This document shows positions 1 to 48,831 of a stretch of DNA of 48,831 nt, in pieces (the stretch's first letter is position 1; the number at the start of each line of letters is the position of its first letter). The stretch is from Deltaproteobacteria bacterium (GTDB lineage Bacteria > Desulfobacterota > GWC2-55-46 > S146-80): NCBI GenBank assembly GCA_015492305.1, contig WGFJ01000023.1, positions 1 through 48,831 on the forward strand. The letters are read 5' to 3'. The position numbers and the translations under genes were made by a program. Under the pieces are notes generated by a model, which was given only the letters and a program-made list of their open reading frames with translations, did no database searches and had not been told where the DNA came from.

Positions 1-770
1 ACAGAGGGGTTTACAGCCACCGAGAGGTTTGCCGGAAGTGTCCAGGGTGTGGTGGTCCAGATGAGGATGTAGCCCTTAAGCCCCCTCAGATGATCAAAGG
101 GCTCTCCCTCGGGCAAGGTGAGGAGGGGGAACTTCACATAGATGGAAGGTGATTCCTTCTCCTCGTATTCCACCTCTGCCTCGGCAAGGGCGGTCATGCA
201 GGATGCACACCAGTGAACGGGCTTTTTCCCCCTGTAGACAAGACCCCTTTCCACAAACCTTCCGAACTCCTTAAGGATGGTGGCTTCGTACCCGTAGTCC
301 ATGGTGAGGTAAGGTCTCTCCCATGTCCCGAAGACACCGAGCCTCTTGAACTCCTCCTTCTGTATCTCCACATACCTCTGGGCATACTCCCTGCATCTCT
401 TCCTTATCTCCACCTTCCCTATCCCGGCCTTCCTTCCACCAAGGGCCCTGTCAACCTGCAGCTCGATGGGAAGGCCGTGGCAATCCCAGCCAGGCACAAA
501 CTTCACATAGTGACCTGACATGGTCTTTACCCTGCAGACTATGTCCTTGAGGATCTTGTTCAGGGCGTGTCCGATGTGGATGGAGCCGTTTGCATAGGGA
601 GGACCATCGTGAAGGATGTACTTTGGCCTTCCCTTCCTTGCTTCAAGTATCCTTTCGTATAGCCTTTCCCCCTCCCACCTCTTGAGGATCTCTGGCTCTG
701 TCCTTGGGAGGTTTGCCTTCATGGGAAAGGCCGTCTTTGGTAGGTTCAGGGTATCCTTGTAATCTGCCAT
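1..770 (-). CDS. ileS: isoleucyl-tRNA synthetase, N-terminal ~256 codons (gene continues past window start)
   Basis: Absent from the ORF track because it is truncated. Reverse-strand translation from ATG 770-768 gives [33 protein letters not shown]...[23 protein letters not shown]...[11 protein letters not shown]. This is the class I HIGH motif and a typical IleRS N-terminus. Confidence 0.93.
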
Positions 771-783
771 GTGGCTCTCCCCT

Positions 784-1026
784 TTACTGGAGTCTATACT
801 TCTCTCTCAGGAGCCTCTGGAACTTTGGCTTGTAAATGAGGTCATAGGCCTCTTCCTTCCCTGGAAAGAGCCTCAAGGCGGCCTCCCTTGTGCTTGCCAC
901 AAGCCTTGAGGCCTCTTCAAAGGGTATGTCTGACTGGGCTATAACACTCATGGTAAGGTTCACTATAAAGCGGAGGTGCCGGATCTTTCTGTCCTCTTCC
1001 TTTATGGCCTTTTCCAGGTCATCCAT
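784..1026 (-). CDS. small hypothetical protein (80 aa) immediately upstream of ileS
   Basis: ORF-track ORF on the same strand, ending 13 nt before the ileS ATG. No motif recognised. Confidence 0.5.
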
Positions 1027-1107
1027 GGTGTTTCCTCCCGGGATTTTTGCAGTTCTTAAAAGATAACATTAAAGGCCTCTTTTCTTCAAGCCCAAAGCCG
1101 TTGTTTG

Positions 1108-1137
1108 TTGACAAGGGTGGTGAGACTTTGCTATCCT
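1108..1137 (+). promoter_or_regulatory. sigma70-like promoter of the thi operon
   Basis: TTGACA (1108-1113), 18-nt spacer, TATCCT (1132-1137). The predicted start lies just 5' of riboswitch stem P1. Confidence 0.5.
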
Positions 1138-1145
1138 AATCGAAA

Positions 1146-1236
1146 ACCGCGGGGGAGCCGGGAGGCTGAGAAATCCTGCTTGAGGCAGGATGACCCTTTG
1201 AACCTGACCTGGGTAATACCAGCGTAGGGAAGCGGT
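1146..1236 (+). promoter_or_regulatory. TPP (THI-box) riboswitch aptamer
   Basis: GGGGAGCC...GCTGAGAAATCC...ACCCTTTGAACCTGACCTGGGTAATACCAGCGTAGGGAA matches the conserved THI-box (CUGAGA, ACCUGAUCUGGAUAAUGCCAGCGUAGGGAA). It is closed by P1 ACCGC/GCGGT and sits directly upstream of thiamine genes. Confidence 0.9.
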
Positions 1237-1263
1237 AAAGTAAGGATGCTTCTACCCTTCCTA

Positions 1264-1291
1264 CCCACCCAGCAGGGTGGTTTCCCTTTTC
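1264..1291 (+). terminator. riboswitch expression-platform terminator hairpin
   Basis: CCACCC-AGCA-GGGTGG stem-loop followed by TTTCCCTTTT. It lies between the aptamer and the thiH RBS (AGGAGA 1314-1319). Confidence 0.55.
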
Positions 1292-1326
1292 TCCCCTCTC
1301 AAGGCCCCCTTAACAGGAGATAGAAG

Positions 1327-2691
1327 ATGGAAGCCCCCTTTGTTGCAGACCTTTTGAAAGGGTTCCCGGAGGCAACCCCTCCCTCTCCACAGGAGGTAGA
1401 GGATATACTGGATAAGGGAAAGGAGCTTAAAGGCCTTTCCCCTGGTGAGGCCTTTAAACTCCTGAGTGTAAACGATGGGGAGATCCGTCGTCTCATCGGT
1501 TCTGTGGCAGGATGGGTCAAGGAGAGGATCTACGGGAAGAGGGTTGTCCTCTTTGCCCCCCTCTATCTTTCCAACTACTGCCTTAATGACTGTGTATACT
1601 GTGGGTTCAGGGCCGGAAACAGGGAGGCAAAGAGGAAGGCCCTTTCCCTGGAGGAGGCGGTGGAAGAGGCAAGGGCCCTTGAGAAGAGGGGTTACAAGAG
1701 GGCCCTTCTTGTCATAGGAGAGGATGAAAGGCGTTACGACCTTGAAAGCCTCTTGAAGACCATAAGGGCCATCTACAGGGAGACGGGTATAAGGATACTC
1801 CACCTGAATGCCCCTCCCATGGAGGTTGAAGACTTCAGGAGGCTGAGGGATGCAGGGATCGGGGTCTACCAGCTCTTCCAGGAGACCTACCACAGGCAGA
1901 CTTACAGTGCCATGCACAGGGGGGGAAGGAAGAGGGACTACCTCTACAGGCTTACAGCCATGGACAGGGCGATCGAGGGTGGGTTCAAGGATGTGGGTAT
2001 CGGGGTTCTCCTTGGTCTTTACGACTACAGGTTCGATGTGGCCTCCCTCATAGCCCATTCATGGTATCTCTACAGGAGATACGGGACCCATGCCCACACC
2101 ATCTCCCTCCCAAGGCTGAGACCTGCACCAGGTGCGATCCTGAAGTCGCCTCCTTATCCGGTAACGGATGAGGATCTGAAACACATCGTTTCCGTCTGTC
2201 GCATCTCCCTGCCATCGGTGGGGATAGTCATATCCACACGGGAGCCAAAGGACCTGAGGGATGAGCTGATAAAGGTCGGTGTATCCCAGATAAGTGCAGG
2301 GTCAAGGACAGAGCCCGGGGGATACGCGAGGGGAAGGTCCTTTGAGAGGCAGTTCGACATCTTTGATGCAAGACCCCTCGAAGAGGTGATAGAGGCGATC
2401 ATAAGGGAAGGCCTCATGCCAAGCCTGTGCACAAGCTGTTACAGGGTTGGAAGGGAGGGTAAGGTCTTTACCGAGAAGACCCTCAGAGGGGAGATAAAGA
2501 CCTTCTGTCACCTCAATGCCATCCTCACCCTCAAGGAGTACCTCCTCGATTCTGCCGGTAACGGGGTGAGGCAGAAGGGTGAAGAGGTGATAAGAAAGGG
2601 GATAGAGGAGATTGAGGATGAAGGGCTTAAGGAGGAGCTCATAAGGCGCCTTAAGGCCATTGAAGAGGGAAGGAGGGACCTCTTCTTCTGA
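1327..2691 (+). CDS. thiH: radical-SAM tyrosine lyase of the ThiH/HydG family (2-iminoacetate synthase by context)
   Basis: 454 aa. Carries APLYLSNYCLNDCVYCGF (CX3CX2C radical-SAM motif). The C-terminal CTSCYRVGREGKVFTEKTLRGEIKTFC is a CX2CX22C motif. The stop overlaps the thiS ATG (ATGA at 2689-2693). It is the first gene after the TPP riboswitch. Confidence 0.85.
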   Translation: MEAPFVADLLKGFPEATPPSPQEVEDILDKGKELKGLSPGEAFKLLSVNDGEIRRLIGSVAGWVKERIYGKRVVLFAPLYLSNYCLNDCVYCGFRAGNREAKRKALSLEEAVEEARALEKRGYKRALLVIGEDERRYDLESLLKTIRAIYRETGIRILHLNAPPMEVEDFRRLRDAGIGVYQLFQETYHRQTYSAMHRGGRKRDYLYRLTAMDRAIEGGFKDVGIGVLLGLYDYRFDVASLIAHSWYLYRRYGTHAHTISLPRLRPAPGAILKSPPYPVTDEDLKHIVSVCRISLPSVGIVISTREPKDLRDELIKVGVSQISAGSRTEPGGYARGRSFERQFDIFDARPLEEVIEAIIREGLMPSLCTSCYRVGREGKVFTEKTLRGEIKTFCHLNAILTLKEYLLDSAGNGVRQKGEEVIRKGIEEIEDEGLKEELIRRLKAIEEGRRDLFF

Positions 2692-2891
2692 TGAAGATAA
2701 AGGTGAATGGAAAGGAGATGGATATAGACAGGGAGATCACCCTCTCTGACCTCCTTGAGAGGTTGGACATCATCCCCAGGGGGATAGCCGTGGAGGTGAA
2801 CAGGGAGATCGTCCCCAAGAGCCTCTACGGCGAGAAGGTCATAAAAGCAGGCGACATTATAGAGATAGTGAGGATGGTTGGAGGGGGATAG
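2691..2891 (+). CDS. thiS: sulfur-carrier protein ThiS
   Basis: 66 aa of ubiquitin-like size, ending ...VRMVGGG (C-terminal Gly-Gly). Located between thiH and thiG. Confidence 0.9.
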
Positions 2892-2904
2892 AAAGGAGGA
2901 GAAC

Positions 2905-3675
2905 ATGGAGGATATCCTTGAGGTAGGTGGAAGGAGATTCAGATCAAGGCTTATGGTAGGAACAGGGAAGTACAGTTCCTACGATGTCATGGTCAAGGCC
3001 CTTGAGGAGTCAGGGGCAGAGGTGGTGACCGTTGCCATAAGGAGGGTGAACCTCGACAGGACAAAGGAGTCACTCCTGGACTACATCGATCCGAAGAGGT
3101 ACACCATCCTCCCCAACACAGCAGGGTGCTATACAGCCGAAGAGGCCATAAGGACAGCAAGGCTTGCAAGGGAGGCCCTTGATACGGACCTCATAAAACT
3201 GGAGGTGATCGGCGATGAGAAGACCCTCATGCCTGACAACGGGGCCCTCCTTGAGGCAGCAAAGGTCCTTGTCAAGGAAGGATTCACCGTCCTTCCCTAC
3301 ACAAATGATGATCCCGTTGTGGCAAAGAAGCTTGAGGATATAGGCTGCGCAGCGGTCATGCCCCTTGCAGCCCCCATAGGTTCCGGCCTTGGCATAAGGA
3401 ACCCTTACAACATAAGGATCATCCTTGAGACGGTGAAGGTCCCCGTGATCGTGGATGCCGGTGTTGGGACGGCATCAGATGCAGCCATAGCCATGGAACT
3501 TGGTTGCGATGGTGTCCTCATGAATACAGGCATTGCAGGTGCAAAGGACCCTGTGAAGATGGCAAGGGCCATGAGGCTTGCTGTGGAGGCTGGAAGGCTC
3601 GCATACCTTGCAGGGAGGATACCGAAGAAGCTCTACGCAAGTGCATCAAGCCCTGTAGAGGGGATTATAGAGTAG
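2905..3675 (+). CDS. thiG: thiazole synthase ThiG
   Basis: [23 protein letters not shown]...IKLEVIGD...[14 protein letters not shown]...[15 protein letters not shown] 2905 with GGAGGA at 2895-2900 is preferred over the track start at 2878, which overlaps thiS. Confidence 0.92.
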
Positions 3676-4458
3676 ATGCATCCCGTCCTGTTCAAGCTCG
3701 GCCCCCTGGAGATAAGGTTCTATGGCCTCATGTATGTGGTTGCCATACTTGTGGGCCTCTACCTTATCAAGAGGGAGGTGAAAAGGAAGGCCATCCCCCT
3801 TTCCGATGAGGATGTGACCAACTTCGTCCTCTATGTGGTCTTTGGGGGGATCGTTGGTGCCAGGATCTACTATGTCATCTTCAACTGGGATTTTTACAGC
3901 TCCAACCCCCTTGAGATACCTGCTGTCTGGCACGGTGGTCTTGCCATACATGGTGGGCTCATAGGGGGGATAGGGGTGGCATACCTCTACCTGAAAAGGA
4001 GGGCCATACCCTTCTTGAGGATGGCCGATGCCGTTGCCCCTGCCATAATACTTGGGCAGGCCTTCGGGAGGTTCGGGAACTTCATGAACGGAGATGCTCA
4101 TGGGGTGCCAACAGACCTTCCATGGGGGATAACCTTTCCACCCGATAGCGTTGCAGGTGCGGACACGATCATGAAGTATGGGAAGAACCTTCCCCTCCAC
4201 CCGACGATGCTCTACGAGATGGTCCTGAACATATCCATTTTCCTCTTCCTGTGGTTCTATCTGAGGAAGCGCCCCTCAAAGGATGGCTTCATCTTTGTGG
4301 TATACCTCATCCTTTACTCCACAGGGAGGTTCTTCGTTGAGGCCTTCAGGGCGGATAGCCTCATGCTCGGCCCCTTCAGGGTTGCCCAGGTGGTGAGCAT
4401 CGCACTCATCCTTTCCGGCCTTTTCTACATGGTGAGGAGGCGGCTGTGGGAAGGATAG
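3676..4458 (+). CDS. lgt: prolipoprotein diacylglyceryl transferase
   Basis: 260-aa polytopic membrane protein with GPLEIRFYGLMYVVAILVG, GARIYYV, WHGGLAIHGGLIGG and GQAFGRFGNFMNGDAHG, which are typical Lgt signatures. Confidence 0.88.
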   Translation: MHPVLFKLGPLEIRFYGLMYVVAILVGLYLIKREVKRKAIPLSDEDVTNFVLYVVFGGIVGARIYYVIFNWDFYSSNPLEIPAVWHGGLAIHGGLIGGIGVAYLYLKRRAIPFLRMADAVAPAIILGQAFGRFGNFMNGDAHGVPTDLPWGITFPPDSVAGADTIMKYGKNLPLHPTMLYEMVLNISIFLFLWFYLRKRPSKDGFIFVVYLILYSTGRFFVEAFRADSLMLGPFRVAQVVSIALILSGLFYMVRRRLWEG

Positions 4459-5093
4459 ATTTCGACCTCTACCTCATAACCGACAGGCACCATACAGGGG
4501 GAAGGCCCCTCCTTGAGGTCCTCTCAAGGGCCTTTGAGGCAGGTGTCATGGCCATCCAGATAAGGGAGAAGGACCTTGGAGGGAGGGAGCTTCTCTCCCT
4601 TGCATCCTCCATCAGGAGTTCCATCCCCGGGGCAAGGCTCTTCGTGAATGACAGGGTCGATGTGGCCCTTGCTGCCTCAGCCGATGGTGTACACCTTGGG
4701 CAGCAGGGCATACCTGTAAGGGCTGTGAGGGAGAGGTTCAGGGATATCCTCATAGGTGCCTCCACCCACAGCCTTGATGAGGCCCTGAGAGCGGAGGAGG
4801 AGGGTGCGGACTTTGTGACCTTCGGGCCTGTCTTCTACACCCCTTCGAAGGTCCCCTATGGCCCACCCCTTGGTGTGGAGAGGCTTAAGAAGGTCACAGA
4901 GAGGGTGGGGATACCTGTCTTTGCCATAGGTGGCATCAAGAGGGAGAACGTAAAGGAGGTCATAGATGCAGGGGCCCATGGTGTGGCCCTTATCTCCGCT
5001 ATAATGGAGGCCCCCTGCGTGGAGGATGCAGCAAGGGGGATAATATCCGAGATAAAGAGATCGAAGAAAGGAGAGGACCATGACCTTGATTGA
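4446..5093 (+). CDS. thiE: thiamine-phosphate synthase
   Basis: GTG start at 4446. Contains DLYLITDR, IQIREKD, FVNDRVDVALA.ADGVHLGQ and FAIGGI, matching the ThiE TIM-barrel pattern. Confidence 0.88.
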   Translation: MGRIDFDLYLITDRHHTGGRPLLEVLSRAFEAGVMAIQIREKDLGGRELLSLASSIRSSIPGARLFVNDRVDVALAASADGVHLGQQGIPVRAVRERFRDILIGASTHSLDEALRAEEEGADFVTFGPVFYTPSKVPYGPPLGVERLKKVTERVGIPVFAIGGIKRENVKEVIDAGAHGVALISAIMEAPCVEDAARGIISEIKRSKKGEDHDLD

Positions 5094-6357
5094 AAGGATA
5101 AGGAAGGGGGAGATCCCGGATGAGGTGAGAAAGGTTGCCTCTGCCGAGGGTCTCGACATAAAGGATCTTACAGAAAAGATCAGGGCAGGGCGGGCAGTGA
5201 TCCCCCGGAACAGGAGGCACACTTCCATCGAGCCCCTTGGTATAGGGGAGGGCCTGAGGACGAAGATAAATGCCAACATCGGTTCTTCAGAGGACAGGGT
5301 TGATGTGGGAGAGGAGTTGAAGAAGCTTTCCGTTGCCGTTGATGCAGGGGCAGATACGGTTATGGATCTCAGCACAGGGGGTGAGATAGACCTCATAAGG
5401 AAGGAGATAATAGGGGCATCCCCTGTCCCTGTGGGAACGGTGCCCATCTACCAGGCGGCCCTTGAGGTCACAAGGCAGGGAAGGTCCTTTGTGGATATGG
5501 ACGAAGAGGAACTCTTTGAGACCATTGAGAGACACGGAGAGGACGGGGTGGACTTCATAACCGTCCACTGCGGCGTCACAAGGGCAAGCCTTGAGCGGTT
5601 GAGGAAGGAAGGGAGGGTCCTCGGGATAGTGAGCCGTGGAGGGGCCCTGACAGCGGAGTGGATGGAGAAGACCGGGAAGGAGAACCCCCTCTACGAGAAC
5701 TTCGACAGGCTCCTCAAGATAGCAAAGCGCTTTGACATGACCCTGAGCCTTGGTGATGGCCTGAGGCCTGGCTGTCTTGCCGATGCCACTGACAGGTGCC
5801 AGATAGAAGAGCTCATCACCCTCGGTGAACTGGCAAAGAAGGCCCTTGAGGAAGGGGTTCAGGTCATTGTGGAGGGGCCCGGTCATCTTCCCATAACCCA
5901 CATAGAGAGGAACATAAGGCTTCAGAAGGACCTATGCAACGGTGCTCCCTTCTATGTCCTCGGTCCCCTTGTGACCGACATTGCACCGGGATACGACCAC
6001 ATAACAGCCGCCATAGGAGGGGCCCTTGCAGGTGCCTATGGGGCGGACTTCCTGTGCTATGTTACCCCTACAGAGCACCTCGGACTTCCAGGGGTAGAGG
6101 ATGTGAGGGAGGGTGTCATTGCCTCGAAGATAGCAGCCCATGTGGCTGACATAGCCAAAGGGATAAAGGGTGCCATGGAGAGGGATCTTGCCATGGCAAG
6201 GGCAAGGAAGGCCCTTGACTGGGATGCTCAGATAAGGCTTTCCATAGATCCTGAGAGGTCGAGGAAGATAAGGGAAAGGAGCCTTCCCTCCGATGCCGAG
6301 GTCTGCACCATGTGTGGAAGCCTGTGTGCCATCAAGATATCGAGGTCAACCCTTTAG
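5080..6357 (+). CDS. thiC: phosphomethylpyrimidine synthase (short form)
   Basis: 425 aa with NANIGSS, DTVMDLSTGG, FITVHCGV, VSRGG, GPGH and YVTPTEHLGLP. The C-terminal CTMCGSLCAIK is the CX2CX4C cluster motif of ThiC. Confidence 0.93.
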   Translation: MTLIERIRKGEIPDEVRKVASAEGLDIKDLTEKIRAGRAVIPRNRRHTSIEPLGIGEGLRTKINANIGSSEDRVDVGEELKKLSVAVDAGADTVMDLSTGGEIDLIRKEIIGASPVPVGTVPIYQAALEVTRQGRSFVDMDEEELFETIERHGEDGVDFITVHCGVTRASLERLRKEGRVLGIVSRGGALTAEWMEKTGKENPLYENFDRLLKIAKRFDMTLSLGDGLRPGCLADATDRCQIEELITLGELAKKALEEGVQVIVEGPGHLPITHIERNIRLQKDLCNGAPFYVLGPLVTDIAPGYDHITAAIGGALAGAYGADFLCYVTPTEHLGLPGVEDVREGVIASKIAAHVADIAKGIKGAMERDLAMARARKALDWDAQIRLSIDPERSRKIRERSLPSDAEVCTMCGSLCAIKISRSTL

Positions 6358-7774
6358 AGTGGAAGACGACGACCGTGTTCTTCCCCTTGTTCTTGGCAGC
6401 GTAAAGGGCCTTGTCGGCATTTGTGATGAGGTCGTGGGAATTCCTCACCGTCTTGTCCGGGTATGAGGCCACCCCTATACTTACCGTGACCCCTTTGCCA
6501 GGGGGTAGATCATCAAAGGAGAGGTCCTCAATTACCTGCCGTATCCTCTCCGCCTCCCTCACGGCCCCCTGGAGGTCTGTGTGGGGCATGAGGATAACGA
6601 ACTCTTCACCGCCGTAACGGGCAAAGACATCCGTCTTCCTTATGGCCTTCTTTACGGCAAGGGCCATTTCCTTCAGCACCTTGTCCCCTGTAAGGTGGCC
6701 ATAGGTATCGTTTATGCTTTTGAAGTTGTCTATGTCCATCATGAGACAGGAAAGGTTGAGGCCGTATCTCTCGGCCCTTCCGAACTCCTCATCGAGTCTC
6801 ACGTAGAAGTAGCTGTGGTTGAAGGTGTCTGTGAGCTGGTCGGTAATGGCCAGGATCTCAAGCCGCCTCTTTTCCTCTTCCACCATCTTGTAAAGGTAGG
6901 CGTTCCTCAGGGCGTAGAATGAGGCATTCGCCACCACCTGGCAGAAGTTTATCTCCTGTTTTGTGAAGCTCCTTGCCCGTCTCCTCACCCTCAGGAAGAG
7001 GGTTCCAAGGACCTCTTCCTCCCAGAAGATAGGCACTACAAGGACGCTTACCCCGTGGAGGTCCTTTATAAGCTCCTTTACCTCCTTCATCAGGGGATGG
7101 TCGGAGAGGTCGTCTATTACAAGCGCCTCCTTTGTCTCAAGGACCCTTTTGATCTCCGGGTACCTTTTCAGGTCTATGGCAAGGCCCTTTATATCTGGAT
7201 TGTCATGGGAGGCCATTATGTATCCCATGTCCTTTACCTTATCGATGAGTATGATGGAAGACCTCTCTGCACTGGTGATCTCTGCAACCCTCTTTACAAT
7301 GGTGTCGAGGATCTCGTTTGTGTTCAGGGTGGCCGAAAGGGACCGGGTGATCTCCAGTGTGATGGCAAGGTTTCTCCTGTCCTCCTCCAGTTCCAGAAAC
7401 ATCTTCCTTGCCCTGAGCTGGGAACGTAGCCTTGCCGTCAGTTCCATCTCATCGATGGGTTTGGCAACAAAGTCATCCGCCCCGAGGTTGAGGGCCTTGG
7501 CCACGGTCCTTTTATCATCCTTTGAGGATATGGCTATTATCGGGACCCCTTTCAGTTCATCCATGCTCCTGAGGATCCTTACAACCTCAAGACCATCCAG
7601 GGTGGGCATCACCAGGTCAAGGAGTATGGCATCTGGACGGACCCTTCTTACCGATTTTATTGCCTCTTCTCCACTCTTGGTCTGCCATACCCTGTAACCA
7701 CAGGATCCAAGGAAGCTGGCAAGGTATTCCCTGCAGACCTGATCGTCATCAACGATAAGTATATTCTCCCCCAT
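6332..7774 (-). CDS. response-regulator receiver - GAF - GGDEF diguanylate cyclase
   Basis: The receiver shows ILIVDDD...DAILLDLVMPTLDG...KP, followed by a central GAF-like region. The C-terminus reads RKTDVFARYGGEEF, an RxxD I-site 5 residues before GGEEF. ATG 7774 with GGAGGG RBS is preferred over TTG 7801. The 3' end overlaps thiC convergently. Confidence 0.88.
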   Translation of the reverse strand: MGENILIVDDDQVCREYLASFLGSCGYRVWQTKSGEEAIKSVRRVRPDAILLDLVMPTLDGLEVVRILRSMDELKGVPIIAISSKDDKRTVAKALNLGADDFVAKPIDEMELTARLRSQLRARKMFLELEEDRRNLAITLEITRSLSATLNTNEILDTIVKRVAEITSAERSSIILIDKVKDMGYIMASHDNPDIKGLAIDLKRYPEIKRVLETKEALVIDDLSDHPLMKEVKELIKDLHGVSVLVVPIFWEEEVLGTLFLRVRRRARSFTKQEINFCQVVANASFYALRNAYLYKMVEEEKRRLEILAITDQLTDTFNHSYFYVRLDEEFGRAERYGLNLSCLMMDIDNFKSINDTYGHLTGDKVLKEMALAVKKAIRKTDVFARYGGEEFVILMPHTDLQGAVREAERIRQVIEDLSFDDLPPGKGVTVSIGVASYPDKTVRNSHDLITNADKALYAAKNKGKNTVVVFHSKGLTSIS

Positions 7775-7794
7775 TGTCCCTCCATCCCTTTGGC

Positions 7795-7823
7795 TTGACA
7801 ATAGATCGGTATATCTTTAAGAT
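7795..7823 (+). promoter_or_regulatory. candidate promoter for tRNA-Thr
   Basis: TTGACA (7795-7800), 17-nt spacer, TAAGAT (7818-7823), about 35 nt upstream of the tRNA. Confidence 0.45.
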
Positions 7824-7850
7824 AATAGCAGCAAATTTGCTGTGATGCAA
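7822..7850 (-). promoter_or_regulatory. candidate promoter for the diguanylate cyclase gene, with a palindrome in the spacer
   Basis: Minus strand reads TTGCAT (7850-7845), 17-nt spacer, TATTAT (7827-7822). The spacer contains the perfect 14-bp palindrome CAGCAAATTTGCTG (7829-7842). Confidence 0.45.
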
Positions 7851-7858
7851 GTCCATAC

Positions 7859-7930
7859 GCCGGTGTAGCTCAGCGGTAGAGCAGCTGATTCGTAATCAGC
7901 AGGTCAGGGGTTCGAATCCCCTCACCGGCT
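7859..7930 (+). tRNA. tRNA-Thr (anticodon CGU)
   Basis: The cloverleaf reads acceptor GCCGGTG/CACCGGC, D arm GCTC-AGCGGTA-GAGC, anticodon arm GCTGA-TTCGTAA-TCAGC, and T arm AGGGG-TTCGAAT-CCCCT. No CCA is encoded. Confidence 0.93.
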
Positions 7931-7932
7931 TC
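7886..7932 (+). repeat. attL core (part of the functional tRNA-Thr)
   Basis: TGATTCGTAATCAGCAGGTCAGGGGTTCGAATCCCCTCACCGGCTTC. It runs from the anticodon stem to 2 nt past the discriminator base. Confidence 0.85.
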
Positions 7933-7972
7933 AAGGAAAATCAAGGACTTACAGGTTTTGCTCATTTCCTTT

Positions 7973-9043
7973 TCATCCCTGATTGTGAAGTAATTGTGAA
8001 GTAGACTTTCCGGTCAGGATCCTTTCCAGTTCATTAACGGCATTTCTTTTGTGGGAAGGTGCAAGGTGGGCATACCGGAGGGTCATGGTGAGGGATTTGT
8101 GGCCAAGGAGTTCCTTTACTGTTGTAAGGTCTATTCCTGCCATGACAAGGTGAGAGGCAAAGGTGTGCCTCAGGTCATGGAATCTGAAGTCCTTTATCCC
8201 TGCCCTTCTCAATGCTGATTGGAAGGACTTCTTTACATCCCCGTATGGCTTTCCAGTTTCAGGGTTTATGAAGACATAGGGATTTTCTCTACCTCTTTCT
8301 ATCCTTCTTGGTATGCTGTGGAAGACTTCCTTTAGGGTCTGGTTTATCGGTATCTCCCTCCTCTCTCCATTCTTTGTCCTCTCAAGCAGGATAAACCCAT
8401 GCTTGAGATCCACCTGATCCCATCTAAGGGAGAGGATCTCTCCCTTCCTCATGCCTGTATTGAGGGCAGTGATGACTATGGGCCTCAGGTGGGGATCACA
8501 GGCATCTATGAGTTTCTGACATTCCTCCCGGGTCAGGTATCTGAGCCTTCTATTGTGTTCTGGGATGAGTTTTACCTTCCTTACCCTCTTAAGGACCTCT
8601 TCCTCTACCATCTCCCACTCAACGGCCTTTCTCAGCATGTGTTTTAAGGTGGCAAGATGCCTGTTTACCGTTGCAGGTTTGCAGGTCTTGAGTTTTTCTG
8701 TCTGCCACTCCTCCACAAGCCTTACCGTAAAACCCCTTAAGGGAAGGTTGCCAAAGGCATGGAGGAGATGGAGGACAAAACCTCTCTTGCTTCTATAAGA
8801 CCTCTGCCTTTCACACCACTTAAGATAGTGTTCTGCAAGCTCACTGAATGTATGATTGCCTATCCTTTTGACCAGGGCAGGGTCTTTGCCCTCCATCACT
8901 TCCTTTTTCCTCTGGATGAGGAGGGCCTGGGCCTCTTTCAGGGATGTGGACCCGGATGATTCACGCCTTACCCTACCATCAGGACCTGCATAGCAGATCC
9001 AGTAGATCCTCCCTCTCTTATAGATCCCTTTATGTTTTGCCAT
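7973..9043 (-). CDS. tyrosine recombinase / phage-type integrase
   Basis: Begins MAKHKGIYKRGRIYWICY... Catalytic pattern is TGMRKGE (R), HDLRHTFAS (HxxR), LLGH and RYAHL (Y). ATG 9043 with AAGGAGGAGG RBS is preferred over the track start at 9082. Confidence 0.9.
   Translation of the reverse strand: MAKHKGIYKRGRIYWICYAGPDGRVRRESSGSTSLKEAQALLIQRKKEVMEGKDPALVKRIGNHTFSELAEHYLKWCERQRSYRSKRGFVLHLLHAFGNLPLRGFTVRLVEEWQTEKLKTCKPATVNRHLATLKHMLRKAVEWEMVEEEVLKRVRKVKLIPEHNRRLRYLTREECQKLIDACDPHLRPIVITALNTGMRKGEILSLRWDQVDLKHGFILLERTKNGERREIPINQTLKEVFHSIPRRIERGRENPYVFINPETGKPYGDVKKSFQSALRRAGIKDFRFHDLRHTFASHLVMAGIDLTTVKELLGHKSLTMTLRYAHLAPSHKRNAVNELERILTGKSTSQLLHNQG
7977..8004 (+). repeat. terminal repeat copy 1 (tandem ATTGTGAAGTA x2)
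   Basis: CCCTgATTGTGAAGTAATTGTGAAGTAG. It overlaps the integrase 3' end. A 23-nt core identical to this recurs at 14597-14619. Confidence 0.8.
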
Positions 9044-9044
9044 G

Positions 9045-9179
9045 TTAGACCTCCTCCTTAACCGCCTCTGCAAGGATCTCAATCACAAGCTCCCTCAAGG
9101 TCTTCCCCTCCTTCACAGCCCTTATCTTAAGGGCCCTGTAGACATCATCGGGGAAGTTCTTAATGCTCAACACGGCCAT
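9045..9179 (-). CDS. ribbon-helix-helix (Arc/MetJ-like, antitoxin-like) protein, 44 aa
   Basis: Not in the ORF track (under 60 aa). Sequence is MAVLSIKNFPDDVYRALKIRAVKEGKTLRELVIEILAEAVKEEV. A strong RBS AAGGAGGTGA lies 5 nt upstream of ATG 9179. Its TAA is 1 nt from the integrase ATG (TAACATG). Confidence 0.7.
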   Translation of the reverse strand: MAVLSIKNFPDDVYRALKIRAVKEGKTLRELVIEILAEAVKEEV

Positions 9180-9211
9180 AACATCACCTCCTTTATACAG
9201 AATATACTGCA

Positions 9212-9240
9212 TATTTAGCAAATACTGGATAGACTGTCAA
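9212..9240 (-). promoter_or_regulatory. candidate promoter of the RHH-integrase operon
   Basis: Minus strand reads TTGACA (9240-9235), 17-nt spacer, TAAATA (9217-9212). Confidence 0.4.
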
Positions 9241-9342
9241 GAGGAATGTGAAGGCTAAGGTTCACAATCTGGTTCACACCCACAGAAAAGCCCTTTGTTT
9301 TCAGCATGTTATGGGTAGGAAGATTGACTACAAATCAGCAGG

Positions 9343-9636
9343 TCACTTCCTCCTTATAGGCTGAATCTTCCTCTCTTCGATCCATCGGTCTATGTCTTTC
9401 TTTTTGAATTTTATCCGATTCCCTGCCCTGAAATGGGGTAGCTCGTGCTTGTGCTCGTATACCCAGGATTGAGGGACACCAAGGTAGGAGGCAAGGTCCT
9501 TGACACCAAAGATCTTATCCTCTTCTGCTGTTTTAAACTCCCTGAGAAGCCTTTTGATTATGCCTTCCTCCTGTTCTTTGAAGAGAGGGGAGAGGGCCTC
9601 CTTAAGAAGGTCTTCAAGCATGTTTTTTAGTTCCAT
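9343..9636 (-). CDS. excisionase/AlpA-type helix-turn-helix DNA-binding protein
   Basis: 97 aa. FGVKDLASYLGVPQSWVYEHKHELPHFRAGNRIKFKKKDIDRWIEE matches the Xis/MerR-superfamily HTH pattern (L..YLGVS..T.Y......P....G....F...D...W). Confidence 0.7.
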   Translation of the reverse strand: MELKNMLEDLLKEALSPLFKEQEEGIIKRLLREFKTAEEDKIFGVKDLASYLGVPQSWVYEHKHELPHFRAGNRIKFKKKDIDRWIEERKIQPIRRK

Positions 9637-9914
9637 CTTCTCCCTCCATCAATGACAACCCGATAACAAACAGATGGCAAACCGATGTTCAAAACGCATC
9701 CGGGCAAATCCGATGCATCTATGCTTAATCTCCCTGTCTTAGAGCAAATCTCCGGTCTTAAGGTATTGGCCCTGAAATGGATCTCCGGCCAGTGCCCCTG
9801 CAAGGGCCTTATGGGAGATTGGGGAGAGAAGAGGGGTTTTGTCAGGGGTATCTCCTCCTTTCTTAAGATCCCTGTAAAGATCTCTTTAAGGTGCTTCTTT
9901 TCCATACCCTTCAA
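9627..9914 (-). CDS. doubtful ORF filling the gap between the 226-aa gene and xis
   Basis: 95-codon open frame with a strong internal SD (AAGGAGGAG near 9852-9844). The composition is Pro/Cys/Arg-rich and atypical, and it overlaps both neighbours. Confidence 0.2.
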   Translation of the reverse strand: MKGMEKKHLKEIFTGILRKEEIPLTKPLFSPQSPIRPLQGHWPEIHFRANTLRPEICSKTGRLSIDASDLPGCVLNIGLPSVCYRVVIDGGRRWN

Positions 9915-10566
9915 TCATTTTGTCAAGCTTCCTGTAGAGAATCAAAGTTAGCCAATCCTGGATCTCAAACAGGTCTGCTCCCACACGATGCCTTCTTCTG
10001 TCCTTTCTCACAAACACAGGCATCCCATGCTCTTTGAGTTTTCTGGCAGTGGAGGGGGATACCTGAAGATACTTACATATCCCCTCCCAACCGTAGAGCC
10101 ATGTAGATTCTCCTTTGAAAAAGGCCTTGCGGTCTTTATCGGACCACCTCACCAGTTCCTTGCCATTCCTTACCCACTCATTGAAAAAGGCATCAGGATC
10201 TTCATTGAACAGCCTCACCAGTTCCCTGTTTTTCTTTATCCATTCCTTCTTGACAATCGATATTTCCTCTTCCAGAGTCCTTCCAAAGAGGTTCTTTTCC
10301 ATCTCCTCCACCCAGAGATCTATTCTTGCCTTAAAGGAAATTATAATGGCCTTCCTCCTCATCCAGGATTCATCTATATGGATCACAGGCAGGCCACACC
10401 TCTTCCAGCAGTCTCTTGCCACCTTGACTGATGTCCCGAGGTAGTTGACAATCGACTTCCACCCAAAGAGGATCTCGTCGATAATGACAGGTTCGTTCTG
10501 TATCCTTCTAAGAGCCTCAGGATGAAGAGGTTTTCTGCAGTTAAGCCATGTCCATTTCCCAACCAT
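9886..10566 (-). CDS. hypothetical protein with two HTH-like repeats
   Basis: 226 aa, with its start abutting the upstream stop (TAGATG). There are two similar segments: GWKSIVNYLGTSVKVARDCWKRCGLPV and GWEGICKYLQVSPSTARKLKEHGMPV. Confidence 0.6.
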   Translation of the reverse strand: MVGKWTWLNCRKPLHPEALRRIQNEPVIIDEILFGWKSIVNYLGTSVKVARDCWKRCGLPVIHIDESWMRRKAIIISFKARIDLWVEEMEKNLFGRTLEEEISIVKKEWIKKNRELVRLFNEDPDAFFNEWVRNGKELVRWSDKDRKAFFKGESTWLYGWEGICKYLQVSPSTARKLKEHGMPVFVRKDRRRHRVGADLFEIQDWLTLILYRKLDKMIEGYGKEAP

Positions 10567-10800
10567 CTATTCCCTCCTTTTCCCCTTGCCAGACCTTTCC
10601 AGGAGGTCTATAAGGTCATCGAGAAGGACCCGGATCTCTATGTCTTCCTCTTTGCACCTTTCCCTTAAAGCCATAAGATCTTTGAGAGAACTTTCCTTCA
10701 TTTCCTTCGCTATCTTCCTCAGGAATTTCACAAGCCTCCTTGAGACCCCGCCCTGTCTTTTACCTGACCTGCCCATAGAGCCTTGCAAACCTCCTCTCAA
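10567..10800 (-). CDS. small charged hypothetical protein
   Basis: 77-aa ORF rich in K/R/E that overlaps the preceding ORF. The start is uncertain. Confidence 0.4.
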   Translation of the reverse strand: MRGGLQGSMGRSGKRQGGVSRRLVKFLRKIAKEMKESSLKDLMALRERCKEEDIEIRVLLDDLIDLLERSGKGKRRE

Positions 10801-11200
10801 TGCTTTCCCTCATCCTCTCCAGGTGATATGGCCTTTTCCCTCTCTCCATGTTATCAAGATACTGCAAAAACCTCCTTTCTAACATGATAGCCCTGAAGAG
10901 GGGTTCATGCCTCGTCCTCCTTACCTGGATAAGGATGTAGGACAGACCGTGGCAGTCCCGGCAGAGAAGTCTCTCTGAGAAGGGAGGAAGGTATAGATAC
11001 TCCCTCCTCCTGCCACAGGAAGGGCAGATAAAGTAAGGCCTCTCACCTCCATAATTGCAGGGCAGGGTGGTCAAGGGGATGAGGTCTGCCACAACCCTTC
11101 CCATGATTTCGTATCTGACCACGAGGAAGGGAGGAATCTCCCTCCTTATCCCAAGGTCATGGATGGATAGCCTTCTGCAAAATTCAACACACTCCCTCAT
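10760..11200 (-). CDS. hypothetical zinc-ribbon protein
   Basis: 146 aa. PCNYGGERPYFICPSCGRRREYLYLPPFSERLLCRDCHGLSY provides CxxC...CxxC. Confidence 0.6.
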   Translation of the reverse strand: MRECVEFCRRLSIHDLGIRREIPPFLVVRYEIMGRVVADLIPLTTLPCNYGGERPYFICPSCGRRREYLYLPPFSERLLCRDCHGLSYILIQVRRTRHEPLFRAIMLERRFLQYLDNMERGKRPYHLERMRESIERRFARLYGQVR

Positions 11201-11209
11201 CCTAAAACC

Positions 11210-11728
11210 CTAACAGACCCGTAGAATCCATCCTGAGAAGATCTCTTTCACCTCAAGGATTTTCTCCCTCTCTTGAGGGCTAAGGCCTTTAAACCTTTTC
11301 ACCTCATCCACAGTAAACCAGAGCTCTCCATCCTTTCTCAGATTTTCCATTGTCCTCCTGGAGGGTGCTATATAAATAACCCTACCTCCTCCGCTTCTGA
11401 CCTCTATAACCCTTCCCTCCCTTTTAAGCTCCTCTGCCTTCATTCTGCAAAGCCCGTATGCCTTCCTTGCCTCTTTCACCCATCTTGAGAGGGTGGCTTT
11501 GAAGTCCTCCATGGTTGCCTTCCCTTCAAGGCAGTCCTGCCATACCCTGTTTAGTTCATCTTCTGCCTTTGCAAGGGGTTCATACCTTCCCATCCCACAG
11601 ATCCATCCCATCCTTTCAAAGGCTTCAAGGTAGAGGGATTTGAGGAGGGGTTCAGAAGGATAGGATTCCTTCGAAGCCTTCTTCTCTTCCTCTTCCAAGA
11701 CTCTCAGGGCAATATCAAGATATCCCAC
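11210..11728 (-). CDS. hypothetical protein
   Basis: 172 aa. GTG start with AAGGAGGTGA RBS 7 nt upstream. No motif recognised. Confidence 0.6.
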   Translation of the reverse strand: MGYLDIALRVLEEEEKKASKESYPSEPLLKSLYLEAFERMGWICGMGRYEPLAKAEDELNRVWQDCLEGKATMEDFKATLSRWVKEARKAYGLCRMKAEELKREGRVIEVRSGGGRVIYIAPSRRTMENLRKDGELWFTVDEVKRFKGLSPQEREKILEVKEIFSGWILRVC

Positions 11729-11752
11729 CTGTGATCACCTCCTTGTATGTCT

Positions 11753-11867
11753 TGCACAAAAAGGACATTATGCACAAAAAGTCTTCCCACAAGGATTTGA
11801 GGGATATTTGCTAATAGGCTGCAAATTCTTGCCACAGGCCTTTTTGTGCTTTTTGTGCTTTTGTGTA
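11753..11867. repeat. iteron-like GCACAAAAAG repeats (2 direct, 2-3 inverted)
   Basis: TGCACAAAAAG occurs at 11753-11763 and 11771-11781. CTTTTTGTGC occurs at 11840-11849 and 11849-11858, plus CTTTTGTGTA at 11858-11867. The cluster lies between the primase stop and the next gene's start. Confidence 0.7.
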
Positions 11868-11872
11868 TGCCA

Positions 11873-13828
11873 TCACCGTCTATACCACCTCGTAATGGGT
11901 CTGCCCTTGGTTTCTGTCTTTTTCTTTTTTATCTTTCCCATCCTCTCCAGAGAGGATAGAGTGTCAGTTATTTTCTCAGAAGGAACATGATGTTTAAAAA
12001 ACTTGTAGATTTCCGTCTGTGTCATACCCTCGGGTCTTTCCTTTAGGGCCCTGAGGATTGTGTTTGCTATCCTGTCTCCTGTGGTATCCCTCCATATATA
12101 TCTAACCGAGGCCTCTACATAATCCCAGATAGCCAGGGAGGCCAGGAGGTGTTCTGCCCTGATAGTATCGGACCTATCCAGAAGGGCAAAGAGGGTGGCA
12201 AGCCTTACAACTTGAGCCTCTGCCCTGTTAATAAGGGCTCCAACCAGCCCTGGTTTGCCTTCAGAAAGAACAGGGTAGACCTCTTTCCATATCTTTTTAG
12301 CCTCCTCATCCATCTCAACCCTGAATTCTTCCCTTTCCCTGATCCATCTTAAGGTTTCCTTCAGCCCCTCAATGATGGGCCCCATATCAGGCTTCCCTCC
12401 TCCAAAGGGAAGGCATTTTGATCTCTTTACCAGGGCAAAGAGGAAGCGGTTGGCAAATCCGTTGGCCATCTCTGTCTCCTGAAGATGCCTTTTGAGTTCC
12501 TCCATGGTTATATGGCCAACGATGGAGAGATGGGCCCCTGTGGCTTTGGTTTTACTGTGTTTTGTTAGTGTGGCCAGATCCCCACTATCCCATGCCCTTC
12601 TGATGATGGGTGAGAGGGTGTTTCCTTCCCTGGAGAGGACCTTCAGCACAGAGGCAAACTCACTTTCCACAATGCACAGCCTTTTATCTTTTATCCCCTC
12701 ATCTTCAACCTCTTCTCCTTCCTTTGTTTTTTTGATTATTGGGTCTCTAACATGCCATATCAGCCCCTCCCCTGAGGAGAGTCCCTCTTCTGTTTTAAGG
12801 CAAGAATCTACCTCATAGAGGATCTTTTTCACCCAACCCCAGGAAGACCCCTTCCTGCCTTTAGAAGTTTCTCCCACCAGAAGGAGATAAAGGTTTGGAT
12901 AATGACGGTCGGCCTCAACCCTGTAAAAGCCATGTCTGCCAAGGAGGCACCCTGCACCTGCCAGAAACTGGAGGAGAAGACCCACAGGGTGGGCCTCTGT
13001 ATGGGGTTCTACAGTCTTAACAAACCTTCCAGCAATCCCATAGAAGGCCTCTTCCCTTATAGTGGGCCATTGATCCTTTTCTTCTTCAAAGGAGGGAAGA
13101 GGTTGAGACAGAAGGTCATCAAGAGGGATCTCCTTCAATGCCATAAACTTATCTATGGAATGGTGGCAGAGGTAATCATCAAGGCCTTTGAGAGGACCCT
13201 GAGGAAGCTCCTTGATGGTTACTATGGCTCCCCTCTCCCTTAGTTTCTGCCCTAACCGTGTAACAGCCTGCACAAGGTTTTTCCTGTAACCTCCTCCATT
13301 CTTCCAGTCGTTATCAGGGATGATGATGACCTTCCTTTCTTTAAGCTCAATGAGATCGAAATCGGGGATGAGTTCCTCCTCTCCCTCCTTCTTCCAGTTC
13401 CATAGCCCCCCTATACCTATGCAGGGAAGGCCCTCCTGAATGGCCTTGAGGGTTTTCTTTTCGCCCTCGGTGATATAAAGAGGGGTGGAGGTATCCTTTA
13501 AAAGGCCTCGGCTCCTGTGAGGTATGTATAGGTGAGGAGGAGTATCTTTGGGCTGTAGGTATTTGGGTTTGTCAGGATACCCATCTTTATAGAATGGCTT
13601 ATACCTTTCAAATCCATCCATGCCAGGATATGGAAAAGCAAGGAGGGAAGCAACACCTTTAGGGTTCCATCCTAACTTTCTGGGAATATCCTGGGGACGG
13701 ACGGAGTAGATCCCTGCCTCCTTTATGGTTTCCTCAGAGAGGCCCGATCTTTTGAGGTCTTCAAGGTGTCGGGAGTCTAAATTTGATTGACATTCACGGC
13801 TGAAAGATAGTATATGTGTGTTAGACAT
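11873..13828 (-). CDS. Toprim primase / P-loop helicase-like replication protein
   Basis: Toprim-like LYITEGEKKTLKA and VIIIPDNDW, then a central LLLVGETSKGRKGSS. The C-terminal tail is winged-helix-like (MTQTEIYKFF...LERMGKIKKKK). ATG 13828 with AAGAGGA RBS is preferred over 13879. By recall it resembles DUF3854/DUF3987-type proteins of integrative elements. Confidence 0.75.
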   Translation of the reverse strand: MSNTHILSFSRECQSNLDSRHLEDLKRSGLSEETIKEAGIYSVRPQDIPRKLGWNPKGVASLLAFPYPGMDGFERYKPFYKDGYPDKPKYLQPKDTPPHLYIPHRSRGLLKDTSTPLYITEGEKKTLKAIQEGLPCIGIGGLWNWKKEGEEELIPDFDLIELKERKVIIIPDNDWKNGGGYRKNLVQAVTRLGQKLRERGAIVTIKELPQGPLKGLDDYLCHHSIDKFMALKEIPLDDLLSQPLPSFEEEKDQWPTIREEAFYGIAGRFVKTVEPHTEAHPVGLLLQFLAGAGCLLGRHGFYRVEADRHYPNLYLLLVGETSKGRKGSSWGWVKKILYEVDSCLKTEEGLSSGEGLIWHVRDPIIKKTKEGEEVEDEGIKDKRLCIVESEFASVLKVLSREGNTLSPIIRRAWDSGDLATLTKHSKTKATGAHLSIVGHITMEELKRHLQETEMANGFANRFLFALVKRSKCLPFGGGKPDMGPIIEGLKETLRWIREREEFRVEMDEEAKKIWKEVYPVLSEGKPGLVGALINRAEAQVVRLATLFALLDRSDTIRAEHLLASLAIWDYVEASVRYIWRDTTGDRIANTILRALKERPEGMTQTEIYKFFKHHVPSEKITDTLSSLERMGKIKKKKTETKGRPITRWYRR

Positions 13829-13880
13829 TGTATCCTCTTTAACGCAGGGTCCCAGCCCTGCGTTTCTATTTTGGGCCAAA

Positions 13881-13920
13881 CAAAAAAGGGAGAAGAAGCC
13901 TTTTCAGCCTCTTCTCCCCT
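13881..13920 (-). terminator. intrinsic terminator inside the primase leader
   Basis: Minus-strand RNA reads GGGAGAAGAGGC-UGAAAAG-GCUUCUUCUCCC followed by UUUUUUG. The stem is 12 bp with one G.U pair. On the plus strand the same position would be an A.C mismatch. Confidence 0.65.
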
Positions 13921-13975
13921 CTTTCTCTCCTGTAGAGAGACCGATGGAGAATCGGTTTTCTGTAATTTTACAGCA

Positions 13976-14004
13976 TTTATACCATGTTCGGGCATCACTG
14001 TCAA
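13976..14004 (-). promoter_or_regulatory. near-consensus sigma70 promoter upstream of the primase leader
   Basis: Minus strand reads TTGACA (14004-13999), 17-nt spacer, TATAAA (13981-13976). Confidence 0.6.
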
Positions 14005-14092
14005 TATATCGGGAACTCCGATGCAGTGAAAGGATATTGTTACACCTCTGCCCAGAGGAGGTTTAAATTTGTAAGGATTCCAGATTAAATTG

Positions 14093-14153
14093 TGTCAAGT
14101 TTTTGGAGAGGGAGGGGTTAAGCCCTCCCTCTGGTTTTAGTCATCCTCCCAGA
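14093..14153. repeat. ~60-bp hairpin-containing repeat, copy A
   Basis: TGTCAAGTTTTTGGAGAGGGAGGGGTTAAGCCCTCCCTCTGGTTTTAGTCATCCTCCCAGA. It contains a 10-bp GC-rich stem AGAGGGAGGG/CCCTCCCTCT. It includes a TTGACA on the minus strand and the last codons (WEDD*) of the 14137 ORF. Confidence 0.75.
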
Positions 14154-14343
14154 TGGCGGAGTTAAACCATACAGTATACTCCCCTTCCATGTCAGGACCG
14201 GTGATGTAAACATCATCGTCGAGGTGTGGGCAGGGATCTGGAATCTTTTCCTCCTTGATCTTCATCGTTTCCCCACACACCGGACATGTGACTGTGTCCT
14301 CATCTTTCTTAACCCTAACCGGTGCTATCTTTTTCATTACCAT
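14137..14343 (-). CDS. small zinc-binding hypothetical protein
   Basis: MVMKKIAPVRVKKDEDTVTCPVCGETMKIKEEKIPDPCPH... ATG 14343 is preceded by AAAGGAGG. Confidence 0.5.
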   Translation of the reverse strand: MVMKKIAPVRVKKDEDTVTCPVCGETMKIKEEKIPDPCPHLDDDVYITGPDMEGEYTVWFNSAIWEDD

Positions 14344-14398
14344 CTTGGCCTCCTTTCTCCATGGCAATCATGATACAGTAGATAGAGGGATCACTCCC

Positions 14399-14590
14399 CT
14401 ACTTCTTCTCCCAGACTATGGGAGGGAAAGGATTTTCCCGGAGTTCTTTTATTCCCTTTATTTCCCCTGTCTTGAGATGTTTGTCTATCCTCCATACCTT
14501 CCCGTCGCTTTCCATGAGGTAGATCCTTAGGTAACCCCACACCCCGGGCTGTCCCTCTGTGATCGTTATCCTCCTCTTCACTGTCGTCAC
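14399..14590 (-). CDS. small hypothetical protein
   Basis: 63-codon ORF with GTG starts at 14590 and 14581. GAGGGGG lies upstream, and the ORF sits immediately inside terminal repeat copy 2. Confidence 0.4.
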   Translation of the reverse strand: MTTVKRRITITEGQPGVWGYLRIYLMESDGKVWRIDKHLKTGEIKGIKELRENPFPPIVWEKK

Positions 14591-14591
14591 C

Positions 14592-14619
14592 CCCTCATTG
14601 TGAAGTAATTGTGAAGTAG
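14592..14619 (+). repeat. terminal repeat copy 2 (tandem ATTGTGAAGTA x2)
   Basis: CCCTcATTGTGAAGTAATTGTGAAGTAG, about 115 nt inside attR, in the same orientation as copy 1. Confidence 0.8.
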
Positions 14620-14733
14620 GGATCCTAAAAACCTCCTGAAAACCCTGAAAGGGAGAAGGGGAAGGGAGGAGGTTTTCCTGAGTAAAAACAACAGGTTAGG
14701 AAGAGGATGAAAAGAAGAGAGGTAACCCTGGAA

Positions 14734-14780
14734 TGATTCGTAATCAGCAGGTCAGGGGTTCAAATCCCCTCACCGGCTTC
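14734..14780 (+). repeat. attR core (displaced copy of the tRNA-Thr 3' half)
   Basis: Same 47 nt as attL with one difference (A at 14762 versus G at 7914, in the T loop). There is no 5' tRNA half upstream. Confidence 0.85.
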
Positions 14781-14863
14781 GCTTTACACCTCTCTTATAT
14801 CCTGCCTTAACGGCACCCCATTTACCACCTCTTTTAGGCCAAATTATGCAAACAGAAGAAGGG

Positions 14864-15000
14864 GGTTTCAATTCCCGTGGATGTAAAGAAAAAGGGAGGT
14901 GAGAGAAGGTTTCAGTCCCTTCCAGATCAGGTCTTTGTGGAGGGTTTCAATTCCTAAAGATAGAGGAAACAGAAACGGAGACGGAAGCGTTTCCATTCCA
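14864..15000 (+). repeat. four degenerate GGTTTCA(A/G)T(T/C)CC-headed units (CRISPR-repeat-like, not an array)
   Basis: Unit heads fall at 14865, 14909, 14944 and 14989. Unit 3 reads GTTTCAATTCCTAAAGATAGAGGAAAC. Spacing is 35-45 nt. Confidence 0.5.
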
Positions 15001-15109
15001 CGTGGGCAGGCCGGAAGGCAAAGAGATGAGATTTACAATCACCTTCCTTCGAAAGGCCTGCCCATATCAAATTTAGCAAAAGTCCACCGTCATATCAACC
15101 AGATCCAAC

Positions 15110-15333
15110 TCACTCATGATAGTATTCCAGAAACTCTTCCACACTCAGTCCTGCCTTTTTTATCTGGTTAAGGAGCAACCCCTTCTTGATGGGTTTTTCC
15201 CTTATGGACAGGGATGGAAAGAATATTAGGGTTTCCCTCCTTTGTGAGCTTTACATGGCTTCCCCTTCTTTCATCCTGCTCTCTCAAAGGCCTTTATAAC
15301 CTTCTCGGGTTTGAGATTGTGGAGGCCTTTCAT
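15110..15333 (-). pseudogene. hicA: hicA-like mRNA interferase toxin gene disrupted by two frameshifts
   Basis: The ATG overlaps the upstream stop (ATGA). Frame 1 gives MKGLHNLKPEKVIKAFERAG then TGA (15273-15271). The next frame gives ERRGSHVKLTKEGNPNILSIPVHKGK. After the A5 run (15197-15193) a third frame gives PIKKGLLLNQIKKAGLSVEEFLEYYHE*. The length of 224 nt is not divisible by 3. Confidence 0.6.
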
Positions 15334-15962
15334 ACAGCCGGGGCTTTTGTCTTCTCTTCCTCCACAATCTCAAGATGCCCCTCTATGGCATCCCGTATCA
15401 TCCTGAGGGCCTCTTCTACCGTGTCTCCCTGGGAGGCACACCCGGGAAGCTCGGGACATTCAACCCAGTATCCTCCGTCCTCAAGGTCTGGATGGAGTAT
15501 GACTTCATATGACCTGCCCCTGACCTTTACCCTGTATTTTCTTTCTCTGCCCACCGTTTCGATATCCCCTTTGAGTTCTTCAACGATCCTTCCGATGGCA
15601 ATACTCATGACCAGTTGTCCTTTAGAAAGGGCATCAAGGATGGTCTTTTTATCTTCTGTAAGGACAAAGATACTCTCACCGTCTGTTATAAGCCTGAGTT
15701 CTGCAAGGGGTTTCTCAACTTCTGGAAACTTCTCTTTGAGATAATCTATGGCCTTCCTTATCTTCTGAAGGCTCAACCCCTTATCAAGCAACACCTTTGC
15801 CACTTTCAGTTGAACAAGGTCCCTGAAGGAGTAAAGCCTTACACTTCCATATCCAGAGGCTTCCTGGACCTCAGGCTTTATGAAGCCGATCCTGTCCCAG
15901 TAATCAACCTGTCTTCTCGTAAGACCTGTTATCCTGCAAACGGTCTTTGTGTTGTAGGCCAT
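15330..15962 (-). CDS. hicB: MerR-type HTH fused to a HicB-like antitoxin domain
   Basis: The N-terminus YNTKTVCRITGLTRRQVDYWDRIGFIKPE...RLYSFRDLVQLKVAKVLLDKGLSLQKIRKAI is MerR-family. The C-terminus YEVILHPDLEDGGYWVECPELPGCASQGDTVEEALRMIRDAIEGHLE is a HicB/UPF0150 signature. Confidence 0.8.
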   Translation of the reverse strand: MAYNTKTVCRITGLTRRQVDYWDRIGFIKPEVQEASGYGSVRLYSFRDLVQLKVAKVLLDKGLSLQKIRKAIDYLKEKFPEVEKPLAELRLITDGESIFVLTEDKKTILDALSKGQLVMSIAIGRIVEELKGDIETVGRERKYRVKVRGRSYEVILHPDLEDGGYWVECPELPGCASQGDTVEEALRMIRDAIEGHLEIVEEEKTKAPAV

Positions 15963-16014
15963 GTCTTTCTCCTTAAATACATTGGTGTATTTATCATATC
16001 ATCTGCATAGATTA

Positions 16015-16072
16015 TGTCAAAGTTTTGGGAGAGGGAGGGGATTAAGGCCCTCCCTCTAGCCATCCTCCCAGA
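16015..16072. repeat. ~60-bp hairpin-containing repeat, copy B
   Basis: TGTCAAAGTTTTGGGAGAGGGAGGGGATTAAGGCCCTCCCTCTAGCCATCCTCCCAGA. It lies outside the element, upstream of the MerR-HicB gene. Confidence 0.75.
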
Positions 16073-16168
16073 CATGGAATGAAAGGATCTTGCCTTGACA
16101 ACCTTGACAGGAAGGATTTTTGTGTAGTAAAAGGTGACCCCTGAAAGATTTGAGAGAAAGGAGGAACT

Positions 16169-16918
16169 ATGAGAAGGGTTTTGGGTCTGATGGTCTTTAT
16201 CCTTTTCCTTTCTTCCCCTCAGGCCTTTGGAGGGGGCAAGGGAGCTCAATGGGGTTATGAGGGTTCGACAGGACCTGCACACTGGGGGGACCTGTCAAAG
16301 GAGTTCAGGCTGTGTAAAGAGGGGAAGAGCCAGTCACCTGTGAACATAGTAAATCCTGTGAAGGAGAGGTTGCCAGAGATAGAGTTTTATTATAAATCCA
16401 CCTCCCTTTCGATCATAAACAATGGACACACCATTAAGGTCAATTACACACAGGGTAGCTACATCATTTACAACGGGAGGAGATACGACCTCCTGCAGTT
16501 CCATTTTCACAGGCCAAGTGAGAATACGGTCAATGGCAAACACTTTGACATGGAAGCCCATCTGGTGCACAAAGGCGATGGGGGAGAACTCCTTGTGGTA
16601 GCCATCTTTCTCAAAGAAGGCAAGAGGCATCCCCTGATCCAAAGACTCTGGCAGTATATCCCCGAGGAGATCGGACATAAGAAGCATTACAGAGATGTGA
16701 GGATAGATATCTCCAGCTTACTACCCAACGAGAAGGGGTACTACTTCTTTAGTGGTTCTCTGACCACTCCGCCCTGCACAGAGGGTGTGAAGTGGATTGT
16801 CCTGAAAAGGCCTGTAGAGGTTTCGAAGGATCAAGTGGAAAGGTTTGAAGGTTTCTACAGGATGAATGCGAGGCCTGTCCAGCCCCTTAATGGTAGGAGG
16901 ATCAGGGAGAGCTTCTGA
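16169..16918 (+). CDS. alpha-class carbonic anhydrase with signal peptide
   Basis: MRRVLGLMVFILFLSSPQAFG signal peptide, then WGYEGSTGPAHWG, QSPVNI, QFHFHRPSENTVNGKHFDMEAHLVH and GSLTTPPCTEGVKWIV. Confidence 0.92.
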   Translation: MRRVLGLMVFILFLSSPQAFGGGKGAQWGYEGSTGPAHWGDLSKEFRLCKEGKSQSPVNIVNPVKERLPEIEFYYKSTSLSIINNGHTIKVNYTQGSYIIYNGRRYDLLQFHFHRPSENTVNGKHFDMEAHLVHKGDGGELLVVAIFLKEGKRHPLIQRLWQYIPEEIGHKKHYRDVRIDISSLLPNEKGYYFFSGSLTTPPCTEGVKWIVLKRPVEVSKDQVERFEGFYRMNARPVQPLNGRRIRESF

Positions 16919-16927
16919 GTGAGTCAG

Positions 16928-18589
16928 TTACAGGCCTTCTTTCACAAAGAGGGGGACGATCTGCCCTTCTTCCCCATCTACGAGTCCTTTGTCGGTGATC
17001 CGCAGTTTGGGCACCACCGGTAGTGACAGGAAGGAGAGGCTCATAAAGGGGTCTGGTAGCTTACACCCAAGGTGCCTTGTGGTATCTATCAGTCCTTTGT
17101 GCATGGCAGACAGGGTTTCTACCGGCTCGTAGGACATAAGGCCGGCAACCGGCAGGGGAAGGGATGCAAGGGTCCTTCCCTCTGCCACCACTGTAAGCCC
17201 TCCCTTCATATCTGTAATCTTCTTTGCTGCCAAGAGTATATCCCTGTCATCCACCCCCACTACAACAAGGTTGTGGGCATCGTGGGCAATGGAGGAGGCA
17301 ATGGCCCCCTTCCTAAGGCCAAAGCCCATAACGAACCCTATTCCTCTATTACCTGTTGCCCTGTGCCTTTCAAATACCACAGCCTTGAGGAGATCCCTGT
17401 CCGGGTCAGAAATAGCCTTCCCATCCTGGATCTTTGCCCTCACAATCCTTTCCCTGGTGAGGATGGAATCAGGGATCACCTCTATGGCCCTTAAAAGCTC
17501 CCCTTCTGCCATAACATCTATGTTTTTTATCTCTATCTTCATCCCCTCCCATGGACAGGGATACCCCTTTCTTTCCCACAGGGGCACTCCATCCCTTGCC
17601 ACCACCTCACCATCCTTTATGACCATGATGGGTTTGAACCTCTTCAGGTCTGGCAGAACCACTATATCGGCCCTGTATCCAGGGGCTATGGCACCGATCC
17701 CCTTGAGACGATAGAACTCAGCAGGATTGAGGGTTACCATCCTCAGGGCAACAAGGGGGTCTACACCTTCATCAATGGCCTTCCTCAGGATCCCATCCAT
17801 GTGGCCCTCTTCAACAAGGTCTGAAGGGGACCTGTCATCGCTTACAAAGGCAAGCCTCCTTTCTGTTTCCCTCTTTATGAGGGGGATAAGGGTCTTGAGG
17901 TCCTTTTCCGTTGTACCTTCTCTTATAAGCAGAAAGACCCCTTTCTCCAGTTTTTCAAGGCCTTCTTCCTCTGAGGTGGTCTCATGATCCGTGTAGATGC
18001 CACGGGATATGTATCGATCGAGGTCCTTTCCCCTCAGGGAAGGTGCATGACCATCCACAGGCCGGCCCTGGAAAAGGGATAGCTTCTTTAGTAGATCCTT
18101 CCTCCCACCCAGCACCCCTGCCACATCCATGACCTCTCCAAGGCCGATAACCCTTTCCTCGGAGAGCAGTTCCTCAAGATCCTCTGCCTCGATCCTTGCA
18201 CCTGCTGTCTCAAGTGGGCTTGATGGGACGCACGAGGGTAGCATGATGTAGAGGTTAAGCGGAATATCCCTTGAAGATTTTATCATGTACCTTATGCCTT
18301 TCACACCCATTACATTCGCTATCTCATGGGGATCGGCTATAACCGTTGTGGTACCCCTGGGCACAACGGCCCTTGCAAACTCAGGAGGGGTCATGAGGGT
18401 GCTCTCTATGTGGAGGTGGGCATCTATGAAGCCGGGAAGCAGGTAGAGGCCCTTTACATGGATGACCTCTTTGCCCTTGTAGCCGTTCCACCCTGCTATG
18501 GTTCCCTTATCTATGGCAACATCGAGTTCCTGGATCTTACCTGTGAAGAGGTTTACTACCTTCCCACCCTTTAATACCCTGTCCACCAT
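16928..18589 (-). CDS. ade: adenine deaminase
   Basis: Amidohydrolase pattern LLPGFIDAHLHIESTLMTPPEFARAVVPRGTTTVIADPHEIANV, with about 553 aa from ATG 18589. That start lies 2 nt after the upstream stop, so it is preferred over the track start at 18607. Confidence 0.88.
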   Translation of the reverse strand: MVDRVLKGGKVVNLFTGKIQELDVAIDKGTIAGWNGYKGKEVIHVKGLYLLPGFIDAHLHIESTLMTPPEFARAVVPRGTTTVIADPHEIANVMGVKGIRYMIKSSRDIPLNLYIMLPSCVPSSPLETAGARIEAEDLEELLSEERVIGLGEVMDVAGVLGGRKDLLKKLSLFQGRPVDGHAPSLRGKDLDRYISRGIYTDHETTSEEEGLEKLEKGVFLLIREGTTEKDLKTLIPLIKRETERRLAFVSDDRSPSDLVEEGHMDGILRKAIDEGVDPLVALRMVTLNPAEFYRLKGIGAIAPGYRADIVVLPDLKRFKPIMVIKDGEVVARDGVPLWERKGYPCPWEGMKIEIKNIDVMAEGELLRAIEVIPDSILTRERIVRAKIQDGKAISDPDRDLLKAVVFERHRATGNRGIGFVMGFGLRKGAIASSIAHDAHNLVVVGVDDRDILLAAKKITDMKGGLTVVAEGRTLASLPLPVAGLMSYEPVETLSAMHKGLIDTTRHLGCKLPDPFMSLSFLSLPVVPKLRITDKGLVDGEEGQIVPLFVKEGL

Positions 18590-18591
18590 GG

Positions 18592-19347
18592 CTACTCGAC
18601 AATCCATATCTGGGAAGGGTCCTTCACCACTATTTCAGGTCCATTGTACTCCTCTATCCTTCCAGTTACAATGACCTCTTTTCCACGGTAGTAGGTTTCA
18701 GGGGATATGCCTCTCCTTTCAAACCTTCCAAGATCCCTTGAGAATATCACCACTGTAAAGTCCCTTCTGTAATCCTTGCCGAAGTTGAGGAAGACCACCT
18801 TTTCACTTCTGTAAGTGGACAGCACCTTTCCCCTTACCGCCTTGTATTCTCCTATGTATCTTCCTGCCTCTGTGGGTGGGATGGCCTTCTTCCCGATGGA
18901 CCATATCCCGAGCCCCTTTCTCCGGGCCTCCCTTTCCAGATCAAGGAGGAGCCTTTCCTTTTCCTTCCCGCAGGGGGGGATGATGAGGGCTCTGGCAAGG
19001 CCCTCCTTGAGGAGCTGGGTGTTTACAAGGGTGCCATTGGCATAGACCCAGGCAAGGAGCCTGCCGTATTTATCATACCTTTCCTCCCTGCACGGCTCGA
19101 TGCGGATCTGCTTTCCTGAAAGGAGTTCCTCATTCCTCTTCTTTGCCTCCTCAAAGAATGGTTCGTCCCACTCAGGGGTATCGATCCCTATGTACCTGAT
19201 CCTTTCCCCGTGGACCACTATGGTGTCTCCATCGACCACTTCCACACCTCGTCCTGGGGGTCCCGATCTGGAAAGGAGGAAGAGGATGAGGATGAAGAGA
19301 GGGATGGGGATCCACTTCCATCCCTTTGTTGGCCTGATCTTTACCAC
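18592..19347 (-). CDS. membrane-anchored thermonuclease (SNase-like) family protein
   Basis: N-terminal hydrophobic anchor. VVDGDTIVVHGERIRYIGIDTPE and GRLLAWVY...VNTQLLKEGLA are staphylococcal-nuclease-like motifs. Confidence 0.75.
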   Translation of the reverse strand: MVKIRPTKGWKWIPIPLFILILFLLSRSGPPGRGVEVVDGDTIVVHGERIRYIGIDTPEWDEPFFEEAKKRNEELLSGKQIRIEPCREERYDKYGRLLAWVYANGTLVNTQLLKEGLARALIIPPCGKEKERLLLDLEREARRKGLGIWSIGKKAIPPTEAGRYIGEYKAVRGKVLSTYRSEKVVFLNFGKDYRRDFTVVIFSRDLGRFERRGISPETYYRGKEVIVTGRIEEYNGPEIVVKDPSQIWIVE

Positions 19348-19865
19348 TTTTCTCTGAGGCGATGTATCTCTTCGTTGATGGACTCGATGAGTTCAAGCAT
19401 CTCTTCCGGGGATTCTCCCTTCATGAGCCTTGTCCTCAACTCGGCAAGCCTTTCAGAAAGGAGGCTGTTCAGCCTGTTGTATTCGATGGACATCTCTTCG
19501 AACCTGTCAAGGAGCTTGTTTAGATTGGAGACAAAGCTCCTCACATGCCAGTCGTCGTTCCTCCTTATACTGAGCCTTCTGGAGAGATCCCCCTTTGCGA
19601 TCATCTTCATCTCGTATTCCAGCCGCTTGAAGGGACCAACGAGGCGATGGGTGAAGAAGAGGGCAGAAAAGGCCACGATCGCTGTGTAACCCACCATGAG
19701 GAAGATGGTGAGGAAAGGGGTCCTTACACCGAGGATAGCGTTAAGTTCCTTTGAGAGGTAGAGGAGAAAGGTGCCACCAAGGAGGGCTATGATTACCAGA
19801 ACAGCTATGGAGGCCTGGAGTTCTCTGGCCACAAAATAGTGCTGTCTCACCTTTCTGCCACCCAT
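19341..19865 (-). CDS. two-TM protein with a HAMP-like linker
   Basis: Two hydrophobic segments followed by HRLVGPFKRLEYEMKMIAKGDLSRRLSIRRNDDWHVRSFVSNLNKLL. No output domain follows. Confidence 0.6.
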   Translation of the reverse strand: MGGRKVRQHYFVARELQASIAVLVIIALLGGTFLLYLSKELNAILGVRTPFLTIFLMVGYTAIVAFSALFFTHRLVGPFKRLEYEMKMIAKGDLSRRLSIRRNDDWHVRSFVSNLNKLLDRFEEMSIEYNRLNSLLSERLAELRTRLMKGESPEEMLELIESINEEIHRLREKW

Positions 19866-19916
19866 AGATAAGGATAGGATAAGGGTTTTGACTTTTTTAT
19901 GTCAAGGCCGAAGAGT

Positions 19917-22832
19917 TCACCCCATCGGCACAAATCCCCTCCTCATCATGTTTTCCGATATGCTCCTCGGGTTCATGAACTGGATGAGGTAGTCAGGCCC
20001 CCCTGCCTTTGAACCGACCCCTGACATGGCAAAGCCACCAAAGGGCTGTCTCCCGACGATTGCCCCGGTTATCTTGCGGTTGATGTAGAGGTTTCCTACC
20101 AGAAACTCCTTCTTCACCTTCTCAATATTCCTTGGGCTCCTTGAATAGAGGCCCCCTGTAAGGGCATAGGATGTGGAGTTGGCAATCTCAAGGGCCTCAT
20201 CCATATCCTTTGCCTTCAGGATGACAAGGAGGGGGCCGAATATCTCCTCCTGTGCAAGGGGTGAGGATGGGTCTATATCCACGAAGATGGATGGTCCCAT
20301 GTAATATCCATCCCCTCTGACCTCCCTCAAAAGGAGGGGCTTTCCTTCCTTCATACCCCTCTCTACATAACCCCTTACCCTCTCCACAGCCTTTTCATCT
20401 ATTAGGGGGCCCATGAGGTTTCCCGGCTCTTCAGGGGGACCTATACCTATACTCTCCATGGCATCCTTTAACCTTTCAAGAAAGCCTTCAACCTTGCCTA
20501 CCAGTATCACCCTCGAGCAGGCTGAACACTTCTGTCCCTGATAACCCAGGGCAGATTCAAGGACCCCCTTTACGGCCTCATCTATATCAGCGGTCTCGTC
20601 GATGATGATCGCATTCTTCCCACCCATCTCAGCAATGACCCTCTTTATCCCCTTCTGTCCGGGCCTCACCCTTCCAGCAGCCTCCACTATCCTGAGGCCC
20701 ACCTCCTTTGATCCTGTAAAGGCGATGAAATCCACCTCAGGGTGTTCAACAAGGAAGTCTCCAACCTCCTCTCCTCCACCAGGGACAAAGTTCAACACCC
20801 CATCGGGGATACCTGAAAGCCTGAACAGTTCTACAAGCCACCACCCTATTACAGGTGAAAGGCTCGAGGGTTTGAAGAGGATGCAATTTCCAGTCACAAG
20901 GCCGGCAGATACCATCCCTGTAGGTATGGCAAGGGGGAAATTCCAGGGAGATATGACGACCCCTATCCCCCTGGGTTCGTAGATATACCTGTTCCTTTCT
21001 CCAGGAAGGCTCTTTACCTTTTCTTCCTTTGAAAGCCTTACCATCTCCCTTCCGTAGTACTCGAGGTAGTCTATGGCCTCTGCCACATCTCCGTCTGCCT
21101 CCTTCCAGTTCTTCCCCACTTCATGGACCATGAGGGCCATGAGATAGAACCTTCTTTCCCTCATCAACTGGGCCACCTTGAAGAGGTAAGAGGCCCTTTC
21201 TTCCGGAGGCGTTTCCTTCCAGTCCTTTAAGGCCGCCTTTGCCTCCTTTACAGCCCGTTCCGCATCCTTCCTTGAGGCCTTTGAAACGATCCCGACCACT
21301 TCTTCAGGTCTTGCAGGGTTTCTGGAGGTGATACCTTCTTCCCTTTCTATCTGCCTTCCGCCTATGTATAAGGGGTACCGTCTGCCCAAGTCTTCCTTTA
21401 TCCCTGATAGTGCCTCCTTCATGGACCTCCTGTTTTCTTCCCTGGAGAAGTCGGTAGGTGGCTCGTTCTTGAAATCCCCTTCCTCTGGAATGACCTTGCC
21501 TTTCGGTGAGGGCTTTGCCATCAGTTCCTCAAAGGTAAGCCTTTCAACAAAGGATCTCCTGAGGAAGGACTCGTTTGATGTGTTCTCAAGGAGCCTCCTT
21601 ATCAGGTAGGCCATGCCAGGGATGAGTCTGCCCATGGGTGTGTAGACCCTCACCCTGTACCCGAGGTCCTTTACCGCATCCCTTATGGGCTCTGCCATCC
21701 CGTAGAGCATCTGGAACTCCATCGCCCCTTCGGGTATGCCAAGTTCTTCCCCTATGGCAATGGCATTGCTTATGCTCCTTATGTTATGGGTGGCAAAGGC
21801 AGGCTTGACATACTCCACATTTTCAAGGAGCACCCTTGTGAGGGCCTCATAGTTCTGATCCGTCTCTTCCTTCTCAAGGTAGACAGGTACCGGCCAGCCC
21901 TTCTGCCTGTTCACCGCCACTTCATAATCCCAGTAAGCCCCTTTGACGAGCCGGATGGTCAGCCTCTTGCCCCTGTCCTTTGCCCAGGAGATGAGGTCTT
22001 CGAGGTCCTTTCTTGAGTCTTTAAGATAGGCCTGGATGGCTATCCCTGCCTCAACGTCCCTGAACCTTTCTGTCAGGTCCTTGAAGATGGCGATGGTAAG
22101 GTCCTTGTAGTGGTAGTGTTCCATATCGAAGGTTATGGAAGCGTAAAGGTCCTTTGCCTTTTCAAAGATGGGGGAGAGCCTTTCCTTTGTCCTTTCCATC
22201 GATCCTTCCCAGTCCATGGGATCGAGCTGGGAGTAAAAGGAGGAGACCTTCAGGGAGAGGCTCAAAGAAGGAATGGGACCCTTATCGTCCCTTTCAAGGA
22301 GGGGCCTTGATGGCCAGGCCTTGATGATCTCGTAAAGATAGAGGATGGCCCGGAGGTAGTTGTCCGTATAGAAGTCCGCCTCTTTTTCGCTTAGAACGGT
22401 CTCCCCGAGGATGTCAATGGAGAAGGCAAAGCCATCCATCCAGAGGGACCTTACTGTTTCACCCACCTCCTTCTCGTTCTCTCCACCTATGAACTGGCGG
22501 GCAAGGCTTCTCACATTTGCCCTCACAAGCCGGGCGGTGAGGGCTGTGAAGGGTGGAAGTTCGGGAACCGCCCTTATCCCCATCTTCAAAAGATGGGGGG
22601 AGGGGGCATCTGCAAAGTACTCCTTAAGGAGCCTTACCACCATTGCATCCTCCTTAAGGGAGGGCAGGAGATCTACAAACTGGAAGAGCCTTGTCTTGAA
22701 GGTTTCATCCCTCATGGCCCACTCCATGACCTTTCCCTTCCACCTCCTCCTGTCAAACAGTGAAGGGGTGGACCTCAAGGAGGCCCTGTGGAGCTTCCTC
22801 CCTATGGCCTTTATCCTTTCCTCTAAATCCAT
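19917..22832 (-). CDS. putA: bifunctional proline dehydrogenase / 1-pyrroline-5-carboxylate dehydrogenase
   Basis: 971 aa. The N-terminal half is a PRODH-type barrel (FSIDILGE, VKGAYWD). The C-terminal half is an aldehyde dehydrogenase (ISPWNFPLAI, FTGS, EMGGKN, GYQGQKCSACSR, EEIFGP). Confidence 0.88.
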   Translation of the reverse strand: MDLEERIKAIGRKLHRASLRSTPSLFDRRRWKGKVMEWAMRDETFKTRLFQFVDLLPSLKEDAMVVRLLKEYFADAPSPHLLKMGIRAVPELPPFTALTARLVRANVRSLARQFIGGENEKEVGETVRSLWMDGFAFSIDILGETVLSEKEADFYTDNYLRAILYLYEIIKAWPSRPLLERDDKGPIPSLSLSLKVSSFYSQLDPMDWEGSMERTKERLSPIFEKAKDLYASITFDMEHYHYKDLTIAIFKDLTERFRDVEAGIAIQAYLKDSRKDLEDLISWAKDRGKRLTIRLVKGAYWDYEVAVNRQKGWPVPVYLEKEETDQNYEALTRVLLENVEYVKPAFATHNIRSISNAIAIGEELGIPEGAMEFQMLYGMAEPIRDAVKDLGYRVRVYTPMGRLIPGMAYLIRRLLENTSNESFLRRSFVERLTFEELMAKPSPKGKVIPEEGDFKNEPPTDFSREENRRSMKEALSGIKEDLGRRYPLYIGGRQIEREEGITSRNPARPEEVVGIVSKASRKDAERAVKEAKAALKDWKETPPEERASYLFKVAQLMRERRFYLMALMVHEVGKNWKEADGDVAEAIDYLEYYGREMVRLSKEEKVKSLPGERNRYIYEPRGIGVVISPWNFPLAIPTGMVSAGLVTGNCILFKPSSLSPVIGWWLVELFRLSGIPDGVLNFVPGGGEEVGDFLVEHPEVDFIAFTGSKEVGLRIVEAAGRVRPGQKGIKRVIAEMGGKNAIIIDETADIDEAVKGVLESALGYQGQKCSACSRVILVGKVEGFLERLKDAMESIGIGPPEEPGNLMGPLIDEKAVERVRGYVERGMKEGKPLLLREVRGDGYYMGPSIFVDIDPSSPLAQEEIFGPLLVILKAKDMDEALEIANSTSYALTGGLYSRSPRNIEKVKKEFLVGNLYINRKITGAIVGRQPFGGFAMSGVGSKAGGPDYLIQFMNPRSISENMMRRGFVPMG

Positions 22833-22927
22833 GACCTACCCCCTTTTCCAAGGATAGCAGGGAAGGAGCCCTTTTTCAACATAAGGGTTGACAATGGGAA
22901 GGAGAGAGTGGTAAAAGTTTTAACAGT

Positions 22928-23002
<75 letters not shown>

Positions 23003-23047
23003 GTGAAATCAAGGTCTTTAAAACTACCGCTATAATCTTATATAATC

Positions 23048-23179
23048 CTATCTCCTTCTCCTATTTTCTTCCTGTAAAGGCGTTAGGGGTCCTGTGAGTC
23101 TGTTGCCTACAGGGTCGTAGGTGAAGGTCTCTGCCCTTTTCTCCTGCTCTTTGTTTTTGCTCTTTTTCCTTTCTATAAA
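23048..23179 (-). pseudogene. start-less fragment of an RHS core
   Basis: The frame opens directly after the immunity-gene stop and has no start codon. It translates ...ERKKSKNKEQEKRAETFTYDPVGNRLTGPLTPLQEENRRRR*. By my alignment, 23091-23135 matches 24697-24741 of the intact gene at 38 of 45 positions. Confidence 0.65.
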
Positions 23180-23578
23180 TCATACACTTACCTGATTTTT
23201 TAATTTTCTTGCCAAATATACACCTATACTCAAAAAGAGATAAATATCCACTAACTCAAGAAAATAACTAATGGAAAAGTCAAAAAAGAGTAAGGAAAAA
23301 GGTATCACACAAATATAACCTACTAAGTACTCTTTATCTTTTGCAATTAATCCAATAAATATCCCTGTAACAATGGATATGAAGGGGAAAAGAGCTATTT
23401 GATATAAGATATTTACTTCTTGGAATAACTTAATAAGTTCATCTTCTCTAAAATCCCCTTTTGCAAATTTACTGAAAGGTTCAATATCAAAATTGACCAG
23501 AATAAAACCAATTATAGCCATACATAAAAAAGGAACCATGATTCCTAATATTATGGCTAATGTATTTCTCATTTCCAT
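23180..23578 (-). CDS. four-TM membrane protein, candidate RHS immunity protein
   Basis: 132 aa, with ATG 4 nt after the RHS stop. It has four hydrophobic helices: LAIILGIMVPFLCMAIIGFILV, ILYQIALFPFISIVTGIFIGLIA, LVGYICVIPFSLLFF and IYLFLSIGVYLA. The codon usage is strongly AT-rich. Confidence 0.6.
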   Translation of the reverse strand: MEMRNTLAIILGIMVPFLCMAIIGFILVNFDIEPFSKFAKGDFREDELIKLFQEVNILYQIALFPFISIVTGIFIGLIAKDKEYLVGYICVIPFSLLFFDFSISYFLELVDIYLFLSIGVYLARKLKNQVSV

Positions 23579-23582
23579 TTAC

Positions 23583-26500
23583 TTATTTAACAAAAGGAGA
23601 GGGTTTCCCTTTCGGAACAAAAGCACATTTACTGCAATATTCTAATTGTCTTTGACATGCTTCTATATTTCTAAAACATTCATTAAAGAGCTCTCTACTA
23701 GTTATAATGTTATTATTTTTGATACATTTCTCTTCTTTACACTTTAACCCCTGTTTAGCACATTCTCTCATATAATAGAAACATTTTGCACAGTCTAAAA
23801 TCCAAAATAACCCCTCTGGATCGACTCGATTAATAGGATTATTCCCCACATACACATAAGGATTCAAACTCTGTGGATTCAGCATCAAGGAGGCAAAAGA
23901 AGGACTTATATTATTTACTGTCCCACACCCCCCACAACAGGCCTTCCTCACACTCTCAGGATGGAGTATGGGATCAAAGGATATAAATCTCCCCACCTCT
24001 GGATCATAATACCTTGCCCTGTAGTAGTAGAGGCCAATCTCCTTATCCCATTCCCTTCCTGTAAAGGTATAGGGCTGTTTAACCTTATGTCCTCTGTGCT
24101 TCATATTACCAAAGGAATCGTATTCGTATCTCTGCACTATTCTGCCTTTATAATCAGTCAGGGCAGTGATACTTCCAAGGCCATCGGCATGGTAGTAATA
24201 CACCCTGCCTTTCTGCTCTATTGCTAATGGCTCATCTACTCCCGGGCCATGTAGGTATTTGATAACATATTGAGAGTCCCTGTCTTTGTGATGTTTATTA
24301 TGTCTTCTACCCTGGTGGCCATGGTGACCTTCCCCTTCTTCATGCCCTGAGATGCTTACATACTCAAGAATAATATCCTCATTGTCATATACATAGGTGT
24401 GGGTCTTAACTTCTTTAACTTCTCCATCTTCTATATCTTCAATCTCCTTCTCTATCCTCCTTCCAAATGGATCATACTTGAATGTAACAACCCTGATCTC
24501 ATCTTCTTCCTCTTTGACTACCTTGATTAACCTGTTCTCATAATCATAGCTATAAGTCCATATCTTCTCCTCTCCGTCATCATCAACCTCTGTCTTCCTT
24601 ATGAGATTTCCGTTTCTGTCATACTCATACAGGTACTCTCTGTCCTCTGTCAACTGATTGCCCTGGTTGTAAAAATAGTAATCCTTAGACCTTGGCCCTG
24701 TGAGCCTGTTGCCAACCGGGTCGTAGGTGAATACTTCTGCCTTCCCCTCCTTTTCTTTCTCCTTCTTGCCCTTCAACTCCACAGGCAGGGACTGTAAGAG
24801 CCTGTAGATAGCATCATAGGCATAGTCGTATCTCTTATCATCTTCAGTCTTACTCAATCTATTCCCTACCCTGTCATAGGTGTAACTGTATGAAATCACC
24901 TGAGAGAGTATCTCTAAAAGCCTTCCTGATTGGTCATAGTTGTATGTGGTGGTTATACCATTTGGATATGTGAGGGATGTCCTCCTGCCAGAGGCATCGT
25001 AACTGAAACCAAAGCTCCCCATATCAGAGTTTATCTGACTAAGCCTGTTGCCTGCATCATAACTGTAGTTTATTACCCTTCCTTCAGGGGTGGTCATCTT
25101 GATCCTGTTTCCTGTGGCATCGTATTCATAGGTTATGGTGTTGCCCCTGGAGTCTGTTACTGTCTTCAGCCTGCCAGTGGCATCATAGGTGAAGGTGTAG
25201 GTGATGTGCTCGTTGCCTGCTGTGATTATATTACCCCTCGCATCATAAGTAAAGGTTGTGGATGTGCCATCTGGATAGGTCTTTTTGATGAGTCTGTTAA
25301 GACTGTCATACCTATAGGTTATGGTGTTTCCTTCTGCATCTGTTTTTGATATGAGGTTTCCTTTTGCATCGTAGGTGTAGGTGGTGGTGTTTCCAAGTGG
25401 GTCTGTTTCTTTTACGAGCCTTCCAAGGATGTCGTATTGATAGGTTGTGGTGTTACCACTGGCATCTGTTATGGATGTGAGCCTGCTACCTCCACCCCCA
25501 CATGATGGACAGCTACTTCCATAGGTGTAGGTGGTTATATTGCCAAGGGCATCTGTTACTTTTATGAGGTTGCCTTCATGGTCATACTCAAAGTAGGTGG
25601 TGTTTCCATTGGCATCGGTTATACTGGTCCTGTTTCCCCTTGCATCGTAGGTGTAGGTGGTGGTGTTTCCACTGGGGTCCGTTACCTTTATGAGCTGGTT
25701 GAGGTTGTTGTATTGAAAGGTCGTTTTTGCTCCTGTTGGGTCTGTGATAGAGAGGAGGTTGCCTACTTGGTCGTATTCAAAGGTGGTGGTGTTACCAGAT
25801 GGGTCTGTTATGGAGGTGATGTTTCCGTATTGATCGTATCCAAAGAGGGTGGTGTTGCCTCTGGGATCGGTTATCTTTACGATGTTTCCCCTCACGTCAT
25901 ACTCATAGGTTGTTACCGCCCCTGTTGGGTCTTTTATAGATGTAAGGTTTCCCCTTTCATCGTAGGTGTATGTGGTTATGTTACCTTCTGGATCTGTTAC
26001 ACTGGTTATCTGTCCATACTGGTTGTAGGTGTAGGTGGTGGTGTTTCCCTGAGGATCTGTAACGGTGAGGAGGTTGCCCTGCTCATCGTATGTATAGGTG
26101 GTTGTGTTGCCAAGGGGATCTGTCTCTGAAAGTAAGTTCCTGTTCTCATCGTAAGTATAGGTGGTTGTATTACCCTGAGGGTCTGTTACCTCGGTGATTA
26201 CATTAAGGGCAGGGTCGTATGTGTACCTCCATATACTCCCATCCCTTTCTGTTACTGTGACAGTGTTATTTACCTGATCATAGTCTATGGTCTTTGTACC
26301 TGATGGATTGGTGGAGGTGATGACCCTTCCCTCACTGTCATAGGTGTAGGTGGTATTGCCCGAAGGGTCTGTCTTTGAGATGAGCCTGCCCCTATCATCA
26401 TAGGTGTACCGATAGGTGTTGCCACCAGGATCGGTTACGGTGATAAGATAGCCCTCTTCACTATAGTGAAGCCTTGTAACCCTGCCCAGAGGATCGGTTA

Positions 26501-27659
26501 TCTCTGTGAGCCTCCCCTCCTCATCGTAACCAAAGGTCACTCTCCTCCCATAGGGATCTGTAACCCTGGTAAGCTTATCACCTGTGTAGCCAAGGGAGGT
26601 TATGTTGTTGTTCCTGTCTATGATCTCAAGGAGCCTGCCACTGGTAAGGTCAAAGTAGTAGACGGTACCTTCCTTGCGGATAAGCTGGTAGTACCCACCT
26701 TCTATGAGGATATAGGAGTGATCCCCTGTGGATGGGTCTGGACGGTAGGTACCTGCACCATCATCTCTGAAGTAGACCCTCCTGCCATCCCCTTCAATGA
26801 GAAGAAGGGTGCCATCAGAAGGCCTGAGAAGGACCATATTATAGGTATGGGTCCAGCCCCTGCCAAGGACTCCTATACGGGTGTCAAGGCTGTTGTAGGA
26901 AAGGGTAAAGGATAGCGTGTCTGTGGTTATGATCTCATGGGAGTGGTAGAGATTGCCCGTTGCAAACCCTGCCATTGAACCCATGTCCGTGCCTGTACAT
27001 GTGGAACCGAGACATGTCTCATCCGTCTCTCCACTACAGTTGTTGTCCTTACCATCGCATATCTCCTGTGCTCCAGGATTTATGGAAGGGTCTGTATCGT
27101 TACAGTCATTGCCCTCCGGACAGCTTACAGGGTCGTATGCAGGATAACCATCACCATCAGCGTCTTTACAACCCTTCTTGCATCCATTAACAATTATAGA
27201 CTCAGCATCATAGCTGGTACAACAACTCACAGCACATAAAGCTGTACAGCAAAAAGCCTGGCCATTAATCCGTATCTCTGCTTCTTCCCTATCGCCTATA
27301 TCTATAAAAAATTTCTTTCTCAGCAAAACATTATATACTATACCCCCCTGAGGCTCCTCCTTCCTCTCCAGAGTCTCTTCCCAGATGACGTATCCACCAT
27401 AAGCATTTAACCTCAGTGCTGGATTAGGATACCAGTAGTGACACTCCAGAGATCCTGCAAGGACAGCTTCCACTTCGTATACACATTTCCCAGGATAATC
27501 CTCAGATCTAACAATACTACTAACACTCACCTCTATTCCCGCAGATACCCCTGCAGGAAGAGATAGGAGGAAGAAAATAGCAAAGAGATAGGCCCAGGAT
27601 AACCTATAATGCCTCCCTTCCATTGCCCTGAAAGGCACATACAGCAAATCACATGCCAT
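23583..27659 (-). CDS. RHS/YD-repeat polymorphic toxin with signal peptide
   Basis: 1358 aa with dozens of YD repeats (TDPxGNTTTYTYDxxGN). The core ends RARYYDPEVGRFISFDP...NNPINRVDPEGL. The N-terminal signal is ...FAIFFLLSLPAGVSA. A MopE-like DADGDGY...CDGKDNNCSGETDE module sits at 27015-27164. The start may be ATG 27623 instead. Confidence 0.9.
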   Translation of the reverse strand: MACDLLYVPFRAMEGRHYRLSWAYLFAIFFLLSLPAGVSAGIEVSVSSIVRSEDYPGKCVYEVEAVLAGSLECHYWYPNPALRLNAYGGYVIWEETLERKEEPQGGIVYNVLLRKKFFIDIGDREEAEIRINGQAFCCTALCAVSCCTSYDAESIIVNGCKKGCKDADGDGYPAYDPVSCPEGNDCNDTDPSINPGAQEICDGKDNNCSGETDETCLGSTCTGTDMGSMAGFATGNLYHSHEIITTDTLSFTLSYNSLDTRIGVLGRGWTHTYNMVLLRPSDGTLLLIEGDGRRVYFRDDGAGTYRPDPSTGDHSYILIEGGYYQLIRKEGTVYYFDLTSGRLLEIIDRNNNITSLGYTGDKLTRVTDPYGRRVTFGYDEEGRLTEITDPLGRVTRLHYSEEGYLITVTDPGGNTYRYTYDDRGRLISKTDPSGNTTYTYDSEGRVITSTNPSGTKTIDYDQVNNTVTVTERDGSIWRYTYDPALNVITEVTDPQGNTTTYTYDENRNLLSETDPLGNTTTYTYDEQGNLLTVTDPQGNTTTYTYNQYGQITSVTDPEGNITTYTYDERGNLTSIKDPTGAVTTYEYDVRGNIVKITDPRGNTTLFGYDQYGNITSITDPSGNTTTFEYDQVGNLLSITDPTGAKTTFQYNNLNQLIKVTDPSGNTTTYTYDARGNRTSITDANGNTTYFEYDHEGNLIKVTDALGNITTYTYGSSCPSCGGGGSRLTSITDASGNTTTYQYDILGRLVKETDPLGNTTTYTYDAKGNLISKTDAEGNTITYRYDSLNRLIKKTYPDGTSTTFTYDARGNIITAGNEHITYTFTYDATGRLKTVTDSRGNTITYEYDATGNRIKMTTPEGRVINYSYDAGNRLSQINSDMGSFGFSYDASGRRTSLTYPNGITTTYNYDQSGRLLEILSQVISYSYTYDRVGNRLSKTEDDKRYDYAYDAIYRLLQSLPVELKGKKEKEKEGKAEVFTYDPVGNRLTGPRSKDYYFYNQGNQLTEDREYLYEYDRNGNLIRKTEVDDDGEEKIWTYSYDYENRLIKVVKEEEDEIRVVTFKYDPFGRRIEKEIEDIEDGEVKEVKTHTYVYDNEDIILEYVSISGHEEGEGHHGHQGRRHNKHHKDRDSQYVIKYLHGPGVDEPLAIEQKGRVYYYHADGLGSITALTDYKGRIVQRYEYDSFGNMKHRGHKVKQPYTFTGREWDKEIGLYYYRARYYDPEVGRFISFDPILHPESVRKACCGGCGTVNNISPSFASLMLNPQSLNPYVYVGNNPINRVDPEGLFWILDCAKCFYYMRECAKQGLKCKEEKCIKNNNIITSRELFNECFRNIEACQRQLEYCSKCAFVPKGKPSPFVK

Positions 27660-28032
27660 ACCTAAGATAGAGAGGAGCCATACTACTGATAGAAAAGCCT
27701 AAGAATAATCGATCAAAACTTTCACCAGGACGAACAGAATTTTGGGTCCCATCTCTCGAATACTCGGCGACCTCCTCCAGAACAAGAATATAAACATGTG
27801 CATCGTAATGGAGACTCACAAAGAACTCTAAGATCTATGCTGGATCTGTAAGAGTGCACATAATTGTGTGCATATGCACAGAAGCATAAACAATAGGGTG
27901 ACAGGTTGTGTCTTATTGAAATGTGTCTGGGACTGGCCGCGTCAAGAACTTTAGGTAAACCTGATCGTGGATGAACTGAAAAGTCGAGGCGTTGAACTAC
28001 CCTGAGAGATTCTATTCCATAGGGGCTTTGTT

Positions 28033-29427
28033 TCAGGTCTTCAGGTCCCGGAGGATGTCTTCCACCTCTCCTGGGGTGAGGAGACCCTGTTCGAGGAGGA
28101 TCCTCCCTATCAACCTGTGCTTTCCGGTGTGAAGGTTTTCATCAAGCTGGATATCAAGGGCCTTCAGGACATCCTCTTTTGAGACATAGCCCTTTCTTAC
28201 AGCCACCTGCCCGAACCTCTTATTGCTGCTTATAAGGCCTTCACGGTTGCCCTTCCAGTAGAGGCCCCAGAGATAGCTCTTCTGTGTGGAAAATAGGAGG
28301 GCCTGCCTCCTTACCTCTGTCTCTACAAACCTTATGTTGTACTTCCATGTGGAATAATCGAAGGAGATGCTTCTTGCAAGGTAGAGTGGCTTGAGGGCAT
28401 TGATTATCCGCTTCCTTTCCCCTTCCTCTTGATCATAGGTGTAAAGGAGGGTGTAGAAGAGCTGGGTCCAGAGGAGGAGGTCCAGGTCGTAGTAGTCCAT
28501 CTCGATCATCTCCTGGATGCGCACAAAGGAGTAGGGATCGAGGAGTTCCTTCAGGGTTTCCTTGTTTTCCTCAAAGGACTCGTGGCACTTCCTCTTGAGA
28601 TCCCGTATATCTATGGATAGTTCCTGAGGTTCTTCCAGCCTCTTCTCCCCTGAAGATGGTGGTATCACTATGTCTTCAACGGTCTTGTTGATCCATTTAT
28701 CCTTGTGATCCATGAGGAGGGTGAAGAGGGTGTCTACAACCTCTTCAAACATCTGGCCAAGCTTTGGGGCACTTGCCTTGTGGACCTTGGAGCCCAGATA
28801 GACCTGCCCCACCTTGAACCCTCCAAGGACCGCACTCACTGTCATGAATATGTCTATACCGTATCTGTAAAAGGATCCCTTCCACTCTCGGGAGAGCCAG
28901 TATTTGATCATGGCAGGACTGAAGGCGAACTCCCCTCCTATGGGTTGTCTTATATCCGTTGAGAGGAGGCCAAAGACAACAGGGTAGCAGATGTGGTTGG
29001 TAAGGGTCCCGTCGAACTGATGCCTTGTGTAAAGAGGGGTTACGAAGTCACGACCATCGTTGAGTACGGGTGAGGCAAGGTCTCTCACCCATTCGGGTGT
29101 GATCGATTGTATGTCCCCATCTATAACTGCAACAGCCTTTGCCCCTTTCTCAAGGGCAAGGGTAAAGAGGTTCCTTAGGTTGTAGCCCTTTCCCTTTACA
29201 CCCTCAGGGGTGGAGATGTATTCCTTTTTGTGCTTTGTCTCGATAGAGAGGAAGGCCTCTTTCGTGTTGTCAGGGCTGTTGTTGTCCACATTTACGATGA
29301 GGCTCTTAAGATGGGGGAAATACCTTTCAAGACCACAATCAACAGCCCTTACCACCCCTCCGATTGTGTCGGCTTCGTTGTAAGAGGGGATCCCAACGAT
29401 AAGATCAACACTGGACATGATAGCCAT
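28033..29427 (-). CDS. GT-A (family-2-like) glycosyltransferase with MshEN-like C-terminal domain
   Basis: The real start is MAIMSSVDLIVGIPSYNEADTIGG (ATG 29427), with VAVIDGDIQS as the DxD motif. The C-terminal 61 aa are RFGQVAVRKGYVSKEDVLKALDIQ...RLIGRILLEQGLLTPGEVEDIL. The 843-aa track ORF is an artefactual 5' extension antisense to ubiD. Confidence 0.8.
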   Translation of the reverse strand: MAIMSSVDLIVGIPSYNEADTIGGVVRAVDCGLERYFPHLKSLIVNVDNNSPDNTKEAFLSIETKHKKEYISTPEGVKGKGYNLRNLFTLALEKGAKAVAVIDGDIQSITPEWVRDLASPVLNDGRDFVTPLYTRHQFDGTLTNHICYPVVFGLLSTDIRQPIGGEFAFSPAMIKYWLSREWKGSFYRYGIDIFMTVSAVLGGFKVGQVYLGSKVHKASAPKLGQMFEEVVDTLFTLLMDHKDKWINKTVEDIVIPPSSGEKRLEEPQELSIDIRDLKRKCHESFEENKETLKELLDPYSFVRIQEMIEMDYYDLDLLLWTQLFYTLLYTYDQEEGERKRIINALKPLYLARSISFDYSTWKYNIRFVETEVRRQALLFSTQKSYLWGLYWKGNREGLISSNKRFGQVAVRKGYVSKEDVLKALDIQLDENLHTGKHRLIGRILLEQGLLTPGEVEDILRDLKT

Positions 29428-29541
29428 ATATACCAGATAGGTTTGAGGGGAGTCAACAACTGGATTGCCCTTTCCTGAACTTGAAAAGAAGGGGGAAATG
29501 GAATAAGATAGAACTTCTTTAAAGAATGGTGAAGGGTATCT

Positions 29542-30996
29542 ATGGCCTTTAAAGACCTCAGAGACTTCCTTTCCTTCCTCGAAAGGCGGGGCGCCTTGAA
29601 AAGGGTGAAGGTGGAGGTGGATCCGTGCCTCGAGATAGCCGAGATCCTCGACAGACTCGTAAAGACCAGGGGTCCTGCTGTGGTATTTGAGAGGGTGAAG
29701 GGCCACAGCCTCCCTGTGGTTGGCAACCTTTTCGGGACAGAGGAGAGGGTTGCATGGGGCCTCGGGGTTGAGGAGGAGGAACTCCTTGAAGTGGGAAGGC
29801 TCATAGCCCACCTCCAGAGACCGGAACCGCCAAAGGGCATCTTCGATGCCATAAGGAAACTGCCCACCTTCAAGCAGATCCTCAATCTCTCCCCAAAGGT
29901 GGTGAAGGGTGGTCCATGTCAGGATGTGGTCCTGGAGGGCCCTGATGTGGATCTCGGGGCCCTTCCCATCATAAAGTGCTGGCCAGGGGATGTGGCCCCC
30001 CTCATAACATGGCCCCTTGTGATAACAAGGGCACCGGATGGAGGACCTTTCAATGTTGGTGTATACAGGATGCAACCCATAGGGAAGGACAGGGTCATCA
30101 TGAGGTGGCTCAAGCACAGGGATGGGGCAAGGCATGAGAGGCTCTGGAAGGCCGAGGGAAGGCCCATGCCTGTTGCAGTGGCCATCGGGTGTGACCCTGC
30201 CACCATAATAGCAGCGGTAACCCCTGTTCCTGAAAGCCTTGGAGAGTTTGCCTTTGCAGGGATACTGAGAAAGAGGCCTGTTGACCTTGTAAGGTGCAGG
30301 ACCATAGACCTCATGGCACCGGCCCATGCGGAGATAGTCATCGAGGGGGAGATAGACCACAAGGAACAGGCAATGGAAGGTCCATACGGGGATCACACGG
30401 GTTACTACAACCCACCAGAACCCTTCCCTGTCATGAAGGTAAAGGCCATAACCCACAGGAAGGACCCCTACTACCTTACAACCATAACAGGCCGTCCCCC
30501 GAAGGAAGATGCCATCATTGCACTCTGCCTTAACAGGATCTTCCTCCCAACCCTGAAGCTCCACTTCCCGGAGGTGGTGGACTTCAGCCTACCCATGGAG
30601 GCCATTTCATACAGGATCGCTGTTGTCTCCATCAAGAAGCAGTATCCAGGGCATGCCAGGAGACTCATGATGGGGATATGGGGGATGTTGAGGCAGTTCC
30701 TCTACGTGAAGTACATCATCGTTGTTGATGATGACATAGATGTCCATAACTGGGGTGATGTGATATGGGCCATAGCAACAAGGGTCGATCCAAAGAGGGA
30801 TGTAACGATCGTGGAGAACACCCCTGTGGACTATCTTGATTTCTCCTCCCCCTTGCCTGAGCTTGGCTCCAAGATGGGTATAGATGCGACCATGAAGTAT
30901 CCTCCAGAGGTGAACAGGGAATGGGGGGAGAAGATAGAGATGGATAAGGAGATCATCGACCTCGTTGACAGGAGATGGAGGGATTATGGCCTCTGA
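29542..30996 (+). CDS. ubiD: UbiD-family (prenylated-FMN) decarboxylase
   Basis: 484 aa. MAFKDLRDFLSFLERRGALKRVKVEVDPCLEIAEI..RGPAVVFERVKG..PVVGNLFG is a typical UbiD N-terminus. A candidate promoter is TTGAAA-N17-TAAGAT at 29481-29509. Confidence 0.85.
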   Translation: MAFKDLRDFLSFLERRGALKRVKVEVDPCLEIAEILDRLVKTRGPAVVFERVKGHSLPVVGNLFGTEERVAWGLGVEEEELLEVGRLIAHLQRPEPPKGIFDAIRKLPTFKQILNLSPKVVKGGPCQDVVLEGPDVDLGALPIIKCWPGDVAPLITWPLVITRAPDGGPFNVGVYRMQPIGKDRVIMRWLKHRDGARHERLWKAEGRPMPVAVAIGCDPATIIAAVTPVPESLGEFAFAGILRKRPVDLVRCRTIDLMAPAHAEIVIEGEIDHKEQAMEGPYGDHTGYYNPPEPFPVMKVKAITHRKDPYYLTTITGRPPKEDAIIALCLNRIFLPTLKLHFPEVVDFSLPMEAISYRIAVVSIKKQYPGHARRLMMGIWGMLRQFLYVKYIIVVDDDIDVHNWGDVIWAIATRVDPKRDVTIVENTPVDYLDFSSPLPELGSKMGIDATMKYPPEVNREWGEKIEMDKEIIDLVDRRWRDYGL

Positions 30997-31672
30997 AACC
31001 TCTCCCTTTGATGCACACCATGGAGAGTGGTGGGACCCAAGGGGAAGATTCCTCTCCCTTCACATGATAAACTCCTTGAGGTTTCAATACTTCAAGGACA
31101 GGGTGGGTCCTCTTGAGGGGAAGACCATCCTTGATATAGGGTGTGGTGGGGGTCTTCTCTCAGAGGAGTTTGCAAAGAGTGGCGGAGTGGTGACAGGGAT
31201 AGACCTTTCAGAGAACGCCATAAGGGCCGCAAGGGAGCATGCAGAGGCCTCTGGCCTTGCCATAGATTACCGTCTTGCCACTGTTGAAGACCTTGTGAAG
31301 GAGGGTAGAGCCTCCTATGACATAGTGGTGTGTGCGGAGATCCTTGAGCATGTAGAGGATCTTGAGGGCTTTTTGAGGGATGCGACATCCCTTATAAAAA
31401 AAGGCGGCTACTTCCTCTTTACCACCGTGAACAGGACATGGCTTTCAAAGATACTGGTCATATACCTTGCCGAGAGGATCCTCAGGATCATACCCAGAGG
31501 GGCCCACAGGTATGAGATGTTCGTGAGACCGAGCACCCTTGTGAAGATCCTTAAGAGATACGGTGTCTCTGTGAGGGAGATAAAGGGCATGACCTTCGAT
31601 CCCTTGAGGCTTTCCTTCAGGCTCTCCAGTGACACGCAGGTCAACTACCTTGGATACGGGGTAAAGGAATGA
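30986..31672 (+). CDS. ubiG: UbiG-like SAM-dependent O-methyltransferase
   Basis: WWDPRGRFLSLHMINSLRFQY and ILDIGCGGGLLSEEFAKSG (SAM motif I). ATG 30986 with a GGAG-rich RBS is preferred over the track start at 30965. Confidence 0.8.
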   Translation: MASETSPFDAHHGEWWDPRGRFLSLHMINSLRFQYFKDRVGPLEGKTILDIGCGGGLLSEEFAKSGGVVTGIDLSENAIRAAREHAEASGLAIDYRLATVEDLVKEGRASYDIVVCAEILEHVEDLEGFLRDATSLIKKGGYFLFTTVNRTWLSKILVIYLAERILRIIPRGAHRYEMFVRPSTLVKILKRYGVSVREIKGMTFDPLRLSFRLSSDTQVNYLGYGVKE

Positions 31673-33126
31673 AGATACCAAGGTGCATGAGCACCCAGCA
31701 TCCGGACAATGTAAACCCTCCCTTCTTTGCCGAGGACCCACAGCTTGGAGGGGAGGACGAGATCGAGGAGGCCTATTATGTCTTCTCCCACCTTGGCTGT
31801 GACGAGCAGATGTGGGATTGCGAGGGTAAGGAGGTGGATGACTATGTGGTCAAGAAGCTCCTCACCAAGTACGAGACCTTCTTCATGGAGAAGAGACTTG
31901 GAAGGGACCTCTTCATCACCCTGAGGGTGCCCAACCCAACGGTGGAAAAGGACGAGGCCAAGATCCTCCTTGAGACCCTTGAGAGCATTCCCAGGTCCTT
32001 TGACACAGCGAAGGCCTTTTACGGGGAGGATATAGCCCCCATCTTCGAGGTCATACTCCCTATGACCACCTCCCACAAATGCCTTGACCGGATATACAGG
32101 TACTATCGGGACTTTGTGGTGGGGAAACAGCACAGACCCTTCAAGGAAGGGGACATAACCATCTCCGAGTGGATAGGGGAGTTCAAGCCGGAGAGAATAA
32201 ATGTGATTCCCCTCTTTGAGGGGATGGGCTACCTCCTTGAGGCCCATAACATAACAAGGGCCTACCTTGAGGACAAGGATGTTGAGTATCAGAGGGTCTT
32301 CCTTGCAAGATCCGATCCTGCCCTCAACTATGGTCTGATAAGTGCCGTTATACTCAACAAGATAGCCCTCCTCAGGCTCTGGAGACTCTCAAGGGATATA
32401 GGCGTGGATATATACCCCATCATAGGGGTTGGTTCCCCTCCCTTCAGGGGCAATATGAAGCCCTCAACGGTAGGGAGGGTTGTAAGGGAATATCCAAGTG
32501 TTCAGACCTTTACCGTCCAGTCTGCCTTTAAATACGACAACCCCCCTGATGAGGTGAGAGGTGCCATAAAGAGGCTCCACCAGTACAGGCCCTCTGCCCC
32601 GCAGGACCTGGAAGAGGATGCCCTCCTTGAGATCATCCAGAGATACTCAGAGGTCTATCAGGGAGAAGTGGCGGCCCTCGCACCCCTGATAAACAGGATC
32701 GCCCCTTATGTGCCAAGCAGGAGAAAGAGGAAACTCCACATAGGGCTTTTTGGATACTGGAGGAGGCTCAAGGGCATACCCCTGCCAAGGGCCATAACCT
32801 TTACAGCGGCCCTTTACTCTATAGGCCTCCCTCCAGAGGTGCTGGGTATTACGGCCCTGAAGAGGGAAGACATAAGGACCTTGAAGGAAGGTTACCTGAA
32901 CCTCGAGGAGGACCTCAGGGATGCCCTCAGGTATCTCAATCCAGATAGTGAGTACCTTCCGGATGGGACAATGGAAAAACTCAAGGAGCTATCCATAGAC
33001 TTTGAGATCGATGTGGAACACAAGGAGATAACAGACCACATCATATCCCTTCTCAACGGCAATGAAGAGAGGGAGCTTGAGAGGTTTATCCTGAGGGCGG
33101 CAAATATAAGGAGATTCCTGGGTTAG
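31669..33126 (+). CDS. ppcA: archaeal-type phosphoenolpyruvate carboxylase
   Basis: MKIPRCMSTQHPDNV is the hallmark N-terminus of PepcA-type enzymes. 485 aa, with the start overlapping the ubiG stop (ATGA). Confidence 0.8.
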   Translation: MKIPRCMSTQHPDNVNPPFFAEDPQLGGEDEIEEAYYVFSHLGCDEQMWDCEGKEVDDYVVKKLLTKYETFFMEKRLGRDLFITLRVPNPTVEKDEAKILLETLESIPRSFDTAKAFYGEDIAPIFEVILPMTTSHKCLDRIYRYYRDFVVGKQHRPFKEGDITISEWIGEFKPERINVIPLFEGMGYLLEAHNITRAYLEDKDVEYQRVFLARSDPALNYGLISAVILNKIALLRLWRLSRDIGVDIYPIIGVGSPPFRGNMKPSTVGRVVREYPSVQTFTVQSAFKYDNPPDEVRGAIKRLHQYRPSAPQDLEEDALLEIIQRYSEVYQGEVAALAPLINRIAPYVPSRRKRKLHIGLFGYWRRLKGIPLPRAITFTAALYSIGLPPEVLGITALKREDIRTLKEGYLNLEEDLRDALRYLNPDSEYLPDGTMEKLKELSIDFEIDVEHKEITDHIISLLNGNEERELERFILRAANIRRFLG

Positions 33127-34469
33127 AGGCCGTATCTCCTCTTCAGGCTGTACAGGGTTGGACGGCTTATACCGAGGAGCCTTGCAGCCTTTGAGATGTT
33201 ATAGCCGCACCTTTCCAGGACCTCTTTGAGATACCACCTTTCTATCTCTGTCCTTTTCCCCCTGACCCCCCTTACCCCTTCCATGGTAAGGCCGAGATCC
33301 TCCACCCCTATCTTCTCCCCTTCGGATATGACTATGGCCCTCCTTACCTTGTTTATGATCTCCCTCACATTACCGGGCCAGGGGTAGGCCCTTATGGCCC
33401 TTATGGCCTCATCGGTGAAGGTCTTGGAGAGGCCTGCCTCCTTTGAAAACTTGTTCAGGAAATGCTTGGCGAGGATGATGCTGTCGTCTCCCCTCTCCCT
33501 TACCGGTGGAAGTTCTATCACAAAGGCCTCAAGCCTGTAGTAGAGGTCGTTCCTGAACCTTCCTCCCTCCACAGCAGCCTTTAGATCCCTGTTTGTTGCC
33601 GCAATGATCCTTACATCCACCTTCCTGCCCTTTGTGGACCCTATTCGCTCTATCGTCTGATCCTCAAGGAACCTCAAGAGCTTTGCCTGGAGGGAAAGGG
33701 GAAGCTCCCCTATCTCATCAAGGAAGAGGGTTCCCCCATTGGCCTGCTCAAACTTGCCCATCTTTGATGCGTAGGCCCCTGTGAAGGCCCCTCTCTCATG
33801 GCCGAAAAGCTCTGACTCCATAAGGTTTTCGGGTATGGCAGCGCAGTTTATGGGTATGAAGGGTTTGCCGGCCCTCTTGCTCCTCTCGTGGATGGCAAGG
33901 GCCGTAAGTTCCTTGCCCGTTCCGCTCTCGCCAAGGATAAGGACAGGTATATCCGTGGGGGCCACCTTTCTTATATTGGAGAATACCTGCAGCATCTTAT
34001 CGCAGGTGCCGACAAACTCCTGGATCTCCTCTGCACCTATCTTGAGGATCTCCGTATCAATAAAGTCCATACACCTGTGGAGTGCCTCTGTGTCGAGCCC
34101 CTCTGTGATGGAATGGATCCTTCTCAGCAGGGCCATCCTCTCGTAGTACTCAAGGTAGTCGGGTTCGCTGAAGGTAAGCCTCCACCCACATCCATTGCAC
34201 ACAGGTGGAAGGAGGGTGTACTCCTTTCCGCAGTAAGGACAGCTCTTGTAGCTTCCGAGCCTTCTGGAGATATAGTCCCATATCTTTATCTTTACCTTCT
34301 CTTCAAGGTCATGGAAACCTGTAACAACCCAGTCCCCCCCTTTCCTCACAACCCTCCCGCTGCACTCTATCTCCCCGTACTCGGGGAGCTTGCACTTTAT
34401 CAGGGTTTCCTTCTCTCCTTCTGAAAGCTGCGAAGGGAGGTTCTTGACAAGGGCACCTGCAAGGCTCAA
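33123..34469 (-). CDS. sigma54-dependent transcriptional activator with N-terminal PilZ-like and zinc-ribbon regions
   Basis: The AAA+ core shows GESGTGKEL, ESELFGHERGAFTGA and a C-terminal Fis-type HTH. The N-terminus shows ELSLAGALV... and CPYCGKEYTLLPPVCNGCGW. The frame stays open upstream to 34565 and encodes RLHPR (see finding). Confidence 0.85.
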   Translation of the reverse strand: MSLAGALVKNLPSQLSEGEKETLIKCKLPEYGEIECSGRVVRKGGDWVVTGFHDLEEKVKIKIWDYISRRLGSYKSCPYCGKEYTLLPPVCNGCGWRLTFSEPDYLEYYERMALLRRIHSITEGLDTEALHRCMDFIDTEILKIGAEEIQEFVGTCDKMLQVFSNIRKVAPTDIPVLILGESGTGKELTALAIHERSKRAGKPFIPINCAAIPENLMESELFGHERGAFTGAYASKMGKFEQANGGTLFLDEIGELPLSLQAKLLRFLEDQTIERIGSTKGRKVDVRIIAATNRDLKAAVEGGRFRNDLYYRLEAFVIELPPVRERGDDSIILAKHFLNKFSKEAGLSKTFTDEAIRAIRAYPWPGNVREIINKVRRAIVISEGEKIGVEDLGLTMEGVRGVRGKRTEIERWYLKEVLERCGYNISKAARLLGISRPTLYSLKRRYGL

Positions 34470-34657
34470 CTCTGAGATCCTTGCCTCAAGGTCCCCTGAT
34501 CTGGTGATTACAAGGGCGGGGATGTCGGTCTTGACCCTCGGATGTAACCTTATGGGTTTACCCCCTTAGTATTAATCTGTAAAAAGGATAGCATAAAGTT
34601 TACAGAACAACAATCACCTTGAGGATAGATTTTTACACAAGTGGTCTCTATGGTTTT

Positions 34658-35272
34658 TTAACCATTAATAGGTAACAGAGAGTGGAAGTAGTAGAGGGCA
34701 AGGTGGAGCCTGTTGTTTATGCCAAGCTTCTTGTAGATCCTGCTCAAGTGGCATTTGACGGTCTGCTCGCTTATGTGGAGGGCCTCGGCGATCTCTTTAT
34801 TGGTGTAGCCCTTTGCTACAAACTTTATGATCTCCTTTTCCCTCTTGGAGATGCCCTGCCTTTCGATGTTCCTGAAGAAGTTCTGTATCGAGGATATGAC
34901 CCCCTTTATGTCCTTTCTGTTTATCCACACCTCACCATTTGCTGCCGCCTTCAGGGCCTTTCTCAGCATATCAACGGATGTGGTGGAGCCAAGGACACCT
35001 ATGACATTGTCGAAGAGGAAGGGGTTGAAACCGTTTCCAAGCATCTTCTCCCCACCGAGGACAAGGACCTTTGCCTCGCTGCCGCTCAGCCTTGGCAGGA
35101 CTTCGTGGAAGAGGTCAGAATCGACCATCACTATATCTGGAGAGGACTTGACTATCTCATCCACAGGCCTCAGGGATGTGTTCAACAACTCCACCTCAGA
35201 ATCATTGGCAAGGGCAAGGGAAAGACTCTCGCAGAAAAGGGAGTTTTTACAAAGGATGGCCACCTTTATCAT
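34658..35272 (-). CDS. LuxR/FixJ-type regulator with atypical receiver-like N-domain
   Basis: The C-terminal HTH is SKREKEIIKFVAKGYTNKEIAEALHISEQTVKCHLSRIYKKLG. The N-domain lacks the acidic DD pair (KVAILCKNS). ATG 35272 with GGAGGTG RBS is preferred over the track start at 35314. Confidence 0.75.
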   Translation of the reverse strand: MIKVAILCKNSLFCESLSLALANDSEVELLNTSLRPVDEIVKSSPDIVMVDSDLFHEVLPRLSGSEAKVLVLGGEKMLGNGFNPFLFDNVIGVLGSTTSVDMLRKALKAAANGEVWINRKDIKGVISSIQNFFRNIERQGISKREKEIIKFVAKGYTNKEIAEALHISEQTVKCHLSRIYKKLGINNRLHLALYYFHSLLPING

Positions 35273-35445
35273 AGAACACCTCCTTACGCTACATAATCCC
35301 CCATACCTCCACACTGCACTATAAATGATCTTCTTCCCTTCCGTCTTCCTTAAAAAGGATAATGTAAAATACCAGGATTGTCAAATTATTGACGAAACTT
35401 CTTTGTAACTATTTAAAGTGTAATGGATTTGTTAAGATTAATAAG

Positions 35446-36474
35446 GTGAAGAGAGCTATCATCCATGTGGACATGGATGCCTTTTTTGCCTCCATAGAGC
35501 AGCAGAGGCATCCAGAGCTCAGGGGAAGACCCGTTGTGGTTGGCGGAAGAGGGGACCCCCGGGCAAGGGGTGTGGTATCTGCTGCCTCCTATGAGGCAAG
35601 GAGGTACGGCATAAGGTCTGCCATGCCCCTTAAGGAGGCCTACAGGCGGTGTCCTCATGCCGTATTCCTGCCCGTTGATTTCGAGACATACGAGAAGGTC
35701 TCCCAGAGGGTGATGGAGATACTCAGGGATTTCACCCCCCTTGTGGAGCCTGTGGGGCTTGATGAGGCCTTCCTTGATGTCACGGGTCTTGGTGACCCTG
35801 TAGAGATGGGGAAGAAGATCAAGAAGAGGATAAGGGAGGAACTCGGACTCACAGCCTCTGTGGGGATCGCCACCAACAAGCTCCTGGCGAAGATAGCCAG
35901 TGATATGGAGAAACCAGATGGGCTTACCATCATAAGGGATGAGGATCTTGAAAGGAAAGTCTTCCCCCTTCCAGTAGCAAGGCTTGTAGGGGTTGGAAGG
36001 AAGACGGAGGAGAGGCTGAGAGACCTTGGTATCAGGACCATAGGAGACCTGGCAGGTGCACCTCTCCGGACATTGACCGGTGTCTTTGGAAGGGCAAGGG
36101 GCAGGGCACTCAAGATGCATGCCCTCGGGATAGACAACACCCCTGTTATAACCCACTGGGAGCCAAGGTCCATGGGGAGGGAGATGACCTTTGAGAGGGA
36201 TAGAAGGGAGAGGGAAGTCCTCCTCATCACCCTTAAGACCCTGCTCCTTGACGTGGTCAAAAGGCTAAAGGAGGAGGGCTACATGGGAAGGACCGTTACG
36301 GTGAAGGTGAGATACAGCAACTTCTATACCACCACAAGGAGTACGACCCTTGAAGAGGCCACAAGGGATTTCGAGTATCTCTGGCAGGCTGCCTCAGCCC
36401 TTCTGGAGAGGTTTGACCTCACAAGGCCTGTGAGGCTTATAGGGGTGAGGGTTTCTAAGTTGCAAAGAGGATGA
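35446..36474 (+). CDS. dinB: DNA polymerase IV (Y-family)
   Basis: (V)KRAIIHVDMDAFFASIEQ is the canonical DinB N-terminus. SYEARRYGIRSAMP and GLDEAFLDVTG are also present. The GTG 35446 start is preferred, because track start TTG 35389 is read here as a -35 box. Confidence 0.85.
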   Translation: MKRAIIHVDMDAFFASIEQQRHPELRGRPVVVGGRGDPRARGVVSAASYEARRYGIRSAMPLKEAYRRCPHAVFLPVDFETYEKVSQRVMEILRDFTPLVEPVGLDEAFLDVTGLGDPVEMGKKIKKRIREELGLTASVGIATNKLLAKIASDMEKPDGLTIIRDEDLERKVFPLPVARLVGVGRKTEERLRDLGIRTIGDLAGAPLRTLTGVFGRARGRALKMHALGIDNTPVITHWEPRSMGREMTFERDRREREVLLITLKTLLLDVVKRLKEEGYMGRTVTVKVRYSNFYTTTRSTTLEEATRDFEYLWQAASALLERFDLTRPVRLIGVRVSKLQRG

Positions 36475-36499
36475 AGGGGTGTTAAAATCCCTTTCTGTC

Positions 36500-36586
36500 T
36501 GGTGCCGAAGGGGGGAGTCGAACCCCCACGGGGTTTCCCCCACATGACCCTGAATCATGCGCGTCTACCAATTCCGCCACTTCGGC
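36500..36586 (-). tRNA. tRNA-Leu (anticodon CAG), CCA encoded
   Basis: The reverse complement reads GCCGAAG-TG-GCG-GAATTGGTAGA-CGC-G-CATGA-TTCAGGG-TCATG. A long variable arm follows, then GGGGG-TTCGACT-CCCCC-CTTCGGC-ACCA. Confidence 0.92.
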
Positions 36587-36638
36587 CCTTGATTATGTTA
36601 CATCACTCTGGATTGGATTGTCAATCCCTGGATGGAAG

Positions 36639-38771
36639 ATGGATAAGAGAGAGATACTGAAGGGAATGGAGAAAAGCAGCAAAGGCCCCCTTACCCTTAA
36701 GGGGCTTTTAAGGCTCCTTTCCGTCCCAAAGGGTGAGAGGGAGACCTTCAAGAGACTTGTAAAGGAGATGGTAAAGGAGGGGACCCTTGTAAGGATCAGG
36801 GGAAACAGGTACGGTCTTCCGTCCAAGATGAACCTCCTTGTGGGAAGGCTCGAGGGGCATCCCGATGGCTATGGCTTTGTTATCCCTGATGAAGGTGGAA
36901 GGGATGTCTATGTGGGACCAAAGGGGATGGGTGGGGCAATGGATGGGGACAGGGTCGTTGTGAGGATCGAGAGGACGAGGAGAGATGGCAGGAGGGAAGG
37001 CAGTATAATCAGGATCCTTGAGAGGAGGAACAGGGAGATCGTTGGTGTCTACGATGAGGAGGATGGTCTTGGTGTTGTGGTGCCATTGAACGAGAGGATA
37101 CCTTACGAGGTGATCATACCACCTGGCAAGGGGAAGGTACCCCTTGGGAAGGTTGTGGTGGCAAGGATACTCCAGTTTCCAGCACCCCACCGTCCACCAA
37201 CGGGTCGTATCGTAGAGGTCCTTGGTGACCTTGAAGATCCGATGGTGGGGGTAGAGGTGATCATAAGGAAGCACAACCTGCCCCGGCTTTTCGGGGAGGA
37301 GGTGAAGGAGGAGGCCAGAAAGGTACCAAAGAGGGTGAGGAAGAGGGATGCCTCGAGGAGAAAGGACCTGAGGGACCTCAGGACCTTTACCATAGATGGA
37401 GAGGAGGCAAAGGACTTCGATGATGCCGTATCCATAGAAAGGCTTGAGGGCGGGGGATACAGGCTCTATGTCTCCATAGCAGATGTGAGCCACTATGTAA
37501 AGGATGGATCGGCCCTTGATAGGGAGGCCTATGAGAGGGGGACAAGTGTCTACTTTCCCGGCATGGTGATCCCCATGCTGCCCGAGGCACTTTCAAACGG
37601 CATATGCAGCCTGAATCCTGGAGTGGACAGACTTGCCTTCACGGTGGAGATGGACTTCACGCCCAGGGGAAAGCTGAAGAGGGCAGACTTCTATGAGAGC
37701 CTTATAAGGAGCAAGGAGAGGCTCACCTACACCCAGGTAAAGAGGATCCTCGTGGATAAGGACCCTGACCTCATGGAGAGGTACAGGGAGATGGTGAAGG
37801 ACCTGAAGGCCATGGAGGGGCTATGCAGGACCTTGAGAAAGAAGAGGATGGAGAAGGGTAGCATCGACTTTGATCTTCCCGAGGCGGATGTGGTCCTTGA
37901 CCTTACGGGAAGGGTTGAGGACATCGTGAGGGAGGAGAGGAACATAGCCCACTTCGTGATCGAAGAGTTCATGCTTGCAGCAAACAAGGCGGTGGCGGCC
38001 TTCATGGCCGAGGCAGGGAGACCATTCCTTTACCGGGTCCATGAGCCACCGGAAGAGGAGGAACTGGTCCACTTTGGGGAGATCCTCAGGGGCCTTGGGT
38101 GTCCTTACACCATAAAGGGCATTCCTTCCCCGAAGACGCTCCAGAGGATCCTTGCCTATGTGGAAGGCAGACCCGAGGAGAGGATGGTCAACCACCTTCT
38201 ATTGCGGTCCATGAAACAGGCAAGATACTCCGAGGAGAACCTCGGCCACTATGCCCTTGCCTTTCCTGTCTATACCCACTTCACATCCCCCATAAGGAGG
38301 TATCCAGACCTTGTTGTCCACAGGCTCCTTAAGGCCCATCTGAAGGGTGCATCCAGGAAGGTATGGAAGGAGTGGGAAAAGAGGCTGCCGGAGATAGCCA
38401 TCCACACATCAAAGAGGGAGAGGGTCGCCATGGAGGCCGAAAGGGAGGTTGTGGATCTCAAAAAGGTGGAGTTCATGAAGGAGAGACTTGGCGAGGAGTT
38501 CAGTGGTATTGTTTCCGGTATCACCTCTTTCGGTATCTTTGTTGAGCTCGACGAGTACCCTGTAGAGGGGATGATCCACCTATCCACCATCCCTGATGAT
38601 TACTACATCTTCGATGAAAGGAGACACATCCTGAGGGGGGAGAGGACAAAGAGGGTCTTCCGGATAGGTGATCCTGTAAGGGTGATAGTGGAAAGGGTTG
38701 ATCTCCTGAGGAGGAGGATAGACTTCACCCTTGTGGAGAAGGTCGCTACACCTTTGAGGAGAAGGGGTTGA
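36639..38771 (+). CDS. rnr: ribonuclease R
   Basis: About 710 aa with an N-terminal HTH/cold-shock-like region and an RNB catalytic core (TIDGEEAKDFDDAVSIE, YFPGMVIPMLPE, HFTSPIRRYPDLVVHR). The C-terminus has an S1 domain. ATG 36639 is preferred over TTG 36618. Confidence 0.88.
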   Translation: MDKREILKGMEKSSKGPLTLKGLLRLLSVPKGERETFKRLVKEMVKEGTLVRIRGNRYGLPSKMNLLVGRLEGHPDGYGFVIPDEGGRDVYVGPKGMGGAMDGDRVVVRIERTRRDGRREGSIIRILERRNREIVGVYDEEDGLGVVVPLNERIPYEVIIPPGKGKVPLGKVVVARILQFPAPHRPPTGRIVEVLGDLEDPMVGVEVIIRKHNLPRLFGEEVKEEARKVPKRVRKRDASRRKDLRDLRTFTIDGEEAKDFDDAVSIERLEGGGYRLYVSIADVSHYVKDGSALDREAYERGTSVYFPGMVIPMLPEALSNGICSLNPGVDRLAFTVEMDFTPRGKLKRADFYESLIRSKERLTYTQVKRILVDKDPDLMERYREMVKDLKAMEGLCRTLRKKRMEKGSIDFDLPEADVVLDLTGRVEDIVREERNIAHFVIEEFMLAANKAVAAFMAEAGRPFLYRVHEPPEEEELVHFGEILRGLGCPYTIKGIPSPKTLQRILAYVEGRPEERMVNHLLLRSMKQARYSEENLGHYALAFPVYTHFTSPIRRYPDLVVHRLLKAHLKGASRKVWKEWEKRLPEIAIHTSKRERVAMEAEREVVDLKKVEFMKERLGEEFSGIVSGITSFGIFVELDEYPVEGMIHLSTIPDDYYIFDERRHILRGERTKRVFRIGDPVRVIVERVDLLRRRIDFTLVEKVATPLRRRG

Positions 38772-38796
38772 TCCTTCTGGAAAGGTAGAGCAGGAG

Positions 38797-40458
38797 ATGT
38801 TCTTCAGGGAAAGGGGCAATGTAAAGAGGCTCAGGGAGATTGTGTATGTCTTCCTGAAGTACGGCTTCACACCCCTTATAGAGAGGCTCCACCTTTACAG
38901 GGTTGTGTCCATAGCCAGAAGGCTGAGGCTAAGAAAGGAGGCAGAGGAGCTTTCCCTCCCTGAAAGGTTGAGGCTTGCCTTCGAGGAACTGGGGCCCACT
39001 TTCATAAAGCTGGGTCAACTCCTGAGTGCAAGGCCTGACATACTGCCTGATGAATACATACAGGAACTGAGGAAGCTCCTCGATGAGGTCCCTCCTGTAA
39101 GGCCTGAGGAGATCGTAAAGGCGGTGGAGACAGAGCTTGAACTCCCCATAGGGGCTGTCTTTAAAAGGTTTGAGAGGAGGCCTGTTGCAGCGGCCTCCAT
39201 TGCCCAGGTCCACCTTGCCGTCCTCCACGATGGAAGGGAAGTGGCTGTGAAGATCCAGCGGCCGGGTATAAAGGAGACCATAGAGAAGGATATAGCCATT
39301 CTTCGCTACATAGCGAGGCTCATCGACCGTTACATCCCTGAAAGCCGGCTTTTCAATCCCACAGGGATTGTGGACGAATTTGCAAGGATGGTTGCAAGGG
39401 AGATGGACTTCCTCCTTGAGGCAAGCAGCATGGAGAGGATGTCATCTCTCGTAGAGGAGGAGGACATAATCATCCCGGAGGTTGTGAGGGAATACACCAC
39501 AAAGAAGGTCCTCACCATGGAGAGGCTTCGGGGGATGAAGGTGGATCATGTGGAAGGTCTCATGGAGGCCGGGATAGATCCAGGGGATGTGGCAAGGAGG
39601 CTGGCCGAGTTCTATCTGAAGCAGATCCTCATATACGGTTTCTTCCATGCCGACCCTCACCCGGGCAATATCTTTGTGAGGGAGGATGGCAAGATAGGTC
39701 TTTGCGACTTCGGCATCATGGGAAGATTGAGCGGAAGGCTTAAGGAGGGACTTGCGGATCTCATGATAGCTGTCATAAACATGGATTATGAGGCCATACC
39801 GAACCTCCAGATAGCCCTCGGGGTGGTGAAGGAAGAGGTGGATGTGGAGGAACTCAAGGAGGATATGAGGGACCTCCTTGCCCCCTATCACGGAAGGCCC
39901 TTAAGGGAGATAAACCCTGCTGAGGTCTTCTCACAGATAATAAGGATAGGCATAAAGTACGGCATAAGGCTGCCAAAGGAATTCATGCTCCTTGATAAGA
40001 CCTTCCTTGTCCTCGACTCCCTTTTGAGGACCCTTGATCCTGAGATCGTCCTCCTTGAGATAGCAAAGCCCTTTGCGATAGGGATCATAAGGGAAAGGAA
40101 GCGGCCTGAAAAGGCCCTTTCCGAATTCCTCCAGGAGACCCAGACCCTTCAGGCCTATATGAGGGAGTACCCTTCTCAGATACACAGGCTCCTCAAGAAG
40201 ATGGTGGAGGACAGATTCACCGTTGATTTCACCCACAGGGGGCTTGAAAACTTCATAGGCGAGATGGACCGCTCCAGCAACAGGCTTACCTTCGGGCTCA
40301 TCGTCTCCTCCCTTATAGTGGGTTCAGCCCTGATCATACTCTCAGGAGAGGGGCCGAAGATATACGGCTTTTCAGCCCTTGGGATCATAACCTTTGGCCT
40401 TGGAGCCTTACTGGGGTTTCTGCTCACCATCCTTATCCTCAGATCGGGTAAGTATTGA
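38797..40458 (+). CDS. ubiB: ABC1/UbiB-family atypical kinase
   Basis: LGPTFIKLGQLLSARPDILP, AAASIAQVH, VAVKIQRPGI and HADPHPGNIFV, with two C-terminal TM helices. Confidence 0.85.
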   Translation: MFFRERGNVKRLREIVYVFLKYGFTPLIERLHLYRVVSIARRLRLRKEAEELSLPERLRLAFEELGPTFIKLGQLLSARPDILPDEYIQELRKLLDEVPPVRPEEIVKAVETELELPIGAVFKRFERRPVAAASIAQVHLAVLHDGREVAVKIQRPGIKETIEKDIAILRYIARLIDRYIPESRLFNPTGIVDEFARMVAREMDFLLEASSMERMSSLVEEEDIIIPEVVREYTTKKVLTMERLRGMKVDHVEGLMEAGIDPGDVARRLAEFYLKQILIYGFFHADPHPGNIFVREDGKIGLCDFGIMGRLSGRLKEGLADLMIAVINMDYEAIPNLQIALGVVKEEVDVEELKEDMRDLLAPYHGRPLREINPAEVFSQIIRIGIKYGIRLPKEFMLLDKTFLVLDSLLRTLDPEIVLLEIAKPFAIGIIRERKRPEKALSEFLQETQTLQAYMREYPSQIHRLLKKMVEDRFTVDFTHRGLENFIGEMDRSSNRLTFGLIVSSLIVGSALIILSGEGPKIYGFSALGIITFGLGALLGFLLTILILRSGKY

Positions 40459-41393
40459 TGAAGGTAATATCGGATAGGGACCTAAGGAGGGAGGACCTCG
40501 AAGGTGTCATCCTTACCCTTGGCAACTTCGATGGGGTCCACCTCGGCCATCAGGAGATCCTGAAGAGGGTTGTGAAGGAGGCCCTTCTTGAGGGCACGCA
40601 ATCGATGGTCTTCACCTTCAAACCCCATCCTCTCAAGGTGATCGCCCCTGAGAGGAGGCTCTATCTCATAACAACAGAGGAGGAGAAGGAGGAACTGATG
40701 GAGGCCCTGGGGGTGGATATACTGTGCTTTGCCCGCTTCACAGAGGCCTTTGCCCAGAAGCATCCAGAGGACTTTGTAAGAGAGGTGATCATTGAGAGGA
40801 TAGGTCCGAGAAGACTCATAGTGGGATACGACTACAGCTTCGGCAAGGGGCGGATGGGTGGTATAGAACTCCTTGAGAGGATGGGGAGGGAGGCAGGTTT
40901 CCAGGTGGAGGTGATACCGCCTTTCAAGGTGGGTGATAGGATCGTCAGCTCATCCCTTATAAGGGAGCTCATCCTCAAGGGTGAGGTGCGAGAGGCCTCA
41001 AGCTACCTGGGAAGGCCCTACTCGGTGAGGGGAAAGGTGGTGAAAGGGGCTGGAAGGGGAAGGTTCCTTGGTTTTCCCACGGCAAACCTCATCCCTTCAA
41101 AGGAGCTTTTGCCGGCACGGGGGGTCTATGCCACCCTTGTCTATTTCAACGGAAGGACCCATAAAGGCGTTGCCAATGTCGGCTATGGCCCCACCTTCAA
41201 CACCCCTTCCGAACCACGCATAGAGGTCTACATATTCGATCTCAGGGGTGACCTCTACGGAAAGGAGATCACTGTCCACTTCATCGATAGGATAAGGGAG
41301 GAGAGGGCCTTTGAGAGCCCTTCCCATCTCATAAAGCAGATAGAGGAAGATATTGGAAAGGCAAAGGAGATACTCTATGGAGATAAGGGGTGA
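40458..41393 (+). CDS. ribF: bifunctional riboflavin kinase / FMN adenylyltransferase
   Basis: LTLGNFDGVHLGHQEIL, VFTFKPHP and GFPTANL...GVYA...NVGYGPTF...EVYIFD. The ATG overlaps the ubiB stop (TGATG). Confidence 0.88.
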   Translation: MKVISDRDLRREDLEGVILTLGNFDGVHLGHQEILKRVVKEALLEGTQSMVFTFKPHPLKVIAPERRLYLITTEEEKEELMEALGVDILCFARFTEAFAQKHPEDFVREVIIERIGPRRLIVGYDYSFGKGRMGGIELLERMGREAGFQVEVIPPFKVGDRIVSSSLIRELILKGEVREASSYLGRPYSVRGKVVKGAGRGRFLGFPTANLIPSKELLPARGVYATLVYFNGRTHKGVANVGYGPTFNTPSEPRIEVYIFDLRGDLYGKEITVHFIDRIREERAFESPSHLIKQIEEDIGKAKEILYGDKG

Positions 41394-42240
41394 TACAGGG
41401 GTCCTCGGGATATTCGGTCACCCGGTGAGCCATTCCCTGTCGCCTCTGATGCAGAATGCTGCCCTTGAAGCCTGTGGGCTGAACATGGTCTACCTTGCCT
41501 TTGATGTCGACAGGGAGGAACTCTGCAACGCAGTCAGGGCCATAAGGGCATTGAAGCTGATCGGTGTTAATGTGACCATACCCCATAAGGAAGGGGTCAT
41601 CAAGTATCTGGATGAGGTCGTGGGAGATGCCCTCATATGCGGGTCCGTGAATACCATCCTCAATGATAAGGGAAGGCTCAGGGGTTTCAGCACCGATGGT
41701 GAGGGGTATGTGAGGTCCCTTGCAGAGGAAGGGGTGGACCTTGAGGGTAAAAGGGTGCTTGTCCTCGGTGCAGGAGGGGCTGCAAAGGGCATAGTCCTTG
41801 CCATCCTCAAGAGAAGACCAAGATCCATTACCATATCCAACAGGACCCCTGAAAGGGCAGAGGATCTGTTGAAGAGGTTTGAGGGGATGGAAAGGGTGAA
41901 GATGGAGGCCATACCCTTTGATCATGAGGCACTGGCAGGGGTAATGAAGAGGACAGACCTCCTTATAAACACGACTCCCCTGGGTATGGAGGGCAGGGAA
42001 CCCCTGAGGCTTCCACTCCATCATCTTCCAGAGGGGGCCGTTGTCTCCGATATCGTTTACAAACCGGTGAAGACCCCCCTTCTCAAAGAGGCCGAGGGCC
42101 TTGGCTACAAGACCATAGATGGGGTGGGTATGCTGGTGGAACAGGGGGCGATGAGCTTTGAGATCTGGACAGGTATCAGGCCACCGAAGGGACTTATGAG
42201 GGATGTTGTCATTAAGGCCTTAAGTGAACTTGACACATAA
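41377..42240 (+). CDS. aroE: shikimate dehydrogenase
   Basis: GIFGHPVSHSLSPLMQNAA, NVTIPHK, NTI...G.STDG, LGAGGAAKG and NRT, TPLGM. ATG 41377 is preferred over the track start at 41353. Confidence 0.88.
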   Translation: MEIRGDTGVLGIFGHPVSHSLSPLMQNAALEACGLNMVYLAFDVDREELCNAVRAIRALKLIGVNVTIPHKEGVIKYLDEVVGDALICGSVNTILNDKGRLRGFSTDGEGYVRSLAEEGVDLEGKRVLVLGAGGAAKGIVLAILKRRPRSITISNRTPERAEDLLKRFEGMERVKMEAIPFDHEALAGVMKRTDLLINTTPLGMEGREPLRLPLHHLPEGAVVSDIVYKPVKTPLLKEAEGLGYKTIDGVGMLVEQGAMSFEIWTGIRPPKGLMRDVVIKALSELDT

Positions 42241-42292
42241 CCGATACTTTTATAAGATAGGAAGGATTGCCCCCTTGAAGGACCTATGACCC

Positions 42293-43993
42293 ATGTCCCT
42301 TATACTCGATAGACTGGGAGAGCTTCTCCTGAAAGAAGGGCTCATAACGAAGGCCCAGCTTGAAAAGGCTGTTGGGGAGCAGAAGAACAAGGGCGGGAAG
42401 ATAGGTTCTAACCTCGTAAAGCTCGGCTTTATAGACGAAAAGACCCTCACTTCATTCCTGAGCAAGCAGTTTGGTGTCCCCCCTGTTGATCTTGCCACAG
42501 AAGAGATAGATCCAGAGGTCCTGAAGCTTGTTCCCGAAAGCATTGCCCAGAAGTACCTCCTCATCCCTGTGAAGAGAAAGGGTTCCACCCTCTATGTGGC
42601 TATGGCCGACCCATCAAACATATTTGCCATAGACGACATAAAGTTTCTTACCGGATACAACGTTGAGCCCCTTGTTGCCTCTGAGATCGCCATAAAGGAG
42701 GCCATCGACAGATACTATGACTCTGCCACCACCCTTGCAGACATAGTTGCCGGCTTTGAAGGTGAGGAGATTGAGGTGGTGGGAGAAGAGGAAGAAGAAG
42801 ATGTGGTCGATCTCAAGAAGGCAACGGAAGAGGCACCTGTAATAAAGCTTGTGAACCTCATCCTCACCGATGCCATCAAGAAGGGGGCAAGTGACATACA
42901 CATAGAGCCCTACGAAAAGGAGATGAGGGTGAGGTTCAGGATCGACGGCGTCCTTCACGAGATCATGAAGCCACCCCTCAAGCTCAAAAATGCCATTGTA
43001 TCACGCATAAAGATCATGTCCCAGCTCGATATTGCTGAAAGGAGGCTTCCCCAGGATGGCAGGATAAAGCTCAAGATGAAGGACAGGGACATAGACTTCA
43101 GGGTCTCCGTCCTTCCCACCATCTTCGGAGAGAAGGTGGTCTTAAGGATCCTGGACAAGTCAAACCTCCAGCTGGACATGAGGAAGCTCGGATTCGAGGA
43201 GAAGGCCCTGAAGGACTTTATGGATGCCATCCACAAGCCGTGGGGGATGGTCCTTGTCACGGGTCCGACAGGAAGCGGCAAGACCACGACCCTATACTCG
43301 GCCCTGACAGAGTTGAACAAGGTAACGGAAAACATCTCCACAGCAGAGGACCCTGTTGAGTATAACCTCCCTGGCATAAACCAGGTTCAGATGCACGAAG
43401 AGATAGGCCTCAACTTTGCCACAGCCCTGAGGGCCTTCCTCAGACAGGACCCTGACATCATCATGGTGGGTGAGATAAGGGACTACGAGACCGCAGAGAT
43501 TGCTGTGAAGGCCGCCCTTACAGGTCATCTCGTCCTTTCCACCCTCCACACAAACGATGCCCCCAGCACTGTAAGCAGACTCCTGAACATGGGCATAGAG
43601 CCCTTCCTCATAGCCTCCTCTGTGAACCTCATACTCGCCCAGAGGCTTGCAAGGAGGATATGCACCGAGTGCAAGGAAGAGGTGAAGGTCCATCCCCAGG
43701 CGCTGATAGATCTGGGGGTCCATCCCGATGAGGCAAAGGATTTTGTGTGCTACAAGGGGAGGGGGTGCCCCAACTGTGGAAATACGGGATACAAGGGAAG
43801 GATCGCCCTCTATGAGGTGATGCCCATGCATGAGGAGCTGAAGGAACTCGTTCTGAACGGTGCCTCTGCAGGGGAGATAAAGAAGGAGGCCGTAAGGCTT
43901 GGCATGAAGACCCTGAGGCAGAGTGGTATAACAAAGGTGAAGGAAGGCACAACGACCATAGAAGAGGTTTTAAGGGTTACAATGGCAGATTGA
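42293..43993 (+). CDS. pilB: type IV pilus assembly ATPase PilB (GspE family) with N-terminal MshEN motifs
   Basis: Walker A is GPTGSGKTTTLY, with AEDPVEY and GEIRD. The tetracysteine is CTEC...CPNC. The N-terminus reads RLGELLLKEGLITKAQLEKAVGEQ-KNKGG-KIGSNLVKLGFIDEKTLTSFLSKQ. Confidence 0.92.
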   Translation: MSLILDRLGELLLKEGLITKAQLEKAVGEQKNKGGKIGSNLVKLGFIDEKTLTSFLSKQFGVPPVDLATEEIDPEVLKLVPESIAQKYLLIPVKRKGSTLYVAMADPSNIFAIDDIKFLTGYNVEPLVASEIAIKEAIDRYYDSATTLADIVAGFEGEEIEVVGEEEEEDVVDLKKATEEAPVIKLVNLILTDAIKKGASDIHIEPYEKEMRVRFRIDGVLHEIMKPPLKLKNAIVSRIKIMSQLDIAERRLPQDGRIKLKMKDRDIDFRVSVLPTIFGEKVVLRILDKSNLQLDMRKLGFEEKALKDFMDAIHKPWGMVLVTGPTGSGKTTTLYSALTELNKVTENISTAEDPVEYNLPGINQVQMHEEIGLNFATALRAFLRQDPDIIMVGEIRDYETAEIAVKAALTGHLVLSTLHTNDAPSTVSRLLNMGIEPFLIASSVNLILAQRLARRICTECKEEVKVHPQALIDLGVHPDEAKDFVCYKGRGCPNCGNTGYKGRIALYEVMPMHEELKELVLNGASAGEIKKEAVRLGMKTLRQSGITKVKEGTTTIEEVLRVTMAD

Positions 43994-44004
43994 TGGAGGT
44001 GTAG

Positions 44005-45105
44005 ATGGCAGAGACCCTTTTCAACCTTCTGAAACTCATGATAGACCAGAATGCTTCTGACCTCCATATAACAGCCGGTTCCCCTCCAAGACTCAGGATA
44101 AACGGCAAGCTTGTCCCCATAGATGCCCCGCCGCTCACCCCCACGGAGACAAAGAAACTCTGCTACAGTGTCCTTACGGATAGTCAGAAGAAGAAGTTTG
44201 AGGAGGAAGAGGAGCTCGACTTTTCCTTCGGGGTGAAGGGCCTGTCGAGGTTCAGGGGGAACCTCTTTGTCCAGAGGGGGGCTGTGGCAGGTGCCTTCAG
44301 GCTCATACCATGGGAGATAAAGGGCTTTGCCGAGCTTGGCCTTCCCCCTGTGGTGGCAGAGCTTGCAAGAAAACCAAGGGGCCTTATCCTTGTGACAGGG
44401 CCAACTGGAAGCGGGAAGTCCACGACCCTTGCGGCAATGATCGACAAGATAAATACCGAGAGGGAGGAGCACATCATCACCATTGAGGACCCCATCGAGT
44501 ACCTCCACCCTTCAAAGAAGGCCCTTGTCAACCAGAGGGAGGTGGGAAGCGACACACAGAGCTTCAAGAAGGCCCTGAAGCATGTGCTCAGACAGGACCC
44601 TGATGTGGTCCTGCTCGGGGAGATGAGGGATCTTGAGACCATAGAGACGGCACTCACCATAGCGGAGACAGGCCATCTCTGCCTTGCAACGCTCCATACC
44701 AACACGGCCGTCCAGACGATAAACAGGATCATCGATGTCTTTCCATCCCATCAGCAGCCACAGGTGAGGGCACAGCTTTCCTTCGTCCTTGAGGGTGTGA
44801 TATCCCAGCTCCTCATCCCCAGGGCAGATGGCAAGGGCAGGGTCCTTGCTGTTGAGGTGATGGTGCCCAATGCAGCCATAAGGAACCTCATAAGGGAGGA
44901 TAAGGTCCACCAGATCTACTCACAGATGCAGGTGGGCCAGGCAAAGTTCGGTATGCAGACCATGAACCAGTCCCTCTTTGCCCTCTACAGGAGGGGCTTG
45001 ATCACCCTTGAAGACGCCATAGGGAGGAGCCCTGAACCTGATGAACTGAAACAGATGCTTGCCAATGCAGGAGCCGTGAAGAGGACCATGAAGACCCAGA
45101 TCTGA
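44005..45105 (+). CDS. pilT: twitching-motility retraction ATPase PilT
   Basis: ASDLHITAGSPPRLRINGKL, GPTGSGKSTTLAAMI, IEDPIEY, LGEMRD and HLCLATLHTN. Confidence 0.92.
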   Translation: MAETLFNLLKLMIDQNASDLHITAGSPPRLRINGKLVPIDAPPLTPTETKKLCYSVLTDSQKKKFEEEEELDFSFGVKGLSRFRGNLFVQRGAVAGAFRLIPWEIKGFAELGLPPVVAELARKPRGLILVTGPTGSGKSTTLAAMIDKINTEREEHIITIEDPIEYLHPSKKALVNQREVGSDTQSFKKALKHVLRQDPDVVLLGEMRDLETIETALTIAETGHLCLATLHTNTAVQTINRIIDVFPSHQQPQVRAQLSFVLEGVISQLLIPRADGKGRVLAVEVMVPNAAIRNLIREDKVHQIYSQMQVGQAKFGMQTMNQSLFALYRRGLITLEDAIGRSPEPDELKQMLANAGAVKRTMKTQI

Positions 45106-45127
45106 ATCCCGGTTTAAGAGGTGGACC

Positions 45128-46345
45128 ATGCCCGTATACGTATGGGAAGGAAGGACCATCAAGGGGGAGAAGAGGAAGGGAGAGATAGAGGCCGGCAATC
45201 CCTCCATAGCATCTGCGATCCTGAGGAGACAGCAGATCATCCCCCTGAGCATCAAGGAAAAGGGCAAGGGCCTTTCCATGGAGATAAAGCTTCCCTCCTT
45301 TGGAGGGGGCGTGAAGGAGAAGGAGCTTGTTGTCTTCACCAGGCAGTTTGCAACGATGATAGATGCAGGTCTTCCCCTGGTCCAGTGCCTTGATATCCTT
45401 GCTTCACAGCAGAAGAACAAGGTCTTTCAGAAGGTCATCTACGATGTGAAGGCCGATGTGGAAGGTGGTTCCACCTTTGCAGAGGCCCTGAAAAAACATC
45501 CAAAGGTATTCAGCGAACTCTATGTGAACCTTGTGGCAGCAGGGGAGGTGGGTGGTGTGCTCGACACCATACTGAACCGCCTTTCCCTCTTTATGGAGAA
45601 GGCCATAAAACTGAAGAGCAAGGTGAAGGGGGCAATGGTCTATCCTGCAAGCATACTCGCCATAGCGATAATAGTGGTTATCATCCTCCTTACCTATGTG
45701 ATACCCACCTTCAAGCAGATGTTCGAAGGCATGGGAGGCGCCCTGCCAGGGCCAACCCAGTTTGTGATAAACCTGAGTGAGTGGACCCAGGGTCACATCC
45801 TCTACATCCTCGGTGGGATGGTCCTCTTTGCCGTTGCAATATACAGGATCTACAAGACCGAGAGGGGAAGGAAGGTCATAGATACACTCCTCCTCAAGGC
45901 ACCCATCTTCGGGGATCTGATAAGGAAGGTCTCGGTTGCAAGGTTTACAAGGACCCTGGCAACGATGATAACAAGTGGTGTGCCCATCCTGGAGGCCCTT
46001 GACATAGTGGCAAAGACGGCAGGGAACAAGGTTGTTGAAGAGGCAATCCTCACTACAAAGGCCCATGTGAGTGAGGGGAAGCCCCTTGCCGAGCCCCTTG
46101 AACAGACAGCCGTCTTTCCCCCCATGGTGGTCCAGATGATCGCCGTTGGTGAGGCCACGGGTGCGATGGATGCCATGCTCACCAAGATAGCCGACTTCTA
46201 CGATGAGGAGGTTGATGCCGCTGTTGAGGCCCTTACATCCCTTCTTGAGCCCCTCCTCATGATCTTTCTGGGGGTCATCATAGGTGGGATGGTCATCACC
46301 ATGTATCTTCCCATATTCAAGATGGCAGGAGGGCTTGGAGGCTAA
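45128..46345 (+). CDS. pilC: type IV pilus platform protein PilC (GspF family)
   Basis: 405 aa with two GspF repeats (FTRQFATMIDAGLPL / FTRTLATMITSGVPI) and three TM segments. Confidence 0.9.
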   Translation: MPVYVWEGRTIKGEKRKGEIEAGNPSIASAILRRQQIIPLSIKEKGKGLSMEIKLPSFGGGVKEKELVVFTRQFATMIDAGLPLVQCLDILASQQKNKVFQKVIYDVKADVEGGSTFAEALKKHPKVFSELYVNLVAAGEVGGVLDTILNRLSLFMEKAIKLKSKVKGAMVYPASILAIAIIVVIILLTYVIPTFKQMFEGMGGALPGPTQFVINLSEWTQGHILYILGGMVLFAVAIYRIYKTERGRKVIDTLLLKAPIFGDLIRKVSVARFTRTLATMITSGVPILEALDIVAKTAGNKVVEEAILTTKAHVSEGKPLAEPLEQTAVFPPMVVQMIAVGEATGAMDAMLTKIADFYDEEVDAAVEALTSLLEPLLMIFLGVIIGGMVITMYLPIFKMAGGLGG

Positions 46346-46365
46346 ACATCCTTTATACCCGGAAG

Positions 46366-47961
46366 ATGGAGCCCCTCAAGGACCGGATAAAGATCCTCAT
46401 AGCCTTTCGCCTCCTCCTTACCCTGATATTCCTTGGAGCCACCGTATGGATCCATTACAGGGAGCTGAAATCGGCCCTCCAGCCTGCCCTCTACCCCTTT
46501 TACGGTATAATCGTGATCGTCTGCCTCCTCACCATTGCCTATTCCTTCCTGTTGAAGAGGGTAAGGAGGCTTGATGTCTTTGCCTACTTCCAGCTCTTTG
46601 CCGATGTCTCCATCATCACAATGGTCGTGTTCCTTACAGGGGGTGTGGAGAGCCCGCTCCTTTTCCTCTACATCCTTGCCATCATAGGTGGGAGCATGCT
46701 CCTTGGACGGAGTGGAGGCTTTGCCGTATCGTCGATAAGCAGCCTTTCCTATGGTCTCCTTGTGGATCTTCAATTTTATGGCCTCTTCCCCTGGTCCCTG
46801 GCCATGGCCCCATCCGTTGAGATGCCAAACTCAACAACCACACTCTACAACCTCTTTATCGCCATTACCGCCTTCTTCACCGTTGCCCTTCTCAGCGGGT
46901 ACCTTGCCGAAAGGGTGAGGAGGATGGAGACGGAACTCGATGCGGCAAAGGTGGACTACGAGAGGCTTGAGTCCCTTAGCAGGAACATCATAGAGAACAT
47001 AGGAAGCGGGATAATGACCATCGATAGAGATGGCAGGATCACCTCCTTCAACAGGGCTGCTGAAAGGATCACAGGCCTTTCCTTTGAGGAGGTCTATCTC
47101 AAGGGGATAGAGGAGGTCTTCCCTGACTTCAGGGAGATGGAGGGGAAGAGATCCCTTCCCAGGGGGGAGATGGTTTTCAGGGGAAAGGGAGGGGAGGAAC
47201 TCTTCCTTGGATTCTCCATATCGCCCCTTAAAGAAGGGGGGGAGGAGAGGGGGGCGGTCATAATCTTTCAGGATATGACCCAGTTGAAGAAGATGGAAGA
47301 GGAGGCCCGGAGGAACGACAGGCTCAGGGCACTCGGGGAGCTTGCTGCAGGGATGGCCCATGAGATAAGGAATCCCCTTGCATCCATAAGTGGGTCTATC
47401 CAGGTCCTTAAAGAGGATCTGAAGGGGTTGAACGAGGAGGACAGACATCTCATGGACATCATCTTGACAGAGGCAGAGAGGCTGAACAACCTCATAGCAG
47501 ACTTCCTCGTGTTTGCGCGACCTGCACCGAAGAAGAAGGGGGTATCCCTCAAGGCCCTTGCAGAGGAGACGCTTGAGCTGTTATGTTCAAGGAGGGATCT
47601 CAAGGACGTAAAGGTGGTGAAGGAGATGGAGGATATCAGGGTCTTTGTTGATCCAGAGCAGATGAGGCAGGTATTCTGGAACCTCTTCCTCAATGCCATC
47701 GAGGCCATGGATGGAAGGGGTATACTTCGGGTCGGGATAAGGAGGAATGGAAGGGGTGGGGCGGAGATAACCGTCTCTGATACAGGGAAGGGCATAAAGA
47801 GGGAATATGGAGAGAAGATTTTCGATCCCTTCTTTACCACCAAGGATATGGGTATAGGGGTGGGTCTTTCGGTGGTTCATCGGATCATAGAGGGCCACAA
47901 CGGATCCATAACATTTGAAAGCAAGGAAGGTGAGGGAACGACCTTCAGGATCACCCTGTGA
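46366..47961 (+). CDS. pilS: PilS-like sensor histidine kinase
   Basis: N-terminal multi-TM region, a PAS-like segment (IMTIDRDGRITSFNRAAERITG), H-box MAHEIRNPL, and HATPase N/G boxes (NLFLNAIEA, DTGKGI, GIGVGLS). Confidence 0.8.
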   Translation: MEPLKDRIKILIAFRLLLTLIFLGATVWIHYRELKSALQPALYPFYGIIVIVCLLTIAYSFLLKRVRRLDVFAYFQLFADVSIITMVVFLTGGVESPLLFLYILAIIGGSMLLGRSGGFAVSSISSLSYGLLVDLQFYGLFPWSLAMAPSVEMPNSTTTLYNLFIAITAFFTVALLSGYLAERVRRMETELDAAKVDYERLESLSRNIIENIGSGIMTIDRDGRITSFNRAAERITGLSFEEVYLKGIEEVFPDFREMEGKRSLPRGEMVFRGKGGEELFLGFSISPLKEGGEERGAVIIFQDMTQLKKMEEEARRNDRLRALGELAAGMAHEIRNPLASISGSIQVLKEDLKGLNEEDRHLMDIILTEAERLNNLIADFLVFARPAPKKKGVSLKALAEETLELLCSRRDLKDVKVVKEMEDIRVFVDPEQMRQVFWNLFLNAIEAMDGRGILRVGIRRNGRGGAEITVSDTGKGIKREYGEKIFDPFFTTKDMGIGVGLSVVHRIIEGHNGSITFESKEGEGTTFRITL

Positions 47962-48831
47962 TGAAGGATCACATCCTCATAGTGGATGATGAGAGGAGCA
48001 TGAGGGAGTTTCTGAGGATAACCCTCAGGAAGGGGGGCTACAGGGTTTCTACCGCCTCAAACCCCTTTGAAGCTCTGGACCTCATCTCAAAGGAACTCTT
48101 CGATCTCGTAATAACCGATATAAAGATGCCCCAGATGGACGGGATAGAGCTTCTTAAGAGGATCAAGGCCCTGAATAGCAACATCCCTGTCATCATGATA
48201 ACCGCTTATGCCTCTGTTGATACCGCTGTGGAGGCCATGAAGGAAGGTGCCTATGACTACATCTCAAAGCCCTTCAATGTGGAAGAACTTAAGCACCTCA
48301 TAGGTAACGCCCTGGAGAGAAAGAGACTCGAACGGGAGAACATCCTTTTGAAGAGGGAGTTGAGGGGACACCTTGGCTTTGGAGAGATAGAAGGGATAGG
48401 GGAGATCGTTGGAAGAAGCCCGAAGATGAAGGAGATCTACGAGCTTGTTCTCAAGGTGGCAGGAACCAACACCAACATCTTCATAACCGGTGAAAGCGGG
48501 GTGGGAAAGGAACTGATAGCAAGGGCGATCCACAGGGAAAGTCCCAGGAAGGATGGTCCGTTTGTTCCTGTAAACTGCGGGGCCATTCCTTCGGAACTGA
48601 TGGAGAGTGAACTCTTCGGGTATGAAAAAGGGGCCTTTACCGGGGCCGTATCAACGAAAAAGGGGCTCTTTGAGGTAGCCCATGGTGGTACCCTCTTCCT
48701 CGACGAGGTCACAGAGCTTGCCCCCCACCTGCAGGTAAAGCTCTTGAGGGCGATCCAGGACAGGCGGATAAGGAGGCTTGGTGGTGTGGAGGATATAGTG
48801 GTGGATGTGAGGATCATAAGTGCAACCAACA
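47961..48831 (+). CDS. pilR: PilR-like sigma54-dependent response regulator (3' end beyond window)
   Basis: Not in the ORF track because it is truncated. The ATG overlaps the pilS stop (TGATG). The receiver reads MKDHILIVDDERSMREFL...DLVITDIKMPQMDG...KP, followed by AAA+ motifs GESGVGKEL and ESELFGYEKGAFTGA. Confidence 0.88.
   Translation, partial: MKDHILIVDDERSMREFLRITLRKGGYRVSTASNPFEALDLISKELFDLVITDIKMPQMDGIELLKRIKALNSNIPVIMITAYASVDTAVEAMKEGAYDYISKPFNVEELKHLIGNALERKRLERENILLKRELRGHLGFGEIEGIGEIVGRSPKMKEIYELVLKVAGTNTNIFITGESGVGKELIARAIHRESPRKDGPFVPVNCGAIPSELMESELFGYEKGAFTGAVSTKKGLFEVAHGGTLFLDEVTELAPHLQVKLLRAIQDRRIRRLGGVEDIVVDVRIISATN

Follow-up and report, generated by a model that had tools for sequence, protein, structure and literature searches.

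A cysteine-rich tip and its membrane protein partner form a candidate toxin/immunity cassette of a bacterial RHS gene

Background

The Rhs proteins of E. coli, Salmonella and Dickeya and the WapA protein of B. subtilis represent a well described group of YD-repeat toxins. Proteins of this group comprise a YD-repeat shell with a core ending in the motif PxxxxDPxGL, followed by a variable tip, and a small partner gene is situated adjacent to the toxin gene. Orphan tip/partner modules with rhs-core homology are encoded downstream, and an AT-rich tip is found on a more GC-rich core. Published analysis describes the known Rhs cargos as overwhelmingly enzymes of the cytoplasm (nucleases, deaminases and ADP-ribosyltransferases) and predicts an almost exclusively intracellular site of action for them. 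Autocleavage after DPxGL has been described in Rhs and Tc proteins (10.1101/2024.02.26.582050).

Some of the cargos carried by such shells are smaller. The Tox-WTIP domain of RHS scaffolds spans the membrane with two helices and carries RxxR and W-x-[ST]-I-P motifs (Zhang et al. 2012, PMC3482391). In Bacillus inaquosorum, a teneurin-like YD shell has a C-terminal cargo that is toxic to E. coli, and renders the cells permeable to propidium iodide, only if a signal peptide directs it to the periplasm (PMC13018210). Both cargos are hydrophobic with predicted membrane-spanning helices, are apparently non-catalytic and are thought to act on membranes.

Two further groups of proteins, known outside the RHS context, are relevant for comparison. 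Class II microcins (roughly 60-90 residues, some with disulphides) and pore-forming colicins are small secreted peptide toxins or membrane-acting domains whose polytopic inner-membrane immunity proteins are encoded adjacent to them. Disulphide-stapled helical hairpins are known in the CHCH family (twin Cx9C), plant alpha-hairpinins (CxxxC...CxxxC), scorpion kappa-toxins and saposin-like peptides, several of which are directed to membranes or channels.

In the current analysis we describe a locus, in a window of 48.8 kb (the whole stretch of DNA analysed), that shares with the Rhs and WapA systems the shell, the boundary motif, the variable tip with its adjacent small partner gene, the orphan modules and the AT-richness of the tip relative to its core. 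Unlike those systems, the cargo is a predicted eight-cysteine helical hairpin of about 62-74 residues and not an enzyme, the window has no PAAR, VgrG or T6SS context, the N-terminus looks Sec-dependent and the named hosts of the relatives are uncultured anaerobes. With Tox-WTIP and the Bacillus cargo it has in common a small, apparently non-catalytic cargo placed behind a YD shell, with action thought to be at the membrane; unlike both, it lacks membrane-spanning helices and appears to be stapled by cysteines instead. The likeness to microcins and colicins, drawn from general knowledge, lies in a small peptide with a small polytopic membrane partner next door, whereas here an RHS shell takes the place of the ABC exporter or lysis protein in delivery and the cysteine pattern is another one. 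Two antiparallel helices, nested disulphides and oxidative folding outside the cytoplasm, all predicted for the tip, are shared with the stapled hairpins; the CHCH proteins and hairpinins have Cx9C or Cx3C spacing and two rungs, in contrast to the Cx2C/Cx6C spacing and four rungs of the tip. On the basis of these sequence comparisons, the locus is likely to be an RHS polymorphic toxin gene whose toxin/immunity cassette has been exchanged horizontally; in this cassette the tip would be the toxin and its partner would confer protection.

The rhs gene and its shell

The rhs gene (23583..27659, minus strand) encodes a protein of 1358 residues. From the N- to the C-terminus its product comprises a signal-peptide-like segment, a MopE-type motif, a DUF6531 domain, the YD-repeat shell, the RHS-associated core and a tip of 74 residues. 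The RHS_repeat family of Pfam (PF05593) has been assigned to 22 stretches of the protein (E 5e-167) and TIGR01643 to 15 stretches (E 3e-129), and DUF6531 and Cu-binding_MopE have also been matched. The RHS repeat-associated core domain (TIGR03696, E 6.6e-20) extends over residues 1180-1284 (23808..24122, minus strand). This match covers 105 residues against a model of 76 positions, and the core carries an insertion of about 29 residues with a CCGGC motif. The core has an upstream aspartate motif, YYDPEVGRF (of the type YYDPxxGRF), and terminates at the boundary motif NNPINRVDPEGL (PxxxxDPxGL). The match ends at residue 1284, the leucine of NNPINRVDPEGL, which is encoded by 23808-23810 (DPEGL by 23808-23822), exactly where a previous sequence-only reading of this DNA had placed the end of the shell. 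The locus is a genuine bacterial RHS gene of the toxin-container type, with a YD-repeat shell and a core ending at the canonical boundary.

The N-terminal 40 residues (27540..27659, minus strand) have the look of a Sec-type signal peptide, with a basic n-region, a hydrophobic core at residues 26-38 and then VSA|G, as judged by eye and from hydropathy. The true start of the protein may be Met13 (27623). Searches of Pfam and NCBIfam gave no match to a PAAR domain in the RHS protein, and no T6SS, PAAR or VgrG gene has been identified among the 31 large ORFs across the window.

A family of small tips attached to RHS cores

The tip (23586..23807, minus strand; stop codon 23583-23585), the predicted released cargo, was analysed through its family, alignments and an AlphaFold2 model. 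Its 74 residues agree exactly with the sequence quoted in the earlier reading and contain nine cysteines, at tip positions 6, 9, 16, 23, 28, 44, 51, 58 and 61, of which eight are conserved and one (C28) is variable; the tail is rich in proline. An exhaustive phmmer search of 1.84e9 representative proteins (cut-off E<=1e-3) has identified 11 relatives. Nine of these are placed directly after the end of an RHS core (DPxGL or a variant), and the remaining two (P0001 and P0013) are orphan copies that have been truncated. In the public protein and contig collections that were searched, about 13 members have been seen. Their hosts, where named, are uncultured MAGs of Syntrophaceae, Geobacteraceae and Brocadiaceae, which we take to be strict anaerobes. 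These comparisons place the tip in a small family that had no name before and that is found exclusively behind RHS cores.

The shortness of the tip raises the question of whether it is the stump of a longer toxin domain in a decaying and non-functional locus, and a vestige of an rhs core and orphan fragments do show decay in these arrays. We regard such a remnant as very improbable. A core of about 62 residues is common to 13 tips from different hosts, ending 5-35 residues past the last cysteine; the eight cysteines are kept down to 32% identity; the RHS reading frame is open across all 1358 residues; and in full-length members the ORFs are intact and the partner gene begins 0-72 nt past the stop codon of the tip.

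The absence of a recognised toxin fold in the tip, claimed from its letters, is borne out by the searches. Neither the tip nor the membrane protein encoded downstream of it has a usable match in Pfam, NCBIfam, PHROGs or PADLOC, the only items from these searches, all of them sub-threshold, being a Nuf2_DHR10-like match (E 0.045), phrog_32817 (E 0.002) and the zinc-ribbon and DUF3792 matches described below. The best match of the tip profile to PDB sequences (TRPC5, E 0.63) is noise. A Foldseek search of the tip model (pLDDT 81) against PDB and BFVD returned only generic or designed helical hairpins with E>0.9, and no CHCH or toxin structure. The Pfam, PDB-profile and Foldseek searches likewise gave no similarity in sequence or fold to microcins or colicins.

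Several known classes were considered for the tip and set aside. Identity with Tox-WTIP was rejected, as the tip has no hydrophobic segment (best 19-residue Kyte-Doolittle mean 0.11) and neither the RxxR nor the W-TIP motif. A cationic antimicrobial peptide was dropped as a family property: the tip of the window has a net charge of +6 and the family ranges from -4 to +12. Along with the lack of a hydrophobic segment, this range leaves a generic cationic membrane-lytic or pore-forming mechanism unsupported. Membership of the CHCH family was rejected on the Cx2C/Cx6C spacing with four rungs and the lack of a CHCH match in Pfam. A saposin-like (SAPLIP) identity, which would imply a saposin fold and three nested disulphides, was also dropped, because the Foldseek matches were restricted to the hairpins mentioned above, with no saposin or NK-lysin chain, and Pfam gave no SapB match.

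Cysteine ladder and predicted fold

The eight conserved cysteines of the tip, all of them invariant or almost so, follow the pattern CxxC-x6-C-x6-C ... C-x6-C-x6-CxxC, a mirror arrangement in which four pairs of positions have the same sum (6+61 = 9+58 = 16+51 = 23+44 = 67). Comparison of the sequences reveals that three divergent tips each miss exactly one of these predicted pairs. C6 and C61 are the only ones missing from P0010, C9 and C58 the only ones missing from P0011, and the tip of L019 lacks C16 and C51, its C44 also being shifted by one column in the alignment. By hand arithmetic, the chance that a random double loss coincides with a predicted pair is 4/28, and about 1/343 for three such losses. 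The predicted disulphide map is based on this correlated loss and is directly checkable.

An AlphaFold2 model computed with 10 sequences (pLDDT 81.4) is an alpha-helical hairpin with helices at residues 2-31, 37-43 and 49-62, and the cysteines, spaced i, i+7, occupy a single face of each predicted helix. An earlier model computed with 2 sequences (pLDDT 68.7) included a beta-hairpin and has been superseded by the 10-sequence model.

The CxxC motifs at both ends of the tip, which had been pointed out from the sequence, are indeed present, and they could also be read as metal ligands. The tip would then be a metal-binding mini-domain acting in the cytoplasm, for example with two Zn(Cys)4 sites, that poisons the target by binding an intracellular component, and protection by the membrane protein would take some other form, such as sequestering the peptide at the membrane. 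The predicted intracellular action of almost all Rhs cargos in published analysis is in keeping with this, as is a weak zinc-ribbon match in Pfam (E 0.025) for one member of the family; in anaerobic hosts, judged by general knowledge of their physiology, the formation of disulphides is less certain. We nevertheless hold a metal-binding domain to be unlikely. Cysteines are lost by pairs and not by fours, and since P0010 retains C9 and C58 without C6 and C61 and P0011 shows the reverse, a four-ligand site made from the two CxxC motifs would be broken in both, which fits independent disulphides. The i, i+7 placement along the predicted helices is not that of zinc knuckles, no His or Asp replaces a cysteine at the cysteine columns of the alignment, and the RHS protein has a signal-peptide-like N-terminus and no PAAR domain. 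The reading of the CxxC motifs has been refined accordingly: they are better viewed as the outermost pair of rungs in a cysteine ladder of four rungs than as a zinc-ribbon-like site. The tip is probably a helical hairpin stapled by four disulphide bonds, as predicted from the model and the alignment.

The membrane protein encoded downstream of the tip

A gene encoding a four-helix membrane protein of 132 residues (23180..23578, minus strand) has been identified as the candidate immunity gene from its translation, its hydropathy and the homologues found behind homologues of the tip. The four hydrophobic helices and the gap of 4 nt noted in the first reading have been reproduced: the ATG at 23578 follows the stop codon of the tip after 4 nt, and the Kyte-Doolittle segments fall roughly at residues 9-27, 61-79, 85-103 and 105-123, with a charged AK-x-K-EY loop between helices 2 and 3. 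As every homologue starts with M-[RK]-N, the second ATG (23572), giving a protein of 130 residues, is probably the real start.

The profile of this protein family has its best PDB match at E 0.25 (IraM), which is noise. Weak matches to the DUF3792/TIGR04086 type (PF12670) have been found in four of seven family members, with a best E of 0.0038 and none in the protein of the window, and could reflect similarity in hydrophobic composition.

A homologue of about 125-140 residues with four transmembrane helices is encoded directly 3' of the tip in the 11 tip/partner loci with readable downstream DNA (the window, L002, L009, L011, L012, L013, L016, L018, L020, L023 and L024), whose GC content, where computed, ranges from 0.32 to 0.62. 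Homologues away from the tip family, looked for in word- and pattern-seeded searches from which distant free-standing ones could escape, have not been observed, and every homologue found is directly behind a member of the tip family. One divergent tip, that of L019, is followed by a different gene. Identities of tips and of partners are correlated, with a Spearman coefficient of 0.46 (p 0.014) over 28 non-independent pairs. These comparisons support the candidate role of the 132-residue protein as the cognate immunity protein, by which it would protect the producer.

Composition and horizontal exchange of the cassette

The tip and the membrane protein gene are situated in an AT-rich block with approximate bounds of 23145 and 23865 (23145..23865, GC 0.22-0.42 in 45-nt windows), which begins a few codons ahead of those for DPEGL. 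The cassette has an overall GC content of 0.28-0.30, compared with 0.46 for the RHS core and 0.52 for the neighbouring genes, and a sliding-window plot shows a large compositional break, with 0.27-0.30 in 200-nt windows across 23200-23800 and 0.43-0.55 on either side. GC at third codon positions is 0.216 in the tip, 0.235 in the 132-residue ORF, 0.49 in the RHS core and 0.58-0.67 in four neighbouring genes. The contrast in codon usage that the sequence-only reading had described between the cassette and its surroundings is found in the counts: the cassette uses AAA for 15 of 17 lysines, AGA for all 7 arginines and TTA for 13 of 22 leucines, whereas the RHS core and the four neighbours use AGG for 51-78% of their arginines and commonly have CTC for leucine. 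A comparable drop in GC occurs at the cassette in L012 and L013. The cassette is compositionally foreign in several hosts.

That the two genes form a horizontally exchanged module had been proposed on these grounds, and blastn gives direct evidence for it. A stretch comprising the tip's C-terminal half together with the entire membrane protein gene (23197..23729, minus strand; 545 aligned nt) shares 88.8% DNA identity with an orphan cassette of L002 (GCA_964501575.1), whereas the RHS proteins of the two loci are 55% identical over about 1200 residues and have unrelated tips. These identities support a recent horizontal transfer of the cassette. Some copies of the tip/partner pair are fused to full-length rhs genes, and others stand as orphan cassettes behind other rhs genes; such orphans are present in the rhs arrays of L002, L009, L018 and L020. 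The rhs-core homology flanking the cassette would allow tips to be swapped by recombination.

This mobility bears on the question of whether the tip is a toxin at all. It could instead be a structural plug, an adhesin or a signalling peptide on a surface RHS protein, with the four-helix protein as its receptor, exporter or anchor; it is very small for an RHS cargo, it matches no known toxin fold, and its toxicity is something that we infer. Such a role appears quite unlikely in view of the behaviour of the pair, which resembles that of a polymorphic-toxin cassette. It moves horizontally and is displaced to orphan positions behind other tips (L002, L018, L020), with the neighbouring rhs genes of L018 and L020 bearing other tips, and related rhs genes have other tips that are followed by unrelated genes of their own. 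In L002 the membrane protein gene is intact beside a 5'-truncated tip, as would be expected of a retained immunity gene.

The rhs gene of L002 itself ends in another tip, of 68 residues with seven cysteines, which is accompanied by a multi-helix membrane partner of 181 residues. A common superfamily for the two tips was rejected, the hhalign probability between the tip family and the seven-cysteine tip being 0.5% (no homology), and so was a relationship of the 181-residue partner to the immunity family (0.1%, no homology).

Proposed mode of action

Returning to the toxin/immunity reading, the tip is probably a small disulphide-laddered peptide toxin that acts at the envelope in a non-enzymatic manner. 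With its small size and its scarcity of conserved polar residues, the tip is improbable as an enzyme. The aspartyl autoprotease of the shell would cut after DPEGL and free a peptide of 8.7 kDa (mass computed by hand) inside the shell. The freed peptide would fold as an antiparallel helical hairpin with the disulphides C6-C61, C9-C58, C16-C51 and C23-C44, for which an oxidising compartment would be required; this requirement fits the Sec-type appearance of the N-terminus and the absence of PAAR, VgrG and T6SS genes. The peptide would most likely bind at the envelope of the target cell or at the periplasmic face of its inner membrane, either to a membrane protein or to the bilayer, any specific binding target being a guess. 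The four-helix partner may guard the producer by catching the peptide within the membrane, the manner in which pore-forming colicins and class II microcins are countered by their membrane-embedded immunity proteins.

A wider proposal is put forward more tentatively, as one we think somewhat less probable than its negation. RHS shells in uncultured anaerobes may deliver a class of non-enzymatic, disulphide-laddered mini-protein toxins, microcin-like or defensin-like, that are folded oxidatively outside the cytoplasm, have a membrane target on the periplasmic side and are countered by polytopic membrane immunity proteins. The 68-residue tip of L002 with its 181-residue partner would then represent a second family built on this design.

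The RHS kind of weapon to which the locus belongs is already known, and the tip family is new. A stapled hairpin of 62-74 residues with a membrane-embedded partner, if true, adds a peptide-toxin mode to the RHS repertoire. The pair would also be a very small and synthesisable toxin/immunity model for how an RHS cargo exits from its shell and reaches its target without a T6SS. As the family is rare (about 13 members) and occurs in anaerobes that are hard to culture, its practical reach is modest.

Downstream edge of the rhs array

Adjoining the end of the membrane protein gene, a vestige of a further rhs core fragment has been identified (23040..23176, minus strand) from the direct repeats D8 and D13 and by tblastn, which relates it to residues 960-989 (70% identity, E 1e-11) and 1189-1211 (E 4e-5) of the RHS protein. 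It carries a frameshift and has lost a large internal part, and by this similarity it is a relic of a downstream orphan module. The rhs fragment that follows the gene copy in L002 starts at the same core position (AEVFTYDPVG). A simple scan found no intrinsic terminator past the cassette. Attachment-site repeats of a tRNA-Ala gene were not found around the rhs island, the repeats seen being the YD repeats and the core vestige. The tRNA-Ala(GGC) gene itself (22928..23002, plus strand), assigned by ARAGORN and Rfam, converges on the rhs array and marks its downstream edge.

RHS protein and its C-terminal tip

A single open reading frame on the minus strand (23583-27659) encodes an RHS protein of 1358 residues, in which 22 RHS-repeat stretches (Pfam, E 5e-167), a DUF6531 domain and a MopE-type motif have been identified; by sequence and hydropathy its N-terminus has the look of a Sec signal peptide. 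The RHS repeat-associated core domain (NCBIfam TIGR03696) has been assigned to residues 1180-1284 and the match stops on the leucine of NNPINRVDPEGL (codon 23808-23810), which is where the sequence-only reading had ended the RHS shell. A PAAR domain is absent from the protein, and no T6SS family is represented among 31 large ORFs spread over the window. The locus shows every feature of a Rhs polymorphic toxin system that sequence can test and, within the 48.8-kb window, does not qualify as a T6SS effector. Residues 41-185 (27100-27560, minus strand), which separate the putative signal peptide from the MopE motif, are blank in Pfam, contain a cysteine cluster, FCCTALCAVSCCTS, and may serve in surface display or receptor binding.

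The 74 residues that follow the core (23586-23807, minus strand), referred to as the tip, translate identically to the sequence quoted in that reading and contain nine cysteines, at positions 6, 9, 16, 23, 28, 44, 51, 58 and 61 counted from the first residue after DPEGL. Only one relative, a fragment of 51 residues, emerged from 5.8 billion proteins in a word-indexed search. Exhaustive phmmer search over 1.84 billion representatives revealed 11 proteins at E<=1e-3. The tip lies directly behind the RHS core end in nine of these, at DPxGL or at variants including DSKGL, DAEGL, DSSGM and DPTGE, and two of the nine are full-length RHS proteins (1437 and 1312 residues). P0001 and P0013, the remaining two relatives, are orphan copies and truncated, and no scaffold other than RHS carries the tip among the 11. 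Scanning of genomes contributed one new member, from a Geobacteraceae MAG, recovered a Syntrophaceae MAG already in the set and turned up a divergent variant from a Brocadiaceae MAG. On the sequences retrieved, the tip is a small family found solely behind RHS cores.

Cysteine ladder and predicted fold

Eight of the nine cysteines are invariant or nearly so in the family alignment, C28 being variable. Their spacing is mirror-symmetric (CxxC-x6-C-x6-C ... C-x6-C-x6-CxxC) and the outer-to-inner pairs 6+61, 9+58, 16+51 and 23+44 all sum to 67, a pairing that in sequence terms corresponds to antiparallel hairpin register. One predicted pair is missing in each of three divergent members. P0010 lacks only C6 and C61, P0011 only C9 and C58, and the Brocadiaceae variant (L019) lacks C16 and C51, with C44 also shifted by one column in the alignment. 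By our arithmetic the chance of a random double loss matching a predicted pair is 4/28, and that of three such losses ~1/343. The same residues could be arranged as Zn(Cys)4 sites, but across the family they disappear two at a time and not by fours, and this pairwise loss favours four independent disulphides. In the Brocadiaceae tip (L019:3199-4616, contig CAZPUD010000299.1), FWPIDCIKCFYY at the N-terminus and SCFKCGWMPTGPKPP at the C-terminus are retained, whereas the middle section is different and longer.

The AlphaFold2 model of the tip, built on a 10-sequence alignment (pLDDT 81.4), has a long helix (2-31) and return helices (37-43 and 49-62), with the cysteines on one face of each predicted helix; a proline-rich tail follows the last cysteine in most members. 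Foldseek with this model returned generic or designed helical hairpins only and no toxin, saposin or CHCH structure, and the saposin-like assignment was rejected on this ground. The tip is also not a member of Tox-WTIP or of the CHCH family. None of 10 family members matches any Pfam model and a PDB sequence-profile search with the tip retrieved nothing.

Membrane partner

Four nucleotides past the rhs stop begins an ORF of 132 residues (23180-23578, minus strand) with four hydrophobic segments, as had been claimed. Its 28-residue loop 1 is acidic and its AKDKEY loop and RKLK tail are basic, a charge pattern that fits an N-in/C-in topology. All homologues begin with M-[RK]-N, and the second ATG (23572) is therefore probably the true start. 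Similarity to DUF3792 is sub-threshold only.

With two exceptions, a homologue of this protein is the next gene after the tip in every tip-family locus with readable downstream DNA, 11 in all (the window, L002, L009, L011, L012, L013, L016, L018, L020, L023 and L024), whose GC ranges over 0.32-0.62 where computed. The homologues share four helices, an A-[KR]-x-[KR]-[ES]-Y loop and invariant P65, P93 and G119. The exceptions are L026, a truncated orphan tip on an 869-nt contig with no partner, and L019, with a different partner having one membrane helix. The latter is an unrelated protein of 129 residues with the helix N-terminal and a tail that looks TPR-like by eye. Wide occurrence of the family away from toxins had been named as a point against an immunity role; the reverse search with the membrane protein returned only loci with the tip upstream. 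Tip and partner identities correlate over 28 non-independent pairs (Spearman 0.46, p 0.014), and the partner evolves faster (30-35% identity where tips share 51-67%).

Composition and mobility of the cassette

The cassette formed by the tip and the membrane-protein gene is foreign in composition. GC is 0.27-0.30 over 23200-23800 and 0.43-0.55 to both sides; GC3 is 0.216 in the tip and 0.235 in the membrane ORF, against 0.49 in the RHS core and 0.58-0.67 in the nearby PutA, glycosyltransferase, adenine deaminase and PEP carboxylase genes. AAA, AGA and TTA codons are used in the cassette, AGG and CTC in the core and neighbours. The break that the sequence-only reading had noticed by codon usage is thus large when computed.

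Locus L002 (GCA_964501575.1) encodes a 1417-residue rhs gene with a different tip and a 181-residue membrane ORF, behind which come a copy of the window's tip truncated at its 5' end (P0001), an intact membrane protein (P0003, 83% identical to that of the window) and a further rhs core fragment. Such orphan arrays are also found in L018, L020 and L009. Window 23197-23729 and the L002 orphan share 88.8% DNA identity, against only 55% identity between the RHS proteins of the two loci, a contrast that indicates a recent lateral transfer of the cassette, in line with the horizontally exchanged module proposed earlier.

Directly past the membrane-protein stop and before a convergent tRNA-Ala gene, which bounds the end of the rhs array, is an rhs-core relic (23040-23176, minus strand). 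One piece, ...KRAETFTYDPVGNRLTGP, matches RHS residues 960-989 (E 1e-11) and a second, out of frame, matches residues 1189-1211; a deletion of ~200 codons separates the two, and there is a frameshift. By its sequence the relic is the remnant of a further orphan module; the L002 rhs fragment begins at the same core position, AEVFTYDPVG. Core homology flanking both sides is the substrate for recombinational tip swapping in Rhs systems.

Directly before DPEGL the RHS-associated core has a ~29-residue insertion, HPESVRKACCGGCGTVNNISPSFASLMLNPQSL, with a CCGGC cluster (23808-23960, minus strand; residues 1234-1284). A short linker takes its place in L012 and in several further relatives. In L002 a different long insert occupies the site, and hence the unit of exchange may begin upstream of DPxGL.

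The tip of the full-length L002 rhs gene (residues 1350-1417 of rhs 5137-9390) comprises 68 residues after DPHGT with seven cysteines, among them two Cx6C motifs whose positions pair as 14+60 = 21+53, and is followed by the 181-residue multi-helix membrane protein (9371-9916); tip and partner together span L002:9187-9916. No homology of this tip or partner to those of the window has been detected by hhalign, and the pair therefore seems to be a second family built to the same plan.

Proposed mode of action

The pair is an unnamed family inside the well-understood Rhs system. The closest likeness in working, by analogy, is to microcins and colicins, in which a peptide toxin is accompanied by a membrane immunity protein; here delivery would be by the RHS shell. 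Rhs and Tc shells are known to self-cleave after DPxGL and keep the cargo inside, and nearly all cargos of Rhs proteins have been predicted to be intracellular enzymes (10.1101/2024.02.26.582050). The cargo of a teneurin-like YD-shell of Bacillus was toxic and membrane-permeabilising only when directed to the periplasm (PMC13018210). The 74-residue peptide would be freed within the shell, fold oxidatively outside the cytoplasm as a four-disulphide hairpin and act by binding at the envelope or inner membrane, and the four-helix partner would neutralise it in the membrane of the producer. A generic lytic or pore-forming mechanism is unlikely, since the tip lacks any hydrophobic segment and net charge is not conserved across the family (-4 to +12); action on a specific target is more plausible. 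The surprise is limited to the extent that many Rhs tips are uncharacterised; the disulphide ladder with covariation support and the strict pairing with a membrane partner make this small system unusually clean for testing.

Other features of the window

The only secretion- or fibre-related machinery identified in the window is a type IV pilus set (42293-47961) comprising a PilB-like ATPase with MshEN domain, a PilT-like ATPase, PilC (T2SSF) and a PilS-like sensor kinase, with no link to the RHS protein. The region 7859-13879, with tRNA-Thr(CGT) followed by a tyrosine recombinase (phage integrase family), Pfam-blank ORFs and a DUF3854/DUF3987 protein, looks like a small mobile element integrated at a tRNA. 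In 1141-6357, a thiamine biosynthesis cluster that encodes a ThiH-like radical SAM protein, ThiG, ThiE and ThiC, with lgt interleaved, is preceded by a TPP riboswitch (RF00059 in Rfam, 72 bits).
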